From Leptospiraceae bacterium (GTDB taxonomy: Bacteria; Spirochaetota; Leptospiria; Leptospirales; Leptonemataceae): a stretch of DNA of 64,000 bases. The stretch covers positions 480,001-544,000 of the forward strand of contig JAVJNR010000005.1 in NCBI GenBank assembly GCA_040217195.1, given 5' to 3'. The notes beneath the pieces are model-generated. The model had not been told where the DNA came from and did no database searches. It worked only from the letters and a program-made list of their open reading frames with translations. This document shows positions 1-64,000 of this stretch, piece by piece. Numbering within the stretch: position 1 is the stretch's first letter; every line of letters starts with the position of its first letter. The position numbers and the translations under genes were made by a program.

Positions 1-174
1 TACAGAGTTGAGCACCCGGTTTGGCGCATCTTTCCGGTCAATAAAGCAAGGATTGCCGTAGATTTTGAAAAGCTTTACGGCCCTACATGGTCCTTTCTAT
101 CAAGTAGAACTCCCCGTTACTCGTTATTAGCCGAAGGTTCGGACATCAAGGTTCGCTTCCCTTTTGCAATTTAA
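1..174 (+). CDS. C-terminal fragment of DUF2071 (YqjF-like) family protein, truncated by window start
   Basis: Frame 1 is open from base 1 to TAA at 172-174: YRVEHPVWRIFPVNKARIAVDFEKLYGPTWSFLSSRTPRYSLLAEGSDIKVRFPFAI. The Y.VEHP.W...DFE.LYG...LLAEGS pattern matches the DUF2071 C-terminus as I recall it. Not in the ORF track. Confidence 0.7.
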   Translation, partial: YRVEHPVWRIFPVNKARIAVDFEKLYGPTWSFLSSRTPRYSLLAEGSDIKVRFPFAI

Positions 175-577
175 AGCACGGCAGTGATAGTTGATAATCC
201 CTGGCGAGTATAGTACCCCGGGATATGATAGCCACTTATCTCTAATCCTCAGACAGTCCCTTTCCATTCCTCCTCAGTGCTTAATGAGAGAAAGATTAAA
301 ACAAAATCTTTCCTACTTACTCTAAATAGTTGAGTCCAATGGAAATGCAACTTTGAACCGTCTAAAAAATAAAGGGGATCAACCGTACCCTGGTAGGGTG
401 ATTACCATAGAAGAGTGTTAACATAGAAAAAAGACTTTCAAAGTAACGAGGAATATCATCTATTGTCGCAGACTTTTTTGACTATATATAGACTCATATG
501 GTTCGCATGCATTAGCACGCGAACCCCACACGACTGCATATAAAAAAATACGATTGCAAGCAGTCGAAAGAGGAACG

Positions 578-799
578 ATGCCAAAGGAAACAACAAACGT
601 TAGAATACCGCGAGAGCTATTCGAAGAGGCGCGAGAAGCCACAGCGGTCATGGAGCAACGATTAGGATTCAGACCTTCCGTAAGTCAGTTTGTTGAGAAG
701 GCCATTCGGGATTCCATTCGAAGACTTCATGGTGGAGATACAGGTTTTCTAGATTTACTGGAAGCGGAGAAAAAGGAGAATAAATCGCAACGAAAATAG
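578..799 (+). CDS. Small ribbon-helix-helix (CopG/Arc/MetJ-like) DNA-binding protein
   Basis: ATG at 578 with GAGG RBS. TTNVRIPRELFEEA (beta strand plus helix A) followed by G...SVSQFVEKAI (helix B) fits the RHH pattern. Confidence 0.6.
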   Translation: MPKETTNVRIPRELFEEAREATAVMEQRLGFRPSVSQFVEKAIRDSIRRLHGGDTGFLDLLEAEKKENKSQRK

Positions 800-835
800 T
801 TGCTACCGGAACGACCCTGGCCTGGACTCGCTTCC

Positions 836-2794
836 ATGCACCGATCCAGAATTGCCCGGCTGAGATATACTTTCGATAATTTCATGAGCAAGGGAGGCAT
901 GGCTGTATTTCTGGCCCTGCTTACCATGTTTGCAATTTCCTTTGTGGTTCTTTCCGGACTGAGGATTCTGCTTGGCCTTGTTTTACCCGACGATTCCGCT
1001 TCGAATGTTTTTGCTCAGATGTGGAGAGTTTTTCTTCAGATCCTGGACGGAGGCGCCATTGCCGAAGACACGGATGCAAACTGGCTCAGCCGACTTTCCG
1101 GAATAATTACAGTATTTGTAGGACTGATTCTATTTTCCAGCCTGGTTGCTTTTATTACCAGTCAGTTCGAAGCCAAATTAGCGGAGCTGAGGAAAGGAAA
1201 GTCCTCGGTTCTGGAGAGTGACCATGCTGTCATTCTGGGATTCGAAGATCGGATTCTGGATATTCTTCATGAACTGATCATTGCCAATGAAAGCGAATCC
1301 TACGCAGCTGTGGCCATTCTGGCAGATACTGACAAGGAAGAAATGGATGACTTCCTGAACGATCGGTTGCCGGACAGAAAAAGCACTCGTATTGTAACTC
1401 GCAGCGGCTCCACCAGCAGCATTGCATCTTTACGAAAGATGGGTGTAGAACATTGCAATTCCGTTCTTATACTGAATGAAGCTGGTTCTGCAGCCAGTCC
1501 AGAAGAGAGATCCGATGCAGATGCCAGGGTACTGAAATCTATCATCGCTGTGCTGGCAGCCACGGATAAAGAAAATCATCCTCCTGTGGTTGCCGAAATC
1601 CATTCTCCCAGACTGCGCCAGGTCGCTTCCAACCTTTCCGGTGGCAGTATTATTGCAGTGGATCGAGAGTCTCTACTGGCCCGAATGCTTGTTCAAACCT
1701 CCAGAGTGCCAGGGCTGTTTTCAGTATATTCCTCCATGGTGGGCTTCGAAGGGCAGGAAATCTATTTCTATCGTCCGGAAACTGGCTGGCAGAATGAAAG
1801 CTTTGCAGACATTCTATTTCGTTTTTCCGGCTCCGGAGTAATGGGGTTTCGGCATGCCGATGGAGAAATACTGCTGAACCCACCGGCGGATTTTAGACCG
1901 GCGGCCAATGATCAGGCAATCATTCTGGCCGAAGATGATTCCACCATCTACTATCTGGATGAAAAGATCCAGCGACCGGATGTAGAATCGCTACCAGAAC
2001 TTATCATCGAAAAGTCCCAGGAGTCCTATCTGATCTTTGGATGGAACCAGAAAGGACCTGTAATTCTGCGCGAGTATGCGGATTACATTCCATCTGGCTC
2101 TCGCATGAGCATAGTAACCCAGCCAAACGAAGATCATAGAGATACAATTGCTGCCACCATTGAAAGTGTATCCAGAGAGTATCCGTCGCTGACTCTGGAC
2201 TGGCAGGAGCGGGAGTGGAACTCAGGAGGAATCGATCGAGTGGGCCCGGAAAACTATGGAAATGTAATACTGCTGGCCAGGGACGGAACCAATCCGGAGT
2301 CCATTGATGCTGCAAGCATAGCAGGTTTATTGCAGGTCCGCCAGCATCTTGAATCCATTGAAAGGAAAACAGGACATCCGTCTAAGACCAGAGTGATTTC
2401 TGAAATCATGGATTCAGAGAACGTAGATCTGGTTCTGGAAACCGGAGTAAAAGACTTCCTGATATCCAATCAATTTATTTCTAGAATTCTTGCACAGGTT
2501 GCTCTGGAGCCGGATGTGCACTATGTGTATGAGGATCTGTTTTCCCCTGAAGGAAGCGAAATCTATCTGAAACCAATCTCAGCATACTTCCATGATACTT
2601 TGAAGCCCCGTTCCTACGGTGAATGTGTGTCTGCCGCTCTCAAAAGGAAAGAGGTCTGTATTGGAATTCGAATCGCTCGATTTGAAGCCGATCCGGATAG
2701 AAATCATGGCGTGCTGTTAATACCGAAAATGGATGAGCTATTTGAATTCACAGGAAAGGATAATTTGATCGTACTTGCAGAAGATGACAATTGA
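836..2794 (+). CDS. CASTOR/POLLUX (DMI1)-related putative cation channel, 2 TM + pore loop + two RCK-like domains
   Basis: RLRYTFDNFMSKG N-terminus, TM-pore(ILDGG)-TM, LRKGKSSVLESDHAVILG, RSGST, QTSRVPGL..VY...GFEG.EIY and GSEIYLKP motifs. ATG 836 preferred over TTG 800. Confidence 0.85.
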   Translation: MHRSRIARLRYTFDNFMSKGGMAVFLALLTMFAISFVVLSGLRILLGLVLPDDSASNVFAQMWRVFLQILDGGAIAEDTDANWLSRLSGIITVFVGLILFSSLVAFITSQFEAKLAELRKGKSSVLESDHAVILGFEDRILDILHELIIANESESYAAVAILADTDKEEMDDFLNDRLPDRKSTRIVTRSGSTSSIASLRKMGVEHCNSVLILNEAGSAASPEERSDADARVLKSIIAVLAATDKENHPPVVAEIHSPRLRQVASNLSGGSIIAVDRESLLARMLVQTSRVPGLFSVYSSMVGFEGQEIYFYRPETGWQNESFADILFRFSGSGVMGFRHADGEILLNPPADFRPAANDQAIILAEDDSTIYYLDEKIQRPDVESLPELIIEKSQESYLIFGWNQKGPVILREYADYIPSGSRMSIVTQPNEDHRDTIAATIESVSREYPSLTLDWQEREWNSGGIDRVGPENYGNVILLARDGTNPESIDAASIAGLLQVRQHLESIERKTGHPSKTRVISEIMDSENVDLVLETGVKDFLISNQFISRILAQVALEPDVHYVYEDLFSPEGSEIYLKPISAYFHDTLKPRSYGECVSAALKRKEVCIGIRIARFEADPDRNHGVLLIPKMDELFEFTGKDNLIVLAEDDN

Positions 2795-2826
2795 TGGAAT
2801 CTGGAATCGTTAATCCGGGAGGCGCT

Positions 2827-3372
2827 CTATTCATTCCTGGCGCTTCGAACAAAATGTCCCAGATGCGCCGGGTCTTCTGCCTTGCTATTGTTCGCAAAAA
2901 AAGCCTGTAAACAGAACTTTACCGAATTAAATGCAATCTCATCCCAGGGAATCTCCTCCTGCGAAAAAAGTCTAGTTTCCAGGGACTCCACTCCAGGTGA
3001 GAATTCCAGATCCTTCAGACGGGCCAGAAAGAACATATAAACCTGGTTAATATGCGGAATACTGTACACCGTATGCACGGACTCAATATCCACTTCTGCA
3101 TTGGCCTCTTCTCTAGTTTCCCGCGCTGCTCCTTCCTCCACCAGCTCTCCATTCTCCATGAATCCGGCCGGGATGGTCCAGAATCCATGCCTTGGTTCTA
3201 TGGCCCTACGACACAACAAAACCTGCTTATCCCAGTAGGGCAGGCAGCCAACAATCAGTCTGGGGTTTTCATAGTGGATGGTTCCGCATTTGTTGCACAG
3301 AAACCTGGGCAAATTGTCCCCATCTGGAACTCTAAAGTCCAGTTCGGCAGCGCAATGAGAGCAGAACTTCAT
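2827..3372 (-). CDS. NUDIX hydrolase with N-terminal zinc ribbon
   Basis: MKFCSHC...C..CG.IHYENP and Nudix box GFMENGELVEEGAARETREEA. Confidence 0.9.
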   Translation of the reverse strand: MKFCSHCAAELDFRVPDGDNLPRFLCNKCGTIHYENPRLIVGCLPYWDKQVLLCRRAIEPRHGFWTIPAGFMENGELVEEGAARETREEANAEVDIESVHTVYSIPHINQVYMFFLARLKDLEFSPGVESLETRLFSQEEIPWDEIAFNSVKFCLQAFFANNSKAEDPAHLGHFVRSARNE

Positions 3373-3531
3373 GCAGTTCCCCTCCGCTGCCTTTCAGGGC
3401 TAGAATTCATTTTGAATCGTTTTACGAAAGCTCTCATGACTTTATCCAGGGCCACAGCATGGCCGGGTTTTTCTGGAGCACAAATAAAATGGGAAGATTT
3501 CTGCAGATACATTCTGTAGTATGGGGATGCC

Positions 3532-3921
3532 ATGTGGGAGTATTTAGTAAAAAAGATTCGGCCATCCAGGCCTAAAAAAGAAGGCACCGATTTCCATGCC
3601 TCAGCACCAGTGAGACCATCTCATGCAGAAAATCCAGTGGAAATGCATTCTGATTCTGAAATTCCAGGAACTACTTTATCTTCTGCTGGCGCTAACAGAC
3701 CGGAGAAGAAGCGTCATCTCCACTGCCCTGTATGCGATGAAATGATGGATATCAAAAAAATGGGACCTGTAGAAATCGATGTTTGTCCTTCCTGCAAAGG
3801 TGTTTTTCTTGATCGGGGCGAATTGCAGACTCTTACCGGATATGATTTGAAAACAGGACAGCGTCTCCAGGACGATTCCCATTACATTCTGTATACTCCT
3901 AAAGGTCTGGAAGACTTCTAG
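3532..3921 (+). CDS. zf-TFIIB-like zinc-finger protein
   Basis: CPVC...EIDVCPSCKGVFLDRGEL signature. Confidence 0.75.
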   Translation: MWEYLVKKIRPSRPKKEGTDFHASAPVRPSHAENPVEMHSDSEIPGTTLSSAGANRPEKKRHLHCPVCDEMMDIKKMGPVEIDVCPSCKGVFLDRGELQTLTGYDLKTGQRLQDDSHYILYTPKGLEDF

Positions 3922-4133
3922 AGTTCCCGAATCCTTACATTGTAGCCAGCCTGTTTTAGCATGGTCATTTCCTGAGGGCTGGCCAGCTTAACCGATAGTC
4001 CCTGTTTAATGAATTCCAGAGGAGTGACCATTCCAATTTCGTCTACCACCAACATGGCCTGTCCGCTGTGCTTTTCAAGCCTGCCCTGTAACTCTTTGTA
4101 GCCATATCGAATGGAATGGGATTTGATTATCAT
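3918..4133 (-). CDS. Small hypothetical protein
   Basis: 71-aa ORF co-oriented with and 22 bp downstream of the amidohydrolase, with a CAGGAG RBS. Confidence 0.65.
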   Translation of the reverse strand: MIIKSHSIRYGYKELQGRLEKHSGQAMLVVDEIGMVTPLEFIKQGLSVKLASPQEMTMLKQAGYNVRIREL

Positions 4134-4155
4134 GCAGTTCTCCTGTGAACCCGAT

Positions 4156-5349
4156 TCAACGGGAGGCCGGCCACTCTGAAAAGAAGTTCTCTACCAGCTG
4201 TACCCAATATCGGATTCCAGTCTCCAGGATTTCATCGTTAAAATCGTAAGCTGGATTATGCAGTAAACATCCACCTTCGCCTGGCCCGTTTCCAATCCAG
4301 GCATAGCAGCCAGGAACGCTCTGTAGCATGTATCCGAAATCCTCGGAACCGGTGCTCGGTTGCACTGGATCCACCAAACGATCCTGTCCCACTAATTGGA
4401 TGGCTGTCTTTCGGGCAAGCTCTGTAGAATTTCTTTCATTGATGGTGGCCGGATAACCATCTTTCCAGGCGATATCAGATTCAACGCCGTTTGCCTGAGC
4501 CAGGCCGGCCACCGTGCGTTCAATTTCCTGTATCATGCGATTTCGATGCTCTGGTTCAAAGGTTCTTAAAGTTCCAGATAGCTCTGCAACCGCCGGTAGC
4601 ACATTATAGGCATCCCCGGCATGAAATTTTGTAATCGATAATACGGAAGGCTCAAATGGATGATTGCGACTGGTCAGTTTCTGCAAAGACTGTATAATTT
4701 CGGAAGCTACTAGAATTACGTCGTCTCCAAATTGTGGCATAGCCGCATGACATCCTTCTCCCCGCACAATCAGGTCGAATCGATCATAGGCAGCCATGAT
4801 TGGGCCTTCGCACAATCCAATGCTTCCTGCAGGCATACCGGGCCAATTATGTAATGCGAAAATACGTTCTACAGGGAATTGCCTGAATAATCCCTGATCC
4901 ACCATCTCTTTGCCCCCTCCTTCATTTTCCTCCGCAGGCTGAAAGATAAGAACTACATCGCCAGCAAAGGGACTTTGCTTCCACTGATGCATGAGTATTT
5001 CCGAAGCTCCCAGCAGCATGGATGTATGACCATCGTGTCCACATGCATGCATGGTACCTTTATGAGTTGAGATGTACGGTTTATCTTTTCCTGGAGTGGG
5101 CTTTTCATCTATGGGCAGTGCATCCATATCCGCTCGCAGGCCAATGCCACCTGATTTTCCCTGACCGCGAAGAACTCCTACAACACCTGTTCTGGCCAGA
5201 CCGGTATGCACTTCGTATCCCAGTTCCTCTAAACGACTGGCTACGATTTGTGAGGTTCTATGCTCCTGAAAGGCAAGCTCTGGATGAGCATGAATATCCT
5301 GACGATAGCTTCGAGCCCTGCTCACTGCTTCTTGAACTAATTGCGCCAT
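4156..5349 (-). CDS. M20D family amidohydrolase (hippurate hydrolase-like)
   Basis: HPELAFQE, LRADMDALP, MHACGHDGH, FQPAEE, HNWP, GSEDF and LHNP motifs. Confidence 0.92.
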   Translation of the reverse strand: MAQLVQEAVSRARSYRQDIHAHPELAFQEHRTSQIVASRLEELGYEVHTGLARTGVVGVLRGQGKSGGIGLRADMDALPIDEKPTPGKDKPYISTHKGTMHACGHDGHTSMLLGASEILMHQWKQSPFAGDVVLIFQPAEENEGGGKEMVDQGLFRQFPVERIFALHNWPGMPAGSIGLCEGPIMAAYDRFDLIVRGEGCHAAMPQFGDDVILVASEIIQSLQKLTSRNHPFEPSVLSITKFHAGDAYNVLPAVAELSGTLRTFEPEHRNRMIQEIERTVAGLAQANGVESDIAWKDGYPATINERNSTELARKTAIQLVGQDRLVDPVQPSTGSEDFGYMLQSVPGCYAWIGNGPGEGGCLLHNPAYDFNDEILETGIRYWVQLVENFFSEWPASR

Positions 5350-5521
5350 ACTGACAGAAACGATAGAAGCACCTGAATTCGGCCAGTCTCTTTTTGCCTG
5401 AAGAAAGCGCCTATCTGGATTGCACTTATTGGATTTGATACTGAACCAGGATGTCCACCGTCTATCCAGGCAATCCAGTGGTCCGATGGAGTTCCGTGTC
5501 CAGAAGAGAATACGATAGTCT

Positions 5522-6064
5522 TTAAACGGTTGTGCTTGCCTGTTTCGCTCGTCCAGGAGCCACTCCGGCCGGCGTTAGCAATGCGAACTTCTTGGGTGTT
5601 TCTGGTAGATAGAGCACATCCACAGAATCGCCTACAGAAAGCCTATCCTCCTTCATAGCCCCCATGATAGCTGAGCGGCCCAGCCATAGAAGGCCACCTT
5701 GATCTTTGTATTCTACTCGGAGAATTAGAGTGGAAGCCGTTAGATCTGATTTAGTTACCGTCCCGGATGTATGAACCGACTCTATGAGCAGAGCTTCCAA
5801 ATTTCGGGCGATGAAGTGATTGGCCCAGGCAAAGTACAATGGAATGAGAGCCAGCCCCAGAGCCATAAGTAGTCCATAGGGCCAGATAACCATTCCTTCC
5901 CGAAAATATACACGAAGCAACGCAATGCCAAATACAACAACACTGACACCAATTAGAACTCTGGAGTAAGTTCGATTCTTTCCGAAAAAGGGTCTGACCT
6001 GTTCCAGAGCTCGCGGAGGAGGAGTTTTCAGTACGCTGATATCTTTGCTATCCTTTGCATCCAT
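5522..6064 (-). CDS. Membrane protein, 2 TM + C-terminal OB-like region (DUF3592-like)
   Basis: Two hydrophobic segments, then GTV...VEY...VGDSVDVLYLPETP. Confidence 0.55.
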   Translation of the reverse strand: MDAKDSKDISVLKTPPPRALEQVRPFFGKNRTYSRVLIGVSVVVFGIALLRVYFREGMVIWPYGLLMALGLALIPLYFAWANHFIARNLEALLIESVHTSGTVTKSDLTASTLILRVEYKDQGGLLWLGRSAIMGAMKEDRLSVGDSVDVLYLPETPKKFALLTPAGVAPGRAKQASTTV

Positions 6065-6172
6065 GGCATAACTCCTTCAGATAGGCGCCGGTTTAGATTC
6101 TATGGCACCGGCACTTTCGATCTTTGATCCTTCCCGATGCACACCATCGGAGCCTTCCGGATTCCCGGCGAT

Positions 6173-7006
6173 CTAAATGCGAGCCTGTATGAAACTTGCG
6201 ATATCTTCGTAGACCCGCTCTTTTTTTACTTCGTTCAGGACTTCATGATAATAGCCATCGTATTCTTCGTATTTCTTATCCTGGGAACCGATGTTTTCGA
6301 AGAAGTCCCTTGTGGACGGTACACTTACAATTTGATCTGCTCCGCCCTGCCCCACAAAGATTGGTAGTTTGATTTTAGAGGCATCTTCTACTACATGGGC
6401 TTGATGTTTCACTACTTCCATGAACCATCGTGCTGTTGCACTTGTAAAGACCAGAGGATCATTCTTATAGGCATCTACAATACCTGCATCGTGAGAGAGC
6501 AAAGCTGGATCCAGACCAGCGGGAACTGCGGCCCCTGGAATAATTCCGGAGATAGTTTTGGCAAGAGTCTTCTTCCAGCCTGGAACTGGCACTCCCAGAC
6601 CCAGAAATGGACTGGTCATTACAGCACCATGAATGGGACGGCTGAGCTGACCTCGTTCCAGATATCGGGAGGTAACCAGGCCACCCATGGAATGACTTCC
6701 AAGAAAGAATGGAAGGTCGCCGGCCACATCCCTGGTCCAGTGTAGAAGTGCATCTACATCCAGAAAATAGTCTTCAAACTTTTTTACAAAGCCCCGCTTT
6801 CCGTCGGACTGGCCATGACCTCTCAGATCCAGGGCCACGAAAGAAACATTCTTTTCGGCAATCCATCCGCCAAAGTGGGTATATCGATCTTTGTGCTCGG
6901 CGAATCCGGGTATCCAGACAAGGAAGGCTTCCGGCCTGGCGGCCGGCACATACATGGCTTTCAGATTCTTTTCATCTGCTGTCTTTAGTTCTATATATTG
7001 CGGCAT
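6173..7006 (-). CDS. Alpha/beta hydrolase, lysophospholipase/monoglyceride lipase type (Hydrolase_4)
   Basis: PGFAEH, DLRGHGQSDG, SHSMGG nucleophile elbow, GGADQIV, YHEVLNE. Confidence 0.9.
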   Translation of the reverse strand: MPQYIELKTADEKNLKAMYVPAARPEAFLVWIPGFAEHKDRYTHFGGWIAEKNVSFVALDLRGHGQSDGKRGFVKKFEDYFLDVDALLHWTRDVAGDLPFFLGSHSMGGLVTSRYLERGQLSRPIHGAVMTSPFLGLGVPVPGWKKTLAKTISGIIPGAAVPAGLDPALLSHDAGIVDAYKNDPLVFTSATARWFMEVVKHQAHVVEDASKIKLPIFVGQGGADQIVSVPSTRDFFENIGSQDKKYEEYDGYYHEVLNEVKKERVYEDIASFIQARI

Positions 7007-7096
7007 GGTCCTTATTTGTCACAGCCTTCGAAGATGAAAACACAAAATTCGAATGGTTGACCGCTGATCTGCCGAACGGAGCATGAAGCTACTTCC

Positions 7097-8275
7097 ATGA
7101 AAGAAGCACAGAAAACAGCCCTACAGAGCTACAAACGAGTGGCAGTGATCCATGACTGGCTCACAGGAATGCGTGGAGGGGAGGTAGTTCTGGAAGCCAT
7201 TCTGGAGCAATTCCCGGATGCAGAGCTATTTACACTGTTGCATGTTCCCGGAAGCTGCTCCGAACTGATCGAAAAACGCCCCATCCATACTTCCTTTATT
7301 CAGAAATTTCCATTCAAGAAAAAACTATACAGGCATTACCTTCCTTTTTTCCCCACGGCAATCGAAGAATTCGACTTTCATGGATTCGATCTGGTGATTT
7401 CCAGCTCCCATTGTGTGGCAAAGAGTGTAATTGTCCCTCCGGATGTAGCCCATGTATCTTTTGTTCACAGTCCCATGCGATACGTCTGGGATATGTACAG
7501 GCAATACTTTCCAGGCAAGGGCCTGGTTCAGAAGCTTTTGATTCCCTTCTTTGCAAACTATTTACGTACCTGGGATGCAGCCAGTGCTCATCGAGTGGAT
7601 GATTATATGTCCAACAGCGCATTTGTGGCTAACCGCATTCGTAGATTCTATGGACGATCTGCTACCGTGGTGCATCCTCCCTGCCTGGAAATTGCTCCTC
7701 GGGCAAAAGACATACCAGATCCAGAAGGTTCTCAAAGAGAGGATTTCTATCTGGTTCTGAGTGCTCTTGTGCCCTACAAACGAATTGATCTTGCCGTTCA
7801 GGCATTCAATGATTCTGGCAGAAAGCTGGTGATAGCTGGCCGCGGGCCGGAAGAAAAAAAATTACGGGCCATGGCCAGCCCCAACATTCAATTCATGGGC
7901 CACGTTGAGCATTCTGAAATTCGAGAACTCTATTCCAGAGCCCGGGGATTGATCTTTCCGGGAGTGGAAGACTTTGGTATAGTTCCTGTAGAAGCGCAGG
8001 CCGCAGGTTGCCCGATATTGGCCCTGGGGCGTGGCGGAGCCCTGGAGACGGTGGTGAATAACAGGACCGGAGTTTTCTTTTCTGAAGAAACTTCCGCCTC
8101 TCTCAATGAAGCTGTGTCCAGAAGAGAGAGCATCAGGTTCAGGACTGCGGACTTCGCAAACAGCACAGCAAGGTTTACTCTTGCTGCCTTTCAACAGGGC
8201 CTGGCTGCGAGCATTCGCAGAGCTCAGAAAATGGTATCCGGCTCGCAGAACTCTCAGAAGAGGAGAATCAGGTGA
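7097..8275 (+). CDS. GT4 family glycosyltransferase
   Basis: HDWLTGMRGGE, SSSHCVAK, HSPMRY.WD, YKRIDL, EDFGIVPVEAQAAG. Confidence 0.92.
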   Translation: MKEAQKTALQSYKRVAVIHDWLTGMRGGEVVLEAILEQFPDAELFTLLHVPGSCSELIEKRPIHTSFIQKFPFKKKLYRHYLPFFPTAIEEFDFHGFDLVISSSHCVAKSVIVPPDVAHVSFVHSPMRYVWDMYRQYFPGKGLVQKLLIPFFANYLRTWDAASAHRVDDYMSNSAFVANRIRRFYGRSATVVHPPCLEIAPRAKDIPDPEGSQREDFYLVLSALVPYKRIDLAVQAFNDSGRKLVIAGRGPEEKKLRAMASPNIQFMGHVEHSEIRELYSRARGLIFPGVEDFGIVPVEAQAAGCPILALGRGGALETVVNNRTGVFFSEETSASLNEAVSRRESIRFRTADFANSTARFTLAAFQQGLAASIRRAQKMVSGSQNSQKRRIR

Positions 8276-9321
8276 AGATTTTATTTGTTACAGACATCCA
8301 CGATGCATTGAAGGAATTAAGGGTACTTCTTTCCTCCACCGAGGCTGATCTTTACCTGCTCTGCGGCGACATACTGTATCATGCATTTTACGATGAGGAT
8401 AAGATCTATCAATTTGTATGCCTTCAGGAAGAGTTCTATTCAGAGGCCAAGCAGCAGGATAAAAAAATCATGCCCTATGACCTGGCCACGGAAATGCTGA
8501 GGTATCCAACGAAAAAAGGGGCAGATGCTGAAGAGTGGAATCTGAAAGCAGCCGAGTATCGGATGCTCTTTCATAAAGCCGGCAAGACTATGAAAGAAAA
8601 GTATGAGCTCATTGAAGAGCTGGTGGAAAAATACGGCAATGCTTCCTGTCTGATGCTTCCAGGAAATTACGATATTGATCTAAGATACACACGATTGGCA
8701 CATAGAGACCTGCACCATAAAGAGGTGAATCTAAACGGGTTAAAGTTTGCCGGATACGGCGGAGCCCCAATTGCCACTTCCGGTATCCCCGAAAAACTGG
8801 CCATTACCTATCATGAGTCCAGAGAAAATGGAGCTCTATATTCGGAGCCAGAGGAGTTCTTCGACCAGTGCCAGCCAGACGTAATGGTTTTGCACAATCC
8901 CGCTTATGGCTTCTTTGATCGAGTGCCAACCATCGGTCATGTGGGCTCTCCCGGAATTCGCAATTACCTGGATCGTCAATCCGCGTCTCTTGTAGTGTCC
9001 GGTCATGTACACGAAGATTACGGTATTGCGCGAAAAAAAGATGGAACTGTGCTACTGAATCCATCGAACTTCGGAGGCGTGGATTCGCCCTATGGATATC
9101 AGCCCGGTGGTATATTTGCTGAGATAAAAATGGATGGCAGGGACTTTAAAGAGTTAAAGCTTCGCAGGCTGGCCGGAAATGAAGTGCAGGATCTGTTACT
9201 TGTAACCCTGGAAGGTGAAGAGCTAAAGGCCCGGGCTCTAAAGCATCTGGACCAGTCTCACCTGGATCTGAGTGGATTCGTTCGGGATCATGCCGGGCAA
9301 CCTGTGGAACTATTTGGTTAG
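8272..9321 (+). CDS. Calcineurin-like metallophosphoesterase
   Basis: TDIH, CGD, PGNYD, LHNP and SGHVHE motifs. GTG start overlaps the GT4 stop (GTGA). Confidence 0.88.
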   Translation: MKILFVTDIHDALKELRVLLSSTEADLYLLCGDILYHAFYDEDKIYQFVCLQEEFYSEAKQQDKKIMPYDLATEMLRYPTKKGADAEEWNLKAAEYRMLFHKAGKTMKEKYELIEELVEKYGNASCLMLPGNYDIDLRYTRLAHRDLHHKEVNLNGLKFAGYGGAPIATSGIPEKLAITYHESRENGALYSEPEEFFDQCQPDVMVLHNPAYGFFDRVPTIGHVGSPGIRNYLDRQSASLVVSGHVHEDYGIARKKDGTVLLNPSNFGGVDSPYGYQPGGIFAEIKMDGRDFKELKLRRLAGNEVQDLLLVTLEGEELKARALKHLDQSHLDLSGFVRDHAGQPVELFG

Positions 9322-9347
9322 AGATAACCTCTTTCGGAGCAATCAAA

Positions 9348-10046
9348 TTGAATCCCTTTGCCCAAAATCCAGTGATCGAGGATTATAACCTCATCAAGCG
9401 CTATTTTCGTGAATACGAAACTTCGCATAGCAAGAATCGCATGCGAGATTTTCGTAAATTCGCAAGGATGATCCAGGAAGCCGGGTACCAGGTGGCCTTC
9501 GATTTTGTGGGATCGGTGAATTTTGGTCAGGCAGATACAAATTCCGACGTAGACTTTGTTCTGTACCTGGCCTGTGAAAAGAATTACACCGGTGAATGCG
9601 ATGATACACATTGCAGAACCAGGCATCAGATTGAAAACCTACTCATTCGCACTCTGATACGAGAATATGTAGTCCGTCCCTATGAAATTCAGGTAGTGGA
9701 TTGTCTGAATCTGAATCTTCTGGATGCGGAGCTGGAACGCGGCGATGCCATGTCCCCTGCCCTTTTTCGATTCGCATTCTATCGTTCCATATGCCGCTGC
9801 GTAAATGCAAGGGTACTGAAACCGTATCTGAATCGATTGATGGCCAATCCAGAGCTATTGAACGGATTACATTCTGAACTTGCTGCGGTATTTGATGGAT
9901 TAAATCGCTGGTCTCCACATAGCATTTCATTCAGCAAGTACAAAAGTCGACTGGAAGATTTTGGCGTGCGAATACCGGACTCCATGCTGGAAAAGATTCG
10001 CTCCCATCTGGACTTTGGCAAGGATCACATGGCTGATGGGATCTAG
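9348..10046 (+). CDS. Putative Pol-beta superfamily nucleotidyltransferase
   Basis: hGS-x9-SDVD motif (FVGSVNFGQADTNSDVDFVLY) and a candidate third Asp in IQVVD. TTG start 26 bp after the phosphoesterase. Confidence 0.65.
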   Translation: MNPFAQNPVIEDYNLIKRYFREYETSHSKNRMRDFRKFARMIQEAGYQVAFDFVGSVNFGQADTNSDVDFVLYLACEKNYTGECDDTHCRTRHQIENLLIRTLIREYVVRPYEIQVVDCLNLNLLDAELERGDAMSPALFRFAFYRSICRCVNARVLKPYLNRLMANPELLNGLHSELAAVFDGLNRWSPHSISFSKYKSRLEDFGVRIPDSMLEKIRSHLDFGKDHMADGI

Positions 10047-10213
10047 GCAATCTCCATTGTAATGACCCTGTTGCCAGGTTGTGACCACTCGATACTGGTC
10101 CGGCCCCAACGGCATCCATAGATCTAAGATCTAATTTTCCAACAAACCGGCTGGTACAGGGAGCCACGAGAAATCCGCTTTCCTTCCAGGGCTGAAATCG
10201 CTATCTATAGGTC

Positions 10214-10729
10214 ATGAGTGAAACGGCTACTGTAGGCGGAGGATGCTTCTGGTGTCTGGAAGCAGTATTTCAAAGGATTAAAGGAGTGGAGTCCGTAGTA
10301 TCTGGATACTCGGCTGGCAACGTACCCAATCCGGATTATAAATCTGTTTGTTCCGGAAAAACAGGTCATGCTGAAGTGGTACAGATTACCTTTGATCCAG
10401 AGAAAGTGAGTTATGAACAAATATTGGAAGTGTTCTGGGCTTCTCATGATCCTACCACTCTGAATCGACAGGGAAACGATGTGGGGACTCAGTATCGTTC
10501 CATCATCTTAACGCATGGTGAGGATCAGCAGGAGAAGGCCAGAAAATCCATTCAAGCCTGGCAGCCAGAATTCAAGGATCCCATCGTAACCCAGGTAGAA
10601 CCGCTGGAGAAGTTCTATGCTGCGGAAGACTACCACCAGGATTATTTCAATCAGAATAAAGGAAATCCGTACTGTATGTTTGTAATTCATCCCAAGTTAC
10701 AAAAACTCGGAATGTCCGTATCCAGTTAA
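10214..10729 (+). CDS. msrA: Peptide-methionine (S)-S-oxide reductase
   Basis: GGGCFWC, TGHAE, RQGNDVGTQYRS, AEDYHQDY. Confidence 0.96.
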   Translation: MSETATVGGGCFWCLEAVFQRIKGVESVVSGYSAGNVPNPDYKSVCSGKTGHAEVVQITFDPEKVSYEQILEVFWASHDPTTLNRQGNDVGTQYRSIILTHGEDQQEKARKSIQAWQPEFKDPIVTQVEPLEKFYAAEDYHQDYFNQNKGNPYCMFVIHPKLQKLGMSVSS

Positions 10730-10850
10730 TACCAAATATATGACGCTGGCAGCCAATAGGGCTGCAGCCGGGTCAGCCGGTGTAGAATTCGAGACCATAG
10801 ATTCCCGGCCCGGAGATTGACTTTTAAGCCCGGGGCATGGTCTATTACTT

Positions 10851-11348
10851 CTATTTTCTTTTCTTCTTCCAGTCCTTTAACTTTTTCTGTCCCCAGCGAT
10901 AGTGACTGATGATGGCGCCCGCCAGATACGTTGTAATCGCATTCTTGCCACACCAGGCAAACTGGGCAGGCTGCAACAATTGCGTCTCGGTGAGGCCCTC
11001 CGCTAACTTTAGAAGCTTCTTATGGGTGGATTTCATTTTCTTTTCTGCTTCCGCTAGAGACATATCCCGGTACTTCTCATAGATGTCATGGTTCAGCCTG
11101 GGAGTTTCGCTCCATTTATATCCGGGCGCCGGCATCTCCACCGAGCCCTTTTGTCCATCACGATGCCAGATCAATACCATGTTGTGCCATTCATGAATAT
11201 GAGCCATCATATCGCGCACATTCCAACCTTCTCCCCAGACAGTGTTATCCATCATTTCTTCGTCGCTTAATTCATCCAGAAGCGTTGAGAAACGATTCCA
11301 TTCCAGTTCCACCGTACTTAAAAAATCTGCTTTATCTTTAAACTTCAT
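10851..11348 (-). CDS. ClbS/DfsB (DUF1706) family four-helix-bundle protein
   Basis: RDMMAHIHEWH, PAPGYKW...LN..IYEKY, SHY.W..KKLK.W motifs. Confidence 0.8.
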   Translation of the reverse strand: MKFKDKADFLSTVELEWNRFSTLLDELSDEEMMDNTVWGEGWNVRDMMAHIHEWHNMVLIWHRDGQKGSVEMPAPGYKWSETPRLNHDIYEKYRDMSLAEAEKKMKSTHKKLLKLAEGLTETQLLQPAQFAWCGKNAITTYLAGAIISHYRWGQKKLKDWKKKRK

Positions 11349-11493
11349 TACTGCCTCCCTGGAAGATCTGAGTGAGATAGGACATTACAACACGATTATT
11401 AAAATTCTTTTTGCGAACCGCAATTCCTCTCTTGACCCATATTCGCAAAGCGCTTCCAAAAGAATCAATAACAAATCAATGCATGCAGTCCAT

Positions 11494-11757
11494 TTAAGGA
11501 TTTTGTTTCAATAGTCCCTGCTCCTTCAGAAAGTTGCGGGCAACCAGAAAGGCAATGCTTTCTCCTTTCTCCTCCAGCTACCTTCGCACATCCTCCGGAG
11601 AGGCAGTATCTAAAAGAGTGACCCCATTGTCCATACTGGCGAATTCACTGTTTTTCTTTAGATATAGAATCTGAATCCGACGGTCTTTGCCCGGTAACTC
11701 GGCCACAAAATCGGACTCCGGATTGGAGAGCTATTTCACCAGAGCAGGAGCTGCCAT
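11494..11757 (-). pseudogene. Decayed reading frame, possibly a C-terminal remnant of an OpuAC/OsmF-type osmoprotectant-binding protein
   Basis: An 88-codon frame from ATG (11757) to TAA (11494) is interrupted by two in-frame TAGs. It ends ...GESIAFLVARNFLKEQGLL, which resembles the VA..FL...GL C-terminus of OpuAC/OsmF proteins. Confidence 0.35.
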
Positions 11758-11772
11758 GACCATCAGACCTTT

Positions 11773-12903
11773 TTATCTTTCCAGGGACCGATTCTTTTTG
11801 CGATACTGCCCCGGAGATAAGCCAGTCCGAATACGAAAGGCCTGGTTAAACACAGACTTGGAATTGAAACCTACATCCATGGCAATGCTCAGAATACTGT
11901 CATCGCTTTCTATTAGGCGACGACAGGCTTCCTGCACTCGGTATCCATTTACAAACTGATTGAAGTTTTGCTTCCAGTGGGTATTGATAATTCCGGAAAG
12001 CTTTTCCCGGGAGATGGGTTGCTTCTCAGACAGAGCCTGCGCCATGGAGGCCAGGGTTAAATCCTCCACTAGAAAGAGCCTTTCGCTCTCCATGAGACTC
12101 TGTATTTCTAGAACGAGCGACTGAGAATCCGTGCTGAACTTCCGGGTCCGACTTGCCAGCGGAAATCTCTGCAAATAAAGGAACAGGCCACAGACGGAAA
12201 AGGAAATGATGGCTGCACCCATTCCATGCCAGGGCCCGTCCAATTCCAGTTGATACTGTGCGAACACGCAGAGGGTTGTGCCCACTCCTCCCAGGCCCGC
12301 CAGAAAGGGAATCCAGAACCTGGCCGGACCTGGTGCCAATTCACGATTTCTCCAGGCAATCCAGATTAATTGCATGGCTACCAGTACCGAGGCCAACCGG
12401 GGCAGGTAGGAAACCGTATAGAGCCACCAGTCTCGATGAGGAGAATCTACATGGGACCAGGCCGCGATGGAACGTATGCCAAACAAGTCCGGTGTCATAA
12501 TTTTCAGACGATAGACCAGAAATGCAAGACCGGCCAGCAGGACTCCTACGGTGAGCCAGCGAACCAGCTTTCCAGAACCATCCGGTCGCAATAGCCCATA
12601 ACCAAAGGCCCAGAACTGAACCGGAAAGGCCAGAGCCGCCAGAAACTGCACAGGTCCGGTCCAGACCAGCACCGGATCCGCCACTTCTGAAAGGAGCAAT
12701 CCGGTATGTCCCTGCCAGAGCCCCAGAGATACCATCATTCCTGCACCGGCCCTGTCCCGGGGTGCCTTTTGCGGACGAATGAGAAATCCCAGAAAAAGCA
12801 GAAAGCTCAGCAAAGAGCCCAGAAGTACCGGAATCGCCCACAGGATCACAGCTCGATGGAAGTCCGGAGCAGAAAGCAGGCAATCGAAAAAGTCTCGGAT
12901 CAT
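11773..12903 (-). CDS. Membrane-anchored (multi-TM) AraC family transcriptional regulator
   Basis: About 6-7 hydrophobic segments, then DLTLASMA...LS.IIN...NFNQFVNGYRV...SILSIAMDVGFNSKSVFNQAF..TGLSP. Confidence 0.88.
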   Translation of the reverse strand: MIRDFFDCLLSAPDFHRAVILWAIPVLLGSLLSFLLFLGFLIRPQKAPRDRAGAGMMVSLGLWQGHTGLLLSEVADPVLVWTGPVQFLAALAFPVQFWAFGYGLLRPDGSGKLVRWLTVGVLLAGLAFLVYRLKIMTPDLFGIRSIAAWSHVDSPHRDWWLYTVSYLPRLASVLVAMQLIWIAWRNRELAPGPARFWIPFLAGLGGVGTTLCVFAQYQLELDGPWHGMGAAIISFSVCGLFLYLQRFPLASRTRKFSTDSQSLVLEIQSLMESERLFLVEDLTLASMAQALSEKQPISREKLSGIINTHWKQNFNQFVNGYRVQEACRRLIESDDSILSIAMDVGFNSKSVFNQAFRIRTGLSPGQYRKKNRSLER

Positions 12904-12945
12904 GAATCCGGTCGATTTCCCTTCGATTTTTCGTAAAATGGAACC

Positions 12946-13911
12946 ATGAAACTATTTCTCACAGGTGGCTCCGGATTCGTAGGCGGGGCCATAGCAAAGA
13001 AACTTTCCAGAAAGCATACAATCCTGGCCATGTCACGATCTGAATCCAGCGATACCAGACTGCGTGCTCCGGGCGTACAACCGGTTCGAGGATCCCTGAA
13101 TTCTCTGGAAAACATAGATCTGACTGGAGTGGACTGTATCATTCATTGTGCGGCCTTCGTTGGCCCCTGGGGGAGTCGCAAAGAATTCATGAAAGGAAAC
13201 GTGGAAGGAACACGAGCCTTGCTCCAGGCGGCCAGCCAGGCAGGTGTGAGTAGATTCATTCATATGGGAACTGAAGCCGCTTTCTTTCGTGGCCAGCACA
13301 TGCGGCAGATTGATGAAACCTATCCCTATCCTACCAGCACTCCCTATCTGTACAGCGAAAGCAAAGGAGAGGCAGAAAGGCTGGTTTTAAACCACGAATC
13401 CAGAATGGATACGATTGTGTTACGTCCTCGTTTCGTCTGGGGACCGGGAGATACATCGGTTCGTAGAGTTCTCAAGCAGATGGTGGAAGAAGGAAAATTC
13501 ATGTGGATCGGAGGCGGAGCAGCCCGTACATCCACAACATACATCGATAACCTGGTCCATGCTGTGGAACTGGCCCTGACAGAGGGCAGCAGTGGGCGGG
13601 CCTATTTTATCACCGATGGAGAAGACACTACGTTCAAAGAATTCCTCACGGAAATGATGGATACCCAGGGAGTGCAGCTACCGGAAAAATCAATCCCTTC
13701 CTGGCTGGCCAGCACCGCGGCTCGACTGGTCGAAGGTAGCTTTCGCCTGGTAGGGGCAAAATCGGAACCTCCTTTAATGCGCTTTCCCACAGATCTTATG
13801 GGCCGGGAATGCACCATCCGAATTGACCGGGCGCGAAAAGAGCTGGGATATGCACCGCTAGTTAGCGTTTCAGATGGAATGCAGGCTCTTCGCTCGGAAA
13901 GGGCGGACTGA
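12946..13911 (+). CDS. NAD-dependent epimerase/dehydratase (extended SDR, 3-beta-HSD-like)
   Basis: TGGSGFVG, HCAA, YSESK (YxxxK), LRPRFVWGPGD. Divergent from the AraC gene. Confidence 0.9.
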   Translation: MKLFLTGGSGFVGGAIAKKLSRKHTILAMSRSESSDTRLRAPGVQPVRGSLNSLENIDLTGVDCIIHCAAFVGPWGSRKEFMKGNVEGTRALLQAASQAGVSRFIHMGTEAAFFRGQHMRQIDETYPYPTSTPYLYSESKGEAERLVLNHESRMDTIVLRPRFVWGPGDTSVRRVLKQMVEEGKFMWIGGGAARTSTTYIDNLVHAVELALTEGSSGRAYFITDGEDTTFKEFLTEMMDTQGVQLPEKSIPSWLASTAARLVEGSFRLVGAKSEPPLMRFPTDLMGRECTIRIDRARKELGYAPLVSVSDGMQALRSERAD

Positions 13912-13982
13912 GCAGTGGAACTAAAACACAGTAAAATGACTTTTAAATTGGCTTGCTGGATGGAAGCTTTCTCTGGAAAGGG

Positions 13983-14306
13983 ATGAGTGATTCTCCGGTA
14001 ATTGATCTGAGATACAGGCCCAGCCTCAATGAAAACCAGGAGCGGATAGAAGCTGTAGGAAAGGATGCCTCCGAATCTGACTTCCTGATACTTACAAATC
14101 ATAGCATCGAACAAAGACTGGTTGATCGGTGCTTTTCTCTGAGCCTGGAATTTTTTCAGCTACCCAATGAGGCAAAACTAGAGTATTCTACCAATCGCTT
14201 TGCCGGCTCCAATCCAATAAATAAGAACGTTGCCATGGTGCATTATGCAGATTTTCTGGAAAAGAAGGTCCAGTCTTTCGGTGAGTATTCCAGGAAAGCC
14301 AGGTGA
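13983..14306 (+). pseudogene. Internally deleted 2OG-Fe(II) oxygenase (isopenicillin-N-synthase-like) remnant
   Basis: DIOX_N-like N-terminus (PVIDL...FLILTNHSI...EFFQLP.E.K.EY) is joined directly to a C-terminal-like tail (PI...YADFLEKKV). The HxD...H catalytic core is absent. Confidence 0.6.
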
Positions 14307-14373
14307 TAAGATGAGATTCGATCACATTGAGAATTTCGACTCTATCTGTTTAATACAATAGAGACACAGCCAC

Positions 14374-15600
14374 TTAACGACGGGACATTCTCAAAAGCAA
14401 ATAATCCAGTCCAAATACCATGCCCACAATAGAACCCAGAATTAGGAAAGTTACGAACGGCTCCCAGATTAGAAATCCGCCCAGGATTCCCAGAAAACAG
14501 CCCAGGTACTGAATGTATTGTAGCTGATCCGAGGTAGAGTTTAGAAGAAGCCTTTCCAGACGAATCTCATCTAGCTTTCGCAGGTTATCTGTTATAATTT
14601 CCTGAACATTGATCTGCTCCACCAGAAACAGTACTCCATTGAGCACAGCTTCTTCCAGCACATCGCCACGCTTCTCCATCATGTCAGGAAGATGATGCAA
14701 ATAGTCCACAAGTTGATCTTCGTAGTGGTCCATTGTAAAAGTCATAGAATCCACCAGCTCTTCCAGCCTTTCGCTTACATCGCGATCGCCGGAAAACATT
14801 CTGTATAGTTTTAGAACGCCGCTTTCCAGGCCTCCCACATCGTCAAAATCTATACCTTTTACAAATTGCTTGATATTCTTCTTGAACTCATCCGAGCGAA
14901 TAAAGCCCTGAATGTAGTGCTCGGCCATGTCGATGACATCGTTCACAAATTCTGGCTGATTGATTACTTCTCGAATGGTGCGAGTCAGATTCTCTCTATG
15001 ATGAGTAATTAATCCGGATTCCCGAATCTGTTCTAAAATTAGTTCAGGATTGATAATTTCCCGGCTAATGGACTCTCCCAGTTTAAGAGCAATTCTTTCT
15101 TTGCGAGACGGGATAAGGCCCTGTCCCAGAAGAGGACGCTTATGCCTGGGATGAAATAGCATCTTGATAGCAACCCAGTTTGTACCAAAGCCAATTAAAC
15201 CGGATACTGTGAGCATACGAAGAAGCCCGTTCAATTCCAGTGTATGATCCCGGAAAGGTAATTCCACGGTTCCGCTGAAATCCCAGAACATGGAAAGAAT
15301 AAATCCGGCCCCCGTCAGCCAGGGAAGTAGCTTCAATGCGAAAAGGGTGAAGGAAAAACCAGAATCGGGAACCGGAGGCACTTCCTCAAAAGGCTTCTGC
15401 TCCGGAAGCACCCTGGTAGCCCATTTCTGCAAAAATCCGCTCAGTCGGGATAGATCCAATCCGGAAAGATCCGGGGCCCCTTTACTTGCAGTACTTCCCG
15501 CATTCTGTGAGCTGGAATCCGGGGACGGACCCGAGGGGCCATTTGCCCTGGCCTGATTCTCCTGCTGGGATTCTTTGCCGGGTTCGTTTTTCTCTTCCAT
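14374..15600 (-). CDS. DUF445 (YheB-like) membrane protein
   Basis: GLIGFGTNWVAIKMLFHP...QGLIP.RKERIA and C-terminal QLQYIQYLGCFLGILGG. Confidence 0.85.
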   Translation of the reverse strand: MEEKNEPGKESQQENQARANGPSGPSPDSSSQNAGSTASKGAPDLSGLDLSRLSGFLQKWATRVLPEQKPFEEVPPVPDSGFSFTLFALKLLPWLTGAGFILSMFWDFSGTVELPFRDHTLELNGLLRMLTVSGLIGFGTNWVAIKMLFHPRHKRPLLGQGLIPSRKERIALKLGESISREIINPELILEQIRESGLITHHRENLTRTIREVINQPEFVNDVIDMAEHYIQGFIRSDEFKKNIKQFVKGIDFDDVGGLESGVLKLYRMFSGDRDVSERLEELVDSMTFTMDHYEDQLVDYLHHLPDMMEKRGDVLEEAVLNGVLFLVEQINVQEIITDNLRKLDEIRLERLLLNSTSDQLQYIQYLGCFLGILGGFLIWEPFVTFLILGSIVGMVFGLDYLLLRMSRR

Positions 15601-15633
15601 GATCTTGATAACCGATTCTGAACCTGATCTCTA

Positions 15634-17172
15634 TTAGAGGATATACTGACTCAGATCTCGATTCTCCACAATGGACTGAAGTCTATCCTGCACAAAGGCT
15701 CGATCCACAACCACCTTTTTGTTTTCAATCTCCGGCGCCTGAAAAGAAACCTCTTCTAGCAGATGCTCCATAATTGTATGTAACCTTCTGGCACCGATGT
15801 TTTCCGTCTGATCATTGACTCGAAAGGCGACAGAGGCGATTTCTTCCAGTCCATCGTTGGTAAATGTGAGTTCCACATCTTCTGTGGCCAGCAGGGCCTG
15901 GGCCTGCCTGGTCAGCGAATTTTCCGGGCCTGTCAGTATTTGCAGAAAATCCTTTTCCGTGAGCTTTTCCAGCTCTACACGAATCGGAAATCGCCCCTGT
16001 AATTCTGGAATTAGATCCGATGGCCTTGTCGCATGAAACGCTCCAGCGGCCACAAACAGTATATGATCCGTCTTCACCGGTCCATTTCGGGTATTAACAG
16101 TGGCCCCCTCTACAATCGGAAGCAGATCTCTTTGCACTCCTTCGCGGCTTACATCCGGGCTGCCGCCAGTGCTTTTTCCACAGACCTTATCTATTTCATC
16201 GATAAATACAATCCCTAACTGCTCGGTTCGTCGGATGGCTTCGGACTGCACCTTTTCAGGATCTACCAGCTTTTCCAGCTCTTCATGGAATAGAATCTTC
16301 TTAGCATCTTCTACTGAGACCTTGCGACGTCTGGTCTTTCTGGGCATCATATCTCCCAGCATATTCTGAAGCTGCATATCCATTTCTTCCATATTTGGAC
16401 CGGACAGCACTTGAACCATAGGTGAAGACTGGCTGGATACTTCGATTTCGATTTCCTTATCATCAAATTCGCCGGCCTGAAGTTTTTGCCGCATTAGCTC
16501 TCGCACCCGGGCTTTCTTCTGAGCATCCTCTGCGTTGGCAGCGCTGGAATCAGACGAGGAAGTTTCGCTGCTGGTTGCCGGCTCGGATGCTGGAGCGCTG
16601 GAAGCAGGCTGCGAATTTCCCTGCCCTGTCATTTGTTCAAAGGAACGCTGGAGGTTACGGGCAAAATCGCTTAGATCGCCAATGCCCCCGGTGGGTGCAT
16701 TACTCGACTGCGCCGAGGATCCAGACCCGGGAAGTAAAGCATCCAGAACTCTCTCTTCTGTGTTCTTACGAGCCTGCTGCTCCACGGTGGCCTGAAATTC
16801 CTTCTTCACCAGGTTAATGGCTCCGGAAAGCAAGTCACGAATCATGGACTCCACATCCCGGCCAACGTATCCCACTTCCGTATACTTGGTAGCTTCAACC
16901 TTTACAAAAGGTGCTCCACTCAGTCGCGCCAGTCTACGTGCGATTTCCGTTTTGCCACATCCGGTGGGCCCAATCATTACAATGTTCTTTGGATAGATCT
17001 CTTCTTGAAGAAATGCATCCTCCACCTTCTGGCGACGAACACGATTTCGAATTGCAATGGCAACTGCCTTCTTGGCATCCTTTTGCCCCACAATGTACTT
17101 ATCAAGTTCCGCTACTATCTGCGTTGGAGTCATTGTCTCCACGCTAATTCTTTCTTCTAAATGATCTGACAT
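15634..17172 (-). CDS. hslU: ATP-dependent protease ATPase subunit HslU
   Basis: PKNIVMIGPTGCGKTEIARRLA, KVEATKYTEVGYVGRDVES, DEIDK, GVQRDLLP, ENIGARRL. Confidence 0.97.
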   Translation of the reverse strand: MSDHLEERISVETMTPTQIVAELDKYIVGQKDAKKAVAIAIRNRVRRQKVEDAFLQEEIYPKNIVMIGPTGCGKTEIARRLARLSGAPFVKVEATKYTEVGYVGRDVESMIRDLLSGAINLVKKEFQATVEQQARKNTEERVLDALLPGSGSSAQSSNAPTGGIGDLSDFARNLQRSFEQMTGQGNSQPASSAPASEPATSSETSSSDSSAANAEDAQKKARVRELMRQKLQAGEFDDKEIEIEVSSQSSPMVQVLSGPNMEEMDMQLQNMLGDMMPRKTRRRKVSVEDAKKILFHEELEKLVDPEKVQSEAIRRTEQLGIVFIDEIDKVCGKSTGGSPDVSREGVQRDLLPIVEGATVNTRNGPVKTDHILFVAAGAFHATRPSDLIPELQGRFPIRVELEKLTEKDFLQILTGPENSLTRQAQALLATEDVELTFTNDGLEEIASVAFRVNDQTENIGARRLHTIMEHLLEEVSFQAPEIENKKVVVDRAFVQDRLQSIVENRDLSQYIL

Positions 17173-17190
17173 GAATTCCTCTGGCCGGAT

Positions 17191-17733
17191 TCAGGACTGC
17201 TCCAGCACCTCAATACTAATGTTGGTATTGGTAAATACGCAAATCTCACCTGCTAGATGCATAGATTTTTCAACTATGTCTCTGGCGCTCATATCGGTAT
17301 TCTCCAGCAAGGCCCTGGCTGCTGCCAGAGCATAGTTTCCACCAGAACCGATGGCCAGCACTCCATCATCCGAACTGATCACATCGCCAGTCCCGGATAT
17401 TAGAAATGATTCCGATGCATCTGCCACAATTAAGAGCGCTTCCAGGCGTCTGAGCATTCGATCCGTGCGCCATTCCCTGGCAAGTTCCACCGCAGCCCTG
17501 CTTAACTGGCTACGGTATTGCTCCACTTTCTTTTCGAATAATTCAAATAGAGTAAAAGCATCCGCAGCAGAGCCGGCAAAGCCTGCCAGGATATCTTTTC
17601 CTTCCAGTCGGCGGATCTTGCGAGCTCCACCTTTCATTACTGTATTGCCCATACTAACCTGACCATCGCCACCGATGGCTGTTTGGCCGTTACGTCGGAC
17701 ACAGAGAATGGTAGTTGAACGAATGCGAGCCAT
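17191..17733 (-). CDS. hslV: ATP-dependent protease peptidase subunit HslV
   Basis: [43 protein letters not shown] 17733 chosen. Confidence 0.97.
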
Positions 17734-17808
17734 TGAGGCCAGATTTGGCCTATTAGCAGGCACGTAAAACCGTTTTTGGCTACGAATCCGGCGATGGAAG
17801 GCTCCGGG

Positions 17809-17835
17809 AAAAAGAAAAAGGCCCCTTGCGGGGCC
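17809..17835 (-). terminator. Rho-independent terminator
   Basis: Minus strand reads GGCCCC-GCAA-GGGGCC followed by TTTTTCTTTTT, downstream of the 17897-18643 gene. Confidence 0.8.
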
Positions 17836-17896
17836 CGAGCGGGAGAAGTGTTCAGTTAATACGTGAAGCCTCTGGCTTCATTTTATTTAGACGAGT

Positions 17897-18643
17897 TTAG
17901 AGATCGATTTGCCACTCATTTCTTTTATTTCTGCGGTCATAATAAGCAGCAATCATCATGTCCATGGAATACAGAGCTGTGCGCAGATTAGAAAACACCA
18001 GCCGGAATGCTTGCAACTGCACTTCAGGGGACATTTTTTCCAGGGTTTCTGGATCCGGGTTGTAGTGCTGCTTTCTGGTTACCAGCTCCATGGTCTGAAT
18101 GTATGGATAATACATCTTCAAGACCTTGCGGGTCCACAAGCTTGTATTGTAAACTCCCCTTTCCATGGAGTCCAGAACCAGACATTTCAGTTCACCATCC
18201 GGGCCATAATGCATTGCCAGGACTTTCTTCGAGTTAACAAAAATACCGTTTCGCCAGGAACCAGGATTATCCTCCAGGACAATCTCCTGGTAGTTGATCA
18301 ATCCACTGAATCGGTCCAGCCGAATCAATTCCTTGTGTTTGGCCTCGATGTCCTCTACGGCCTTGCCAACATTTTCGATTTCCAGCTTGAGCAAACGGGT
18401 GACTTCCGATCGGTACTGGGATTCCTGAGGGTTGTTTCCCCAGGTTTGTTCCCCCAGAATCAATCCTTCTTCCTTTTGCACATTGTTCAATGCATCCTGC
18501 TTGGCGCGATCGCCACATGTGCGCATCGGATCCACCTCGGCCGGCTTCTCCTCCTCGGCCGAATCTTCGGCAAAGGTAGGTACGATCAAAGCGCTTGCAA
18601 AAAGCAGCGCCAGACTAATTGAATATAACAGGGTCCTTTTCAT
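17897..18643 (-). CDS. Exported hypothetical protein (Sec signal peptide)
   Basis: MKRTLLYSISLALLFASALIVPTFA/ED signal peptide, GGGAG RBS and its own terminator. Confidence 0.8.
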   Translation of the reverse strand: MKRTLLYSISLALLFASALIVPTFAEDSAEEEKPAEVDPMRTCGDRAKQDALNNVQKEEGLILGEQTWGNNPQESQYRSEVTRLLKLEIENVGKAVEDIEAKHKELIRLDRFSGLINYQEIVLEDNPGSWRNGIFVNSKKVLAMHYGPDGELKCLVLDSMERGVYNTSLWTRKVLKMYYPYIQTMELVTRKQHYNPDPETLEKMSPEVQLQAFRLVFSNLRTALYSMDMMIAAYYDRRNKRNEWQIDL

Positions 18644-18898
18644 TCGAGTTCTCCCAATGGAAGGTTCGGCTCTACAGGGGTGAGAATAAATGTACGATAA
18701 GAAGAAATCCAGAAAAAATGTTCAATTATTGGAAAAAAGAGCCGATTCTATTGCCTCTCATGGCCAGGTGGATGCAATAATGGACAATCCGGACAGATCA
18801 CCCGATCAGAGAGGCCGATTTGCCAGATTAGAAACAGTTAAGGTGGAAATCTGAACCAACGGTGAATCGGCCTGCGGGAAAATCCGCTGTATTTAAGA

Positions 18899-19279
18899 TC
18901 AGGTAGCCGGCCCGGGATTGCAGGTCCGAACAATTGCCTCATAGAATCCGGCCGATATATTGGAGTTGGTGGTGGCCGGACAGGGAGTGGCCACCAAAAG
19001 TACGAAACACTGATCTACTTTACTCTTATAATAGTGAGTACGACTCAGAATATCCTGAAACTCTCCGTTCAGGCTGTACTGGGCGGCCGTTTCCATCAAT
19101 GGACAGCCCTGGGAGTGCACAATCACACCCAGCTTCAGTTGGTCCAGGGCATCGGTGCGAGAAATCACCTGTTCCCCTTCCAGGAAGGTCAGTGGTTCTT
19201 CGCCCATCCAACCACAGTTGAACAGGAACGGCCCGAACCCAAACAGACCTAATATGAGAGCTTTCCGCAATCCGTTCAT
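18899..19279 (-). CDS. Small lipoprotein, resembles the leptospiral TIGR04452 (YY..C) type
   Basis: ATG 19279 gives MNGLRKALILGLFGFGPFLFN-C (spirochaetal lipobox), with HYYKSKVDQC and a C-terminal Cys. The longer ORF start overlaps alaS and was not used. Confidence 0.6.
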   Translation of the reverse strand: MNGLRKALILGLFGFGPFLFNCGWMGEEPLTFLEGEQVISRTDALDQLKLGVIVHSQGCPLMETAAQYSLNGEFQDILSRTHYYKSKVDQCFVLLVATPCPATTNSNISAGFYEAIVRTCNPGPAT

Positions 19280-19381
19280 GGAGTCGATGGTCAAATTGGA
19301 ACCAGGAGTCAGCACGTCATGCAAAACAATAGCCATCCGATTGGATTGACTGGAAAAAGCAGTCCAAAGCACCGTCCTGTT

Positions 19382-22231
19382 ATGGATTGGACGCCTGCCA
19401 GACTGCGCCGCGAATGGTATAAATTCTTTGAAGGCAAGAAGCACTTGAAGCTTCCTTCTGCCAGCCTGCTACCGGCCGGGGACCCGACTTTATTGTTTAC
19501 CTCGGCGGGAATGGTTCCGTTCAAGCCCTATTTTGAAGGCTCTGAGGATCCCCCATCCGGCCGGGTGGTCACCATTCAAAAATGCCTCAGAACCACGGAT
19601 CTGGAAAGCGTAGGTAAAACGGCCCGACACCTGACCTTTTTTGAGATGCTGGGTAACTTTAGCTTTGGCGATTACTTCAAGAAAGAAGCGGTGGCCATGG
19701 CCTATGAATTCTCCACCGAAGTTCTGAAGCTGGATCCTGACAGGATTCATATAACCATATATACCGATGACGATGAAACGAAAGATCTGTGGATGGACAT
19801 CGGTGTTCCAGAGGATCGAATCACAAGACTGGGCAAAGAAGATAACTGGTGGGGACCTGCCGGCGATTCCGGCCCCTGCGGACCATGTACAGAGCTGTAT
19901 CTGGACCGTGGACCTGAGAAATGCTCCGCCGAAGGCGGATGTGGGAATCCAGATACATGTGCTCCAGGAAATGAATGCGATCGATACATGGAGTACTGGA
20001 ACCTGGTATTCAATCAGTACAATCAGGACCGGGAAGGTAATCTAACTCCGCTTCGCTCAAAAGGAATCGATACCGGCGCCGGCCTGGAGCGAATTGTTGC
20101 CATCCTGAATGGCACTGAAAGCGTCTATGAAACATCGGAACTAATTCAACTTAGAGAAAAGACCAAAGAAGCGATTGAATCCCTGGGACTGAGCGCCCCG
20201 GCCGAAGATTCCCATCATATTCTGTCTGCCTATCGAGTGATCGCAGATCATGCAAGATCGGCCAGCTTTGCCATAGGCGATGGAATTCTGCCGGATAACC
20301 ATGGCCGCGGATATGTGATTCGACGAATGCTTCGTCGGGCCTGCTTATTTGCCAGAGAACTGGGAGTTACCACACCACTATTGTATAACCTGGTCCCTAC
20401 TATCGTAGAAATCTACAATGAATTCTATCCTGAACTCAAAGATTCTGCGGAGAAAATTCAGAAAACCCTGGAAGATGAAGAGAAGCGATTCCTGCGAACT
20501 CTGGATACAGGAATGAAAATCTGGGAGCAATATCTTCAGGAGCACAAGGATAAAAAGGCCAGCAACTTTTCAGGATCCCAGGCCTTTCGTCTGTATGATA
20601 CGTACGGTTTTCCTCTGGAGATGACCATAGAGCTTGCAGAAAAAGCAGGCATGCAGGTGGACCTCAAGGAATTCGAAAAAGAAATGGAGCATCAAAGGGA
20701 GATGGCTCAGTCCGCTTCCAGGTGGGCCGATGTACAGTTGCCTTCGGATCTAAAGCTTCCTACGGGTCATCGCACAGAGTTTGAAGGCTATCATGAATTT
20801 CAGCGAAGTAGCACAGTAGAAGCCCTGGCTGAAGGCGATCACACCGAAGAGGCTTTGAAAGCTCCTAGCAATGAACGAAGCATGATCATCACCAGAGAAA
20901 CCTGCTTCTATCCAGAAGGAGGCGGTCAGCTAGGCGATACCGGTTGGATTCGATCCGATTCCGGAGTATTTCGCGTAGAAGATACAAAGAAAAAAGGCGA
21001 TTTAATTCTACACCTGGGTCGTATGGAAACCGGCGAAATCTCAGAAGGCCAGCCTGTGGAAATGGAAATCGATGAAGATCGAAGACTGGCTCTCATGCGA
21101 CATCATAGCGCCACGCATTTACTCAACAAGAGTCTACGCGATGTGCTGGGAGATCATATTCTGCAAACAGGCTCTCTGGTCGCCGATAACTATCTGAGAT
21201 TCGACTTTTCTCATCCAGATAAGATCTCAGGCGCAGACCTGGAAAAGATTGAAGAACAGGTAAACAAAGCCATAACCAGTGATGCAGAAGTAAGCACAAA
21301 CGTTCTACCTATTGAAGAGGCGAAGAAATCCGGTGCTCTGGCCACATTTGGTGAGAAGTATGGAGAAGAAGTACGAGTTGTGTCCATGGGCAACGGTGAT
21401 CTCAGCATTGAGTTTTGCGGTGGGTGTCATGTGGATCGGACCGGTCAGATTCAGTATTTTCATATTCTAAAGGAAAGCAGTCCTGGCGCGGGTAATCGTC
21501 GTATTGAAGCTGTGGCCGGTCCCGGCGTGGAGGATTACTTCAGCAGAGAATTCCATCGTCTTCAACTGGAACGTTCTAACCTGGAAGGCTCTTTACAGGG
21601 ATTGAGTAATCAGCTAAAGGAGAGTGCATCCGAAGATGCACCAGAACTGCAGAAAGAACTGGATCAATTAAAGCCGGTGCAGGAAATTCCTGAAGCCTAC
21701 AGTGTTCGGTCCACCCTGGAAAGCGCCGCCGGTGTTCTGAAACTGCAAAATCAATTGGTTTGCGTAGATGAGGAACTCCGAGAAAAGCAAAAACTAAGAC
21801 AGAAGCTGGAAAAGAAGATCAACAGTCAATCTGTGGACCTGGATTCCATTGTAGAAAAGGCTCGCTCCAGCGAACAAAAAAGAGGCAGCATACGTGTGTT
21901 TTCCTTGCAGGAAGATGGCCTGGATGCTCAGATTCTACGTCAGGCAGGAGATAGGCTCAAAGAAAGCGAGCGTGATTGCGTGGTGTTGATTGGTGCAAAA
22001 ACTGACAAAGGTGCCATGCTCGTCTTTATGGCCACAAAGTCTGCAGTTGATTCGGGCATTGACTGTGGCGCACTGATTCGCAATGCGGCGCCAGTAATAG
22101 GCGGTAAGGGCGGCGGCAAGAAGGACATGGCTCAAGCGGGCGGTCCCGATGCATCGTCCCTTTCCCGGGCATTAAAAAAGGCAGATTCTGAAATAGAATC
22201 CATGCTGGCAGCCGGCAAGAAAACCAGTTAG
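19382..22231 (+). CDS. alaS: Alanine--tRNA ligase
   Basis: DPTLLFTSAGMVPFK, HLTFFEMLGNFSFGDYFK, IDTGAGLER, HHSATHL, CGGCHV, GGKGGGK. Confidence 0.98.
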   Translation: MDWTPARLRREWYKFFEGKKHLKLPSASLLPAGDPTLLFTSAGMVPFKPYFEGSEDPPSGRVVTIQKCLRTTDLESVGKTARHLTFFEMLGNFSFGDYFKKEAVAMAYEFSTEVLKLDPDRIHITIYTDDDETKDLWMDIGVPEDRITRLGKEDNWWGPAGDSGPCGPCTELYLDRGPEKCSAEGGCGNPDTCAPGNECDRYMEYWNLVFNQYNQDREGNLTPLRSKGIDTGAGLERIVAILNGTESVYETSELIQLREKTKEAIESLGLSAPAEDSHHILSAYRVIADHARSASFAIGDGILPDNHGRGYVIRRMLRRACLFARELGVTTPLLYNLVPTIVEIYNEFYPELKDSAEKIQKTLEDEEKRFLRTLDTGMKIWEQYLQEHKDKKASNFSGSQAFRLYDTYGFPLEMTIELAEKAGMQVDLKEFEKEMEHQREMAQSASRWADVQLPSDLKLPTGHRTEFEGYHEFQRSSTVEALAEGDHTEEALKAPSNERSMIITRETCFYPEGGGQLGDTGWIRSDSGVFRVEDTKKKGDLILHLGRMETGEISEGQPVEMEIDEDRRLALMRHHSATHLLNKSLRDVLGDHILQTGSLVADNYLRFDFSHPDKISGADLEKIEEQVNKAITSDAEVSTNVLPIEEAKKSGALATFGEKYGEEVRVVSMGNGDLSIEFCGGCHVDRTGQIQYFHILKESSPGAGNRRIEAVAGPGVEDYFSREFHRLQLERSNLEGSLQGLSNQLKESASEDAPELQKELDQLKPVQEIPEAYSVRSTLESAAGVLKLQNQLVCVDEELREKQKLRQKLEKKINSQSVDLDSIVEKARSSEQKRGSIRVFSLQEDGLDAQILRQAGDRLKESERDCVVLIGAKTDKGAMLVFMATKSAVDSGIDCGALIRNAAPVIGGKGGGKKDMAQAGGPDASSLSRALKKADSEIESMLAAGKKTS

Positions 22232-22416
22232 CAGGTCTGAAATCAGAATTCTAGACTCATAGAATTGAGTATTAACACTGGTTTGAGAAAGCCAGTCGGT
22301 GCCCATCGGCACCTGGAAATTTTCGAAGATACGAATATGTGCAGAGTATCCAAAAAAGCACGGCACTTACGAAACCTATTATAGATACCCGGTAGATCCG
22401 GGCGAAGGGAGATACA

Positions 22417-22905
22417 ATGGCAGAAAGTTCATTTGATGTAGCATGTAAGGTAGATGAGCAAGAGCTGGCAAATGCCATAGACCAGACTCTAAAAGAAGTG
22501 AGTAATCGCTTTGATTTTAAGGGTGTAGACCTGAGCATAAAGAAAGAAAAGGACACTCTGGCCATGGACTGCTCGGATGAGCTCCATATGAAACAGCTCA
22601 TCGATGTTCTGCAGAGTAAGCTTGTGAAACGGGACTTGAATCTGAAAGCTTTCAAATTCGGGGAGTTGGATACAAACGTTTCCGGTCAGGTTAAATGCAA
22701 GGTAGAAGTGCAGAACGGCTTGACCCAGGAACAATGCAAGCAGGTGAATAAACTGATCAAAGATACCAAACTAAAGGTTCAAAGCCGGGTTCAGGGTGAT
22801 GCTGTAAGGGTTTCTGGAAAAAGCAAAGATGACCTTCAATCAGTAATGAAGGCCCTCCGGGAATCCGATCTTCCCTACGCGGTAACTTTCGACAACTATC
22901 GTTAG
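22417..22905 (+). CDS. yajQ: YajQ family nucleotide/c-di-GMP-binding protein
   Basis: SFDV...ELANAIDQ..KE...RFDFKG, QGDAVRVSGKSKDDLQ, FDNYR C-terminus. Confidence 0.93.
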   Translation: MAESSFDVACKVDEQELANAIDQTLKEVSNRFDFKGVDLSIKKEKDTLAMDCSDELHMKQLIDVLQSKLVKRDLNLKAFKFGELDTNVSGQVKCKVEVQNGLTQEQCKQVNKLIKDTKLKVQSRVQGDAVRVSGKSKDDLQSVMKALRESDLPYAVTFDNYR

Positions 22906-22911
22906 TAATGC

Positions 22912-23865
22912 ATGGCCTCCTTCGAAGAAGCACTTTTCAGCCTGCAGGCCGCTCACTTTGAAGAGGCCAAAACAGCATTCGGCACTCTACTGGAGATTGA
23001 TCCGGACAATACAGAATATATGGCTGGTTTCTATGCTTCCGGCTACTGGGCCAATCGCAAGGATCAGCTAACCACTCTGGAGCCAGTAAGACCGGGCACA
23101 GGCCTGATGGAAGCCTGGGACAACTTCCAGGACCTGGCAGAAGATAAAGGTTTTGCCAGCACGAAAAGTATACGGGCCGTAATGAAGGCAGTGCTGGGAA
23201 GAGCGGCCGAACAGTACCGGCAGAAATTCCAGAAAGAAGGTATGGCTCATCCGGATTTTTCGGATCTGGAAGAGCTGGGTAAATGTCTGATTCGCATCCA
23301 TGAATTTGGAAATGCCAGGGAAATCCTGCAATATGCGAAACGAATTCAGCCGGGAAGATCTGGTATCCATTTTCTTCTGGCCGAATCCTATTTGAACGAT
23401 GGTGAATCCGACGCTGCAGAGCGAGGACTTGGTTTTTATAGAGATGGTTTCATTATTCAGCCTGCACAGTTCGACGCAGGATATGCTTACTCATCGGTAG
23501 TGCAGGATACATTACAACAGCTGGGTGAAGAAAAGGATAACGATCTGGATAGAATTCTGCTCTGGTTGCCTGCCTATTTAATGGCCAGGTCCCAGTACTC
23601 TGGTCTTCGTCGATTGAACCGAGATGAAGTAAGTCAATTGCAACGGGAAACTCATAGACTGGAAAAGGACCTGGATACCGTCATGGACCACTTCAGGGAA
23701 AAAGTCCAGGCCCGTCTGGCTTTCTATTATCTGGTTCTGCATCAGGCTGCCATTTTTGTGTATGATGATCTGGATTATGCGAAAGAGCTTCTGAATGATC
23801 TAAAGACTTTGCATCCTGGTCTGGCTCAGTTGGTGAAGGAAGCTCTGCAGAAAAAACAGAAGTGA
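22912..23865 (+). CDS. TPR-like helical protein
   Basis: TPR-like helical repeats (AKTAFGTLLEIDPDN; LGKCLIRIHEFGNAREILQYA). Located 6 bp after yajQ. Confidence 0.65.
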   Translation: MASFEEALFSLQAAHFEEAKTAFGTLLEIDPDNTEYMAGFYASGYWANRKDQLTTLEPVRPGTGLMEAWDNFQDLAEDKGFASTKSIRAVMKAVLGRAAEQYRQKFQKEGMAHPDFSDLEELGKCLIRIHEFGNAREILQYAKRIQPGRSGIHFLLAESYLNDGESDAAERGLGFYRDGFIIQPAQFDAGYAYSSVVQDTLQQLGEEKDNDLDRILLWLPAYLMARSQYSGLRRLNRDEVSQLQRETHRLEKDLDTVMDHFREKVQARLAFYYLVLHQAAIFVYDDLDYAKELLNDLKTLHPGLAQLVKEALQKKQK

Positions 23866-24120
23866 TGCGAATCTCTCCAAATAAAATTTCATTATAAGCG
23901 AATTTCTGAAAGAGAAACAGAAATTAAGAAATGATTCCTGGCAAACACCGTTGCAATCTCTTCGGCGACTGGCAATAGTGCCATTGGACAGTCCCGGTAT
24001 GCAAGACTCCAGAATTAGCTACTTCGGTTGATATCTCCCCTAATCCACTGGTAACAATGCCTGGCCATCACCGTATTGCAATTCAGTGGACTCACCTGAA
24101 ATTATTGATTAGTTTGAACA

Positions 24121-25188
24121 ATGCATTCTGGACTCCCTCTGGTCCAATTCATATCCCTGGAAAATAATCGATTCTTCTTTGGGCTCATTAGTATTGCGCT
24201 AATACTTCTGGGACTAAGGTATGCTATTCGGTATACAGGAGTTCTGATGCTGGATCGAACCAGGAATCGAATGCTCTGGGAACTCCTGGTAAAGAACTCC
24301 GGCACATTGTCCCTGTTTCTCACTGTGATCGCCGGTAACATTCTATTCAGCTACGGGCCCATGCCAGAGAATGTCAGCCCGGCTTACAACCAGGTACTTT
24401 TCCTGGCGGGCATCGCACTGGCTGCATTGCTGGTCATTCGCATGATGCTGGGATTCTCCAGGCTCTACCTTCGCCGATTTAACATGCATACCAGCGATAA
24501 CCTGGCTGCCCGCAAAGTACATACACAGGTTCGGATAATTGAGAGGATTGCCATTGTATTTATTCTATTTGTGACCCTTCTAACAGGAGCCCTATCGTTC
24601 GAAGAAGTCCGGGAATTCGGGGTCAGTATTCTGGCATCTGCCGGAGTTCTGGGTATCATACTTGGATTCGCGGCCCAGAAAAGCATCGCTTTGATCTTTG
24701 CTGGAATTCAAATAGCAATTACGCAGCCCATTCGCATAGAAGATGCCGTAATTGTTGAAAATGAATGGGGCTGGATAGAGGAGATTACGCTGACTTACGT
24801 GGTTATCAGGCTCTGGGATCGCCGTAGACTGATTGTACCTATCAATTATTTTACCGAGAAGCCGTTTCAGAATTGGACCAGACAATCCGCAGATCTACTG
24901 GGAACCGTATATGTCTATCTGGACTATCGCATGCCCGTGGAAGAAATTCGCGGAGTGGCCAGAAAGATTGTGGAGAGCACCCCTCTCTGGAATGGAGAGG
25001 TATGCGTTGTACAGGTTACAGAATTCATGAAAGACCATATGCAGCTTCGAATTCTGGCCACAGCCAACAGCAGTCCGGAGACCTATGATCTAAGATGCTT
25101 TATTCGAGAAAAACTTCTGGAATATCTGCTGGCCAACTATCCGGAAGCTTTACCGCGTATCCGGTTAGAAAAATCGGACCAGGGTTAG
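24121..25188 (+). CDS. Small-conductance mechanosensitive channel (MscS family)
   Basis: SILASAGVLGIILGFAAQ, QPIRIED...GWIEEITLTYVVIRLWDRRRLIVP, FQNWTR. Confidence 0.92.
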   Translation: MHSGLPLVQFISLENNRFFFGLISIALILLGLRYAIRYTGVLMLDRTRNRMLWELLVKNSGTLSLFLTVIAGNILFSYGPMPENVSPAYNQVLFLAGIALAALLVIRMMLGFSRLYLRRFNMHTSDNLAARKVHTQVRIIERIAIVFILFVTLLTGALSFEEVREFGVSILASAGVLGIILGFAAQKSIALIFAGIQIAITQPIRIEDAVIVENEWGWIEEITLTYVVIRLWDRRRLIVPINYFTEKPFQNWTRQSADLLGTVYVYLDYRMPVEEIRGVARKIVESTPLWNGEVCVVQVTEFMKDHMQLRILATANSSPETYDLRCFIREKLLEYLLANYPEALPRIRLEKSDQG

Positions 25189-25447
25189 TGCCAGAAAGAT
25201 TCCTAGAATGGACAGTGGTCTGGCCCGATATTCAATAGTTAGTCCTACGATTCAGGCATGGTGGGCCGACCATCGGATCCCAGTGCGAAACCACATTTCA
25301 CTCCAGTACAATCTCGAACTTACGGTTCCGGTCTGTGGATTACTGTAATTGTTAATCTCCTAATTGCCTAACCTCCTATTCGCCGAAAAACCAGGAAAGG
25401 ATCAACTGGTATTGCATGATTCTAAAATTCCATCAGTCAATGCCAGC

Positions 25448-25482
25448 CCACAGGTGCCCCGTAGTAGCCCGGGGACCTGTGG
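25448..25482. terminator. Stem-loop downstream of the beta-barrel gene
   Basis: CCACAGGTgCCCCG...CGGGGACCTGTGG inverted repeat about 17 bp past the stop of 25499-26545. No clear U tract. Confidence 0.5.
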
Positions 25483-25498
25483 CAATCTGATTGCTAAC

Positions 25499-26545
25499 TC
25501 AAAAAGTAGCCGTAAAGACGGGCCCAATAATCCAGCTTCGATTAAAGGTAAGGGTCACTTCTGGCTCTGCGTACAAATAAGAGGTTTGAATTCCTACGTT
25601 TGGATGAAAGAAAAGCAATGCCGTGGTGGTTACATTCCAGGCGCCTTTATTCCAGTTCCTTCGCGCATTGATATTCAGGCTAAGAAACTTATTGTAGTCC
25701 ATGAAAAGGATCAATCCCCCACTTCTATCTTCCCTGGGAATCTGCGACATGGAACCTGCATTAATAGCACTTCCCACTCCATCGTAGGTCCAGGCCTGAA
25801 CAATAGCATTAGCATCTGTGGGAATCAGGTTTTCCTGACCAATAGAACGCCCAATCGTGGGACGAGTATTGATATGGTAACGATTGGCAGCATACTGAAC
25901 ATACGGAGTAATGCTCCAGCTCTGAATCGGCAATTTGAATCGAATTCCCAGTTTTCCCACATTAGAATGTGATCCATCATCTGCATCGATAACGGGAAAG
26001 GATTGATACACATTGGTTCCAATGGTCTTGAACAATGCATTGGTAACCTTATAATGTGCAGTGAAGCCCGTATGGGTGTACCCCACCATGGGCGCGATTG
26101 AGTCCGTTATATTCCAGTAATACTCTATGGACCCTGTGTAGACGTTTCCGTTGGCGCCTCCCCCTGCATTCTCTATAGGAAGAGTGGAGTCTCGCAGTGG
26201 AGTAAAGTTCACCTCGGCCCTTGTGTAAGCTGCAGAGATGACAAGGGAGTCGCTACGCAACATCATCTGAACCCCCTTTTGAGGCCCGACGCCTTCCACT
26301 GCCAGATCAAGCGTTCCTGACTGTGTCAGACCTGTAATTCTTCCTATGGCAGGCGAAACCGAAGCTCCGGTACTGGGATCCGTATAATTGAATGGCAGCG
26401 CAGATCGAAGCTGCAAATTCATCTGGCCCGCAAAGGGACTGATGATAAATCTCCAATCGGACCCATCTTCTTCAGCCAGCAGCAGGTTGGTTTGTCCTAG
26501 CAGGACCACAAGCAGCGTACCGACCAGTTTTCTTTTTAATCGCAT
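25499..26545 (-). CDS. Putative outer-membrane beta-barrel protein
   Basis: Signal peptide, alternating amphipathic strands, C-terminal beta-signal ending in Phe (IIGPVFTATF), GGAGG RBS. Confidence 0.7.
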   Translation of the reverse strand: MRLKRKLVGTLLVVLLGQTNLLLAEEDGSDWRFIISPFAGQMNLQLRSALPFNYTDPSTGASVSPAIGRITGLTQSGTLDLAVEGVGPQKGVQMMLRSDSLVISAAYTRAEVNFTPLRDSTLPIENAGGGANGNVYTGSIEYYWNITDSIAPMVGYTHTGFTAHYKVTNALFKTIGTNVYQSFPVIDADDGSHSNVGKLGIRFKLPIQSWSITPYVQYAANRYHINTRPTIGRSIGQENLIPTDANAIVQAWTYDGVGSAINAGSMSQIPREDRSGGLILFMDYNKFLSLNINARRNWNKGAWNVTTTALLFFHPNVGIQTSYLYAEPEVTLTFNRSWIIGPVFTATF

Positions 26546-26597
26546 TGAATTCCTCCAGATTCCGGCACTACTGTTTTCGCACCGATAGGCCTACTAT

Positions 26598-26613
26598 AGC
26601 AGGAAATGTGCCA
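26598..26613 (-). promoter_or_regulatory. sigma54 (-24/-12) promoter for the beta-barrel gene
   Basis: Minus strand reads TGGCACATTTCCTGCT (GG-N10-GC), about 50 bp upstream of the ATG. Confidence 0.7.
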
Positions 26614-26659
26614 GCACTATTGAGGCCAATCCTGCCTTGCTGAGTCCCCTGAAGGGGCC

Positions 26660-26706
26660 ATTGATTGAAATCAAGCAGAACGATTCTCAGCAGTTGATTG
26701 ATTTCA
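26660..26706. promoter_or_regulatory. Two-site enhancer-like motif A
   Basis: ATTGATTGAAATCAA (26660-26674), a 21-bp spacer, then GATTGATTTCA (26696-26706). Both boxes recur exactly as reverse complements at 34164-34209. Confidence 0.65.
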
Positions 26707-26853
26707 AACAGAGTTGCTCCGATTTCCTTTAGCTCAGGGATTTCAATTAGCTATCAATCAATCTAGAAACAGTGCAGAATCCATCCAGGAGGGCCTCCGC
26801 GTTAGATCTCCCCAGCAGCAGTAAGAATGAGAACACTGCACTAAATTCTACCC

Positions 26854-26869
26854 TGGCATGATTCCTGCT
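26854..26869 (+). promoter_or_regulatory. sigma54 (-24/-12) promoter for the SpoIIE-BASS genes
   Basis: TGGCATGATTCCTGCT (GG-N10-GC), 23 bp before ATG 26893. Confidence 0.65.
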
Positions 26870-26892
26870 TTAGTAATTGCAGGGTTGAGTTC

Positions 26893-29184
26893 ATGCTACA
26901 AATAACATTCTTCACATTTGGTACATCCATTGTGGCCATCTTCATGTTTGTGATGGCCTTGCTTTTGTTGCGAATCAAGAAAAGAGCCTATTCTACCAAT
27001 TTTCTGGCCGCAACATATCTATTGATCGGATTCCATGCACTGGCTTTCGTCATGGCTTCGTCGGTAACGCACCCGGCGGGTGCCTATCATCGCTGGATGG
27101 TTTTGCTAGTAGTGCCGGCTCTTTCGTGCATGACGCACTTCTTTTTTCATTATCCGCATCCCAGGTCAACTCAATGGGGAAGCAGGATATTCACTCTCCA
27201 GATATTGGCCTGGCTACTTTTCTGCGGATACTATATATGGAAAACTCTATCTGTCCAGCCCAGCTTCGATTCTGCAGAACATAGCTGGGTATTTCCCGTA
27301 CCAAACGCCAACAAAGCACTCGGAATCATGCTTATGGTCTATATGTTAGGCGTTGTAATCGCCGGCATCTGGAGAGCTTCTAGAAAAGAGCCCGGAGCGC
27401 GAACTGCCTGGATGTTTCTGACTCTCTTTTTGCTCTTAATCGTTCCTCCTGTGGTGGCCAACGGATTAAGTCGAGCAGGCATCATCAGCCGGGCGACCTT
27501 TCTAAGTATCTATATCTTCTTCATGGTACCTGGTGCCTTTTCTCTCTTGATACTTTACATCAATACTACCAATGACCGCACCAGATTTATTGGAAGAATC
27601 GTAGCCGTTTGCCTGGGCTCCTTTCTGCTCCTATTCTACTGGGCCGCACTGATTCAATTGCCCATCCTGGAAAAGAATTACGATCAGATTCATCTGCAGA
27701 AATCCTTTCAGGCAGTGTATGAGGATTCCGCGCAATCCGGGTTCTCGGTCCAGGCGATAGATCATGCGAAGTATGAGTTTCTGGAAACCGGGGCCGTCAC
27801 AGAGCGAAAATCTGCGCAGAAGGTGCACAGCGAGCCCATAAATCTATCAGATTCTCAGCTCAGGAGCTCCGGTCTGCTGGCCAGAAACTTTCGGCTAGTC
27901 AAACTGAACTCAAATGGTGCTCCAGCAACCATATCCTATCTCATTGAAGACACATCCTCCAGCACTCTGTACGAAATAGACTTTCAGTATTTAGACTATC
28001 GCGCCTATCTTCATGATGCTATGGGAAGGTACGTCCTGGTGCTTTTCCTTGCATTGTTTGTAGTCCTGGCAGGATTCCGGTTTTTCTTTAAAGGGGCGAT
28101 CTGGAATCCGCTACAATCCTTGCTCACAGGTATTCGCAAGGTTAATGAAGGCGATTTAAGCATTAGAATTCCTTTCAGGGTAAAAGATGAAATAGGTTTT
28201 CTTACAGAAACTTTCAATCAGATGGTAGAATCCATTCAGGATGCCAGGCATGCATTGGCCAACCATGCAGAAACTCTGGAAATCGAAGTAGATCGAAGAA
28301 CCATGGAGCTGCAGGAACTTCTGGAGCAGCAACGCGGGGATTATTACCTAACGTCCCTTCTATTAAAGCCATTCGGACGAAGCAGGATGCTCAATTCATC
28401 CGTGGGCATCGAATTCTTAACTCATCAAAAGAAGCAATTCTCCTTCAAGAATCAAGAATATGAAATTGGAGGAGATCTTTCCATGGCAGATCGAATCACC
28501 ATCGAGAACCGACCGTTTACAGCCTTCGTAAACGCGGATGCAATGGGAAAATCCATCCAGGGGGCTGGAGGCGCCATCGTCATGGGCTCCGTCTTTGGTG
28601 CAATTCTACAGAGAGGACAAACTCCAGAAACGGCCAGACTCTACAATACGCCGGAAAGATGGCTCGTGGCTGCCTATCGCGAGCTAAGTCGTGTTTTTGA
28701 GATGTTCGACGGGAACATGCTAATTACAGCCATCATTGGCCTGGTGGATGAAGAAAGCGGCACCGTCTATCTGGTCAATGCAGATCATCCGTTTCCAGCT
28801 GTTCTGCGAAAAGGCCGTGCTAGCTTTCTTCGCATGCGAGATGTTCAGGGGCGCCTGGGCATGCCTCCGGAAACAGGCAATAAATTTGTAGTACATACCT
28901 TCAAGCTCCAGGCCGGCGATGCCATGTTTCTTGGCTCGGATGGAAAGGATGATCTGGAGCTGGAACCTGCTAGCGATGGAACCAGATCCATAAACGATGA
29001 TGATCGAGTATTTCTCAAACAGATCGAAAAGCACAGTGGCGATCTGCAGTCCATCTATAAAGGCTTGCGAGAGGTAGGTTCCATAACCGACGACCTCTCT
29101 CTGGTTAAGATAGAGTTTTTTCCTGTGCGCACCAACGGGCAGATGCCTTCAGCACCACCTTCGGCATCCGTTCAGACTATCTAA
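26893..29184 (+). CDS. Multi-TM sensor + HAMP + SpoIIE/PP2C phosphatase
   Basis: About 8 N-terminal TMs, HAMP (GDLSIRIP...DEIGFLTETFNQM), then IGGD, ADAMGKSIQGAGGA, GSDGKDD and DDLSLV. Confidence 0.9.
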   Translation: MLQITFFTFGTSIVAIFMFVMALLLLRIKKRAYSTNFLAATYLLIGFHALAFVMASSVTHPAGAYHRWMVLLVVPALSCMTHFFFHYPHPRSTQWGSRIFTLQILAWLLFCGYYIWKTLSVQPSFDSAEHSWVFPVPNANKALGIMLMVYMLGVVIAGIWRASRKEPGARTAWMFLTLFLLLIVPPVVANGLSRAGIISRATFLSIYIFFMVPGAFSLLILYINTTNDRTRFIGRIVAVCLGSFLLLFYWAALIQLPILEKNYDQIHLQKSFQAVYEDSAQSGFSVQAIDHAKYEFLETGAVTERKSAQKVHSEPINLSDSQLRSSGLLARNFRLVKLNSNGAPATISYLIEDTSSSTLYEIDFQYLDYRAYLHDAMGRYVLVLFLALFVVLAGFRFFFKGAIWNPLQSLLTGIRKVNEGDLSIRIPFRVKDEIGFLTETFNQMVESIQDARHALANHAETLEIEVDRRTMELQELLEQQRGDYYLTSLLLKPFGRSRMLNSSVGIEFLTHQKKQFSFKNQEYEIGGDLSMADRITIENRPFTAFVNADAMGKSIQGAGGAIVMGSVFGAILQRGQTPETARLYNTPERWLVAAYRELSRVFEMFDGNMLITAIIGLVDEESGTVYLVNADHPFPAVLRKGRASFLRMRDVQGRLGMPPETGNKFVVHTFKLQAGDAMFLGSDGKDDLELEPASDGTRSINDDDRVFLKQIEKHSGDLQSIYKGLREVGSITDDLSLVKIEFFPVRTNGQMPSAPPSASVQTI

Positions 29185-29203
29185 CTTAAAATAGGAGAGT
29201 TAA

Positions 29204-30139
29204 ATGCAAAGTTCGCTTCTTCTGGAGTTGGTTTTACCAATTTCATTGTTTATCATTATGTTCGGTATGGGTTTGTCCCTGAGCATTCCGGATTTCACCC
29301 GAATTGCACGGTACCCCAGGGCTGTGGCCGTCGGACTCACCGCGCAGATATTTCTGTTACCTGTCATAGGGCTGGGAGTTGCAGAAGCATTTTCCCTGGA
29401 GCCATTGCTGGCCACAGGGCTGATGATTCTGGCTTTTTGCCCCTCTGGCGCAACATCCAATATGTATAGCTACATCTTCAAGGGCGATGTAGCACTTTCG
29501 CTGACCATGACAGCACTGATCAGTATTATCAAGCCATTCACTCTACCCTTTCTGGCTTACTATGCGATGCTTCATTTCCTGGGAGAGGGTATGATCATAG
29601 ACCTCCCCATTGGGAAAACCATCGCGCAACTTTTTATCATCACAGTACTTCCAGTTCTGATCGGTATGGTGGTAAGATACTATGCACATCGATGGGCCAC
29701 AAAGTTTGAAAAATACGTAAAGGTTTTCTCCGTGGTTATTCTGTTTGCAATCATCGGAGGGTTGATACGGCAGAATTGGGATCAAATGGTCGGCTTTTTT
29801 GCCCAGGCAGGGGCAGCCGCCATGACTCTAAACATTGTATCCATTACAGTGGGATTCTTGCTGGCACTGCTCATTCGCCTGGACAGAAAACAATCCATCA
29901 CAATAGCTTTTGAACTGGGTATCCAGAATGGAACCACAGCTTTGCTGGTAACTGGAACGATCCTGAAAGAACCGGCCATGACTGTGGTACCTGTGACCTA
30001 CAGTCTATTAATGTTTATTACCGCTCTGGTCTTTGGACTATCCATGCGATACTTATTTCGCGATCCTCGCAAGGAAAGCGATGTAGAATCTTCCAACACT
30101 CCCGACGCCATGGTAGCTTCTTTGCGAAATCGACCATGA
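29204..30139 (+). CDS. Bile acid:sodium symporter (BASS) family transporter
   Basis: MFGMGLSL, CPSGATSN, GDVALS, ELGIQNG motifs. Confidence 0.92.
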   Translation: MQSSLLLELVLPISLFIIMFGMGLSLSIPDFTRIARYPRAVAVGLTAQIFLLPVIGLGVAEAFSLEPLLATGLMILAFCPSGATSNMYSYIFKGDVALSLTMTALISIIKPFTLPFLAYYAMLHFLGEGMIIDLPIGKTIAQLFIITVLPVLIGMVVRYYAHRWATKFEKYVKVFSVVILFAIIGGLIRQNWDQMVGFFAQAGAAAMTLNIVSITVGFLLALLIRLDRKQSITIAFELGIQNGTTALLVTGTILKEPAMTVVPVTYSLLMFITALVFGLSMRYLFRDPRKESDVESSNTPDAMVASLRNRP

Positions 30140-30149
30140 ACTCACCCTT

Positions 30150-30178
30150 GCGGAGGCTACGGCCTCCGCCCTTTTTTT
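30150..30178 (+). terminator. Rho-independent terminator
   Basis: GCGGAGGC-TACG-GCCTCCGC followed by CCTTTTTTT. Confidence 0.85.
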
Positions 30179-30476
30179 ATCCCATTGATTCATTGTATTA
30201 ATCCGTTCTCCTGGCAAAATCAAGACATCACATTCTTTGATCCATTTGTTAATACATTCTATTGCTCTATTGATATTGCCTTTATCCTGACAAACCACAC
30301 TCGGATGGATATAAAGCTATCAAGACTCGCTGGAAACTGTTCTGATTGTTCCAGGTAGGCTCCCGCCATTTCAGTATTCTGTTTTTCATCAAGCCAGGCA
30401 AATAACTGAATATTCAGCCCTTGCCATTTGGAATGGCTGGTCTGCTTTTTGCGAACAACATCCTTCAAGGGATGAC

Positions 30477-32804
30477 TTACTCCATTCCCAGATGCCGCAT
30501 CTGGTACTGTAATTTTCCTCTGGAAATATGCAGGTATCGCGCTGCTTCGGACTTGTTTCCATCGCAATGATTTAGCGCTGCTTCTATCATTCTTCGGGAG
30601 TAAATGGCTATCTGCTCTTCAAATCCAGCTGCGGCCACAGACTCATTTCCATTGGCTCTAGGGGCTGCCGGAACCGAGATAGTTCGATTGGAAACTCGCA
30701 TGGACTCCGGCACATCACCGGCTTCAATGCGGTCTGAGTCCAGATTGGCCATAATTCGAATAATGCAATTTTCCAGCTCTCGAATGTTTCCAGGCCATTC
30801 ATATTCAACCATCATAGCCATGGCTTCATCGCTAAGCTCCGGACATTCCAGATCCATTTGATCAGAATATCGATTCAAGAAACCCTGAATCAGATGCGGA
30901 ATATCCGATCGGCGCTCTCTTAATGGAGGGATGCGTACTTCAAAAACATTGATTCTATAATATAGATCTTCGCGAAATGTACCATCTGCAACCATGGACT
31001 TCAAATCCCGGTGTGTAGCAAATATGATTCGACAGGTAGCCAGTAGCTCATCCCGGCCCCCCAGACGCTTGTATTTGCCTTCCTGCAGCAGACGCAGTAT
31101 CTTGGGCTGAATCTCCAGGGGCATTTCGCCAACTTCATCAAAGAACAGTGTTCCTCCATTCGCTTCTGCGACATGGCCGGCGTAGTCTGAACGTGCGTCC
31201 GTGAAGGCCCCCCGTACATGCCCAAATATCTGACTTTCCCAGAGGGTAATGGGCACCGCAGCACAGTTTATTGGAACGAACGGCCCGCCTTCTGGATGAC
31301 CTTCATGGTGCAAAAGGGCTGCGATGAGCTCCTTACCCGTTCCTGTCTCTCCGTTAATTAATACAGGTTGCCGACGCTGGGCAATTCGCTTCACTCGTTC
31401 CACTGCAGCATGCATGCTTCGGCTGGCATATATTAAACTCTTGTCGCCCAGCTTTCGCTCCTCTGGCGCTGCATCAAAAATAGAGTCCGACTCCAGAATG
31501 GTTCTTTCCAGGCTGGTGGTGTACTGCCTCAACTCGTCCCGGGCATCTCGAATGGATTTAACCATGGAATTGAATGCCTTTCCCAGTTGGCCCAGCTCAT
31601 CGCTTCCTTCTGCTCTTAGCTGAACACCCAGTTCCCCGCCCTGCACCTGATCCACGGCAGAAAGCAACGAATCCAGAGGCTTAAGCAAAGCCATTCGCAT
31701 AAAATACAAAAGACCGGCTGTCAAAATCAGGAATGATAATAACATGAGGCCCACCCATCCCAGTAGATAATCATGTATCAAAGACCGATAGGACAGATAG
31801 GGAAGTGCTATCTCAGTGTTTCTTTCCTGATTCCAGAACAATACCTCGGGATGCAAACCGGGAGGGCTATAGAAGCCCCAGTAAAGGGTCGCACTGTTTT
31901 GATTCGTGCGAAGATACTCATTGTTCCGTTCCCGGATTTCCCCGGCGTACAGCGCCTCATCAGGTGCAGACTGGCCCTGGTATTCAGCCAACAGGCGAAA
32001 CCCATTGTTCGCATATTCATTCTGGGCTGCAATATATAGTGAAGTAGTCATGATCTGGGCTGTACACAAGCCCAGGGCCAGAGCTACGGTGAGGATTCGC
32101 ATACTCAGGGAAACTCGAAAGTCCGCATAGGTCACAAAAAATACGAAGAAGAAGAAGAATCCCAGGGTTGCGAAGCCTGCCATGCCAATACTGAAACCGG
32201 CTGCATCCAGTGTACCTACGCGATAGAGTGCCAGCAAGACCATGGGAACGGTAAGCTGAAGCAAATAGGCCAGTATGGCACTGATTGCAGCCAGGAGCCT
32301 CTTTCCGCTCAGTCGAAAGGCCTGCCACAGGCCGGTAACCAGACAAAATAGATTAAGCGCAAGAAGAAGAATGGCCACACTCTTTCCTGCAGTTTCTGCT
32401 TTTAAATCCCAGAAATGGCCGGAAAGTCGGAAGAATAGTGGAGCATCGAAAGTCTCGAAAAAGAACACTACTGCAACGCCAACAGCCAGAATTATTTCAG
32501 TCAGAAAAATGGCTCTCTGATAACGCTGCAATCGACTGGTTTGAAATAGTAAGAAGAACTGATGAAAGAATATGATTGTGCTCAATGTACTTGGGACAGT
32601 GACCCAGCGATGGTACGCTCCCAGGTTTCTGGTCTCGGCAGAAGTGTAGACCACCGCCGCATAGAAGATAGCCATAGATAAGAAGGCAATCTCCAATGAA
32701 CGAAGGGCCGGTCCACGATTTCGAATCACCCGGCAATAGACCATGGCCACCACGCAAAAGAGCATTGCAATAGCGGTAGATAGTGTTATCGGCTGTAGAT
32801 ACAT
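30477..32804 (-). CDS. Membrane-anchored multi-TM/HAMP sigma54-dependent enhancer-binding protein (Fis-type HTH)
   Basis: N-terminal TMs, HAMP (DELGQLGKAFNSM), GETGTGKE, GAFTDA, FFDEV, FREDLYYRI, WPGNIREL, GNKSEAARYLHISR. Confidence 0.92.
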   Translation of the reverse strand: MYLQPITLSTAIAMLFCVVAMVYCRVIRNRGPALRSLEIAFLSMAIFYAAVVYTSAETRNLGAYHRWVTVPSTLSTIIFFHQFFLLFQTSRLQRYQRAIFLTEIILAVGVAVVFFFETFDAPLFFRLSGHFWDLKAETAGKSVAILLLALNLFCLVTGLWQAFRLSGKRLLAAISAILAYLLQLTVPMVLLALYRVGTLDAAGFSIGMAGFATLGFFFFFVFFVTYADFRVSLSMRILTVALALGLCTAQIMTTSLYIAAQNEYANNGFRLLAEYQGQSAPDEALYAGEIRERNNEYLRTNQNSATLYWGFYSPPGLHPEVLFWNQERNTEIALPYLSYRSLIHDYLLGWVGLMLLSFLILTAGLLYFMRMALLKPLDSLLSAVDQVQGGELGVQLRAEGSDELGQLGKAFNSMVKSIRDARDELRQYTTSLERTILESDSIFDAAPEERKLGDKSLIYASRSMHAAVERVKRIAQRRQPVLINGETGTGKELIAALLHHEGHPEGGPFVPINCAAVPITLWESQIFGHVRGAFTDARSDYAGHVAEANGGTLFFDEVGEMPLEIQPKILRLLQEGKYKRLGGRDELLATCRIIFATHRDLKSMVADGTFREDLYYRINVFEVRIPPLRERRSDIPHLIQGFLNRYSDQMDLECPELSDEAMAMMVEYEWPGNIRELENCIIRIMANLDSDRIEAGDVPESMRVSNRTISVPAAPRANGNESVAAAGFEEQIAIYSRRMIEAALNHCDGNKSEAARYLHISRGKLQYQMRHLGME

Positions 32805-32863
32805 TTTGACCTGGGTATTTTCCTTGAGCCTGTAGCTCCGGCAAGATTGAGCAACTGAAATTT

Positions 32864-32899
32864 AAAAAATCCCCGGACAACTCGGAGGGGTTGCCGGGG
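32864..32899 (-). terminator. Rho-independent terminator after the DUF3089 gene
   Basis: Minus strand reads CCCCGGCAAC...GTTGTCCGGGG followed by ATTTTTT. Confidence 0.6.
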
Positions 32900-32997
32900 T
32901 TCATTTAAAAGTTCATTCGCACCGACTGCAATCTGGTTTTGCCGACGGACTTATGCGGGTTGCCTGACCCTGTGGTCTTAAGAATACTCCATAAGAC

Positions 32998-34026
32998 TTA
33001 ACGAAGAAAGGACTGTAACCTCTGTTCGATATTGCGACGAATATCCATATAGAAAAGTGAGTAGTCCGCTACATGGTAGTTTTCCTTCTCTCCGCGTTTG
33101 GGACCGTATCCGGCTTCGTCAGGTACCTTTACCCATAGCATGTCACCCTGACAACGGGCACTGACCATGTTCCTGTCGGCCCGATCAAAATCAAAGTTAA
33201 TGGCTCCCAGATGAGACGATGGATCTACAGTTCTGTCATCCATAGCCCAGCTGATCGGATTTATACAGATACCATCCGTGTATCGGGTCGCTGGAATCGC
33301 GAAGTCCTCTGGTTTTGATCCCCATTTTTTGGAGTTCCAGGAAATGTAACATCCTGTATCAGTGGCGCTCATACATGGCTTCAGTCTCTTAAACCTATCT
33401 GGCTTAACAGCCCAACCTGGAAGATAGGCAGCAACAAAGTTCGGATTCTTATTTGAATCCAGGTACTCGGCCAGCACATCAATCAGCAACATGGAACCCT
33501 GGCTATGACCGGCCAGAAAGAACGGTCTACCGTTATTATGATGCTTTAAATAGTACTGAAAGGCCTTAAGAACATCTTCTCTGGCTACAGAAAAAGCCTG
33601 TCTGGAGTTCGAAGTATTGTCCACAAAGGAATAGAGGGTAGCCTGACGATATCGCGGAGCAAATACCCGGGCACTTCCGTTAAACACGGAAGCCTGCAAC
33701 TTTAATGGAGAAAGACCGTACACATTGACGCTTGCTGAGTATGGTGCATTCCAACCATCGGAGCTAAGATAGGTAGTGGGATGAACAAAGAAAACATCCG
33801 CCCGCGCAGTGGACTGAGAATTCTTCAAGTCAGTGTTTAAAGGAACATTGTCTGCATCATCTTCCATTTCGGGTAATGCAGCCCAGGCCTCTCTCTGTGA
33901 ATAGTCCGGAGCCTCCGGTACTGATTCCATCTGAAAATCAGAAGATGGCTCAATCCAGAATAGTAGCAAAGTGGTACATTGACCGAGTAACAATATTGAT
34001 AGAATCGGAATTATCCGTCGCAGCAT
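32998..34026 (-). CDS. DUF3089 family alpha/beta hydrolase, probable lipoprotein
   Basis: APDYS...WAALP, ADVFFVHPTTY, FAPRYRQA, GHSQG, CINP, YHVADYSLFY. ATG 34026 with GGGAGG RBS and LLGQC lipobox-like motif. Confidence 0.88.
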   Translation of the reverse strand: MLRRIIPILSILLLGQCTTLLLFWIEPSSDFQMESVPEAPDYSQREAWAALPEMEDDADNVPLNTDLKNSQSTARADVFFVHPTTYLSSDGWNAPYSASVNVYGLSPLKLQASVFNGSARVFAPRYRQATLYSFVDNTSNSRQAFSVAREDVLKAFQYYLKHHNNGRPFFLAGHSQGSMLLIDVLAEYLDSNKNPNFVAAYLPGWAVKPDRFKRLKPCMSATDTGCYISWNSKKWGSKPEDFAIPATRYTDGICINPISWAMDDRTVDPSSHLGAINFDFDRADRNMVSARCQGDMLWVKVPDEAGYGPKRGEKENYHVADYSLFYMDIRRNIEQRLQSFLR

Positions 34027-34074
34027 TTTATAACCTCCCGTTCCGCCTGAAGCTGGATACGTTATCCGATTGGA

Positions 34075-34090
34075 TGCAAAGATCATGCCT
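34075..34090 (-). promoter_or_regulatory. sigma54 (-24/-12) promoter for the DUF3089 gene
   Basis: Minus strand reads AGGCATGATCTTTGCA (GG-N10-GC with TTGCA), about 50 bp upstream of the ATG. Confidence 0.6.
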
Positions 34091-34163
34091 GGCAATGAAC
34101 CAGGGCATATGAGATTAAGATAGGTTTTAGACTGTTACAGTGGCGAAGACCGGGGCAATCAAC

Positions 34164-34209
34164 TGAAATCAATCGATTGCCCGGAGTAAGGCGATTGATT
34201 TCAATCAAT
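34164..34209. promoter_or_regulatory. Two-site enhancer-like motif B
   Basis: TGAAATCAATC (34164-34174), a 20-bp spacer, then TTGATTTCAATCAAT (34195-34209). These are the reverse complements of the motif A boxes. Confidence 0.65.
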
Positions 34210-34465
34210 ACCTTCCGATGCCCCTTTCAGGCATTTCACCAAATGATTACCCGGGTTTCAAATGGAAAAGGCTGGCTCCCTGTTTCCTGGCTGTTTGTTC
34301 CAGATGCCAGGATCGATAGTCCAGATTGCCTGTATCGGTAGTTTCGAGGCATTTTAGAGCAATCTAACACCGCACGGCTTCAGGGGGCTTCCTTCCCCGC
34401 CCAGGACTCACTCAGATTGCCGAATGCTCCACTTTATCTGCGAAGCCCACTCTTCTTACCAACGC

Positions 34466-34481
34466 TGGCATGCATATTGCT
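34466..34481 (+). promoter_or_regulatory. sigma54 (-24/-12) promoter for the PHA depolymerase gene
   Basis: TGGCATGCATATTGCT, a near-consensus TGGCAC-N5-TTGCW, 51 bp before ATG 34533. Confidence 0.75.
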
Positions 34482-34532
34482 TAGAAGTATCGGGCCCATA
34501 AAAATAAATCATGCGAGGGCCCGGGGGGAAAA

Positions 34533-35366
34533 ATGATCAAAACTATAAAAAACAAAACTCAATGGATGATAGTTCTGGCTGTGGCCGGCATCCTGAGTAC
34601 AGCAGGAACCCTGGAAGCTTCCAGATGCAGGACGTCTGGATGGTTCATAAAAACCACCAGTTGCACCTATCAGCAGACCAGGATCCAGGCAAGGCCAGGA
34701 ATCTATAGAGATGTAAGGTTTCAGGTTCCAGAAGGAAGCCCACCTCCAGGAGGGTGGCCGGTAGTAGTAATGTACCAGGGCTCATTCTTCCCGGTTGAGT
34801 TTTCCAGAAACCAGCTGGCACCATTCGGTGGATACTACGAAGTGAAGGTAATAGAAAAGCTACTGAACAATGGTTTTGCAGTTATCGCTCCAGATGCAGG
34901 TATCGATCTATTCTGGGAAACCAATCTTCCCGTCATCTATGAGTTCACTGCTGACTACATATTCTTGAACAATCTGTTCAATGCGATTCGCAGCGGTCAC
35001 TTTGGGCCTATCAATGACAACAAGAAGTTTGCCACCGGGATTTCTAGCGGCGGATACAATACAAGTCGAATGGCCGTCTCTTATCCGGGTGAATTCAAAG
35101 CTCTGGTTGTACAGTCCGGTTCCTATGCAACCTGTTCCGGACCTCTTTGCATTGTGCCTTCATCGCTTCCAAATGACCATCCACCTACCTATTTCCTGCA
35201 TGGTTTTCTGGATCTGGTAGTTCCGTGGTGGAGTATGGATCTGTACTACGATAGGCTTCGCTCAGAAGGGGTGCCCACGGGTAGATACACGGATTATACA
35301 GCGGACCATGAGTGGTTCTCTGCATCACCTGGAAAAGTGTATAGCTGGTTCAATCAGTACCGCTAA
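34533..35366 (+). CDS. phaZ: Extracellular medium-chain-length PHA depolymerase (Pseudomonas fluorescens GK13 PhaZ type)
   Basis: Signal peptide/ASRC, PPPGGWPVV..YQGSFF, PFGGYYE, lipase box GISSGGYNTSRMAVS, QSGSYATCSGPLC, HPPT.FLHG..D.VVPWWSMDLYYDRL and HEWF. These match the GK13-type PhaZ motifs from memory. Confidence 0.85.
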   Translation: MIKTIKNKTQWMIVLAVAGILSTAGTLEASRCRTSGWFIKTTSCTYQQTRIQARPGIYRDVRFQVPEGSPPPGGWPVVVMYQGSFFPVEFSRNQLAPFGGYYEVKVIEKLLNNGFAVIAPDAGIDLFWETNLPVIYEFTADYIFLNNLFNAIRSGHFGPINDNKKFATGISSGGYNTSRMAVSYPGEFKALVVQSGSYATCSGPLCIVPSSLPNDHPPTYFLHGFLDLVVPWWSMDLYYDRLRSEGVPTGRYTDYTADHEWFSASPGKVYSWFNQYR

Positions 35367-35381
35367 TTCCTTTCTCAATTG

Positions 35382-35411
35382 GACCTCTGTTCGCTCAGTT
35401 GAACAGAGGTC
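35382..35411 (+). terminator. Stem-loop/terminator after phaZ
   Basis: GACCTCTGTTC-8 nt-GAACAGAGGTC followed by TTT. Confidence 0.65.
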
Positions 35412-35435
35412 TTTACCTGCGTACGAGGGACTAAC

Positions 35436-35978
35436 ATGAACCTGGAAAAAATGAAATCAAGGCTGCCGAACTTAGAAATTCTCATCACCCCCGCTGCGAA
35501 TCATGGACCATGGAGTCCAGGTCGCAGAAAAAGCGAAATCCGGTCATCATTCATTAAATCGATAATTACAATACTGGCCTTTCTGCTACTGAGTTGTTCC
35601 GAAAAAGAGTCCAGCGAGCCCTGCAGTGGCGACCTGGATCCAGCTGCGCTATCAACGATTCAAGGACTCTGGGCCCCGGATGCCAGAAACCTTCCCGATG
35701 GACTCAACGAGCGCGGCCAGACTCAGCTTCTTAAGAGTCGTATTCAATTCAGCAAAGCTGGATATGGTTATCATGCGGACGGCCGCCCCATCCATAGAGT
35801 TCCACTCAGCGGTCTTTCCAGAGACGGAAAAACAGTACATGTCTTTCTCAGATCTGGAAACGGCCAATGCGAAGAAATGAAAATTGAACTTCTGGATAGA
35901 AATTCCATTCGCTTAATTCTTAGCGAAGATTATCCGGTCATTCGATATAAACGGGAAAAGAATCATGAAACGCTCTAA
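35436..35978 (+). CDS. Hypothetical protein, possible lipoprotein
   Basis: GAGGG RBS, hydrophobic stretch ending LLLSC, then an IQG.W lipocalin-like motif. True start uncertain. Confidence 0.5.
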   Translation: MNLEKMKSRLPNLEILITPAANHGPWSPGRRKSEIRSSFIKSIITILAFLLLSCSEKESSEPCSGDLDPAALSTIQGLWAPDARNLPDGLNERGQTQLLKSRIQFSKAGYGYHADGRPIHRVPLSGLSRDGKTVHVFLRSGNGQCEEMKIELLDRNSIRLILSEDYPVIRYKREKNHETL

Positions 35979-36600
35979 TATAATATTCCTTTCGATTTTT
36001 TCACTTAACCTGGCAGGACTGCTTCTTCTATTTCTATCCCCCTGCTCCATGGAGCCTGTGCAGGAACCCGACCAGGCGAGCTCGAATTATTCGGATTCCT
36101 ATTTGGCCGCTTCAGAGGAGAACACCTTGCCTGAAGTCTCAGAACCCGAGGAATCGAAGCAACCGGAGCAGGCAGAGCTTGCACTGTATGAGATGGATCT
36201 TCGAATTCTGGACATTCACAATAGCGCAATCGAACTATACAGGCAGCGAACGACTCTAATTCATGAATTGTTTCAGAATCAAAACGTTTCAAATAGCCTG
36301 GTTCCAGGTTCCCAACCGGAAAACCAGATTGCCATGCACCAGAGAATGGATGAGCTGCAAGCTCTGGCCAGCGCTAATGAGCTGAGTCGATTAGAACAGA
36401 TCGAATTTCTGGAGCTTCAAGTTCGAAAAAAGAAAGACCAACTTGCTATTCAGCGCCGAGTAGCCGGGCTTTATTCAGATCAAGCTCACCTGGGTCCGGA
36501 AGGCGATTATAAGAAACACATAAAAAATCTGGAGTCTGAGATCCAGCAACTGGAAGAAAAACTCAATCGAGTCCAGAGTTCCGGATATCGCATAGATTAA
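35965..36600 (+). CDS. Hypothetical membrane-anchored coiled-coil protein
   Basis: N-terminal hydrophobic anchor and E/Q/L-rich heptads. Overlaps the previous gene by 14 bp. Confidence 0.55.
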   Translation: MKRSNIIFLSIFSLNLAGLLLLFLSPCSMEPVQEPDQASSNYSDSYLAASEENTLPEVSEPEESKQPEQAELALYEMDLRILDIHNSAIELYRQRTTLIHELFQNQNVSNSLVPGSQPENQIAMHQRMDELQALASANELSRLEQIEFLELQVRKKKDQLAIQRRVAGLYSDQAHLGPEGDYKKHIKNLESEIQQLEEKLNRVQSSGYRID

Positions 36601-36719
36601 AATTACGTTTCCGGGCTGCAGGCAGCTGCAGCTTCGACAGCCCGAAACAGATCTGTGGCCCGGTACTCACTTCTGTCCTGCCCCTGTCCTGCGAACCAGT
36701 AAGGGTAACTCAGCTCCTT

Positions 36720-36767
36720 TCTGTATCATTCCTGCTTTTCTCTCATCTGTATCATTCATGCTTTTCT
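36720..36767. repeat. Two-copy 22-bp direct repeat
   Basis: TCTGTATCATTC(C/A)TGCTTTTCT at 36720-36741 and 36746-36767, with one mismatch. Confidence 0.75.
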
Positions 36768-36790
36768 ATCGTCGGTATGATTTTACCTGC

Positions 36791-39700
36791 TCATGAGTAA
36801 CTGGGCTCAATGGATTTTCTTTTCAGAAAGACGTCACCTTTCCATCTGGCAGTGCGATTCTCTGCGACATCGAAACCGCGAATAATGGAATCCCTCAGAT
36901 CTATAGCGTCGACCACTTCATCCAGAGCTCCACTTCCCAGGGCATCCTGGTCTGCCCGAAAACGAGCCCGGTAATCGTCTAGATACTCCGACCTGAGCTT
37001 TCGGGCTTCATGAATTCTTTCTTCGCGTAGTAGCTTCTGGTATTCCTTTTGTTTGAACAGTTCGAAGGCAGCTTCCGCTCCCATGACGGCCATAGTTGCA
37101 TCCCGAAGGGCAATAGAGTAAATGCCTGGTCTGAGGAATCGACTGAATGCATGAATCTGTCGGCCTCCATAATTCTGACGCAGAACCACCGATACGATGG
37201 GAATACTGGAAAGCACATTTACGTCCAGGGACTCCCCACCAATTTGCTGGATTCGCAGTCTTTCCTGTTGCGTTCCAGGTAAGAATCCGGGTGCATTGGA
37301 CAACATCAGCAATGGAAGACCCCGGACATCTATCCTTTCCACAAATTGACGAAACCTTTCTGTACCACGGGCATCCGGCACTCCACCCCGGACCGGCTGA
37401 TCTGCGATTATTGCGATGGACTTTCCATTTAGCCTGGCTGTGGCAGTAATCAGGTTCGGCTCAGGCCTGGAATCCTGCCAGAACATCAGGGTCCGGGAAT
37501 CCACAATACCGCGAAGTATTTCCTTCATATCAAATGGTTGCGATGCCTCGGGTAACTGAAGTTCCAATTCAGGTGGCGTCCCGGTTCGCATAGCAGACAA
37601 TGCATTTATTTCGCTGATTCGCATAAAAGCACTGAAAATGCTGCTCTCCTGAAAATCCGCCGGGCTTTCTGCTTCTATGTCAGGATCCTTATCAGGACTG
37701 ACCAGGATGATGGCCTCCGCATTCTGATTTAGAGCCACACGATTCAGGCCTTCCGGATCCAGCACCATATGGTATGTGGAGCTGCGAAGATTGGCACAGG
37801 TTCGCAGGAAATCCATCCTTGCCCGGATTCGCTCCGTAGCTTCCGTTTCCGGTCCAGGGCGATACCAGTGCTTGCCAAAAAAAAGGATTACTGGAAGGGC
37901 CAATCGATCCGCCGCTCTGAGAAGATCTCTGGCCTTATGGATGGCCGCAATAGATCGAATGCCAGCTTCTCCTGGACCCATGATCAAATACGGCTGACCT
38001 TGAATCCTACCCAGCCAGGCACCCAGAGCCCCCGCGGCGGAATAATTCTCCTTCAACGAGATCAACTCGCCGCCTGTGCAGAAATCCAACAATGCATGGG
38101 TAACATAGCTCCCGAACATAGAATCCGTTTGACCATTGTTTCTCAATGCAGCAGAATCCGGCAGCGAATACGATAATGACTTTTCCTTTTCTGGTTTTTC
38201 CGCGGTCCGCATCAGCCGATGAATTTTTCGAATCTCAAGTATTAACTCCGATTTGTCCCGCGCTATCCTATCAACTGTACCTGTAAATCCCATGACCGGA
38301 GCACCACCGATTTCGTAGTTCGTCAGATCTTCGCCGGTAACGCTACGAATTACATTGGATCCAGTCAGAACTCTAAAAGAACCCGGCTCATCGAGCATAA
38401 CCTGGATCGGGGCCTGGGAAGAGCCGTATACATCCAATCCAGTTGAAGAGCCCATACCTACGGCGGCCAGAAAGAAGGATTCTGGCTGGATTTTTCCATC
38501 GGATTCCACCATGGATTCCACATCTGAAAGAAGTTCATGAATTTCCGGATCCTGGATCTCTGTACACCTTCGAAAGTATTCATCGTATTTCGGACGGTTA
38601 GAGGTCAGTGCATTAAAGAAGAACCCCTCGGCAGCACGATTTAATGCAATCATACCTTCTTTAATATTAGCGCCTGCACCATCGTTCCAGATATAGATAG
38701 GGGTATCCGAGAGATAGGCATAATGCAAAGAGGCAACATACATCTGACCTTCCAGATTTCCCGTTGCGCCACCATTAACCCGCGAATCCTTGATGTAGAA
38801 TAGACAGTCCTGGTTATGCATTTCACCGGCAAACAACCTGCTCCCTATTCGCCTAAGCCGGTTCGGTAAATTGGCCTTCTGGTTTTCACCATCTAATTCC
38901 AGCATCGCTTCGAGACGAGGAAATCGAATTTCCCTGATCGTACCGGGGTCGAAGGTTTCTCGTGCCCAGATCTCTGGAGTCCACTTACCCTTTTCCAGCA
39001 ATCCACGTGTGGCATCGTCAATGTCCGCCGAACCATTCGGATGCACCGGGTCCTCTTCTGGAACCATTTCCAGCCGGGCCTGGCCATTCAGTGCAGAGAT
39101 TCGAAAGAGTCTGCGTTTTGTACTACCCGAATACTCCCTGGTTAAATAATCTGCGATTACTGAATCCACCGGAAGCGGCAAATAATGAACCACCAGCCTG
39201 CGAATCACTTTCATTATACTTTCGTATTGCGAATAGCCATGGATGGATCTAAAGTCCATGGCGGCAATCTGTCCATGCCCAAGTATATGTAACTTCCAGC
39301 GAACCGCTGGATAATCAGACTGCAACTTCTTTAGAGCTTTACTTGCAGACCTGGCAGCCCTTTCCAGATCCGGAATACCCGTATCGTCTCTTAAAACGGA
39401 TTCTGCATTGGTGGAATCATCGTCCAGCCAGACCATACAGTAGCCCGGCTTTCCCTGTTTATGAACATATGTGGCCACATTCCGATGTCCGGAGTCAATT
39501 CGCACCCAGTTCTGTTCATACCTGGAATGCTCTGCACCGGAGATATCCCTTTGATCCAGATCTTCCTTCACAGAATCCAGTTCCAGAAGACGTTCAATCT
39601 CCATGCGTACGAAATCTGGCCATTCAGGTTGCAGGTAATTCTGGATCTGATTTTCACTAATAGGAAGTTGACCAGGATCTAAAGACCGAGAAGATTCCAA

Positions 39701-42616
39701 TGGAACTTTTCGCAACAAGGCGCGGGCACAGCGAGCCAGCCCGGTATCTGTCAGAGAACTCTGTTTCTGCAACCGAACCAGAGCGAATTGCATTTCTTTA
39801 TTTAAGGATACATCGTTCAACCCCTTTAAGAGGGAGACCAGAATACGCCGAATGTCCGGGAATTGTACTCGAGCCCGAATCATATGATACAGGGCCACTC
39901 TCTTCTCTGGCGTTCTTCCTGAATTCGCATCCAGGCCATACCGACGTAACATTCGCGCAGCCGCAGATCTAAAAAAAAGCGAGGGCTGGTATTCCGGATC
40001 ATCCCAGTTTTGAATCAGTCTGTTTAGTTGCCCGAAGTAGGTCTGATCCTTTTCCTTTAATGGTGAAAATAAGAGGTCCAGTGTTGCAAAATCCTGGATC
40101 AATGCAGCCAGGCACTTCTGCTCATTCTCGTCTGGATTCCATTGCCGCCCGGACTGAATACTTGCATCCAGTAAATCTACAACAGGGCCATCCTGCTGAT
40201 AGCCATGGATGAGTGTTCCAGTCAAATGCAGAACTTCCTCTGCTTTGATGGAAGGTTCTTCCATAAGAAAGAGCTCCTTCGGTCCGCTGAAGTAATCTGG
40301 CGGCGTAGCTTCTAATAAATTCTGCTTACCCTCGTCCGGCGAATCCTCTCCGCTTACGCGGAACAATTGTTCTCCCTCGGAGATCGATCTCCCCAGCACC
40401 AGACCATCCGCTGTTTTACCTTTAATCAATTTGTCTTCTTCGCCGTTTTCCAGCAGGAATTCTATCGTTCCATCTCTATCGGCCACAATCTGACATTCCA
40501 TTTTCATGGCAGATATTACAAGTAAGCAGTCCCCTTTACGAACTCCAATTCCAGGTTGCAGCGAGTTTCCGTTTGAGTCCTTACCGAGTTGAACGAATGT
40601 GGCTGCAAAAGGGGCCCGCACGGTGCCTGGTAGGTCCAGTTCCGCTTCCGTGCCCACAGGCTCAATTTGCATCCGATAGTACCGAATACGGCGATCCCTC
40701 TCCATAATTCGAATAGACCGAAATCCGGCGCGATGATCAATTCGAACTGGGGAGCTATATCCATCTCGAATAACCAGAAGGTCATCCATAGAATCCAGTC
40801 TGTTTTGAACTTTCAATTCGCAGTATGGAGTACCATTCACGTATGCATAGTACACTCCTGTACCTTTCCGAAGAAGATCAACAGGAATGGCACCTCCTGC
40901 CATACGCACCCTGTATCCACGGGGCAATTTCTGAGCCTGGATTCGCTCCAGCGCATCACCCAGATCCTGGCATCGAAAGGTTTCTTCTAGATCTCTCTTT
41001 AGCCTGGATTCAAAATCTCCTACGGCCGCAAAGACTGCGGCCTGAACCGGATCCTTTTCTTCCATTCGCTGAAGCTCTTCATTCTGGGTCAGAATCAAGT
41101 TCGAATAGTTACCTTCCACAAAGGATGGATGTCGCACAATGGCCAGGAGCTGATCTACATTTGAAGTGAGTCCTGCAACATATAGCTCGCTCAAAGCCCT
41201 TTCCAGTCTGGAAATAGCTTCATTGCGATCCTTGCCCCGAACGATCAGCTTCCCGATCATGGGGTCATAGTCTGGAAGCACTCGGTCTCCCTGACGAAAT
41301 CCAAAGTCGCAGCGAACACCATTGAAGGTTGGAAGATCCAGTTCGAGAATTCTTCCAGGTGCAGGCGCGAAATCATTCCAGGGATCCTCCGCATAGATTC
41401 TACATTCAATGGCATGTTCCTTCTCTGCAAACCTTAGCCGGAATACTCTTTCGTATGGAATCTCAATTTCCCTGCCATCGTAGTAGAGTAACTGCCATTT
41501 CGCCAGATCTATCTGGAGCGATTGGTCCGTTACTGGATATTCTACCTGTAACCGGGTATTCATCTCCAGAAATCCGAACTGGCCGGTATTGGCATCCAGA
41601 AGAAATTCCACCGTGCCAGCGCCACCTCCCTCGCGATAGCCCGAGCAATGGGCCATGGTTTCCGCCTCCGCCAGAAGTTTCAGCCGGGTATGGTGATCCA
41701 GGAAAGCATCGCCGGACTCTTCGATAATCTTCTGATTTCTGCGCTGAACGGCGCATTTCCGAATTCCGATGGCATGTCCGTTGAAAATCTGAACCTCAAT
41801 GTGCACCGGTACTTCCACCAGCTTTTCCAGGTAGCAATCGCTATTTCCATAGTTCTGCTGACCGATTCGCCTGGCAGACTCCAGGGCCCGGGAAAGCTCA
41901 GATGGATGTTCCACCGCAAACATCCCTTTACCACCTCCACCGGCATCAAGTTTCAATATTACAGGAAAACCTATCCGCTCTGCCTCCTCTTTCGCATGAT
42001 TTTCATCTTTAAGGATGGCGCTTCCTTCGAACAGAGCCACACCATTTTCTCGCGCAAGTCTGCGAGCATCGATCTTATTGCTCACGCGACGCATGGTCTT
42101 TGATCCTGGGCCCATGAACATTAGCCCATCGTTCGTTACCGAGGATACATCCGCATCCTGGTTCAGAAAGCCAGGATGCATTTTAGAATCCGCGGAGGGC
42201 GATTTTTCATGCTCATCCAGTGGAAATTCCGTTTCGTTATTGGCTTCCTCCAGAGCTTCCACAAATCGAAAGTCCTCGGATAGGAAGCCGTACCCTGGGT
42301 AAATTGCATTGGCACCGGTTAGTTTTGCAGCGGCGATGATGGTTGCCGGGTCTGCATAGTTTCGTGCTTCTCCGATGTAGACAACCTGATTGGCAAATTC
42401 AAACCAGGATTGCTGCCGGTCCACATCCGTAACTACAGCGACGGAAGGAATCCCTTCCTCTTTAAGCAAGAAGAAGAATCTTCGAGCTATTTCACCTCGG
42501 TTGGCTACAAGAACCTTCTGCAGTCTTCCCTTTCGTTTGCCCACGGTGGGATCGGTGCACACCGCAGGGTTCAGAACCCTTAGATTTTCCAGAGCAACGG
42601 CAATTTCCTTTTTCAT
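36791..42616 (-). CDS. Single-chain multidomain acyl/acetyl-CoA carboxylase (BC-BCCP-central-CT), 1941 aa
   Basis: BC motifs VANRGEIA, YPGYGFLSE, GGGGKGM, QRRNQKIIEE, EMNTRLQVEY, ECRIYAEDP and YDPMIGKL. Biotin motif SAMKME. CT motifs NDGAGANI, LTGSNVIRSVTGE, NAPGFLPG..QE and AVMGAEAA. Confidence 0.9.
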   Translation of the reverse strand: MKKEIAVALENLRVLNPAVCTDPTVGKRKGRLQKVLVANRGEIARRFFFLLKEEGIPSVAVVTDVDRQQSWFEFANQVVYIGEARNYADPATIIAAAKLTGANAIYPGYGFLSEDFRFVEALEEANNETEFPLDEHEKSPSADSKMHPGFLNQDADVSSVTNDGLMFMGPGSKTMRRVSNKIDARRLARENGVALFEGSAILKDENHAKEEAERIGFPVILKLDAGGGGKGMFAVEHPSELSRALESARRIGQQNYGNSDCYLEKLVEVPVHIEVQIFNGHAIGIRKCAVQRRNQKIIEESGDAFLDHHTRLKLLAEAETMAHCSGYREGGGAGTVEFLLDANTGQFGFLEMNTRLQVEYPVTDQSLQIDLAKWQLLYYDGREIEIPYERVFRLRFAEKEHAIECRIYAEDPWNDFAPAPGRILELDLPTFNGVRCDFGFRQGDRVLPDYDPMIGKLIVRGKDRNEAISRLERALSELYVAGLTSNVDQLLAIVRHPSFVEGNYSNLILTQNEELQRMEEKDPVQAAVFAAVGDFESRLKRDLEETFRCQDLGDALERIQAQKLPRGYRVRMAGGAIPVDLLRKGTGVYYAYVNGTPYCELKVQNRLDSMDDLLVIRDGYSSPVRIDHRAGFRSIRIMERDRRIRYYRMQIEPVGTEAELDLPGTVRAPFAATFVQLGKDSNGNSLQPGIGVRKGDCLLVISAMKMECQIVADRDGTIEFLLENGEEDKLIKGKTADGLVLGRSISEGEQLFRVSGEDSPDEGKQNLLEATPPDYFSGPKELFLMEEPSIKAEEVLHLTGTLIHGYQQDGPVVDLLDASIQSGRQWNPDENEQKCLAALIQDFATLDLLFSPLKEKDQTYFGQLNRLIQNWDDPEYQPSLFFRSAAARMLRRYGLDANSGRTPEKRVALYHMIRARVQFPDIRRILVSLLKGLNDVSLNKEMQFALVRLQKQSSLTDTGLARCARALLRKVPLESSRSLDPGQLPISENQIQNYLQPEWPDFVRMEIERLLELDSVKEDLDQRDISGAEHSRYEQNWVRIDSGHRNVATYVHKQGKPGYCMVWLDDDSTNAESVLRDDTGIPDLERAARSASKALKKLQSDYPAVRWKLHILGHGQIAAMDFRSIHGYSQYESIMKVIRRLVVHYLPLPVDSVIADYLTREYSGSTKRRLFRISALNGQARLEMVPEEDPVHPNGSADIDDATRGLLEKGKWTPEIWARETFDPGTIREIRFPRLEAMLELDGENQKANLPNRLRRIGSRLFAGEMHNQDCLFYIKDSRVNGGATGNLEGQMYVASLHYAYLSDTPIYIWNDGAGANIKEGMIALNRAAEGFFFNALTSNRPKYDEYFRRCTEIQDPEIHELLSDVESMVESDGKIQPESFFLAAVGMGSSTGLDVYGSSQAPIQVMLDEPGSFRVLTGSNVIRSVTGEDLTNYEIGGAPVMGFTGTVDRIARDKSELILEIRKIHRLMRTAEKPEKEKSLSYSLPDSAALRNNGQTDSMFGSYVTHALLDFCTGGELISLKENYSAAGALGAWLGRIQGQPYLIMGPGEAGIRSIAAIHKARDLLRAADRLALPVILFFGKHWYRPGPETEATERIRARMDFLRTCANLRSSTYHMVLDPEGLNRVALNQNAEAIILVSPDKDPDIEAESPADFQESSIFSAFMRISEINALSAMRTGTPPELELQLPEASQPFDMKEILRGIVDSRTLMFWQDSRPEPNLITATARLNGKSIAIIADQPVRGGVPDARGTERFRQFVERIDVRGLPLLMLSNAPGFLPGTQQERLRIQQIGGESLDVNVLSSIPIVSVVLRQNYGGRQIHAFSRFLRPGIYSIALRDATMAVMGAEAAFELFKQKEYQKLLREERIHEARKLRSEYLDDYRARFRADQDALGSGALDEVVDAIDLRDSIIRGFDVAENRTARWKGDVFLKRKSIEPSYS

Positions 42617-43014
42617 ACCATTCTCTCCATGGAAACCTGTGCGATTGCATAATCTACAGAGTGACTCAATGATACTCTGCTTCTTAGTTCATTTGATCTC
42701 ACGAATTGATCGGTTTGGCCGCTAAACTGGAAGAACGGTCTGCCATACTCATCCTTACAGATAGATGCTTCCCGGTATTGAAAGTTAAAGGCAGCCGGGC
42801 TGCTGATTCTTGCTCCATCCAGTGCCTTTAAACAGGCTTCCTTCGCAGCGTACCGAACAGCAAATCTCTGAGCCTGCTGCTGAGGGGCTGCATTCATACA
42901 ATAATCGAATTCTAAGTTCGAAAAGTAATCCTTGAAGAAGGAGGTACCCGGCTCTGCCAGAGCTGCTGCAAATTCAGGTACATGCACGATGTCGACTCCA
43001 ATCCCGTAGATCAT
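42613..43014 (-). CDS. acpS: Holo-ACP synthase (AcpS-type 4'-phosphopantetheinyl transferase)
   Basis: GIGVDIV, RYAAKEACLKAL, GRP, VSLSHS.DYAIA. ATGA overlaps with both neighbours. Confidence 0.92.
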   Translation of the reverse strand: MIYGIGVDIVHVPEFAAALAEPGTSFFKDYFSNLEFDYCMNAAPQQQAQRFAVRYAAKEACLKALDGARISSPAAFNFQYREASICKDEYGRPFFQFSGQTDQFVRSNELRSRVSLSHSVDYAIAQVSMERMV

Positions 43015-46000
43015 TTCGCCACCTCCCTGGTTTCGAAACGACCTTCAGTAGCATTCCAGCGACTATCGGAATTCAGTAGCATTTCTGCTTCTTCGCTTAG
43101 TTCCCGGGGTTCTGGAACCCTTCGCACAAACAGGGGATTCTGTAACCCGGTTCTCATTTCATGAAGTCTTCTCACAATTGAACGGGATCGTTTCTGTAAT
43201 TTGCTTCTATATAGCTTTTTCTCTTCCTGAGTCAAAAAGCTTTCAAACAACACTCCGGAGATTAGCAGGCCCATGGCCCCCACATGTCCAAATCCCAGAG
43301 TACTGAAAAGACCGGCTTTAATTCTACCTTCGCCCAGATGAATCGTTTCATCCGTAAAAAGTAGATGCGAAAATTCGTTCATGGCCCGGTCCACGTTTTG
43401 AAGGCTACGGTTCCCGGGAATTATGCCTGAGTGCATGCATTGTAGCAAACCTATCATCTGCCAGCTGGCCGCCCCGGCCTTGGAATGCCCTGTGTAGGAC
43501 TTCTGCGACACCACCGGAAGTGGATTTCCGGGATGCCGACCCAGCTGTTTCTGTATTGTTTCGTGGAGACGGTTTTCGTTTACATCGTTCGCCTTCGTGG
43601 ATGTATCATGTTTGTAAATGACACCTATGTCATCCGCACCCAGTCCGAAATTTGCAAGCGCCTCTCCCAGCGGGGAACGGCTCTGACAGGTATCACTTGC
43701 AGCCGGGCCAGATACTTCATTTCCTGTCTTTATATCAGAAACGCTTGAATGCGCTGCTTTCGCCTCCGGTCCCGCTACGGACTCCCGGGCTATGGAAAGC
43801 AATCCCTGACCGGGGGCTGGAATGGACATATGTAATCCATCTGAATGGGTAGCTGACATGCCCACCATGCCATACACCGGCAGGCCCATTTCGAATGCCA
43901 GGTCTCCCCGGGCCAGAAGTAGCAACCCTCCACCATGACTTTCAACGAATCCCCCTCTTCTAGAATCGTTGGGTCGTGACATTCTTGCCGGCTCAATCCC
44001 TCGGTCCAGCATCTCATTGGTCTTCGCAGTGGCTTCCATATCGCCAAAGCCAATCATTCCCTGGGCACTTATTTCATCGAAACCTCCGGCCATCAAAAAC
44101 TTGGCCTTTCCGGACTGAAATAGATTCATAGCCATGTCCAGAGATACCCCTCCAGTGGCACATGCAGCTACTGGAGTTTGTATGGGCCCGGTTGAACCCA
44201 GGTAGGCTGTTACTGCGTAGGCTACAGTTACGTTGATTAGAGTTTCCTGCAATGCATCGTTCTGTCTTGTGCGATTGAGCAAATGATCTGTGAAAACCGA
44301 GTTCAGCCTGGAAGTGCCTCCCAGGCCCCCTCCCACTGTGCTGCCTGCATCCGATGGATGAATGTATTCGAAGAGCTCCGACGGTTCCATGCCGGCCTGC
44401 AAAAAGGCCTCCGCTGTGGAAATAAGATTAAACAGAGTCACCCGATCTACCTGTCGGATCAGCTCCCTGGATAAACCGTAACGCTCCGGATCCCATCCAT
44501 CCGGGATCTGTCCGGCCACAAAGCGGTCCAGTCCCACACTCTTAAGCACTCGAATGGTAGTTCCTGCTTTTCTGCGTATAAACCAGCGATCCTTTTGCGA
44601 ATCATGATAGACATCTGTGTCCTCTGGAAGAGCGTCCTGAAATTCTCTGCCTTCGCCTTCATCGGCCACAGGAATATAGAAATCCTCTTCCAGAACAATT
44701 TCGGAATAAACTGGCTGATGGCCAGGATCAAATCCAGTCACCTCCGGGTTTACTAATCTAATTCCGGTGCCGCTTCGAAATCGATCTCCGTATTTTCGAG
44801 AAACTTCCGCTGCGTTAACAATTTCTCCTGATTCCGTATCGACCCAGAAGTAGCCTTCGCCCGTATTCTTATACTCAATCAGTCCCATGGTCCAGGCAAG
44901 CTCCACCGAAGCTTCCAGAGAAAGGTCCCCTCCTTGCTCCAGCTCCCATCGAGTCCTGGTGCTACCTCCCGGGCTCACTTCACCGAATCCAACCACGCAT
45001 ACAATGTCCTCCAGTGACAGGTTGGATTTAATTTCCGTCTGTTCAACCGGTCCGAGCGCTATACTGGAACTATACAGTTCCAGAGGTTTCACCGTTCTTA
45101 CCGACTGTTTCTCCTCGATGTTCAGTTCGAGGGCATAGAGAGCTCGAGCCCTGGTAGATTTTCTTAGAAGCTCTTCGCGAATGGATTGCACTTTTTCGCG
45201 GAGTCCGGTAAGATTTGTTAGTCCACCGGTCAGATCTGCCATCAAGGGCGATGGATCACTCCAGGCATTGAAGCCCATTATACTGGTTATCAGCTCTGCC
45301 ATTTCCTGACTGTGAAAGGTGCGAATCCCATGTACTTTTTCCATCTCAGGGGCTACCACATCGTTCAGTGCCATCAGGCCTGTGCTTCGCACCCAGCCGA
45401 TTCGCACAGCTTTCAATGAACAATAGCGTCCCCACTGTTCGTATTCCGAGTACCACTTTCGCAACATCACTTCCAGAGCCAATTTCGACTCAGCATAAAG
45501 TCCATCTTTGCCGAAGGCTCCATGGTTTGGTGACAGAGGCAGAATAAACTGAAAAGGTCCCTTCAGAAATCGCTTCCTGTACTGCTCCACCACTTCAGCA
45601 AGCAAAGACTGAACTCCCAAAAGCATAACTCGAATACCGGCAAGGCTATCTGGTCCTACAGAAGCCAGGTCCCCTTCCTCCCCTATGGCTCCAAAGGGCA
45701 GAATAGTATCTGGTATCCAATCCTGGTCAAAGCAATACTCCACCAGATCCCGGATGTCTGAAAGCGAGCCCTGGGAAAAAGGGATTACTATTAGGCTGGA
45801 ATCCTTTGAAGCAGAGATCTGATACACATCCTTGTAAAACTCCAACCGATCATCCGAGTAGGTGCTTGTTCCCAGAATCACCGTGGCGCCGGAACTGAGT
45901 AGATTTCGCACTATATCAAGAGCTATTGAGCCCGGACCAGCTCCGGTCACCAGGATGCAACGACCGGACAGGTTCATTGGATTGCTTGATGATGGTAATT

Positions 46001-49000
46001 GTTTCAAAAACTCTTCAACTGAACAATCATAGTCCTGAAAGCTCTGGCCTTCATCATTGCTTCGTCGAAAGGATGCATGGCCGGAGTCAAAAAGTTCCGG
46101 AATTACATTTCCAGGCTCTTCGATGGATCGCAGGTTTAGACTTCCGTCCCTGGATATCTCGGTTTCGCATTGGATCCGTCCGTGTATAGAATAGTATCCG
46201 CTGCTGGCTATCTGTAGATCCTCTTTGAGTTCCTGAACTCTAATCTCTACATCTGGATTTCTATGGTGGGCCTTACGCTCCATGTAGCCAAGCAAGGATT
46301 CAAGACTATCTGCACAGCTGCGGCTCTGACGCTTCAGGCTTTCGCTGAAATGGGGTCGATTTCCGGTCATTAGTTCCCAGAATTCGCAATAAAGATTCTT
46401 ACGAATCCAGGGCAGGGGGTTGTCGAAATGAACTACCTTCCGAGAGTCAAACCTTGATTCCAGTATGGACTTGTATTGTTTACCATGCTCTTTGTCGCTT
46501 GTTACGGAAGCATTTGCCAGAGTTGTTCGATCCTGAACGATGAGTGGCTCAAAGGGATCCTGTCCCAGTAGTTGCTGGCTTGTAGCCCGAATCAGTCGAG
46601 CAAAGCTACCTTCCAATCCAAAGTACCTGGCTTCCAGTTCCGCCAGAGCGGCTGAATCCACGGCCACTGCTCCTGTCCGGGAATCATCGCTCTGGATTTG
46701 AATTCCCTTTTCCTGGGCAAGGCTGTGCAGGGCCTTTTCCAGCCATTGATCGGCCTGATCTTTGCTTGAGAATCTCTTATCCACAGGCAGAGAACCCAGA
46801 TTTCCATCCCGGATGGACGGACCACTGCGGGCCATTAATGGAAACCTCACAGTTGCCAGAATGATTAAACCTTCTGGCGCAGACTTTGATCTAAGAAATT
46901 CCAGCACTTCCGGTCGATTTCGCCCGGGGGGCATAAATTCTTTTAGAAAATTCTCAAATGCAGCTCGAAGATAAGGCCCAGGTCCACCGTAGGAAACCTT
47001 TCGCCTCAATAGATCAATTACATCGCTGAGCCTCTTTTCTTGAACTCCTTCCAGTTCAGATGTATTGAACTCAGACGCCAGATCTGCAAGAACCTGATTT
47101 CTCTTACTCGAATTACCTCCGAAGATTTCATCAATGGTTTCCGATTCCTGAATTTGTTCTGCTCTAAGCTCAGCCTTCCAGGCAAGAAGCGCAAAAAGCC
47201 CCTCCTTCGCATCCATCAATTTTCCAGGATCAGCGCTTTCAGACTGAATTTGTTTTGTCCCTTTCTCGCTTAAATCCTTCGCGTCAGGTTCCTCTTGCCC
47301 CACAGATGCTGATGGGCGGCTTACCTTTGACTCCGGCTTATCGCTTTGGCTGATTTCCATTTTCGTTTCAGATTCAACCGGTGCCTTCGCCTCGTCCAAC
47401 TCCGATTCAGACCGAGCAATTGCCGATTCGGCGGACTCTTTACTTCTATGGTCTTCGTAAAGATCAAATGCATCTTCCATTCTCTGGAAAACCCGGGCTT
47501 CATCCTCTTCTACGTGCAGAACCTCCACAGCATGAGGCAGATCCATTTGTTTCAGAGTCTGACGTGCCATACCGGCCAGGTCCCCCCTTGCTCCGATATC
47601 GATTACTCGGCGAATACCCTTTTCCTGAAACAGATAATCCTGGGTTTGAATCCACAACACTGGCTGCGCGAACTGATAAGCCAATAGCTCAATTAGCAAA
47701 AGCTTTCTGGCCTCTGCCAGAGGGATGGAACTATCCTGGATTTCTCTTATCGCAGAGGAACCGGTCTTACTCTGCACAGCCCTTAAGAATTCATCTGTCA
47801 GAGTAAAGGGTTGAGCTACCAGGTTGGGAATATAGCGTCCGTCCAGTGTTTCCAGACCGTTAACGGAATTCAGGTTTTGCTGAAGCACTTCCCGGAACGC
47901 TGAAACTCCCGGCAATAGAATACTTGAATGAAAAGGTACATCGATTCCCGGAATTCGCACAAAGGTCTTATGACCTCCGGATACTTTCCGCAAATCAGCC
48001 TCCAGTGCTTCAATAGCATCAATGTGTCCTGTGACTGAATACTGACGATCTCGAATATTGAAGTTTACAATCTCCAGGGGCTTATCCACTTTAGCCCGCG
48101 TTTCAGCCACCAGTTCTTCAATTCGCATTTCTGAAAGTCCGGCCTTTTTGTTTCCCAGAACCACAGTCATGCGATAGGGACTATTTCCATGCTCGTCGCG
48201 CTCCACCAGAGACTGCATCGTAAGACCACGATGGTATACGATTCGAATAACCGATTCCAGCGGAAGTATACCCTGACTGGCCAGAGCCGCGTACTCTCCC
48301 AGAGAATGTCCGGCAAAGCAAGCATCCCGGGATAACAAGCCGTTTTCTCTGAGGATAGCCCAGTCTGCCATGGCTTTGGCAACCAATCCGACCTGAGTGA
48401 ACTGAGTAAGATTCAATACGCCCTTTGGGTGTCGGAATTTTTCATGCCCAATGCGAACCTCCTCGGGATTGTTTCTAACTATGTCCAGGATGGAAAATCC
48501 AAGCTCCTCTGTTGTTACCACTTCTGCTTGATCCCAGACTTGCCGGGCGGATGCGTACCGGTCATAGAATGCCATACCCATTCCCTGGGACTGAGACCCC
48601 TGGCCGGTAAATACATAGGCCGTGGGCACCTGCTCTATGGTTGCCTGTCCCAGGTATACCTGAACTCCACTCTCGGTTATCGCCTCCACTCTAAGGTTTT
48701 TCCTTCCTCTTGAGTTGGACACATGATAGGTGCGGATGAAGAATTCCTGTCCCGGGTGCAGGGGCGCCTGAAACTGAGATTTGAGCGAAGTAACCCTGGA
48801 TGCATCCCCGGCTGCCACATTTCGCACCAGAGAGTCCAGGATTCGCGCAGATGTCCACATGCCGTGAACTATGGGACTGGAGAACCCGGCCTCCAGGGCC
48901 ATATGCGAATCCAGATGAATTGGATTCAGATCACCGGAAGCATTTGCATAATCGTTCATGCTTGATGGGCTCTCATCTTTTTCAGAGTAGATCAGTACAG

Positions 49001-52000
49001 GCTTTTCCAGGGTCACTTCTTCGGAGCTCACCGGAAACAGATTCAGTAGCTTTTCCAGTGGACTGTTTTTACCCTTCCAGTCCAGGTTCACTCGACCCAC
49101 AGGTAGTCCCTGTTGATTCAATTTTCCTTGCACAATCCAATGGGAAGTTCCATCCACCCGGCGCTTAATAATGGCTTTTTCTGGATGGATGGAGACTCTC
49201 CAACCAGGTCCGATTGTTCCGCATTTAAGAAAATCCAGGCCCCTTAAAAATGAAACCGATGCATCGTCTGGCGGTAGAAATTCCAGAGTTTCAGGCCGGT
49301 ATATCTCTGTATTCTCAGTTGGCGCTTCGCCGCGAATCAAGAATCCAGAAACGAAGGATAGAATCACATCCTGCGTTTGATTTCGCAGTTCTCCTCGGAT
49401 TTGAACTTCTTTGCCACTTGCGTTCCAGAGGATTCGCTCTATCCGGGCTCTTGCCTGCACCCTTTCGCCGGTTTTCCATTGAAAGTATCCCTTACCCCAT
49501 TTGAACTCTTGAAATAAATGCACAAGTTGCATTACATCGCCGGCTGCTTCGGGCTCGAATAGGGAGCGAAGCATGGGTTTCCAGCCAGCCACGATGGCGA
49601 AGGAACTCAGAGCACTGCTCTGTCCGTCCACAGCTGCGCGAAACGATTCCAATTGCCTGTCATCCAGGATAAATGAGTACTCCTGGCCTCCGGGGCTAGC
49701 TTCTTGCAAGTCCCAGAGAGATTGATAAAAATCCTGGGAGGTTTTTACAGGAGAGCTGAGTTCCAGAAATCGGGCCCAGGGAAGCCCACTATCCTGAAAT
49801 TGACGCAAAAAGGCAGGACCACCAGACAGAGGAAAGCGGCGAAACAGTATTGAATCACCTTCCAGACTGAGCTCTGCCATAACATGCTTTTTGCCTCTGA
49901 CTCCGGTTCTATAGGCGGTGAGCGCAACCAGGCTACCATCCTTTCCAAGATCCCAGCCCAGACTCATCCCTTCCTCGAGAGCAAAGGCCTGCGGTATTGT
50001 AGAGAGTATCTTTTTATGACCTCGAACCACGAAACGAGCCTTTAGAAGAGTGCAAAGTATGCCCCTGCTTTGAAGACACAATTCGGAAAGCTTATCCAGT
50101 CCGTCTGCGATTGCAGCGTGGGCGGTTTCAGATTCTGAGAGATGGAGTACTTCGTCGGAAGGTTTGCTAGATGCGAAGACCGCCTGCTCAAAGCTCTTGA
50201 GTATCTCTACGACTGGCTCATTCGCTTTTTGAATTCCTGCAACTGCAACTGGTCCAGGAATCCAGGCGCACTGGTCTGGATCAACTCCTTCGCAATGGGA
50301 GTACCAGAGAGAATCCGACCGATACCATTTCAGAAGAGATTCATCCAGGTAAGGAATAAAATTTACCGGCTTACCCGGTTTACGACAAACCTCATAGAAA
50401 TATTGCACATCTTCGGGAAGTACCGGGAGATCAGAAATGCCCGGATGATCAGAGCGAAGTGATTCAATAAAATCAGCAGGACTATTTGAATCGCGCTGCA
50501 GAACAGATTCCTCTTCGGTCTCAGCAAATCTACTCTGTACTCTTTCCAGAAGATTATGAAATCTATCTCTAAATGAGACATCGATAAAAGGCTCATCTGG
50601 CCAGAGACCTTCCGGAGCCTTTAATCGATCACCGGGGGCAGTAAGCTCCAGAAACCTGCGAAGCATCTGTTCATAAGTCATTTCCTCGACGTCACCAAAG
50701 TATGGTTTCACCGTTGCATTTAAAGACTCAATAATGCGAAGGCGATTTTCGGCGATTATTTGATTCGCTTTCTCTCCACCGGCATCGGACAGAAGCTTTT
50801 CCAGATAGCTGGAAGTAGCAGACCAATGATTGGAAGCGTAATAGATATCTGCCCCCAGACCGGAACGACCGGAGACCACATCGGAACCTTTCTGATTCTT
50901 TCGAACATCAGACCAATCGCTTCCGGACAGATTGACCAGTGCTTCCTTAACAGTATTGCTAGTGGCCGCCTCCCTGGCTGCCATCAGTCGGGTGCCAAGA
51001 AAGACTCCATCCACCGGCATGCATGTCTCTGACCAGGTCCCCTGTAGCCATTGATTGGCCTGCTCCGGACTATGAATCCCTCCCCCCACTGTAAGGATTA
51101 CATTCTCTCTGGAGCGAATCCTCGAATAGTTTCGCTCGATTAGTTCCTCAAGATTCTCCCAGCTATGATGCCCGCCGGCCGCTCCACCTTCTACCTGCAT
51201 AATGAGCTTTCGTTCCGGTTTTTCAGCTGCGATTTCCAGAACCTGTGCGATCTGCTTATGGGTGCCTGGCTTAAAGGAGTTAATACAGATACCGACGGAT
51301 TCCAATCCGTCCAGAATTTCCAGAGCTTCTTTTTTGTCCGGAATACCTGCAGATATGGTTACTCCATCGATGGGATAACCTTCCTGTTTTAGTTTGCGCA
51401 CCAGAGGATACTGCAGATTCCAGAGATAAGCATCCAGATACAGTAGATTGACAATAATTCCCTGACCGGACGGTAATTGATTTGCCTGACGCTGAATTCG
51501 CTGTCTGAATATCGCCTCCGTTACCTGGCCTCCTCCGGCCCACTCTACAATTCTTCCTTCGCAGGCAGCAGAAAGCACAATATCAATTTCTGCAGTAGTA
51601 GGCGTCATACCACCGCCAAAAATAGGTGGCCTTCCGGTAAACCTGGAATACGCGTTCAATGCGATGCAACTTCCATCTGGAAGTTTACCCTGCACTGGGG
51701 CATAATCCTTCCAGGGCCTGGTGCGGCGAAAAGATCCGTTTATCAGTTTATCAATTCCGGATTTCTTATGTAAACCTGGTTGAATCGCACCCACCGGCTC
51801 CAGATAGGGCCTACTTATGGCGCGAATGCTTTCCCCGGGACCAAAGCTAAGACAGTAAGAGGCCCCCAGACCGGCTGCTTTTTGCATCAGTCTGTGCCAA
51901 TCCACCTTTCGAATAGTCGAAGCTTCTACCACATATTGTTCCAGATCACCTACTTCCTGCAGATTACGGCCATTCAAAGGATCCAAAACCGGAATCTTGA

Positions 52001-52901
52001 GGTTCTGACCTTTTAAATGCAGTCCGATTCGCCCCACATCGTCGGCCAGTCGGTCCACTGCTTTTTGCATAAAAGACGAATGATAGGGGCCAGAAACATT
52101 GAGGAAATCCAGAGCATTGGCCAGGTCCTCATGCTTTCTCGACAGGTACGAAGCAAATCGCGCCATGGATGCAGTATGACCGGAAATAATAAAAGAATCT
52201 GCACCGTTTCTTAGACCAACCTCTAACGGTATTTCTATTCCGTTGAGCTTCTGAAAATCATCCAGCACGGTATCCAGACGCTCCGGGCTTTCGCATCGAA
52301 TGGAAGCCATGGGAGTAGGTCTTGGTCCCTGCCAGCCAGAAAGCAAATCGTGCCCCAGTTTCACTGGAGCGAAAGCTTCTCTGGTGCGATACCCCTGCCA
52401 GAATAGTAAACGGATCAGATCCGAGAATGCTTTGAGAAAGTCCGTTCCTTCCAGACCCTGGGCAACCAGCAAAGCTCCATGAATGCCCTGGGAATGACCC
52501 ACCGCAGCCACGGTATTCTGTAGCAATGAGTTCTGATCGATGCCTGAGTTCAGGAATCTGAGGTAGTGAGCTACTTGAGTCGCCAGGATCAATGGTCCGG
52601 AGTACACACCCTGGGCCAGTGCCGGTTCATTGGTTCGAATGGAACCTTCCAGCCAGCTCTTTAGATCATAGCCCAGACTGAACCATTCCGGATTCAATTG
52701 CCGGGCATCGGAGTATTCCTTGTTTAATGTTTCAAATAAACAGTTAAAGAATTCCCCCAGTTCTGGAGAATATTGCTGATATACCTGCTTTAGTTCTCCT
52801 AGATAGCCGGCCCCCTGGCCGCCAAACTGAATTAGAAAGGAGGCCTGCCCCTTTTCAATTTCTCGGGTTAATGTATTCGATTGAATTTGTGCTTCTTTCA
52901 T
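43011..52901 (-). CDS. fas: Single-chain type I fatty acid synthase (mycobacterial/fungal architecture AT-ER-DH-MPT-ACP-KR-KS), about 3300 aa
   Basis: AT FGGQG/GHSQG; FMN-ER GGMTPTT, FKPG, EGGAAGGHHSWE; DH SGDLNPIH/HGMWT; MPT FTGQGSQ/GHSLGEY/IDVPFHS; ACP GGNSSKRNQ; KR TGAGPGSIA/YAESK; KS ACATG, HDTST, GHSK. ATG 52901 chosen. Confidence 0.93.
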   Translation of the reverse strand: MKEAQIQSNTLTREIEKGQASFLIQFGGQGAGYLGELKQVYQQYSPELGEFFNCLFETLNKEYSDARQLNPEWFSLGYDLKSWLEGSIRTNEPALAQGVYSGPLILATQVAHYLRFLNSGIDQNSLLQNTVAAVGHSQGIHGALLVAQGLEGTDFLKAFSDLIRLLFWQGYRTREAFAPVKLGHDLLSGWQGPRPTPMASIRCESPERLDTVLDDFQKLNGIEIPLEVGLRNGADSFIISGHTASMARFASYLSRKHEDLANALDFLNVSGPYHSSFMQKAVDRLADDVGRIGLHLKGQNLKIPVLDPLNGRNLQEVGDLEQYVVEASTIRKVDWHRLMQKAAGLGASYCLSFGPGESIRAISRPYLEPVGAIQPGLHKKSGIDKLINGSFRRTRPWKDYAPVQGKLPDGSCIALNAYSRFTGRPPIFGGGMTPTTAEIDIVLSAACEGRIVEWAGGGQVTEAIFRQRIQRQANQLPSGQGIIVNLLYLDAYLWNLQYPLVRKLKQEGYPIDGVTISAGIPDKKEALEILDGLESVGICINSFKPGTHKQIAQVLEIAAEKPERKLIMQVEGGAAGGHHSWENLEELIERNYSRIRSRENVILTVGGGIHSPEQANQWLQGTWSETCMPVDGVFLGTRLMAAREAATSNTVKEALVNLSGSDWSDVRKNQKGSDVVSGRSGLGADIYYASNHWSATSSYLEKLLSDAGGEKANQIIAENRLRIIESLNATVKPYFGDVEEMTYEQMLRRFLELTAPGDRLKAPEGLWPDEPFIDVSFRDRFHNLLERVQSRFAETEEESVLQRDSNSPADFIESLRSDHPGISDLPVLPEDVQYFYEVCRKPGKPVNFIPYLDESLLKWYRSDSLWYSHCEGVDPDQCAWIPGPVAVAGIQKANEPVVEILKSFEQAVFASSKPSDEVLHLSESETAHAAIADGLDKLSELCLQSRGILCTLLKARFVVRGHKKILSTIPQAFALEEGMSLGWDLGKDGSLVALTAYRTGVRGKKHVMAELSLEGDSILFRRFPLSGGPAFLRQFQDSGLPWARFLELSSPVKTSQDFYQSLWDLQEASPGGQEYSFILDDRQLESFRAAVDGQSSALSSFAIVAGWKPMLRSLFEPEAAGDVMQLVHLFQEFKWGKGYFQWKTGERVQARARIERILWNASGKEVQIRGELRNQTQDVILSFVSGFLIRGEAPTENTEIYRPETLEFLPPDDASVSFLRGLDFLKCGTIGPGWRVSIHPEKAIIKRRVDGTSHWIVQGKLNQQGLPVGRVNLDWKGKNSPLEKLLNLFPVSSEEVTLEKPVLIYSEKDESPSSMNDYANASGDLNPIHLDSHMALEAGFSSPIVHGMWTSARILDSLVRNVAAGDASRVTSLKSQFQAPLHPGQEFFIRTYHVSNSRGRKNLRVEAITESGVQVYLGQATIEQVPTAYVFTGQGSQSQGMGMAFYDRYASARQVWDQAEVVTTEELGFSILDIVRNNPEEVRIGHEKFRHPKGVLNLTQFTQVGLVAKAMADWAILRENGLLSRDACFAGHSLGEYAALASQGILPLESVIRIVYHRGLTMQSLVERDEHGNSPYRMTVVLGNKKAGLSEMRIEELVAETRAKVDKPLEIVNFNIRDRQYSVTGHIDAIEALEADLRKVSGGHKTFVRIPGIDVPFHSSILLPGVSAFREVLQQNLNSVNGLETLDGRYIPNLVAQPFTLTDEFLRAVQSKTGSSAIREIQDSSIPLAEARKLLLIELLAYQFAQPVLWIQTQDYLFQEKGIRRVIDIGARGDLAGMARQTLKQMDLPHAVEVLHVEEDEARVFQRMEDAFDLYEDHRSKESAESAIARSESELDEAKAPVESETKMEISQSDKPESKVSRPSASVGQEEPDAKDLSEKGTKQIQSESADPGKLMDAKEGLFALLAWKAELRAEQIQESETIDEIFGGNSSKRNQVLADLASEFNTSELEGVQEKRLSDVIDLLRRKVSYGGPGPYLRAAFENFLKEFMPPGRNRPEVLEFLRSKSAPEGLIILATVRFPLMARSGPSIRDGNLGSLPVDKRFSSKDQADQWLEKALHSLAQEKGIQIQSDDSRTGAVAVDSAALAELEARYFGLEGSFARLIRATSQQLLGQDPFEPLIVQDRTTLANASVTSDKEHGKQYKSILESRFDSRKVVHFDNPLPWIRKNLYCEFWELMTGNRPHFSESLKRQSRSCADSLESLLGYMERKAHHRNPDVEIRVQELKEDLQIASSGYYSIHGRIQCETEISRDGSLNLRSIEEPGNVIPELFDSGHASFRRSNDEGQSFQDYDCSVEEFLKQLPSSSNPMNLSGRCILVTGAGPGSIALDIVRNLLSSGATVILGTSTYSDDRLEFYKDVYQISASKDSSLIVIPFSQGSLSDIRDLVEYCFDQDWIPDTILPFGAIGEEGDLASVGPDSLAGIRVMLLGVQSLLAEVVEQYRKRFLKGPFQFILPLSPNHGAFGKDGLYAESKLALEVMLRKWYSEYEQWGRYCSLKAVRIGWVRSTGLMALNDVVAPEMEKVHGIRTFHSQEMAELITSIMGFNAWSDPSPLMADLTGGLTNLTGLREKVQSIREELLRKSTRARALYALELNIEEKQSVRTVKPLELYSSSIALGPVEQTEIKSNLSLEDIVCVVGFGEVSPGGSTRTRWELEQGGDLSLEASVELAWTMGLIEYKNTGEGYFWVDTESGEIVNAAEVSRKYGDRFRSGTGIRLVNPEVTGFDPGHQPVYSEIVLEEDFYIPVADEGEGREFQDALPEDTDVYHDSQKDRWFIRRKAGTTIRVLKSVGLDRFVAGQIPDGWDPERYGLSRELIRQVDRVTLFNLISTAEAFLQAGMEPSELFEYIHPSDAGSTVGGGLGGTSRLNSVFTDHLLNRTRQNDALQETLINVTVAYAVTAYLGSTGPIQTPVAACATGGVSLDMAMNLFQSGKAKFLMAGGFDEISAQGMIGFGDMEATAKTNEMLDRGIEPARMSRPNDSRRGGFVESHGGGLLLLARGDLAFEMGLPVYGMVGMSATHSDGLHMSIPAPGQGLLSIARESVAGPEAKAAHSSVSDIKTGNEVSGPAASDTCQSRSPLGEALANFGLGADDIGVIYKHDTSTKANDVNENRLHETIQKQLGRHPGNPLPVVSQKSYTGHSKAGAASWQMIGLLQCMHSGIIPGNRSLQNVDRAMNEFSHLLFTDETIHLGEGRIKAGLFSTLGFGHVGAMGLLISGVLFESFLTQEEKKLYRSKLQKRSRSIVRRLHEMRTGLQNPLFVRRVPEPRELSEEAEMLLNSDSRWNATEGRFETREVAK

Positions 52902-52966
52902 GATTCTTTCCGTGTCAAAAGAATCATTGCATGCTTTTAATCTGCAACTCAATGGTCCAGGCGAAC

Positions 52967-53004
52967 ATTGATGGGATGCGACAAATGATTGGTTAACTGC
53001 GCCA
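52967..53004 (-). promoter_or_regulatory. Tandem 17-bp direct repeats (21-bp period), candidate AraC operator upstream of fas
   Basis: Minus strand reads TGGCGCAGTTAACCAAT-N4-TGTCGCATCCCATCAAT. Confidence 0.55.
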
Positions 53005-53166
53005 AAGCACTGTTTCGATTAGGGATTGGGGCCTGGGCGCATTTCGCGACTATCGTAATGCGATTTCTAACTCTCAGAAAATTGGCTGTATTACGAATTC
53101 GGGGGATGGATCCTTAGAGGCATTACTAGAAATACGAAGAAAGGAACAAGAAAACTGTTGGGGACG

Positions 53167-54213
53167 TTACTGTTCTTTCAAAGTCTTTCGGTAGGAACCG
53201 GGAGTAGAACCGAACCAGCCCTGGAATGCATGCTGAAAGGAACTTGCATCCGAAAAACCTAAAAGATGAGCAATTTCTATCATTCGGATATCTTCTTTAA
53301 TATAATGTTGAACCAGAGTCTTTCGTGTTTCTTCCAGAAGATCCCGAAAGCTGGTTCCTTCTGCCTTTAGCTTACGCTGAAGAGTACGACGATCCATAAA
53401 AAGCTGATCCGCCACATCATCAATACCGGTCTTTCCCTCGGGAAGGAGCCTGAGTAGCAATTCCTGCACTTGGTGCCCCAGACCGGTGCGTACTTCCAGT
53501 TGCTGTAGAAGTTGTTCAGCTCTGCCTTCCATATATCGCTGAATATAGGAGTTGGCCGTATTCAATTCACAGGATAAATATTTTCGATCCAAAACCAGCC
53601 CAGTATCAGGCTGCTTGAACTTGATTTCCGTTTGAAAGATTTCTTCGTATTTCTTCTTATAGCCTGGATCCGCATGTGCGTATCTAACCTCGTTCAGCTC
53701 GATACGTTTGCCGGTAAATTTCTTGATATAATGGTAGCATTGAACCGTATAATGCTCGGACATCCAGCGGTTCTGGTGGGCCACGGATGTGTTAATATAG
53801 TGAATACCGGCTGTTTTCTGACCTTCTCTAAATTCAAAGCGATCTGTCTCGCAGACCAGACGGGCAAATCTAGCCCAGTGACGAAGTGCTGCTCGCAAAT
53901 TGGAACAGAGCATTACGATGTGGGTCACAAAGTGCATTTGCGAATCCCCGTAATGAGAAAATAAATCCAATCCCAGAGAGGGGTTATCGGTGCGCTCCAC
54001 AGCCAATTGCCATAGATCCAGGCATTGGCGCAGGCCAATTCGCATATCCGGATCATCGAAGGAGAAGTCCTGCAGCCCAATATTCTGGCAGATTTCCTGC
54101 AACTCCATGCCATTCTTCTGTAGAAGTGCAATGAGAACTGGATTGACCATGGATGAGGTGGTGGGCTGCACGCTATGCTGAGAATTCTTTTCGTCGCTTG
54201 AAATGGCCTTCAT
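53167..54213 (-). CDS. AraC family regulator with Arabinose_bd_2-type N-terminal domain
   Basis: DPDMRI...LW..AV..T.NP.LGL N-terminus. C-terminal VADQLFMDRRTLQRKLKAEGTSF...IAHLLGFSDASSFQHAF..WFG.TP. Confidence 0.9.
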   Translation of the reverse strand: MKAISSDEKNSQHSVQPTTSSMVNPVLIALLQKNGMELQEICQNIGLQDFSFDDPDMRIGLRQCLDLWQLAVERTDNPSLGLDLFSHYGDSQMHFVTHIVMLCSNLRAALRHWARFARLVCETDRFEFREGQKTAGIHYINTSVAHQNRWMSEHYTVQCYHYIKKFTGKRIELNEVRYAHADPGYKKKYEEIFQTEIKFKQPDTGLVLDRKYLSCELNTANSYIQRYMEGRAEQLLQQLEVRTGLGHQVQELLLRLLPEGKTGIDDVADQLFMDRRTLQRKLKAEGTSFRDLLEETRKTLVQHYIKEDIRMIEIAHLLGFSDASSFQHAFQGWFGSTPGSYRKTLKEQ

Positions 54214-54311
54214 AGAATACCGTGAGAGCTTAACCCTGAATGGGGCCTCACATCAGTAAACCAGAAAATCCAGAGACGATTAATGCCAGCTTCGTATTTG
54301 CTCAACCTACG

Positions 54312-54557
54312 CTAACGGGATTTGCTTTGCACTTGATGACTCAAGATTTCGGACAGACCGGCTGCCGCTTCTGCACTCATACGAACGTTGGTTCCGCCCT
54401 TTACGAGCCCATCGGAATCCACCAGGAGATGACGAATCTCCACTTCGTAGTTCGTAGCGCGCACCTGAACAGTGTTAGAATAGAATTCACCAAGCTGCAA
54501 TTCATTGCCGGCAGAATCCCTGGGAAATTTTAGTCGAGTGGTCTGATTCTTCTTCAT
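54312..54557 (-). CDS. Small protein, DUF3467-like
   Basis: GGGAGG RBS before ATG 54557. FYSN.VQV......E...VRMS...A..L..IL pattern. Confidence 0.55.
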   Translation of the reverse strand: MKKNQTTRLKFPRDSAGNELQLGEFYSNTVQVRATNYEVEIRHLLVDSDGLVKGGTNVRMSAEAAAGLSEILSHQVQSKSR

Positions 54558-54691
54558 GATTGATCCTCCCACTCTATGTGTCTTGAGAAGCTGTTCCGTT
54601 CGAAAAAAGGAACCACCATCGCCCCTGAATTGGAAAGTAATTCATACTGTTTTGCTAAATCTCCGGGCCATTTTCAGTTTACCTGTTCCTT

Positions 54692-55270
54692 CTACTTGCT
54701 CATTCGGTTTTCTTCTGCGCGCTTCCTGGCTTCTTCGATCAACTCCCAGTCCGGCTCTTTCTGCCACCATTTGCGATTGTTCGGCCAATCCTTCAGATCC
54801 ACCTTCTCCAGGTTGGGACTGTTCGCAAGGATCGCTTCCATTAGATCACCACCACTGACGACGCCCACCCCGAACTCCAGGCTTCTTTTCGGGTCCTTGC
54901 TCCGCACCTTCACTATGCCTCCCAGGGCAAGGGCTTTATGCACGGCGACGATCTCATCGTAGTTGATACGGACCCAGTGTCGGAAAATCCGTTTACCTTC
55001 AATACCCTCTGCATCGCGCATTACCAGGTTTGATGTTTTAAACAATCCTAATAGGAAATCTCCGGTAAAGATAACCCCTCCCGCACCAAAAACGAAGAAT
55101 CCGAAGGTCCAGAAATTGGTCGGCTCCCTTATGAAATTGAGCGCTGAATGATAGATAATCGCCCAGCCCAATCCGAAAAACCATACAGAAACCACCGTTC
55201 CTACGATCAGGGAAATAGCGTTCCCGCCCACATTTCGGTGTCTTGCCGGTCTCATTGTATTCTTGGCCAT
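54692..55270 (-). CDS. 2-TM membrane protein, candidate immunity protein
   Basis: GGGAGG RBS, two TMs and a PH-like soluble C-terminus. The start overlaps the last 19 bp of the giant ORF. Confidence 0.65.
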   Translation of the reverse strand: MAKNTMRPARHRNVGGNAISLIVGTVVSVWFFGLGWAIIYHSALNFIREPTNFWTFGFFVFGAGGVIFTGDFLLGLFKTSNLVMRDAEGIEGKRIFRHWVRINYDEIVAVHKALALGGIVKVRSKDPKRSLEFGVGVVSGGDLMEAILANSPNLEKVDLKDWPNNRKWWQKEPDWELIEEARKRAEENRMSK

Positions 55271-58200
55271 GCTACCTCCCAGAATGCATCGTTCGCCAGG
55301 TCAAAGGGCATTGGCGTTACTGTGCCCTGAAGCCAATCGTTTGCCTGTCTTCCTTTATAAGAGTATTCGAATCGGGTCAGAGGCGCCGACCCTCGCGTTC
55401 CATAGATGCCAAGGGCCTGACTTCCCATGCCAAAGCCAGCTTGAATGAGTGTTCGGGTGAACCTTTCACTGCCCATTCCCCAGCCGTGTTCAGGCATTGT
55501 CTGATAGATCTCGTTTAATCCAAGGAACGCACCATTCCCAATAATCTTCCCCGTATCGTTCAACAATCGAGTACCACCGATAGCAGAAGAACCAGCGCCG
55601 GTAAAGAATCCCTGGCCAAACGAACTATAGGCATCACTCAATGTATATTCCTCGCCTTGCATCGATGCAACTGTCATGTCCAGAGGAATTTTTGCCGCAC
55701 CAGACGTTGCTCCGTTGATGGCCATGGAATTCAGAGTATATTTGTTTCTATAGACTTTGTTAAGGATGGCTCGTCCGGGTGCCGTGCTGCCAATCCTGGC
55801 TGCCATGCTGGATTTTCGGAACTTGTTGAATGCTCCCATTCCCAGGCGCAACTTATGGGCATTACTTCCCAATCTGGCTGCCTTATAGCCACGATAGGCC
55901 AACTTTCCTGCTGTAAATGCCTTCATTGCTCCCAGGGTTATCAACTCCGTGGTTACCATTTCCGCAATTTCATAATGAACCATTCCTCGTTTGTACCGAG
56001 TCTGAATCTCCGCACCCAGGATCGCACCAGTTTCCAGTCCATTTCCTTTTAGGACAGTGGCTATCTTCGCTCTAAGCCTTTCCTTTCGATCGGCAGCCTT
56101 TTGATCGAGCCTGGCTTCAAAAGCTTTCTGCTCTCGGGTTATCTGATCCCAGGATTTGTCGTTAACAAGGTATTTAGTCCTCTGAATGCCTTCGCGGAGC
56201 CAATATTTTAAGAAGCGTTCCGTCCCCTTGAATCGATCCTTAAAGCCATGCGCCTGGAAGCCTTCACCCAGATCGTATCGGTCAAGAGCCTCCTGCATGT
56301 GCTTTCTATAAATCAGATATTCCTGGTAACTTCCTTTGCCAAAGCGTTTATTCATGGATTTACGCAACCTATCTCGCATTCGCTCTTTTAGCTGATAGGC
56401 ATGGGATTGGCCCACTTTCGCAGGTGCATAAATATTCGTACCCTGGTAAAGAAACTCTGTTTTCTTGGCTCCATAGTGCTTGTGCATTTGTTTTGCACGC
56501 ACAATCCGCGCCAGAGGATGGGAGGAATCCACGCCTACTGAATCGCCACCTTCCTTGATACCACTTTGAATCGCTCCAAATGTCTCCCATGGACCCGGCT
56601 GCCTGCCCACTGTATCTGGTGCAGGTCCGGTCATTAGATCAGACCATTCTTTGTCCATTGCACCCAGGTTTTGAAGATTCTGTTCACTGAGCACCCGAGT
56701 TGGATCGCCACCGTATTTACGGATGACCAGTTCCGTTGCCTCTGCCACGGACATGCCGGCAGCCTGGGAAAGACGATCGATTTCAATGTAGCATTCCTCT
56801 TGAATGTTTCTATCCCCATGCTTGACTATTTCCGCAGCAGCCACATCTGCTGCAGAACTGAGCTTACCTTCCCTGGAGGATCTTCCCAATTGGCGGCTTC
56901 TAACCTTGATTGCTTTACGAACACTGGCTTTTCCATATGCTTCATTGAATCTCCTGGCCAGTTTCCGGGCCTTTTCTTCGTCCCTGGTTGCTCCCAGAAA
57001 AATGTCCAGTACCGTTTGTTTTCCCGATTCATCCCTGGTCCTCTTCGCTTCCTTCCAGGCTTTTCTAAGCCTTTTCTCCTTGTCTCTATTGGCTTGCGCT
57101 TTGAGTTCTTGGCCCAATCCAGCGTTCAGTGCACCTCCAACTATGCTTGTCCAGCTTTTCAATCCCGGGCTAACGCTGGCATTATAACTATGGTCCAGTC
57201 CCAGGCTCCGCCGCCCCAGTTCCCAGGTAGAATCCACCAAGCTTCCAGTCATGGAATTCAGAATGGAGTTGCGAAAGCCCGTTCCAAAACCATTTTCGCT
57301 TCCTTGAATCAAAGGCTTGGAACCAGTCATTTGATTACCGCTAGCTGCTGCGCTTATTCCGTAGGAGGTTAGCCCCGAAAGGATGCCTTTGCCCAGAGCA
57401 CGACCATCATGGTTTCCTCGCTGATATTCAGCCCGCGCTGCACCAATTCCGGCTCCCAGTGCTGAAGCCACCTGAGCCCAGCCTTTTGGCACAAGAGAAG
57501 ATCCCATTTCAGAAGCTCTGGCAACCAGGTCTCCGGTGGTAAATTCATAGGTTGAACGGCCAGTCCGAACGTCTGCTTTGATACCGGCGGTGAGTATTCC
57601 CGCCCCGGCAGAATACAGGCCCAGACTGGCGCCACCGTCCAGATATATGGCGCCGGCCTGGACTGCGGTGGCACCCAGGACCAGTCCACCGGCACGTATC
57701 AGCTTACCCCGATTTCTACCATAGACTCTGGTGCCCACTTCTAAATCATGATAGGCCTGCACAGAGCCCAGCTGCGCCTTGTTCATCGCCCCGGTAATAG
57801 GATCGATGAAAGGTCCGCGCTTCGCAATATTTTCAGAGCTCTTTCTGGATACCTGCTCATTCATAAACTTCATCTGTAGATAAAACCCCGGTATACCTGG
57901 CTGGCCTGGACGACTTTCTCCTCCCAGCTCTCCCAGCCCTCCGGCGAACTGATGGATCATCGCTGTAACTCCGGAATGCTGATTCGCCGCATGGTAGGAG
58001 CTAACGTCCTTGCCGGCCATCTGATCAGCCATCAAAGATGCCTTGCCATCCGGCGCTCTTCCCATCCAGCATCCGAAATCTCCGAGCACATCACAGTCCC
58101 GGGACCGGGCTCGAGAAACTTTTTCTCTAGTACTGCCAGCGATGCCCTGCATCCAATTCTGAGCTTTTAGTTTCTCTGTATGTAGTATGGCATCGAACTC

Positions 58201-61200
58201 GGGCTTCGAAACAGAATTCATCAAGGTGCGAAACTCTGGCCGGGACGAAAAAATCTCACTGTCTGCTTTGAAGCGATCTGCCTTCCCCTGAATGTCAAAA
58301 GGATTCACCGGATTGACCAGACCTACATTCCGCCCACCAAGCCCCTTCTTAAGAAAGACTCCATCCATCCTTACAAACCCGGAAGAGAGAGCCGCAGACT
58401 CCGTTCGATTCCTATAGGATTTATTTCGCTTCTGAATGGACTCAACAAATTTATCGATTAGATTTCTATACTCCTCCAGGACTTGAATTCGAGCCAATAC
58501 CTTCATCCTATTATTATGGTGATCCAGTTCTTGACGAAAATCCTTCATCAGATCAAAAGTATCTGGAGCTCCCAGCCCTCTTGATTCCATTTGAAGTTTA
58601 ACGTTGCTATCAAAACGTTCAATGCTTTCGTTGATTGATTCCAGGGATTCGCGATTCAAGGATTGGCGACTAACTTCTTCCACAGCATCATTGATGGTCG
58701 CTGCGCGATCAATTGTTGGTAAGTCGCTTTTCAGGGAGGAACGATGACTTCGAATCTGAGCATTCAATTCATCGATTTCTGCACCCAGATTTTCTCTAAT
58801 GGTCTTTTTTGCCAGTTCTTTGCGAAGCCGGTTTTCCCAGGCCGCCTTTTCAGCATGATGATTTTCAATCCGTGTATTCCATCGGTCTTCGGCAACTCTT
58901 ATCCTCTGTTCTTCCTCGCTTCGTGCATCATGCCACCTTGCCAGAAAGGCATTCTCTGCGGTAGCCCACTGATCCTGACCCCGGTCCATAATAGTCTCCA
59001 TTCTTTGTTCCCAGAGCTCTTTTGTGTGTTTCAGGGATTCTTCGCGCGCTTTCCAGCTCTCCTTTTGCAGTTTGCTCCTCTGCTCCAATTCCCGCTGCTG
59101 GATGGACTTTGCATTCTCCAGCTGATCCTGAAAAACTGTACGAAAACCCTGAAACTCTCGTCCGCCGTGCGATTTCCCGGTAGCTATTATACCTGAACCA
59201 GAGGCCCATTTCAGTAGCTTATGGATGGTACGGGAACGTTCAGAGAGTGCGAACTGGGGCTCGGCAGTCCTACCTTTTTCAATGTACTGTGATTTAGCTT
59301 CACTGCGAAGTGCATTGCCGTGACGAACCATGCTGGAAAGTAGCCGACCAAGGTTGTAAACCTCCTCCGTTTCCGCTTCCGCTGAAATTTCCGGGCGCTG
59401 CGTGGCCTGGCTTTCGAGATTGATTTGCACATTTGGCTGAATAACCTGCACCCCATCACCGGTGAGATCGTTCTCATGTAATCCCCCTTCCTTGGAGTTC
59501 GTTGAATCGCAAGAATGTCGTCTGCCGGTGGAACCGAAGCATTTTGCCTGCTCACTCAGTTTGGAAATATTAAGGGCATCATCTTGATCGTCCGGATTTA
59601 AAGAGGCCTGGTTCGGATCGGAGTCGTACAGATAGTTTAGTTCACCTTCGGTGATTTCGTAACCCAGAACATTTCCGAAGTCCCGGAGTCTTTTTTTCAT
59701 AATTCTAAGATTCGGTGCTTTTGTAAGATAATCCAGATTTGCCTGAGCTCGTTGATATCGCAACTCAGCCCTGCGAACTTCAGCTACCTTTGTATTATCG
59801 CCGACACGGCCTACATTTAGACTGGCTACCACTGAATTGATCTGCTGCAATACCAGCCTGGCTTCGCCCTGGGATAGCATCTTTGCAGCCTGTCGGTAAA
59901 CTGCCACACTGTGACTGGAGCCCACAAAGGCGCCCAGAACCGCTTCTGTGGCGGACTTATAGAGTACCGGAAGCCAGATGCTTCTAGTAATCTGGTTTTC
60001 CTTGATTGCCCGATCCAGGTGGCCAAGACTTTGTAGCCAATTCATATGTACCGGAACGTAGTTTTCGTATCCCAGAGCGGTAGCGCCTCCTGCTTTCATC
60101 CAGGTGCGAATCGCTTCTCTTTCCTTTGCACTCTTGCTTTCCCAACGGCTCAATCCCGTAGCAGCCACTAATTGTTGCATGGAGCTCCATTGGTACTGGG
60201 TCGGATCCAGATTGCCTCCCCAGATGGATCGATTGATTTCTCTGGCCACGGTGCCTGCGCCGTAGAACCAGGACGAGTACTCAGCTCCCAGATTCACAAC
60301 CACTTCAGAATCGCCATCGGGATCCAGGGGAGGAAGTTCATTTGAAATCATTCGATAAACGAAGTCCCGGGCATTCTTGCGCTCTCCATCGCTTCCAGGA
60401 CCAGTCATATCGCCGAAGTTCTGATTGAGCTTTTCCTGAAACCTGGCCTTTGCTTTTTGAACTACCGCCTTGCGCTTATCGATTTCGGCCTGAACCAATG
60501 TGGCCGCCTTTTCCAGTCTTACAGTGCGCTGAGTATGGAAAATATATTCTGCTCTTGCATCTATGAGTTCGCCGTAACGCTCATTCAGATCGCGCAGTGT
60601 CAAAAGGTATAATTCTGCTTCTTCGGCAATCTGCCACTCCGGAGCATCCTCTTCATCGTCCGAGTCCAGAAATCCCGGGTTGAATCCGTGGATTTCTTCC
60701 AGCTCTTCTCGATATTGCTCCAGTCCGTCCGAAAGCTCCCAGTCATCGGGATCGGCTCCCAGTTCGGCAATCTCCTGTAATTGCTCTATGCTAAGTTGTC
60801 CAAAGAGTTCTCGAATCACTTCGTAAGGCTGATGCCCTTCAAAATCGGAATGCTTGGACTCCTGGAGCTCTGTCAGCCTTTCCTGGTCCTCTTCTTCCAG
60901 TTCATCGTCCAGTAGATCGTTTCCATCTTTACGAAGTTGGGCTACTCTTGAGAAATCATCCAGATCATCCTGCAAAAGAACATCAAATCCAGCTTCTTTG
61001 AATTGTCGCTGGGTGGAGTTGTAGGCAGCCAGAGCGCGTTCAAATGCTTCGTCTGCATCCTCCGAGTGTAATTCATAGGCATCTATGGACTCTCCGGAGA
61101 CTTCTTCCGACTCATCGCCGGCTTCCTCTATGCCCCCCTCCGCTGAGTATTCCGTATTTGATGATCCATAACCGTTGGCTACACTCGAATCGGCAGATGC

Positions 61201-64000
61201 ATAAAGATACGGAGTATTCGCATATTCCTGGACTCGACTTCTAGTATCCAGTTCTTGCTGCGATGCATTCACCTTCTCGAAAAGGCCTGACATCTGATCC
61301 AGGGTGGAGGTATGGTCTTCCATAGCCTCCTGATACCTATCCCGCAGTTCATTGGCCTGCTCTTCTGCCTGCTCGTAGTCCGTTCGGGCTTCTTCATAGT
61401 CCTGTTCGACGGCTACCATAACAGTATTGAAATAGTCCCTCACTGCTCGATCCTGAGACTCCTGTCTTCTGCCGGCCTGAGCATATTCCTTCTGGGCCTT
61501 GCTCCTTGCAGAGAGGGCACTTTGATAAACCTGCTCCGCATTGACCCGATCCTGGGTAAGTCCATCAATCTGGCCTGTGAGAGCTGCATCCCTGACTTCC
61601 AGAGCATTCTTCAGATCCGCAACGTTTTCTTCGTTCTCCAGCAGGGTTTTAAGCTCTTCGTAATCCAGGTTCTCAAAATTATCTGAATTAATGGCCGCAG
61701 TCTCGTCGCCCGCCTCCAGATTCTCTTCGGATTCCACAAGCGCCTCAACGATTGCATCGCTCATCTCCGTTTCCAGAAGTGCATCCTGTTGGTCCTGTGT
61801 TGCCTGTGCCTGACCCAATACAGTTCTCAATGCATTGTGCAATTCGGATACATGGTCCAGGTAGTTGTTCGCCAGGTTCGCATAGTACACACGCTTCATA
61901 TCTTCCAGGCTTTCTACCTCACGACCGTTGTAAGGCATTACAGCCCGGATTGCCGGAGACCGGACTTCCAGGTCTGTGTCTTCACCGTTTTCCCAGATAC
62001 GACTATCGTCTACTGTCTCTGGATCCGCGCCCTGGGAAGGTGGATCGCTGGCAAGGATCTCCTCCCAACCATCCGAATCAAACAGGTTGTCCATGTTTCG
62101 GCCCTGAAGATCTACTTCTTCTACTTCAATGACAGCCGTTCCGGTCAGGTCTGCGAATTGCTGGAACTCCGTATAATCTTCCGGCTGCCCAACCGTAAGA
62201 CTGAGATGATCGGGCAATCCATCTTCAGCCGCAGCATCCCAGGAAGACTCTGCACGAATTTCTGGAGGACCCAGTCCATCTTTTGGAATCCAAACCGTTT
62301 CGCCGGCAGCCACCTTTTCCGTAATAGCGTCCAGAATTGGTCGGTCATTTCCTTCCAGATCCACAAAGATTCCAGGATTGTAGCTGCGCAGATAGTCGCG
62401 ATAGGAATTCAGCTGAGACTGACGTTCGGCCCCCACATAGGTTCTATAGTTCACAAAGCGATTCACTGTAAGATTTTCTTCGCCGTTGGAATCTGTAATC
62501 GATCCCCGAAGATCCGCAAACTCCGAAAGCCTGCTTGCAATCTTAAAATCTCTATCCGCCTGCCTGGCCAGACTCTCCAGTGCTTTGGTATCACTTCGAA
62601 GGTAGCCTCCCATGATCTCCATAATAAATGCAGAACCTTTGCCGGATTCGTCCAGACGCTCCTGCATTAAATCCACGCCACTTGTGGTTCCGGAGGACAG
62701 ATCCACTCGCAGGCGATTCTGTTTACCCTGACTGTTCTCAATCAGGGAATCCAGTTCGTCGCGCTTCGCATCGCTGATTGCATATTCGCCCATATAGGTT
62801 CGCCACAGAGATGCCTGATCCAGTATCCCCGCTTTGAACTGCGGGCCAAGACGGGAAATAAGATACTGAATTCCGTCCGCCACATCGGCACTGGAGAGTA
62901 TAGCTGGCAATCCTCCAGAAAGAGCTGCCTCATCCCCGCTTTCGAGAATGGCAGAAATCAAAGCTCGCCCCAGAGCCTGACGATTCTCTTTGAGAAGTTC
63001 AAAGTCCGCATCGCTCAACCTCTGAGAGAAATATCCCAGAGCCATGGAACTCATAGCCGGGATGGTTCCGGACTGAGCCAGATTCTGCATGGCCGAATGA
63101 TTCAGTGAGGTGGCTGCCTTATCGCTTCGTAGCTGAAGTTCTTCAGTTAAAAGCTCATCCTCATGCAGCACAGTCTTCAGTTCATCAAAGTCAGATTTCT
63201 CTTCAGCGCTGAGACTGTTGTAGAAATCGCTGTTTGCTCCGGAAGCTTTTTCAAGCAGACTCTGGACCAGATCGCCTCTCTGATTCAAATAATACGTAAA
63301 CAGCGGACTATCTTTGAAATCTGGATTTCCTTCCAGAGCCTGAGACACAGCGCCGCTAAGAGCATTTAGATCCCCCCCATGATCTTCTAAGAAGGCCTGA
63401 TGAATGAGCAGATCTCCCTCGGTGGGAAAGAAGTCCTCTGTAATGGCAGCTCTTTCTGTTTCTACGATAGCTGTCTGTAGATCGGCTCCGCCCACACTCT
63501 GATACGCAATATCCTGATTAATGTAGGATCGCACAAAACTCAGGGCCGGTTCGTTTAGGTGTTCGTAGCCAGTATCGGCCAGAATGCGATCCGTCAGTAG
63601 ACTATTCGCTAACTCGGATTTGCCATAGGTAATATCTGATACCGGGTGTCCGCCGGTTTCGAGAAGTGCAAGGATCTCTACAAAGTTCTCTTCGCCTCCC
63701 GAATCCGCCTGCGAAGAATCTGTAAGGGCCTCAGCCATAGCCAGATAATCCGAATGATTGGCCAGTATGTCTGCGAATTCATCTGGCAGCACATTGAATT
63801 CATCTGGCACAGGATCGTTTAATTCACCGTCCAGGAACCTCTGATACAGGGCTCCCGGAAGAAGAGAGTTCGCCTCCAGCTCCTGTCGCTGAATCTCAAA
63901 ACCCAGGTCTTCTAGGTAGGCTGTTTCATCTGTAGAGGCGATTCTCTCTCGCAGGCTTTTTCCATTTACGGAATAGGCCGGATCATCCAGAAACTGCTGG
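55252..64000 (-). CDS. Giant (>2,900 aa) Leptospiraceae-type protein, 5' end outside window; acidic coiled-coil body with Gly/Ala-rich hydrophobic and basic C-terminal region
   Basis: The frame stays open from 63810 to the window end (checked by hand: QQFLDDPAYSVNGKS...). It has long E/D/Q-rich helical regions, a periodic Trp coiled-coil (KESWKAREE...LWEQRM...QW...RW...RW...AW) and C-terminal GxxxG segments. Confidence 0.8.
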   Translation of the reverse strand, partial: QQFLDDPAYSVNGKSLRERIASTDETAYLEDLGFEIQRQELEANSLLPGALYQRFLDGELNDPVPDEFNVLPDEFADILANHSDYLAMAEALTDSSQADSGGEENFVEILALLETGGHPVSDITYGKSELANSLLTDRILADTGYEHLNEPALSFVRSYINQDIAYQSVGGADLQTAIVETERAAITEDFFPTEGDLLIHQAFLEDHGGDLNALSGAVSQALEGNPDFKDSPLFTYYLNQRGDLVQSLLEKASGANSDFYNSLSAEEKSDFDELKTVLHEDELLTEELQLRSDKAATSLNHSAMQNLAQSGTIPAMSSMALGYFSQRLSDADFELLKENRQALGRALISAILESGDEAALSGGLPAILSSADVADGIQYLISRLGPQFKAGILDQASLWRTYMGEYAISDAKRDELDSLIENSQGKQNRLRVDLSSGTTSGVDLMQERLDESGKGSAFIMEIMGGYLRSDTKALESLARQADRDFKIASRLSEFADLRGSITDSNGEENLTVNRFVNYRTYVGAERQSQLNSYRDYLRSYNPGIFVDLEGNDRPILDAITEKVAAGETVWIPKDGLGPPEIRAESSWDAAAEDGLPDHLSLTVGQPEDYTEFQQFADLTGTAVIEVEEVDLQGRNMDNLFDSDGWEEILASDPPSQGADPETVDDSRIWENGEDTDLEVRSPAIRAVMPYNGREVESLEDMKRVYYANLANNYLDHVSELHNALRTVLGQAQATQDQQDALLETEMSDAIVEALVESEENLEAGDETAAINSDNFENLDYEELKTLLENEENVADLKNALEVRDAALTGQIDGLTQDRVNAEQVYQSALSARSKAQKEYAQAGRRQESQDRAVRDYFNTVMVAVEQDYEEARTDYEQAEEQANELRDRYQEAMEDHTSTLDQMSGLFEKVNASQQELDTRSRVQEYANTPYLYASADSSVANGYGSSNTEYSAEGGIEEAGDESEEVSGESIDAYELHSEDADEAFERALAAYNSTQRQFKEAGFDVLLQDDLDDFSRVAQLRKDGNDLLDDELEEEDQERLTELQESKHSDFEGHQPYEVIRELFGQLSIEQLQEIAELGADPDDWELSDGLEQYREELEEIHGFNPGFLDSDDEEDAPEWQIAEEAELYLLTLRDLNERYGELIDARAEYIFHTQRTVRLEKAATLVQAEIDKRKAVVQKAKARFQEKLNQNFGDMTGPGSDGERKNARDFVYRMISNELPPLDPDGDSEVVVNLGAEYSSWFYGAGTVAREINRSIWGGNLDPTQYQWSSMQQLVAATGLSRWESKSAKEREAIRTWMKAGGATALGYENYVPVHMNWLQSLGHLDRAIKENQITRSIWLPVLYKSATEAVLGAFVGSSHSVAVYRQAAKMLSQGEARLVLQQINSVVASLNVGRVGDNTKVAEVRRAELRYQRAQANLDYLTKAPNLRIMKKRLRDFGNVLGYEITEGELNYLYDSDPNQASLNPDDQDDALNISKLSEQAKCFGSTGRRHSCDSTNSKEGGLHENDLTGDGVQVIQPNVQINLESQATQRPEISAEAETEEVYNLGRLLSSMVRHGNALRSEAKSQYIEKGRTAEPQFALSERSRTIHKLLKWASGSGIIATGKSHGGREFQGFRTVFQDQLENAKSIQQRELEQRSKLQKESWKAREESLKHTKELWEQRMETIMDRGQDQWATAENAFLARWHDARSEEEQRIRVAEDRWNTRIENHHAEKAAWENRLRKELAKKTIRENLGAEIDELNAQIRSHRSSLKSDLPTIDRAATINDAVEEVSRQSLNRESLESINESIERFDSNVKLQMESRGLGAPDTFDLMKDFRQELDHHNNRMKVLARIQVLEEYRNLIDKFVESIQKRNKSYRNRTESAALSSGFVRMDGVFLKKGLGGRNVGLVNPVNPFDIQGKADRFKADSEIFSSRPEFRTLMNSVSKPEFDAILHTEKLKAQNWMQGIAGSTREKVSRARSRDCDVLGDFGCWMGRAPDGKASLMADQMAGKDVSSYHAANQHSGVTAMIHQFAGGLGELGGESRPGQPGIPGFYLQMKFMNEQVSRKSSENIAKRGPFIDPITGAMNKAQLGSVQAYHDLEVGTRVYGRNRGKLIRAGGLVLGATAVQAGAIYLDGGASLGLYSAGAGILTAGIKADVRTGRSTYEFTTGDLVARASEMGSSLVPKGWAQVASALGAGIGAARAEYQRGNHDGRALGKGILSGLTSYGISAAASGNQMTGSKPLIQGSENGFGTGFRNSILNSMTGSLVDSTWELGRRSLGLDHSYNASVSPGLKSWTSIVGGALNAGLGQELKAQANRDKEKRLRKAWKEAKRTRDESGKQTVLDIFLGATRDEEKARKLARRFNEAYGKASVRKAIKVRSRQLGRSSREGKLSSAADVAAAEIVKHGDRNIQEECYIEIDRLSQAAGMSVAEATELVIRKYGGDPTRVLSEQNLQNLGAMDKEWSDLMTGPAPDTVGRQPGPWETFGAIQSGIKEGGDSVGVDSSHPLARIVRAKQMHKHYGAKKTEFLYQGTNIYAPAKVGQSHAYQLKERMRDRLRKSMNKRFGKGSYQEYLIYRKHMQEALDRYDLGEGFQAHGFKDRFKGTERFLKYWLREGIQRTKYLVNDKSWDQITREQKAFEARLDQKAADRKERLRAKIATVLKGNGLETGAILGAEIQTRYKRGMVHYEIAEMVTTELITLGAMKAFTAGKLAYRGYKAARLGSNAHKLRLGMGAFNKFRKSSMAARIGSTAPGRAILNKVYRNKYTLNSMAINGATSGAAKIPLDMTVASMQGEEYTLSDAYSSFGQGFFTGAGSSAIGGTRLLNDTGKIIGNGAFLGLNEIYQTMPEHGWGMGSERFTRTLIQAGFGMGSQALGIYGTRGSAPLTRFEYSYKGRQANDWLQGTVTPMPFDLANDAFWEVAWPRIQ

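Follow-up and report, generated by a model that had tools for sequence, protein, structure and literature searches.

The question raised by this locus is whether the genes that adjoin a secreted mcl-PHA depolymerase in a spirochete are switched on together and, if so, by which regulator and in response to what signal. The window analysed is a 64-kb stretch of a 4.6-Mb genome. The cluster contains two divergent spacers (26546-26892 and 34027-34532) with the gene of a sigma-54 activator (bEBP) between them (Table 1). Four promoter elements, a common repeat, the domain order of the activator, the gene identities and their joint conservation are directly visible in the DNA. As an architecture, the grouping of the four units into one sigma-54/bEBP regulon is well supported by the sequence. 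We consider it likely that this is a compact regulon in which a membrane bEBP, bound to pairs of tandem palindromes, would drive four -24/-12 promoters, with mcl-PHA scavenging functions as outputs.

Table 1. Features of the cluster, with positions in the 64-kb window.
Feature	Position	Strand	Remarks
Outer-membrane beta-barrel protein (OMP), 348 aa, signal peptide	25499-26545	-	predicted 12-strand barrel; in 19/19 PhaZ-bearing genomes
Sigma-54 -24/-12 element, OMP gene	26598-26613	-	TGGCACATTTCCTGCT, exact consensus match, 52 nt 5' of OMP start; kept in 19/19 genomes
Upstream activator site A1, predicted bEBP site	26663-26676	.	GATTGAAATCAAGC, one mismatch to GATTGAWWTCAATC
Upstream activator site A2, predicted bEBP site	26696-26709	.	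GATTGATTTCAAAC, 33 bp from A1
Sigma-54 -24/-12 element, PP2C-BASS operon	26854-26869	+	TGGCATGATTCCTGCT, 23 nt 5' of PP2C; kept in 19/19
Multi-TM-HAMP-PP2C (SpoIIE) sensor phosphatase	26893-29184	+	Pfam SpoIIE 84.3 bits, HAMP 48 bits
BASS/SBF-family inner-membrane transporter	29204-30139	+	Pfam SBF (PF01758) 126.2 bits
Intrinsic terminator, end of PP2C-BASS unit	30150-30169	+	8-bp stem, 7 GC pairs, T-run
Integral-membrane sigma-54 activator (bEBP), 775 aa	30477-32804	-	Pfam Sigma54_activat (PF00158) 208.8 bits, HAMP, HTH_8 36.9 bits
Terminator-like hairpin and T-run	32871-32887	-	3' of DUF3089, separates DUF3089 from the bEBP gene
DUF3089 / lipolytic family XV alpha/beta-hydrolase, predicted lipoprotein	32998-34026	-	Pfam DUF3089 178.7 bits
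Sigma-54 -24/-12 element, DUF3089	34075-34090	-	AGGCATGATCTTTGCA, 48 nt 5' of DUF3089; kept in 17/18 genomes
Upstream activator site B1, predicted bEBP site	34161-34174	.	AACTGAAATCAATC, two mismatches
Upstream activator site B2, predicted bEBP site	34193-34206	.	GATTGATTTCAATC, the genome's only perfect copy; 32 bp from B1
Sigma-54 -24/-12 element, phaZ	34466-34481	+	TGGCATGCATATTGCT, 51 nt 5' of PhaZ; kept in 18/19 genomes
Secreted extracellular mcl-PHA depolymerase PhaZ, 277 aa, signal peptide, GISSG box	34533-35366	+	NCBIfam NF050057 e_dPHAmcl
11-bp hairpin, weak T tail	35382-35411	+	3' of phaZ; read by eye, not called by the terminator scan; possible terminator or attenuator
Small N-terminally anchored coiled-coil protein	35965-36600	+	homologs 3' of phaZ in all three gene orders

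Promoters, repeats and their conservation

A sequence-only reading of this DNA had pointed to four outward-facing GG-N10-GC elements, 23-52 nt 5' of start codons, and to a bEBP gene flanked by the two divergent spacers; the elements and the gene are all where it had placed them. Compared with TGGCAC-N5-TTGCW, the four sites agree at 9-10 of the 11 consensus positions, and each lies on the correct strand for its gene. The exact pattern scanned, TGGCAY-N5-YTGCW, has 33 matches in the genome and 3 in the window, all of the latter inside the two spacers (0.41 expected; at least 3 in 0/100 shuffles), and the fourth site agrees at 9/11 positions and retains both GG and GC. If one mismatch is allowed, the window has 10 -24/-12-like sites against 8.99 expected, no more than by chance, so the promoter signal consists in the placement and quality of the sites and not in their raw count.

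The same picture is seen in related genomes. Counted from the table of sites in 19 loci (683 kb, both strands), 70 of the 90 sites with at least 9/11 positions are promoters of the OMP, PP2C, DUF3089 or PhaZ genes, and the PP2C element is found 14-23 nt 5' of the start codon in 19/19 genomes. For DUF3089, the start codon is the ATG at 34026 rather than the TTG at 34095. In genome G065 this gene is located behind the OMP gene in a single operon, and the phaZ promoter of this genome is TAGCAC-N5-TTGCA, i.e. AG replaces GG at -24. The genome also has rpoN (G000:C5:367891-368367, Sigma54_DBD 216.1 bits, 495-aa frame), and the promoters are kept at the orthologous genes in 17/18 to 19/19 genomes.

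Each spacer also carries the palindrome GATTGAWWTCAATC twice in tandem, 32-33 bp apart, and the two spacers share 12-mers. In the whole genome one copy is perfect and 14 have one mismatch, and there are only two pairs of copies (at most 2 mismatches each, 20-60 bp apart), namely A1/A2 and B1/B2. Their distance is about 50-100 bp to the nearer -24 element and 145-290 bp to the farther one; a position about 50-290 bp upstream of -24 is the usual geometry of bEBP sites. In the 19 loci (341.5 kb) all 41 copies with at most 1 mismatch fall within the target spacers (16.5 kb), and the only pieces common to the Leptonemataceae and Leptospira spacers are the repeat and the promoters. A conserved tandem palindrome is found upstream of all targets, alongside a C-terminal Fis-type HTH in the activator that is predicted to bind it. 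One genome, G005, has an extra perfect copy of the repeat away from the cluster, and no promoter was seen close to it.

The comparison set consisted of 156 Leptospirales genomes, of which 19 carry the mcl-PHA depolymerase (PhaZ carriers being those with an e_dPHAmcl score above the cut-off). The bEBP, OMP and PP2C genes adjoin phaZ in 19/19 of these, in three gene orders; BASS is present in 18 of the 19 fetched loci, the 19th stretch stopping at a contig end. Full-length bEBP orthologs (E <= 1e-150) were found in 18/156 genomes, all PhaZ-positive, and in 0/137 PhaZ-negative Leptospirales genomes; in the 19th PhaZ-positive genome the gene is cut by the contig end. The sequence-only reading had spoken of Leptospiraceae: the same-genus relatives are in fact Leptonemataceae, and a subset of Leptospira does have the same system (the bEBP occurs in 15 of the 114 genomes searched from the Leptospira family). 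The Leptospira genome G118 has a main cluster without DUF3089 and an OMP-DUF3089 operon on another contig, and this operon comes with a tandem repeat of its own (33 bp apart) and with TGGTACGAATTCTGCA 23 nt 5' of the ATG. The small coiled-coil protein downstream of phaZ has homologs with the common motif FHxRLDxL...LQxRKKKD and no Pfam family; it is a possible seventh member of the cluster.

These distributions bear on the possibility that the -24/-12 elements are real and served by another bEBP, in which case the palindrome might be bound by, for instance, a repressor and the local bEBP might regulate something else. The genome does encode 8 bEBPs in total, and the pairing of the local one with the palindrome is a prediction. 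However, the local bEBP and the targets are gained and lost together, as the ortholog counts indicate, and the tandem sites are in the usual position for an activator. In addition, the HTH of the bEBP (GNKSEAARxLxISRGKLQYQM) is practically unchanged across the 18 orthologs shown (that of G118 is cut by the contig end) at an overall identity of ~50%; it differs from the HTH of the genome's 7 paralogs, and the repeat is as invariant as the HTH. We regard service by another bEBP as extremely improbable. The reading of the four units as one regulon follows from the conserved promoters, the genome-unique upstream repeat common to both spacers and the strict co-occurrence of activator and targets (19/156 genomes, three gene orders, one split locus). 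On the same grounds the four-unit grouping of the sequence-only reading stands, while its interpretation as a whole is supported in part.

Gene products and the candidate substrate

The gene identities given by the sequence-only reading agree with the Pfam and NCBIfam matches or, for the OMP, with the predicted beta-barrel. PhaZ begins with a hydrophobic segment, which we read as the signal peptide, and S171, S172, D227 and H259 are invariant among 4 orthologs; the putative triad, assigned after the pattern of the family, consists of a Ser of the GISSG box, the Asp and the His. The DUF3089 translation has a GHSQG nucleophile elbow, and a Cys follows the hydrophobic core of the signal in the window protein and in the 17/17 orthologs printed. 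According to the abstract on Est10, DUF3089 members are family XV esterases, and the GHSQG motif is named there.

The OMP has no sequence match in Pfam, NCBIfam or PDB. Its model (AF2, 14-sequence alignment) has 12 long strands with pLDDT 69.9 and pTM 0.66, and Foldseek returns only generic barrels (EstA, NalP, FadL, TodX; TM-scores 0.3-0.55). An assignment as a FadL/TodX channel was rejected, as there is no Pfam (Toluene_X) match, the barrel has 12 strands against 14 plus an N-terminal hatch, and the TM-score is only ~0.33. The OMP is predicted to be a substrate channel. The BASS protein has about 8-9 hydrophobic segments and scores 190.1 bits on TIGR00841, under the subfamily cut-off of 326.3; it is a predicted hydroxy-acid importer.

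The same regulon might act on another substrate (cutin or suberin, triacylglycerols, synthetic polyesters, host or algal lipids) and be a general module for scavenging esters and lipids rather than PHA. Leptospira is dependent on fatty acids, and the fold search with the OMP includes channels for hydrophobic substrates, FadL and TodX, among the generic barrels. Moreover, the relatives of DUF3089 described in the Est10 abstract are short-chain and aryl esterases, and PMC13101487 states that lipases can degrade mcl-PHA and vice versa. Against this, PhaZ reaches 383.7 bits on the e_dPHAmcl equivalog (cut-off 270), by which mcl-PHA hydrolysis is predicted, while its scores with the models for short-chain PHA and PHB are just 33.9 and 26.7 bits, and it is 51-63% identical to gammaproteobacterial homologs. 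We find a different substrate unlikely. A subset of Leptospira and marine Leptonemataceae are probably able to use storage polyesters of bacteria, and bioplastics, as food.

The membrane-embedded activator

Pfam and hydropathy give the order of the bEBP as about 8 TM segments, an outside loop of ~90 aa, a further TM segment, HAMP, AAA+ and HTH_8; the sequence-only reading had counted 7 TM, where hydropathy indicates about 8 plus 1. The AAA+ domain has Walker A (GETGTGK) and Walker B (FFDEVGEM) motifs. Its sigma-54 contact loop is GAFTDA instead of the canonical GAFTGA, with F and T retained, and the variant is found in 18/18 orthologs that span the loop region as well as in 2 other paralogs of the genome. 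The N-terminus is 25% identical to the PP2C sensor over 471 aa (E 3e-32), so the two sensors are paralogous. Within the sensor, R66 and D133 are invariant and H65 and H130 nearly so, all in or near TM segments. In the sensor family 27 of the 44 members are attached to PP2C phosphatases, which by itself does not indicate the ligand.

The signal, the substrate and the transport roles in the regulon are what we infer from this arrangement. The bEBP would bind the tandem palindrome in both divergent spacers and activate the four -24/-12 promoters from there. Its multi-TM/HAMP sensor likely detects, at the membrane or its periplasmic face, a hydrophobic or amphipathic product of the polyester, e.g. 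3-hydroxyalkanoate monomers or oligomers, and HAMP would relay the signal to the AAA+ ring, which would remodel the sigma-54 holoenzyme at all four promoters. The secreted depolymerase would convert the polymer to oligomers and monomers, and the DUF3089 lipoprotein would likely cleave the oligomers. The 12-strand barrel would be the likely route across the outer membrane and BASS the likely inner-membrane importer, while the PP2C phosphatase, whose sensor is of the same type as that of the bEBP, is likely a second, induced signalling output. The bEBP gene itself appears to be expressed separately from its targets and not to be autoregulated through -24/-12, since such an element is found upstream of it in 0/19 genomes and a terminator lies upstream of the gene.

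An activator of this build might instead report the state of the envelope or membrane, e.g. its perturbation by free fatty or hydroxy acids; the response would then be protective or remodelling, with PP2C as the main output. The largely intramembrane sensor with its conserved polar residues would suit such a role, as would the predominance of PP2C phosphatases in the sensor family, and PP2C phosphatases usually feed stress partner-switching. But a secreted depolymerase, an esterase and a transporter account for three of the four units, the gene set co-occurs strictly with PhaZ, and the genome-wide search finds the repeat on no envelope-repair genes. Such an envelope response seems very unlikely to us.

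For nutrient sensing we tentatively advance a specific version, which we hold to be quite possible: the bEBP might be active while embedded in the membrane, its polytopic sensor and HAMP reading polyester products outside the cytoplasm and driving the AAA+ ring directly, without a kinase or a soluble ligand domain. The four promoters would be held at the membrane, and the PP2C target with the paralogous sensor would give the same signal a second, inducible output. If true, the cluster would be the first regulon dedicated to sensing, secretion and uptake in the use of extracellular mcl-PHA, and its activator a new class of transmembrane bEBP; in the literature we found no description of a bEBP whose subunits each have about 9 TM helices assembling on DNA at the membrane.

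Comparison with known systems

The predicted regulon, bEBP-controlled and catabolic, is of a known general type, and the unusual part is the membrane-embedded activator. XylR/DmpR (aromatics), AtoC (acetoacetate), PrpR (propionate) and HbcR likewise combine an AAA+ activator and a C-terminal Fis-type HTH with tandem upstream sites and -24/-12 promoters before catabolic and uptake genes. With the PrdR, NtrC, NorR and AtoC models the AAA+/HTH part of our bEBP reaches 285-306 bits, in each case under the equivalog cut-off. HbcR is listed in PMC8694187 as the regulator of (R)-3-hydroxybutyrate catabolism in Pseudomonas aeruginosa. The differences are twofold. Firstly, the known regulators are soluble proteins that carry V4R, PAS, GAF or receiver domains, whereas the bEBP has about 9 TM segments, HAMP and a GAFTDA loop. 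Secondly, the predicted targets here are extracytoplasmic (secreted enzyme, lipoprotein, OMP).

Among spirochete sigma-54 activators, EbpA (GAF-GAF, FhlA-like) and EbpB (receiver, NtrC-like) of Leptospira are the only ones named for this genus in passages of the review PMC12655853, and the EbpA-RpoN pathway is said in PMC12655853 and PMC4758666 to support environmental survival. The present bEBP would be a third type for Leptospira, with a membrane sensor and with polyester/ester hydrolases, not amtB or nitrogen genes, as predicted targets.

PhaZ shares the NCBIfam equivalog family, the signal peptide and the GISSG box with the extracellular mcl-PHA depolymerase of Pseudomonas (GK13 type). In contrast, phaZ in the 7 non-spirochete loci fetched has none of the bEBP, OMP, DUF3089, PP2C and BASS homologs beside it, and neither the palindrome nor a strict -24/-12 element; going by these loci, only the spirochete version of phaZ has the sigma-54 wiring and the accessory genes. 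Regulation and product uptake are poorly known for extracellular mcl-PHA degradation, and a 2026 Burkholderia transposon study (PMC13101487) states that nothing responsible for taking up the degradation products was identified. The cluster offers specific, testable candidates: an outer-membrane barrel, a BASS transporter, a family XV esterase and a dedicated regulator. The sigma-54 field gains a defined, predicted operator with four promoters, a set that could be used as a module for sensing the products of PHA breakdown.

The usual model of soluble activators on looped DNA is challenged by a bEBP that combines about nine TM helices with HAMP. A parallel is found in membrane one-component regulators of the ToxR/CadC type, where sensor and DNA-binding output are also joined in one membrane-anchored polypeptide, so that the target DNA has to be brought to the membrane. 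ToxR and CadC, however, are single-pass, winged-helix activators of sigma-70 transcription, while the predicted architecture here couples a polytopic sensor through HAMP to a hexameric AAA+ motor acting on sigma-54.

Conserved gene cluster and its co-inheritance

The sequence-only reading had proposed a self-contained sigma-54 regulon, in which outward-facing promoters in two divergent spacers drive four transcription units around the gene of a sigma-54 activator (bEBP). Judged by comparative sequence analysis, the observation is real, and the case for it is stronger than that reading could know, the functional steps of the regulon being predicted. The rpoN gene, whose presence the proposal presupposes, was found in the same genome, outside the cluster.

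Features of the cluster (positions in the window)
Feature	Position	Strand	Remark
OMP (beta-barrel protein) gene	25499-26545	(-)
Spacer A	26546-26892		OMP/PP2C, divergent
GG-N10-GC element, OMP	26598-26613	(-)	52 nt before start codon
Palindromes, spacer A	26663 and 26696		33 bp apart
GG-N10-GC element, PP2C	26854-26869	(+)	23 nt before start codon
Multi-TM-HAMP-PP2C (SpoIIE) gene	26893-29184	(+)
BASS/SBF transporter gene	29204-30139	(+)	directly after PP2C gene
Strong terminator	30150-30169		after BASS gene
Sigma-54 activator (bEBP) gene	30477-32804	(-)	775 aa
Terminator-like hairpin	32871-32887		after DUF3089 gene
DUF3089 hydrolase gene	32998-34026	(-)	true start is ATG, N-terminus MLRRIIPILSILLLGQC
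Spacer B	34027-34532		DUF3089/PhaZ, divergent
GG-N10-GC element, DUF3089	34075-34090	(-)	48 nt before start codon
Palindromes, spacer B	34161 and 34193		32 bp apart
GG-N10-GC element, PhaZ	34466-34481	(+)	51 nt before start codon
PhaZ (extracellular medium-chain-length (mcl) PHA depolymerase) gene	34533-35366	(+)	277 aa; 383.7 bits on NCBIfam equivalog, cut-off 270
orf180, small predicted lipoprotein	35436-35978	(+)	between phaZ and coiled-coil ORF
orf211, coiled-coil protein, N-terminally anchored	35965-36600		~200 aa; 3' of phaZ

Of 156 Leptospirales genomes, 19 have a PhaZ-family member that exceeds the cut-off of the model: 3 belong to the genus of the window, 14 to one genus of the Leptospira family and 2 to two further genera. 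Leptospira sarikeiensis, L. haakeii and Leptospira sp. 96542 are among the carriers, and homologs of the OMP were also recovered from L. wolffii, L. inadai, L. selangorensis and sp. GIMC2001. When the neighbourhoods (~10-20 kb around phaZ) were compared in all 19 genomes, bEBP, PhaZ, OMP and PP2C were present together in every locus, and BASS and DUF3089 in 18 each (the nineteenth stretch stops at a contig end before BASS). A full-length bEBP ortholog (E <= 1e-150) was found in 18 of the 156 genomes, all PhaZ-positive, and in none of the 137 PhaZ-negative ones; in the remaining PhaZ-positive genome the bEBP gene runs off a 9.8-kb contig.

Three gene orders were distinguished. In the genus of the window, divergent OMP and PP2C-BASS units are followed by <bEBP <DUF3089 >PhaZ; most Leptospira have <bEBP <DUF3089 >PhaZ, an ORF, and then <OMP >PP2C-BASS; and genome G065 has PhaZ>, ORF>, and then <bEBP <DUF3089 <OMP >PP2C-BASS. 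In Leptospira sp. 96542 (G118) the main cluster is without DUF3089, and an unlinked second operon, OMP-DUF3089 (locus L097, G118:C55, 9515-11816), compensates for the missing gene. In front of this operon stand a tandem palindrome of its own, with copies 33 bp apart, and, at 23 nt from the ATG, TGGTACGAATTCTGCA; we regard the split locus as the clearest sign that the regulon would act in trans and is not a locus artefact.

The genes beside the cluster are less uniform. The orf180 was rejected as a member of the system: it was seen only in the genus of the window and is not conserved 3' of phaZ in Leptospira. It belongs to no family. Homologs of orf211 follow phaZ in all three gene orders; it may be a seventh member, and one can only guess that it helps the hydrolase to fold or to be secreted. 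Further downstream lies a 1941-aa single-chain carboxylase (36791-42616, minus strand) that unites biotin carboxylase, biotinyl and carboxyltransferase domains. Its homologs adjoin the cluster in the window's genus, G118 and G065, although the gene orders differ, and were not seen in the stretches fetched from the remaining Leptospira. A sequencing-run search with the locus listed parts of it in 18 DNA rows labelled metagenomes and no RNA run; the runs that matched at least half of the sampled words of 25499-35366 were all labelled marine metagenome (3 rows, 2 studies).

Promoter elements and the upstream palindrome

All four GG-N10-GC elements of the original proposal are in place and face outwards. 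Three of them are the only exact matches to TGGCAY-N5-YTGCW in the 64-kb window (0.41 expected; none of 100 shuffles reached 3), and genome-wide there are 33 exact matches against roughly 17 by chance (arithmetic from base composition). With one mismatch the pattern is not enriched across the window (10 observed, 8.99 expected), so the promoter evidence lies in site quality, placement and orientation rather than in number. One such one-mismatch site, TGGCAATCTGATTGCT, is located immediately 3' of the OMP stop codon (25480-25495, plus strand), and two more, TGGCAGATTTCCTGCA and TGGCAGTATTATTGCA, are at 54086-54101 and 1642-1657 (both plus strand).

Promoters were also scored across genomes; a site counted if it had both GG and GC, agreed with the consensus at 8 or more of its 11 positions and lay at most 160 nt from the start. 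Such sites precede the orthologous genes of OMP (19/19), PP2C (19/19), DUF3089 (17/18) and PhaZ (18/19), as the proposal would predict. Both exceptions are in G065, in which DUF3089 is the second gene of an operon behind OMP, and phaZ is preceded by TAGCACGGTTCTTGCA, with AG replacing GG, and by two degenerate palindromes. By our own count, 70 of the 90 sites with at least 9/11 positions in 683 kb scanned (both strands) are cluster promoters. By the same scoring no element was found upstream of the bEBP gene in any of the 19 genomes, and a terminator is located upstream of it; autoregulation via a -24/-12 element was thus rejected, and on this pattern the bEBP gene lies outside the control of its own regulon's promoters.

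The two spacers have 12-mers in common that resolve to a 14-bp palindrome, GATTGAWWTCAATC, a candidate bEBP site that occurs twice in each spacer; an earlier register, ATTGATTNNAATCAAT, was dropped for it when the Leptospira loci revealed the true core. Spacer B has the only perfect copy in the 4.6-Mb genome; 14 further copies differ at one position and 138 at two, and the only pairs 20-60 bp apart are those of spacers A and B. Measured upstream from the -24 elements, the pairs lie at ~50-100 bp for the closer promoter of a spacer and at ~145-290 bp for the more remote one, so that a single pair could serve both divergent promoters. In the 19 loci (341.5 kb) all 41 palindromes with at most one mismatch fall inside the target spacers (16.5 kb), and spacers of the window and of L. 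sarikeiensis have little in common beyond the palindrome, the promoter piece and a few other short 8-mers. Genome-wide, G026 (1/1), G147 (2/2) and G118 (2/2) have all their perfect copies within the cluster; the AT-rich G065 has many near-matches throughout its genome. In G005, of the same genus as the window, there is one extra perfect copy, GATTGATTTCAATC, outside the cluster (C4:1327478-1327491, locus L094); it stands alone between two genes on the same strand, and no -24/-12 element was seen there.

The membrane-bound activator and the proteins under its predicted control

The bEBP contains HAMP (368-420), Sigma54_activat (458-623), AAA lid and HTH_8 (737-770) domains, with Walker A and Walker B intact. 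Its hydropathy profile, with ~8 transmembrane segments in residues 1-255, a ~90-residue loop and a further segment (345-369) directly before HAMP, is that of an integral membrane protein. The sigma-54 contact loop is GAFTDA, not GAFTGA, in all 18 orthologs covering the region and in 2 other paralogs of the same genome. The HTH sequence GNKSEAARxLxISRGKLQYQM is essentially invariant among the orthologs despite ~50% overall identity, and differs in all 7 own-genome paralogs; this invariance matches that of the palindrome.

Over its N-terminal 470 residues the bEBP is a paralog of the neighbouring PP2C (25% identity, E 3e-32). Exhaustive HMMER searching with the sensor (residues 1-370) yielded 181 cluster representatives, 96 of them with E <= 1e-10, as opposed to 10 relatives in a word-index search. 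The domain survey covered the query and its 43 top-ranking representatives, counting only hits 500 aa or longer within the range examined: among these 44 sequences HAMP occurs in 44, SpoIIE in 27, HATPase_c in 6, a sigma-54 domain in 5 (including the query) and MCPsignal in 4. The sensor family is therefore mostly wired to PP2C, and the bEBP fusion is rare. In the alignment of the 44, R66, D133, Y336, Y339 and R340 are invariant, and H65 and H130 nearly so. The genome has 8 bEBP genes, of which one other (G000:C3:149046-149783, 840 aa, also with GAFTDA) is likewise polytopic at the N-terminus, though unrelated there in sequence; in related genomes there are many bEBP frames of 800-1000 aa, and membrane-embedded bEBPs may be a habit of this lineage.

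PhaZ carries a signal peptide as well as a GISSG box, and its identity between the two spirochete families is the highest of the members (67-78%, versus 43-51% for bEBP and 52-62% for OMP). Outside the spirochetes, its identity is 51-63% with the homologs of six gammaproteobacterial loci and 42% with that of a deltaproteobacterial one. None of these 7 loci has accessory genes, palindrome or a strict -24/-12 element beside phaZ, which argues that the sigma-54 wiring is specific to the spirochete phaZ. Three of the gammaproteobacterial loci (L042, L043, L044) have a common TTGAC...CGGAATCGGAAT element just upstream of phaZ, perhaps a sigma-70 promoter combined with the operator of a regulator of their own. 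The DUF3089 protein shows the GHSQG elbow known from lipolytic family XV, and a conserved Cys after the signal core suggests a lipoprotein; Est10 of this family is reported to prefer C4 esters. For the OMP no family was matched, and the clusters closest to it by language model consist of unnamed proteins, ~367 aa long. An AF2 model from a 14-sequence alignment is a 12-strand barrel (pLDDT 69.9, versus 34.3 from the single sequence) with only generic Foldseek resemblance to known barrels. PDB sequence searches gave no match for OMP, PhaZ or DUF3089.

Promoters, palindromes, domain architectures and co-inheritance can be read from the sequences themselves, and they lead us to propose a mechanism. 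A PHA breakdown product would be the signal, HAMP would gate the AAA+ ring of the bEBP, and the activator would bind the palindromes. DUF3089 would trim oligomers, OMP and BASS would import the degradation products, and the induced PP2C paralog might provide a second output.

Comparison with known bEBP regulons

We found no literature tying PHA depolymerases to sigma-54 or to Leptospira, nor, by title and abstract, any on a membrane-integral bEBP; search coverage was partial, and this is not proof of absence. The available text of PMC12655853 and PMC4758666 names only EbpA (GAF) and EbpB (receiver) as Leptospira activators, and a 2026 Burkholderia study (PMC13101487) states that it identified no element for taking up mcl-PHA products. 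The main value of the cluster is a transmembrane bEBP together with genes that are candidates for mcl-PHA sensing and uptake. The regulatory logic is as in the classical catabolic bEBP regulons (XylR/DmpR, AtoC, PrpR, HbcR); however, the present system differs from these in its membrane-integral sensor, its GAFTDA loop and its extracytoplasmic targets.

Follow-up and report, generated by a model that had tools for sequence, protein, structure and literature searches.

Among bacteria, only the CMN group is named for type I fatty acid synthase (FAS I) in the accessible text of Fischer 2020. The central domain of ACC is called unique in the available sections of Hunkeler 2016, where CDC1 and CDC2 are suggested to have arisen by duplication (PMC4833862), and the accessible parts of two papers describe it without homologues outside eukaryotic ACC (PMC4833862, PMC3199775). 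In the second of these, Lombard and Moreira 2011, the available portion reports that ACC was not found in spirochaetes and gives a hypothesis of alpha-linker-beta fusion (PMC3199775). The first bacterial multidomain ACC, SACE_4237, was presented by Livieri 2019, whose accessible text groups its carboxyltransferase (CT) with eukaryotic CTs (PMC6491548). As for the organisms concerned, a 2026 paper states in its available part that Leptospira is unable to synthesise fatty acids de novo (PMC13008252), and the accessible text of Huntemann 2013 has Leptonema illini growing in trypticase soy broth without need for serum.

The three-gene block

The window, by which we mean the whole 64,000-nucleotide stretch analysed (G000:C4:480001-544000), belongs to a Leptospiraceae genome (G000) of 4.61 Mb in 10 contigs that is 93.7% complete. 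It holds three adjoining genes and, upstream of them, a regulator gene:

53167..54213, minus strand: AraC-family regulator gene, 266 bases upstream of fas (Pfam)
43011..52901, minus strand: fas, single-chain type I fatty acid synthase, 3296 aa from ATG (ORF, Pfam, alignment)
42613..43014, minus strand: acpS, AcpS-type phosphopantetheinyl transferase, 133 aa (PF01648; TIGR00556 above cut-off)
36791..42616, minus strand: single-chain biotin-dependent acyl-CoA carboxylase, 1941 aa (ORF, Pfam)

ATGA overlaps couple fas to acpS and acpS to the carboxylase gene, as the initial annotation had claimed; both were read in the sequence. We confirmed that the three-gene block exists as described, and its genes are predicted to be co-transcribed. 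Upstream of its ATG, the fas frame stays open to a TTG at 52952.

The division of the genome into 10 contigs, together with the fact that the whole block lies on no single public contig, might suggest an assembly artefact, a contaminant or dead cargo. We give this reading next to no probability: gene order and flanks are the same in genomes G002 and G005, GC is flat, the frames are open with no internal stops in the matches listed, a contig bridges the junctions and no joints were found, and the synteny over 39 FAS copies described below refutes it. A chimera at this locus, which the initial annotation had named as a possible flaw, was looked for and is excluded by the GC, which is flat throughout the block region, by the identical genes and flanks around the block in G002 and G005, by a contig (41645-44034) from run X1, possibly the source sample itself, that spans both the fas/acpS and the acpS/carboxylase junctions, and by the absence of joints, none being listed in 4 of 4 metagenomic runs that cover 30 of 30 bins of the DNA. 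The DNA is present in marine metagenomes, where each of 6 runs from 4 studies contains at least one fifth of the sampled words; no RNA dataset is among those listed, a result with no bearing on expression.

An AraC-family gene occurs at this position only in both same-genus genomes examined, and its product is a possible regulator of the fas block, predicted from its location. We found no sigma-70-like promoter or terminator in 52850-53250, no Rfam match in the 64-kb window and, among 1487 plasmid records having a match, none with 80% of the carboxylase.

The type I fatty acid synthase

By Pfam, the synthase has the order AT(SAT)-ER(helical part PF08354)-DH-MPT-ACP-KS, the DH being a MaoC dehydratase. 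The KR was recognised from its motif and from an alignment with mycobacterial FAS, which gives AT-ER-DH-MPT-ACP-KR-KS in one chain. Catalytic residues are present in AT (S137), ER (H577 motif), DH (H1329), MPT (S1533), ACP (S1931), KR (Y2469/K2473) and KS (C2914/H3098/H3139). Of the 52 homologues aligned, 51-52 retain the nucleophiles and the catalytic His, Tyr and Lys; the exception is ACP S1931 (36 of 52). The earlier description of intact catalytic motifs in mycobacterial/fungal domain order is thereby borne out. A fused PPT is absent from the window FAS by Pfam, PF01648 being found only on FAS homologues of 3661-4307 aa, and the Pfam scan detected no thioesterase family in the chain.

The closest solved relatives are the mycobacterial FAS I enzymes (1494-1536 bits, compared with 720 for the fungal alpha and 608 for the fungal beta chain). 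With CMN-type FAS I (M. smegmatis/tuberculosis; 4v8v, 4v8l, 6gjc) the window FAS shares the single chain, the domain order, the catalytic motifs, the lack of a fused PPT and a separate AcpS gene adjoining fas. It differs in being ~200 aa longer, in forming a branch of its own with other Leptospirales FAS I (support 1.0), and in residing in a diderm with LpxA, where FAS II was not found and fas is coupled to a single-chain carboxylase. By analogy, the synthase probably forms a barrel-shaped hexamer like mycobacterial FAS, with putative acyl-CoA release through MPT.

We placed the synthase in a FastTree phylogeny of the KR-KS region (921 columns; 106 of 177 qualifying sequences, after removal of 11 close relatives and of 60 among the 78 rows that were partial or of eukaryote length). 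The window protein and the Leptospira proteins form one clade (support 1.0), and this Leptospirales clade is separate from the one with Mycobacterium and Williamsia; those of the nearest homologues that have names carry the labels Leptospiraceae, Leptospirales or Leptospira, from which we take the order to be Leptospirales. The eukaryotic clade (1.0) falls on the same side as the window protein, away from Actinobacteria (0.97). Other bacterial proteins are closer to the eukaryotic clade and the nodes that decide the sister position have supports of 0.14 and 0.21, hence a special link to fungi is not established for this lineage. When 20 proteins were looked up, the tree neighbours that could be named included one protein from Polyangiales and a cluster containing Uabimicrobium. 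On the evidence of sequence, the synthase is a bacterial FAS I with mycobacterial architecture and represents one among the many FAS I lineages scattered over bacteria.

The initial annotation had held open that the KS might cluster with PKS or PUFA synthases. We found that it is the KS of a FAS I. It sits C-terminally, PfaA scores 37 bits (cut-off 1010) and Pks13 scores 54 bits (cut-off 2100), and FAS I matches dominate, so a PKS/PUFA synthase was rejected. A scan of the genome collection with the FAS protein returned a single hit, a Bacteroidales FabF, which was a false lead. Our literature search returned nothing on FAS I or on this carboxylase in Leptospirales; a survey of bacterial FAS I reportedly made by Bukhari in 2014 may already list Leptospira.

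The single-chain carboxylase

The carboxylase contains six segments, from the N-terminus to the C-terminus:

41099..42523, minus strand: biotin carboxylase (BC) domain, residues 32-506 (Pfam, alignment)
40352..41059, minus strand: BT domain and biotin carrier domain (BCCP), residues ~520-755, with K705 (alignment, motif, model)
39017..40294, minus strand: shortened ACC-type central domain, residues ~775-1200 (model, structure search, HHalign)
38192..38989, minus strand: CT N-lobe, PCC-beta-like, residues ~1210-1475 (alignment, model)
37580..38131, minus strand: extra degenerate CT lobe, a C-lobe copy without GFxPG, residues ~1496-1679 (model, HHalign)
36842..37555, minus strand: intact CT C-lobe, residues ~1688-1925, with GFLPG at 1777-1781 and YGGRQI at 1816-1821 (alignment, profile)

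Residues 1-700 give one continuous alignment to PCC/MCC alpha subunits, and the biotinyl motif AMKME follows at residues 703-707. The 60 best PDB matches include no eukaryotic ACC.

The central region was modelled with AlphaFold2 (residues 500-1240, 40 sequences, pLDDT 79). Foldseek gave human and yeast ACC as the best matches (E 4e-16), and in a search of 48,161 chains ACC structures fill the first five rows. The best structural alignment, to yeast BT-BCCP-AC1-5, has Z 16.4 over 501 aligned residues at an rmsd of 10.4. The model suggests that the central domain consists of a helical AC1-AC2/CDN-like part and a single alpha/beta AC5/CDC2-like domain. Residues 993-1195 superimpose on CDC2 (Z 10.8, rmsd 3.2, 161 aligned), and within the AC3-AC5 structure residues 993-1213 align to AC5 only (Z 10.0, rmsd 4.2, 169 aligned). 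The match of residues 770-973 to AC1-AC2 (Z 9.9, rmsd 5.7, 123 aligned) is weaker because this part is helical. Of the two alpha/beta subdomains CDC1 and CDC2, the model shows one, in a region of ~430 aa, and no repeat emerged when the two halves of the central domain were compared by HHalign. A model-free check also matched the central region to that of metagenomic multidomain ACCs (HHalign 96%, E 4.8e-9), than which it is ~170 aa shorter. PF08326 was not detected on the carboxylase, the central-domain profile matched no solved sequence (best E 0.04), and an ESM Atlas search with the central domain gave no usable match.

The CT was modelled with three lobes (pLDDT 80, pTM 0.81), and in fold and sequence it is nearest to PCC-beta and transcarboxylase 12S. 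A 14-sequence CT profile scores PCC-beta-type subunits at 204 bits compared with 14-17 bits for eukaryotic ACC CT, and the single CT sequence matched no eukaryotic ACC CT at E 0.01; orthology to the eukaryotic ACC CT was rejected on the profile scores. In the model, the N-lobe and the middle lobe appear to pack together as one ordinary CT subunit (AccD6, Z 28.8, rmsd 3.5, 368 aligned). HHalign identifies the middle lobe as a copy of the C-lobe (84%, E 7e-6); this copy lacks GFxPG, a motif that in the third lobe is invariant at 4 of 5 positions; HHalign found no repeat of the N-lobe with the other CT lobes. Solved CTs have their active site where the N-lobe of one subunit meets the C-lobe of a different one. 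Since the site is normally shared between subunits in this way, the modelled third lobe may supply the active-site partner in cis.

We compared the carboxylase with three described kinds of enzyme. With the eukaryotic homomeric ACC (yeast Acc1 5csl/5csa, human ACC1 8xkz) it has in common the BC-BT-BCCP-central-CT order in one chain and, in the model, a central domain of ACC fold. It differs in the length of that domain (~430 versus ~700 aa), in having one alpha/beta domain there rather than two, in sequence (11-16% identity) and in its three-lobed CT. The two-subunit PCC alpha/beta and Streptomyces AccB/PccB are the closest sequences to BC-BT-BCCP and the CT lobes, but the window enzyme is fused in one chain around a central domain and has an extra CT lobe. 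LCC likewise has BC, BCCP and CT on a single chain, but it has 1093 aa without a central domain, its CT match is weak (63 bits), and LCC-size genes are separate in relatives; identity with LCC (~120 kDa, central domain absent) was rejected for a carboxylase of 1941 aa with a central domain. As judged from alignments and models, the enzyme is eukaryote-like only in its layout and central-domain fold, and its catalytic domains are PCC-like. Hence the initial description of the block as eukaryote-like stands for those two features of the carboxylase, and fails for its CT (204 versus 14-17 bits) and for the synthase with its mycobacterial architecture. We regard the carboxylase as a family of its own, with PCC-like BC/BT/BCCP and CT, a shortened ACC-type centre and a third CT lobe. 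The family has at least 111 clusters (187 by profile), and its members are partly labelled Smithellaceae, Burkholderiales or Leptonema. We found no description of this architecture in the literature, and it is the novelty of the block.

The layout fas-acpS-carboxylase is not unique to Leptospirales. Among the best 80 of 486 confirmed metagenomic FAS I candidates, 78 loci have an AcpS match and 13 a single-chain carboxylase directly behind. Eight of these loci with a complete CT on the contig score 0-20 bits on the CT profile of the window family, so they carry another carboxylase family, which probably belongs with SACE_4237; of 7 that were scanned, 3 pass PF08326. As stand-ins for SACE_4237-type ACC (loci L055-L103), they resemble the window enzyme in size, single chain, place behind fas-acpS and a homologous centre. 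Their CT scores 20-25 bits on the window C-lobe profile, against 127-135 for PCC-beta-annotated subunits, their central domain is ~170 aa longer, and BC and CT trees place them in separate clades. The BC and C-lobe trees, which contain no eukaryotic sequence, keep the two families apart with supports of 97-100. In each tree a branch places both families together on one side, with a support of 39 for BC (27 of 42 rows used) and of 85 for the C-lobe (33 rows, a quick tree with a long-branch warning). These trees would allow the window family to be sister to the metagenomic multidomain ACCs.

The carboxylase fits the proposed intermediate toward eukaryotic ACC, although the trees do not establish this. 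Equally, a multidomain ACC may have lost part of its centre and acquired a PCC-type CT. A bolder joint reading, which we hold only tentatively and consider rather doubtful as a whole, is that the family is a surviving intermediate to eukaryote-type ACC, with PCC-like alpha and beta fused around a centre that predates the CDC1/CDC2 duplication, as the fusion hypothesis predicts; that the third CT lobe provides, within the same chain, the biotin-binding lobe which in all solved CTs comes from a partner subunit, a new holoenzyme architecture; and that, with FAS I, a whole Leptospira clade is fatty-acid prototrophic, contrary to the textbook view. With a shortened centre of one alpha/beta domain and PCC-like catalytic domains, the enzyme offers a structural and phylogenetic test of the model in which ACC arose by fusion and duplication, and a spirochaete carboxylase fills the gap left by the ACC-free spirochaetes of Lombard and Moreira.

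Distribution and predicted function

The FAS I marker PF08354 occurs in 37 of 156 genomes of the order, and in a 401-genome sample of the phylum it was found in this order only. By genus it is present in 20/20 (g21), 3/30 (g22) and 1/19 (g20) genomes of that sample, g21 being a Leptospira genus in which all sampled genomes have FAS I. Among the carriers with species names are L. licerasiae, fainei, broomii, inadai, kmetyi and levettii. Most of these are presumably in the P2 subclade, to which g21 probably corresponds. The carboxylase CT is found in 52 of the 156 genomes, including 36 of the 37 with FAS I; the genomes are related, so that co-occurrence counts are not independent. A synteny survey, suggested in the initial annotation, found the carboxylase 11.9-13.7 kb downstream of FAS on the same strand for 39 of 42 FAS copies, the other three lying in fragmented assemblies. 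Linkage within the order is therefore upheld, and exclusiveness is not, given the 13 metagenomic loci above. The full fas-acpS-carboxylase order is seen in G002, G005, G008, G016, G017 and G026, and in G012 fas-acpS is followed by a different gene. The block is dispensable, being absent from G004 (92% complete), which is of the same genus as G000. It goes unmentioned in the main texts of Ricaldi 2012, Fouts 2016 and Vincent 2019, whose supplements may list the genes.

We also searched G000 for other routes, a check the initial annotation had proposed. There is no AccA or AccD above cut-off and no FabA/Z, the sole PF00698 match is the MPT of FAS, and the sole match spanning the PF00109 profile is its KS; tblastn with FabA, FabZ and FabF of G010 gave nothing at 1e-4. 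With FabD, FabA/Z and FabF not found, the block is the only de novo route found in G000. The genome keeps LpxA, two FabH-like genes, ACP and FabG, and the presence of the FabH-like, ACP and FabG genes is a point against this.

Given the motifs, the synteny and the missing AccA/AccD, FabD, FabA/Z and FabF, the idea that the cassette provides malonyl-CoA, ACP priming and a synthase is probably right. Using ATP, the carboxylase would charge the biotin on K705 with a carboxyl group from bicarbonate, and its CT would pass this group onto acetyl-CoA to give malonyl-CoA. AcpS would prime the synthase's own ACP at S1931. FAS I would then load acetyl via AT and malonyl via MPT, KS-KR-DH-ER cycles would follow, and acyl-CoA would leave through MPT to feed membrane lipids if external fatty acids are scarce. 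We consider it likely that the block is a working co-translated unit for de novo fatty-acid synthesis from acetyl-CoA; product type and length, like growth without fatty acids, are predictions that go with this reading.

The same genes might make a dedicated lipid, for instance acyl chains that are hydroxylated, short or very long and go into lipid A, a lipoprotein or a secreted product, or they might be rarely expressed, with bulk membranes still built from external fatty acids. The patchy occurrence of FAS I (37 of 156 genomes), its absence from G004 in the same genus, the auxotrophy statement in the available part of the 2026 paper (PMC13008252), and carboxylases of the same family beside PKS clusters would suit such a role, and the two FAS copies in each of five genomes are a hint of specialised products. 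However, the reducing domain set is complete with its motifs intact, no tailoring, transport or thioesterase gene is common to the neighbourhoods read in six genomes, FAS I is in 20 of 20 sampled g21 genomes, and the sole KS found in a 1.9-Mb genome belongs to the block, and we judge a dedicated or silent block unlikely.

Dependence on external fatty acids counts as a basic trait of the genus Leptospira and is repeated as such in the 2026 paper. Because named cultured species carry the complete synthase and carboxylase, the trait is testable by a single labelling experiment. Should the carriers prove able to make fatty acids, Leptospira clades would differ strongly in metabolism, and this has been overlooked. 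We found no literature report of block-carrying Leptospira strains as exceptions to auxotrophy. Points that run against a working pathway include the CT, which is most like PCC beta subunits, the Leptospira auxotrophy stated in the 2026 paper (PMC13008252), the dispensability of the block in G004 and the two FAS copies of five genomes.

The carboxylase appears in more than one setting. All 52 genomes that have it encode a malonyl-CoA consumer. Sixteen of them have no FAS I, and all 16 have a malonyl-loading transferase (a standalone FabD in 14, a PKS in 2), with a FabA/FabZ pair in 12. In G010 and G066 it is the last gene of a FAS II operon, FabD-FabL-like-FabA-FabG-FabZ-FabF-acyltransferase-PPTase. 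Among the 104 genomes without the carboxylase, FAS I occurs in 1 and a FabD-type match in 11. AccA was found in 0 of the 156 genomes of the order, the control being positive in 8 of 14. From this gene context, the carboxylase is predicted to be a general malonyl-CoA supplier of the order.

I1821 of the CT corresponds in the alignment to the Ile of Streptomyces AccB, and 65 of 67 homologues retain it; we take this position to be the site whose residue (Ile, not Asp) admits acetyl-CoA. This residue argues against a carboxylase that is mainly a propionyl-CoA carboxylase, with a synthase making methyl-branched chains from methylmalonyl-CoA, as do the ordinary FAS II operons (FabA, FabZ, FabF) that the carboxylase closes in genomes without AccA and the separate two-subunit carboxylase genes of G000. 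Such an enzyme would agree with a CT nearest in sequence and fold to PCC-beta and transcarboxylase 12S, with the unbroken alignment of the N-terminal 700 residues to PCC/MCC alpha, and with SACE_4237, which takes both substrates according to the accessible text (PMC6491548), but we think it very improbable. G021 (94% complete) has a FAS II operon and no giant carboxylase, indicating that the order has other malonyl-CoA sources as well.

Carboxylase and synthase blocks and their settings

Two complete blocks of FAS I and the giant single-chain carboxylase are present in each of five genomes of the order (G126, G129, G130, G131, and G134). The block is also retained, over 17 kb (G008:C1:1059923-1076791), in G008, a 1.9-Mb single-contig genome that is 83% complete, and a search of this 83% complete assembly for FabH, FabA/Z, and any KS other than that of the block found none.

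The giant carboxylase also occurs in other settings. G010, G066, and G021 share a conserved FAS II operon, which is ordered FabD, FabL-like, FabA, FabG, FabZ, FabF, acyltransferase, and PPTase. The giant carboxylase is its last gene in the first two genomes and is missing from this position in G021.

L033:2272-15806; L157:4921-17232; L155:2231-9045: conserved FAS II operon

The G024 copy of the giant carboxylase (L035:3600-20000) adjoins a gene that is biotin-ligase-like by a motif, and PKS genes are found ~16 kb away; in G075 the carboxylase shares a contig with a PKS transferase.

Among the metagenomic loci, FAS I is assembled as two consecutive ORFs in L064 (1545 and 1245 aa) and L116 (1505 and 1140 aa), which may reflect either gene fission or a fault in the assembly. 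The multidomain carboxylase of a third metagenomic locus, which belongs to a different family from the giant carboxylase, is ~200 aa shorter than its relatives and may represent another shortened central domain.

L103:11075-16006: multidomain carboxylase, 1643 aa, behind fas-acpS

A standalone AT-like protein and other lipid-related genes

The source genome, G000, also encodes a standalone protein that resembles the N-terminal AT domain of FAS I and has an intact GHSQG motif.

G000:C2:187512-188672 (L030:10513-11673), minus strand: standalone AT-domain-like protein, 386 aa, PF16073

A standalone match was found in all 41 genomes searched, including those that lack the synthase, and in G007, G010, and G015 the gene adjoins that of the giant carboxylase. 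In fatty-acid auxotrophs, the protein may transfer acyl groups from CoA to ACP and so supply lipid A synthesis.

Elsewhere in G000, fabG-like, acpP, and RNase III-like genes are clustered (C4:346156-348186), with names drawn in part from BLAST partners; neither fabD nor fabF was found near this cluster. At C5:449350-455221, a 420-aa gene lies between two FabH-like genes, accompanied by a putative acyl-CoA ligase, an SDR, and a membrane acyltransferase, all three guessed from the starts of their sequences. This region is possibly a small lipid pathway.

Other conserved genes in and beside the window

55252-63810 and beyond (G000:C4:535252-550359), minus strand: ORF of 5035 aa
34533-35366, plus strand: extracellular medium-chain PHA depolymerase, NF050057 above cut-off

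The 5035-aa ORF is the longest of G000, and the 2852 aa of it that were scanned gave zero matches in Pfam and NCBIfam. A counterpart with 53–55% identity occupies the same position in G002 and G005, two genomes that share the block and its flanks, and the PHA depolymerase gene is likewise syntenic in both.
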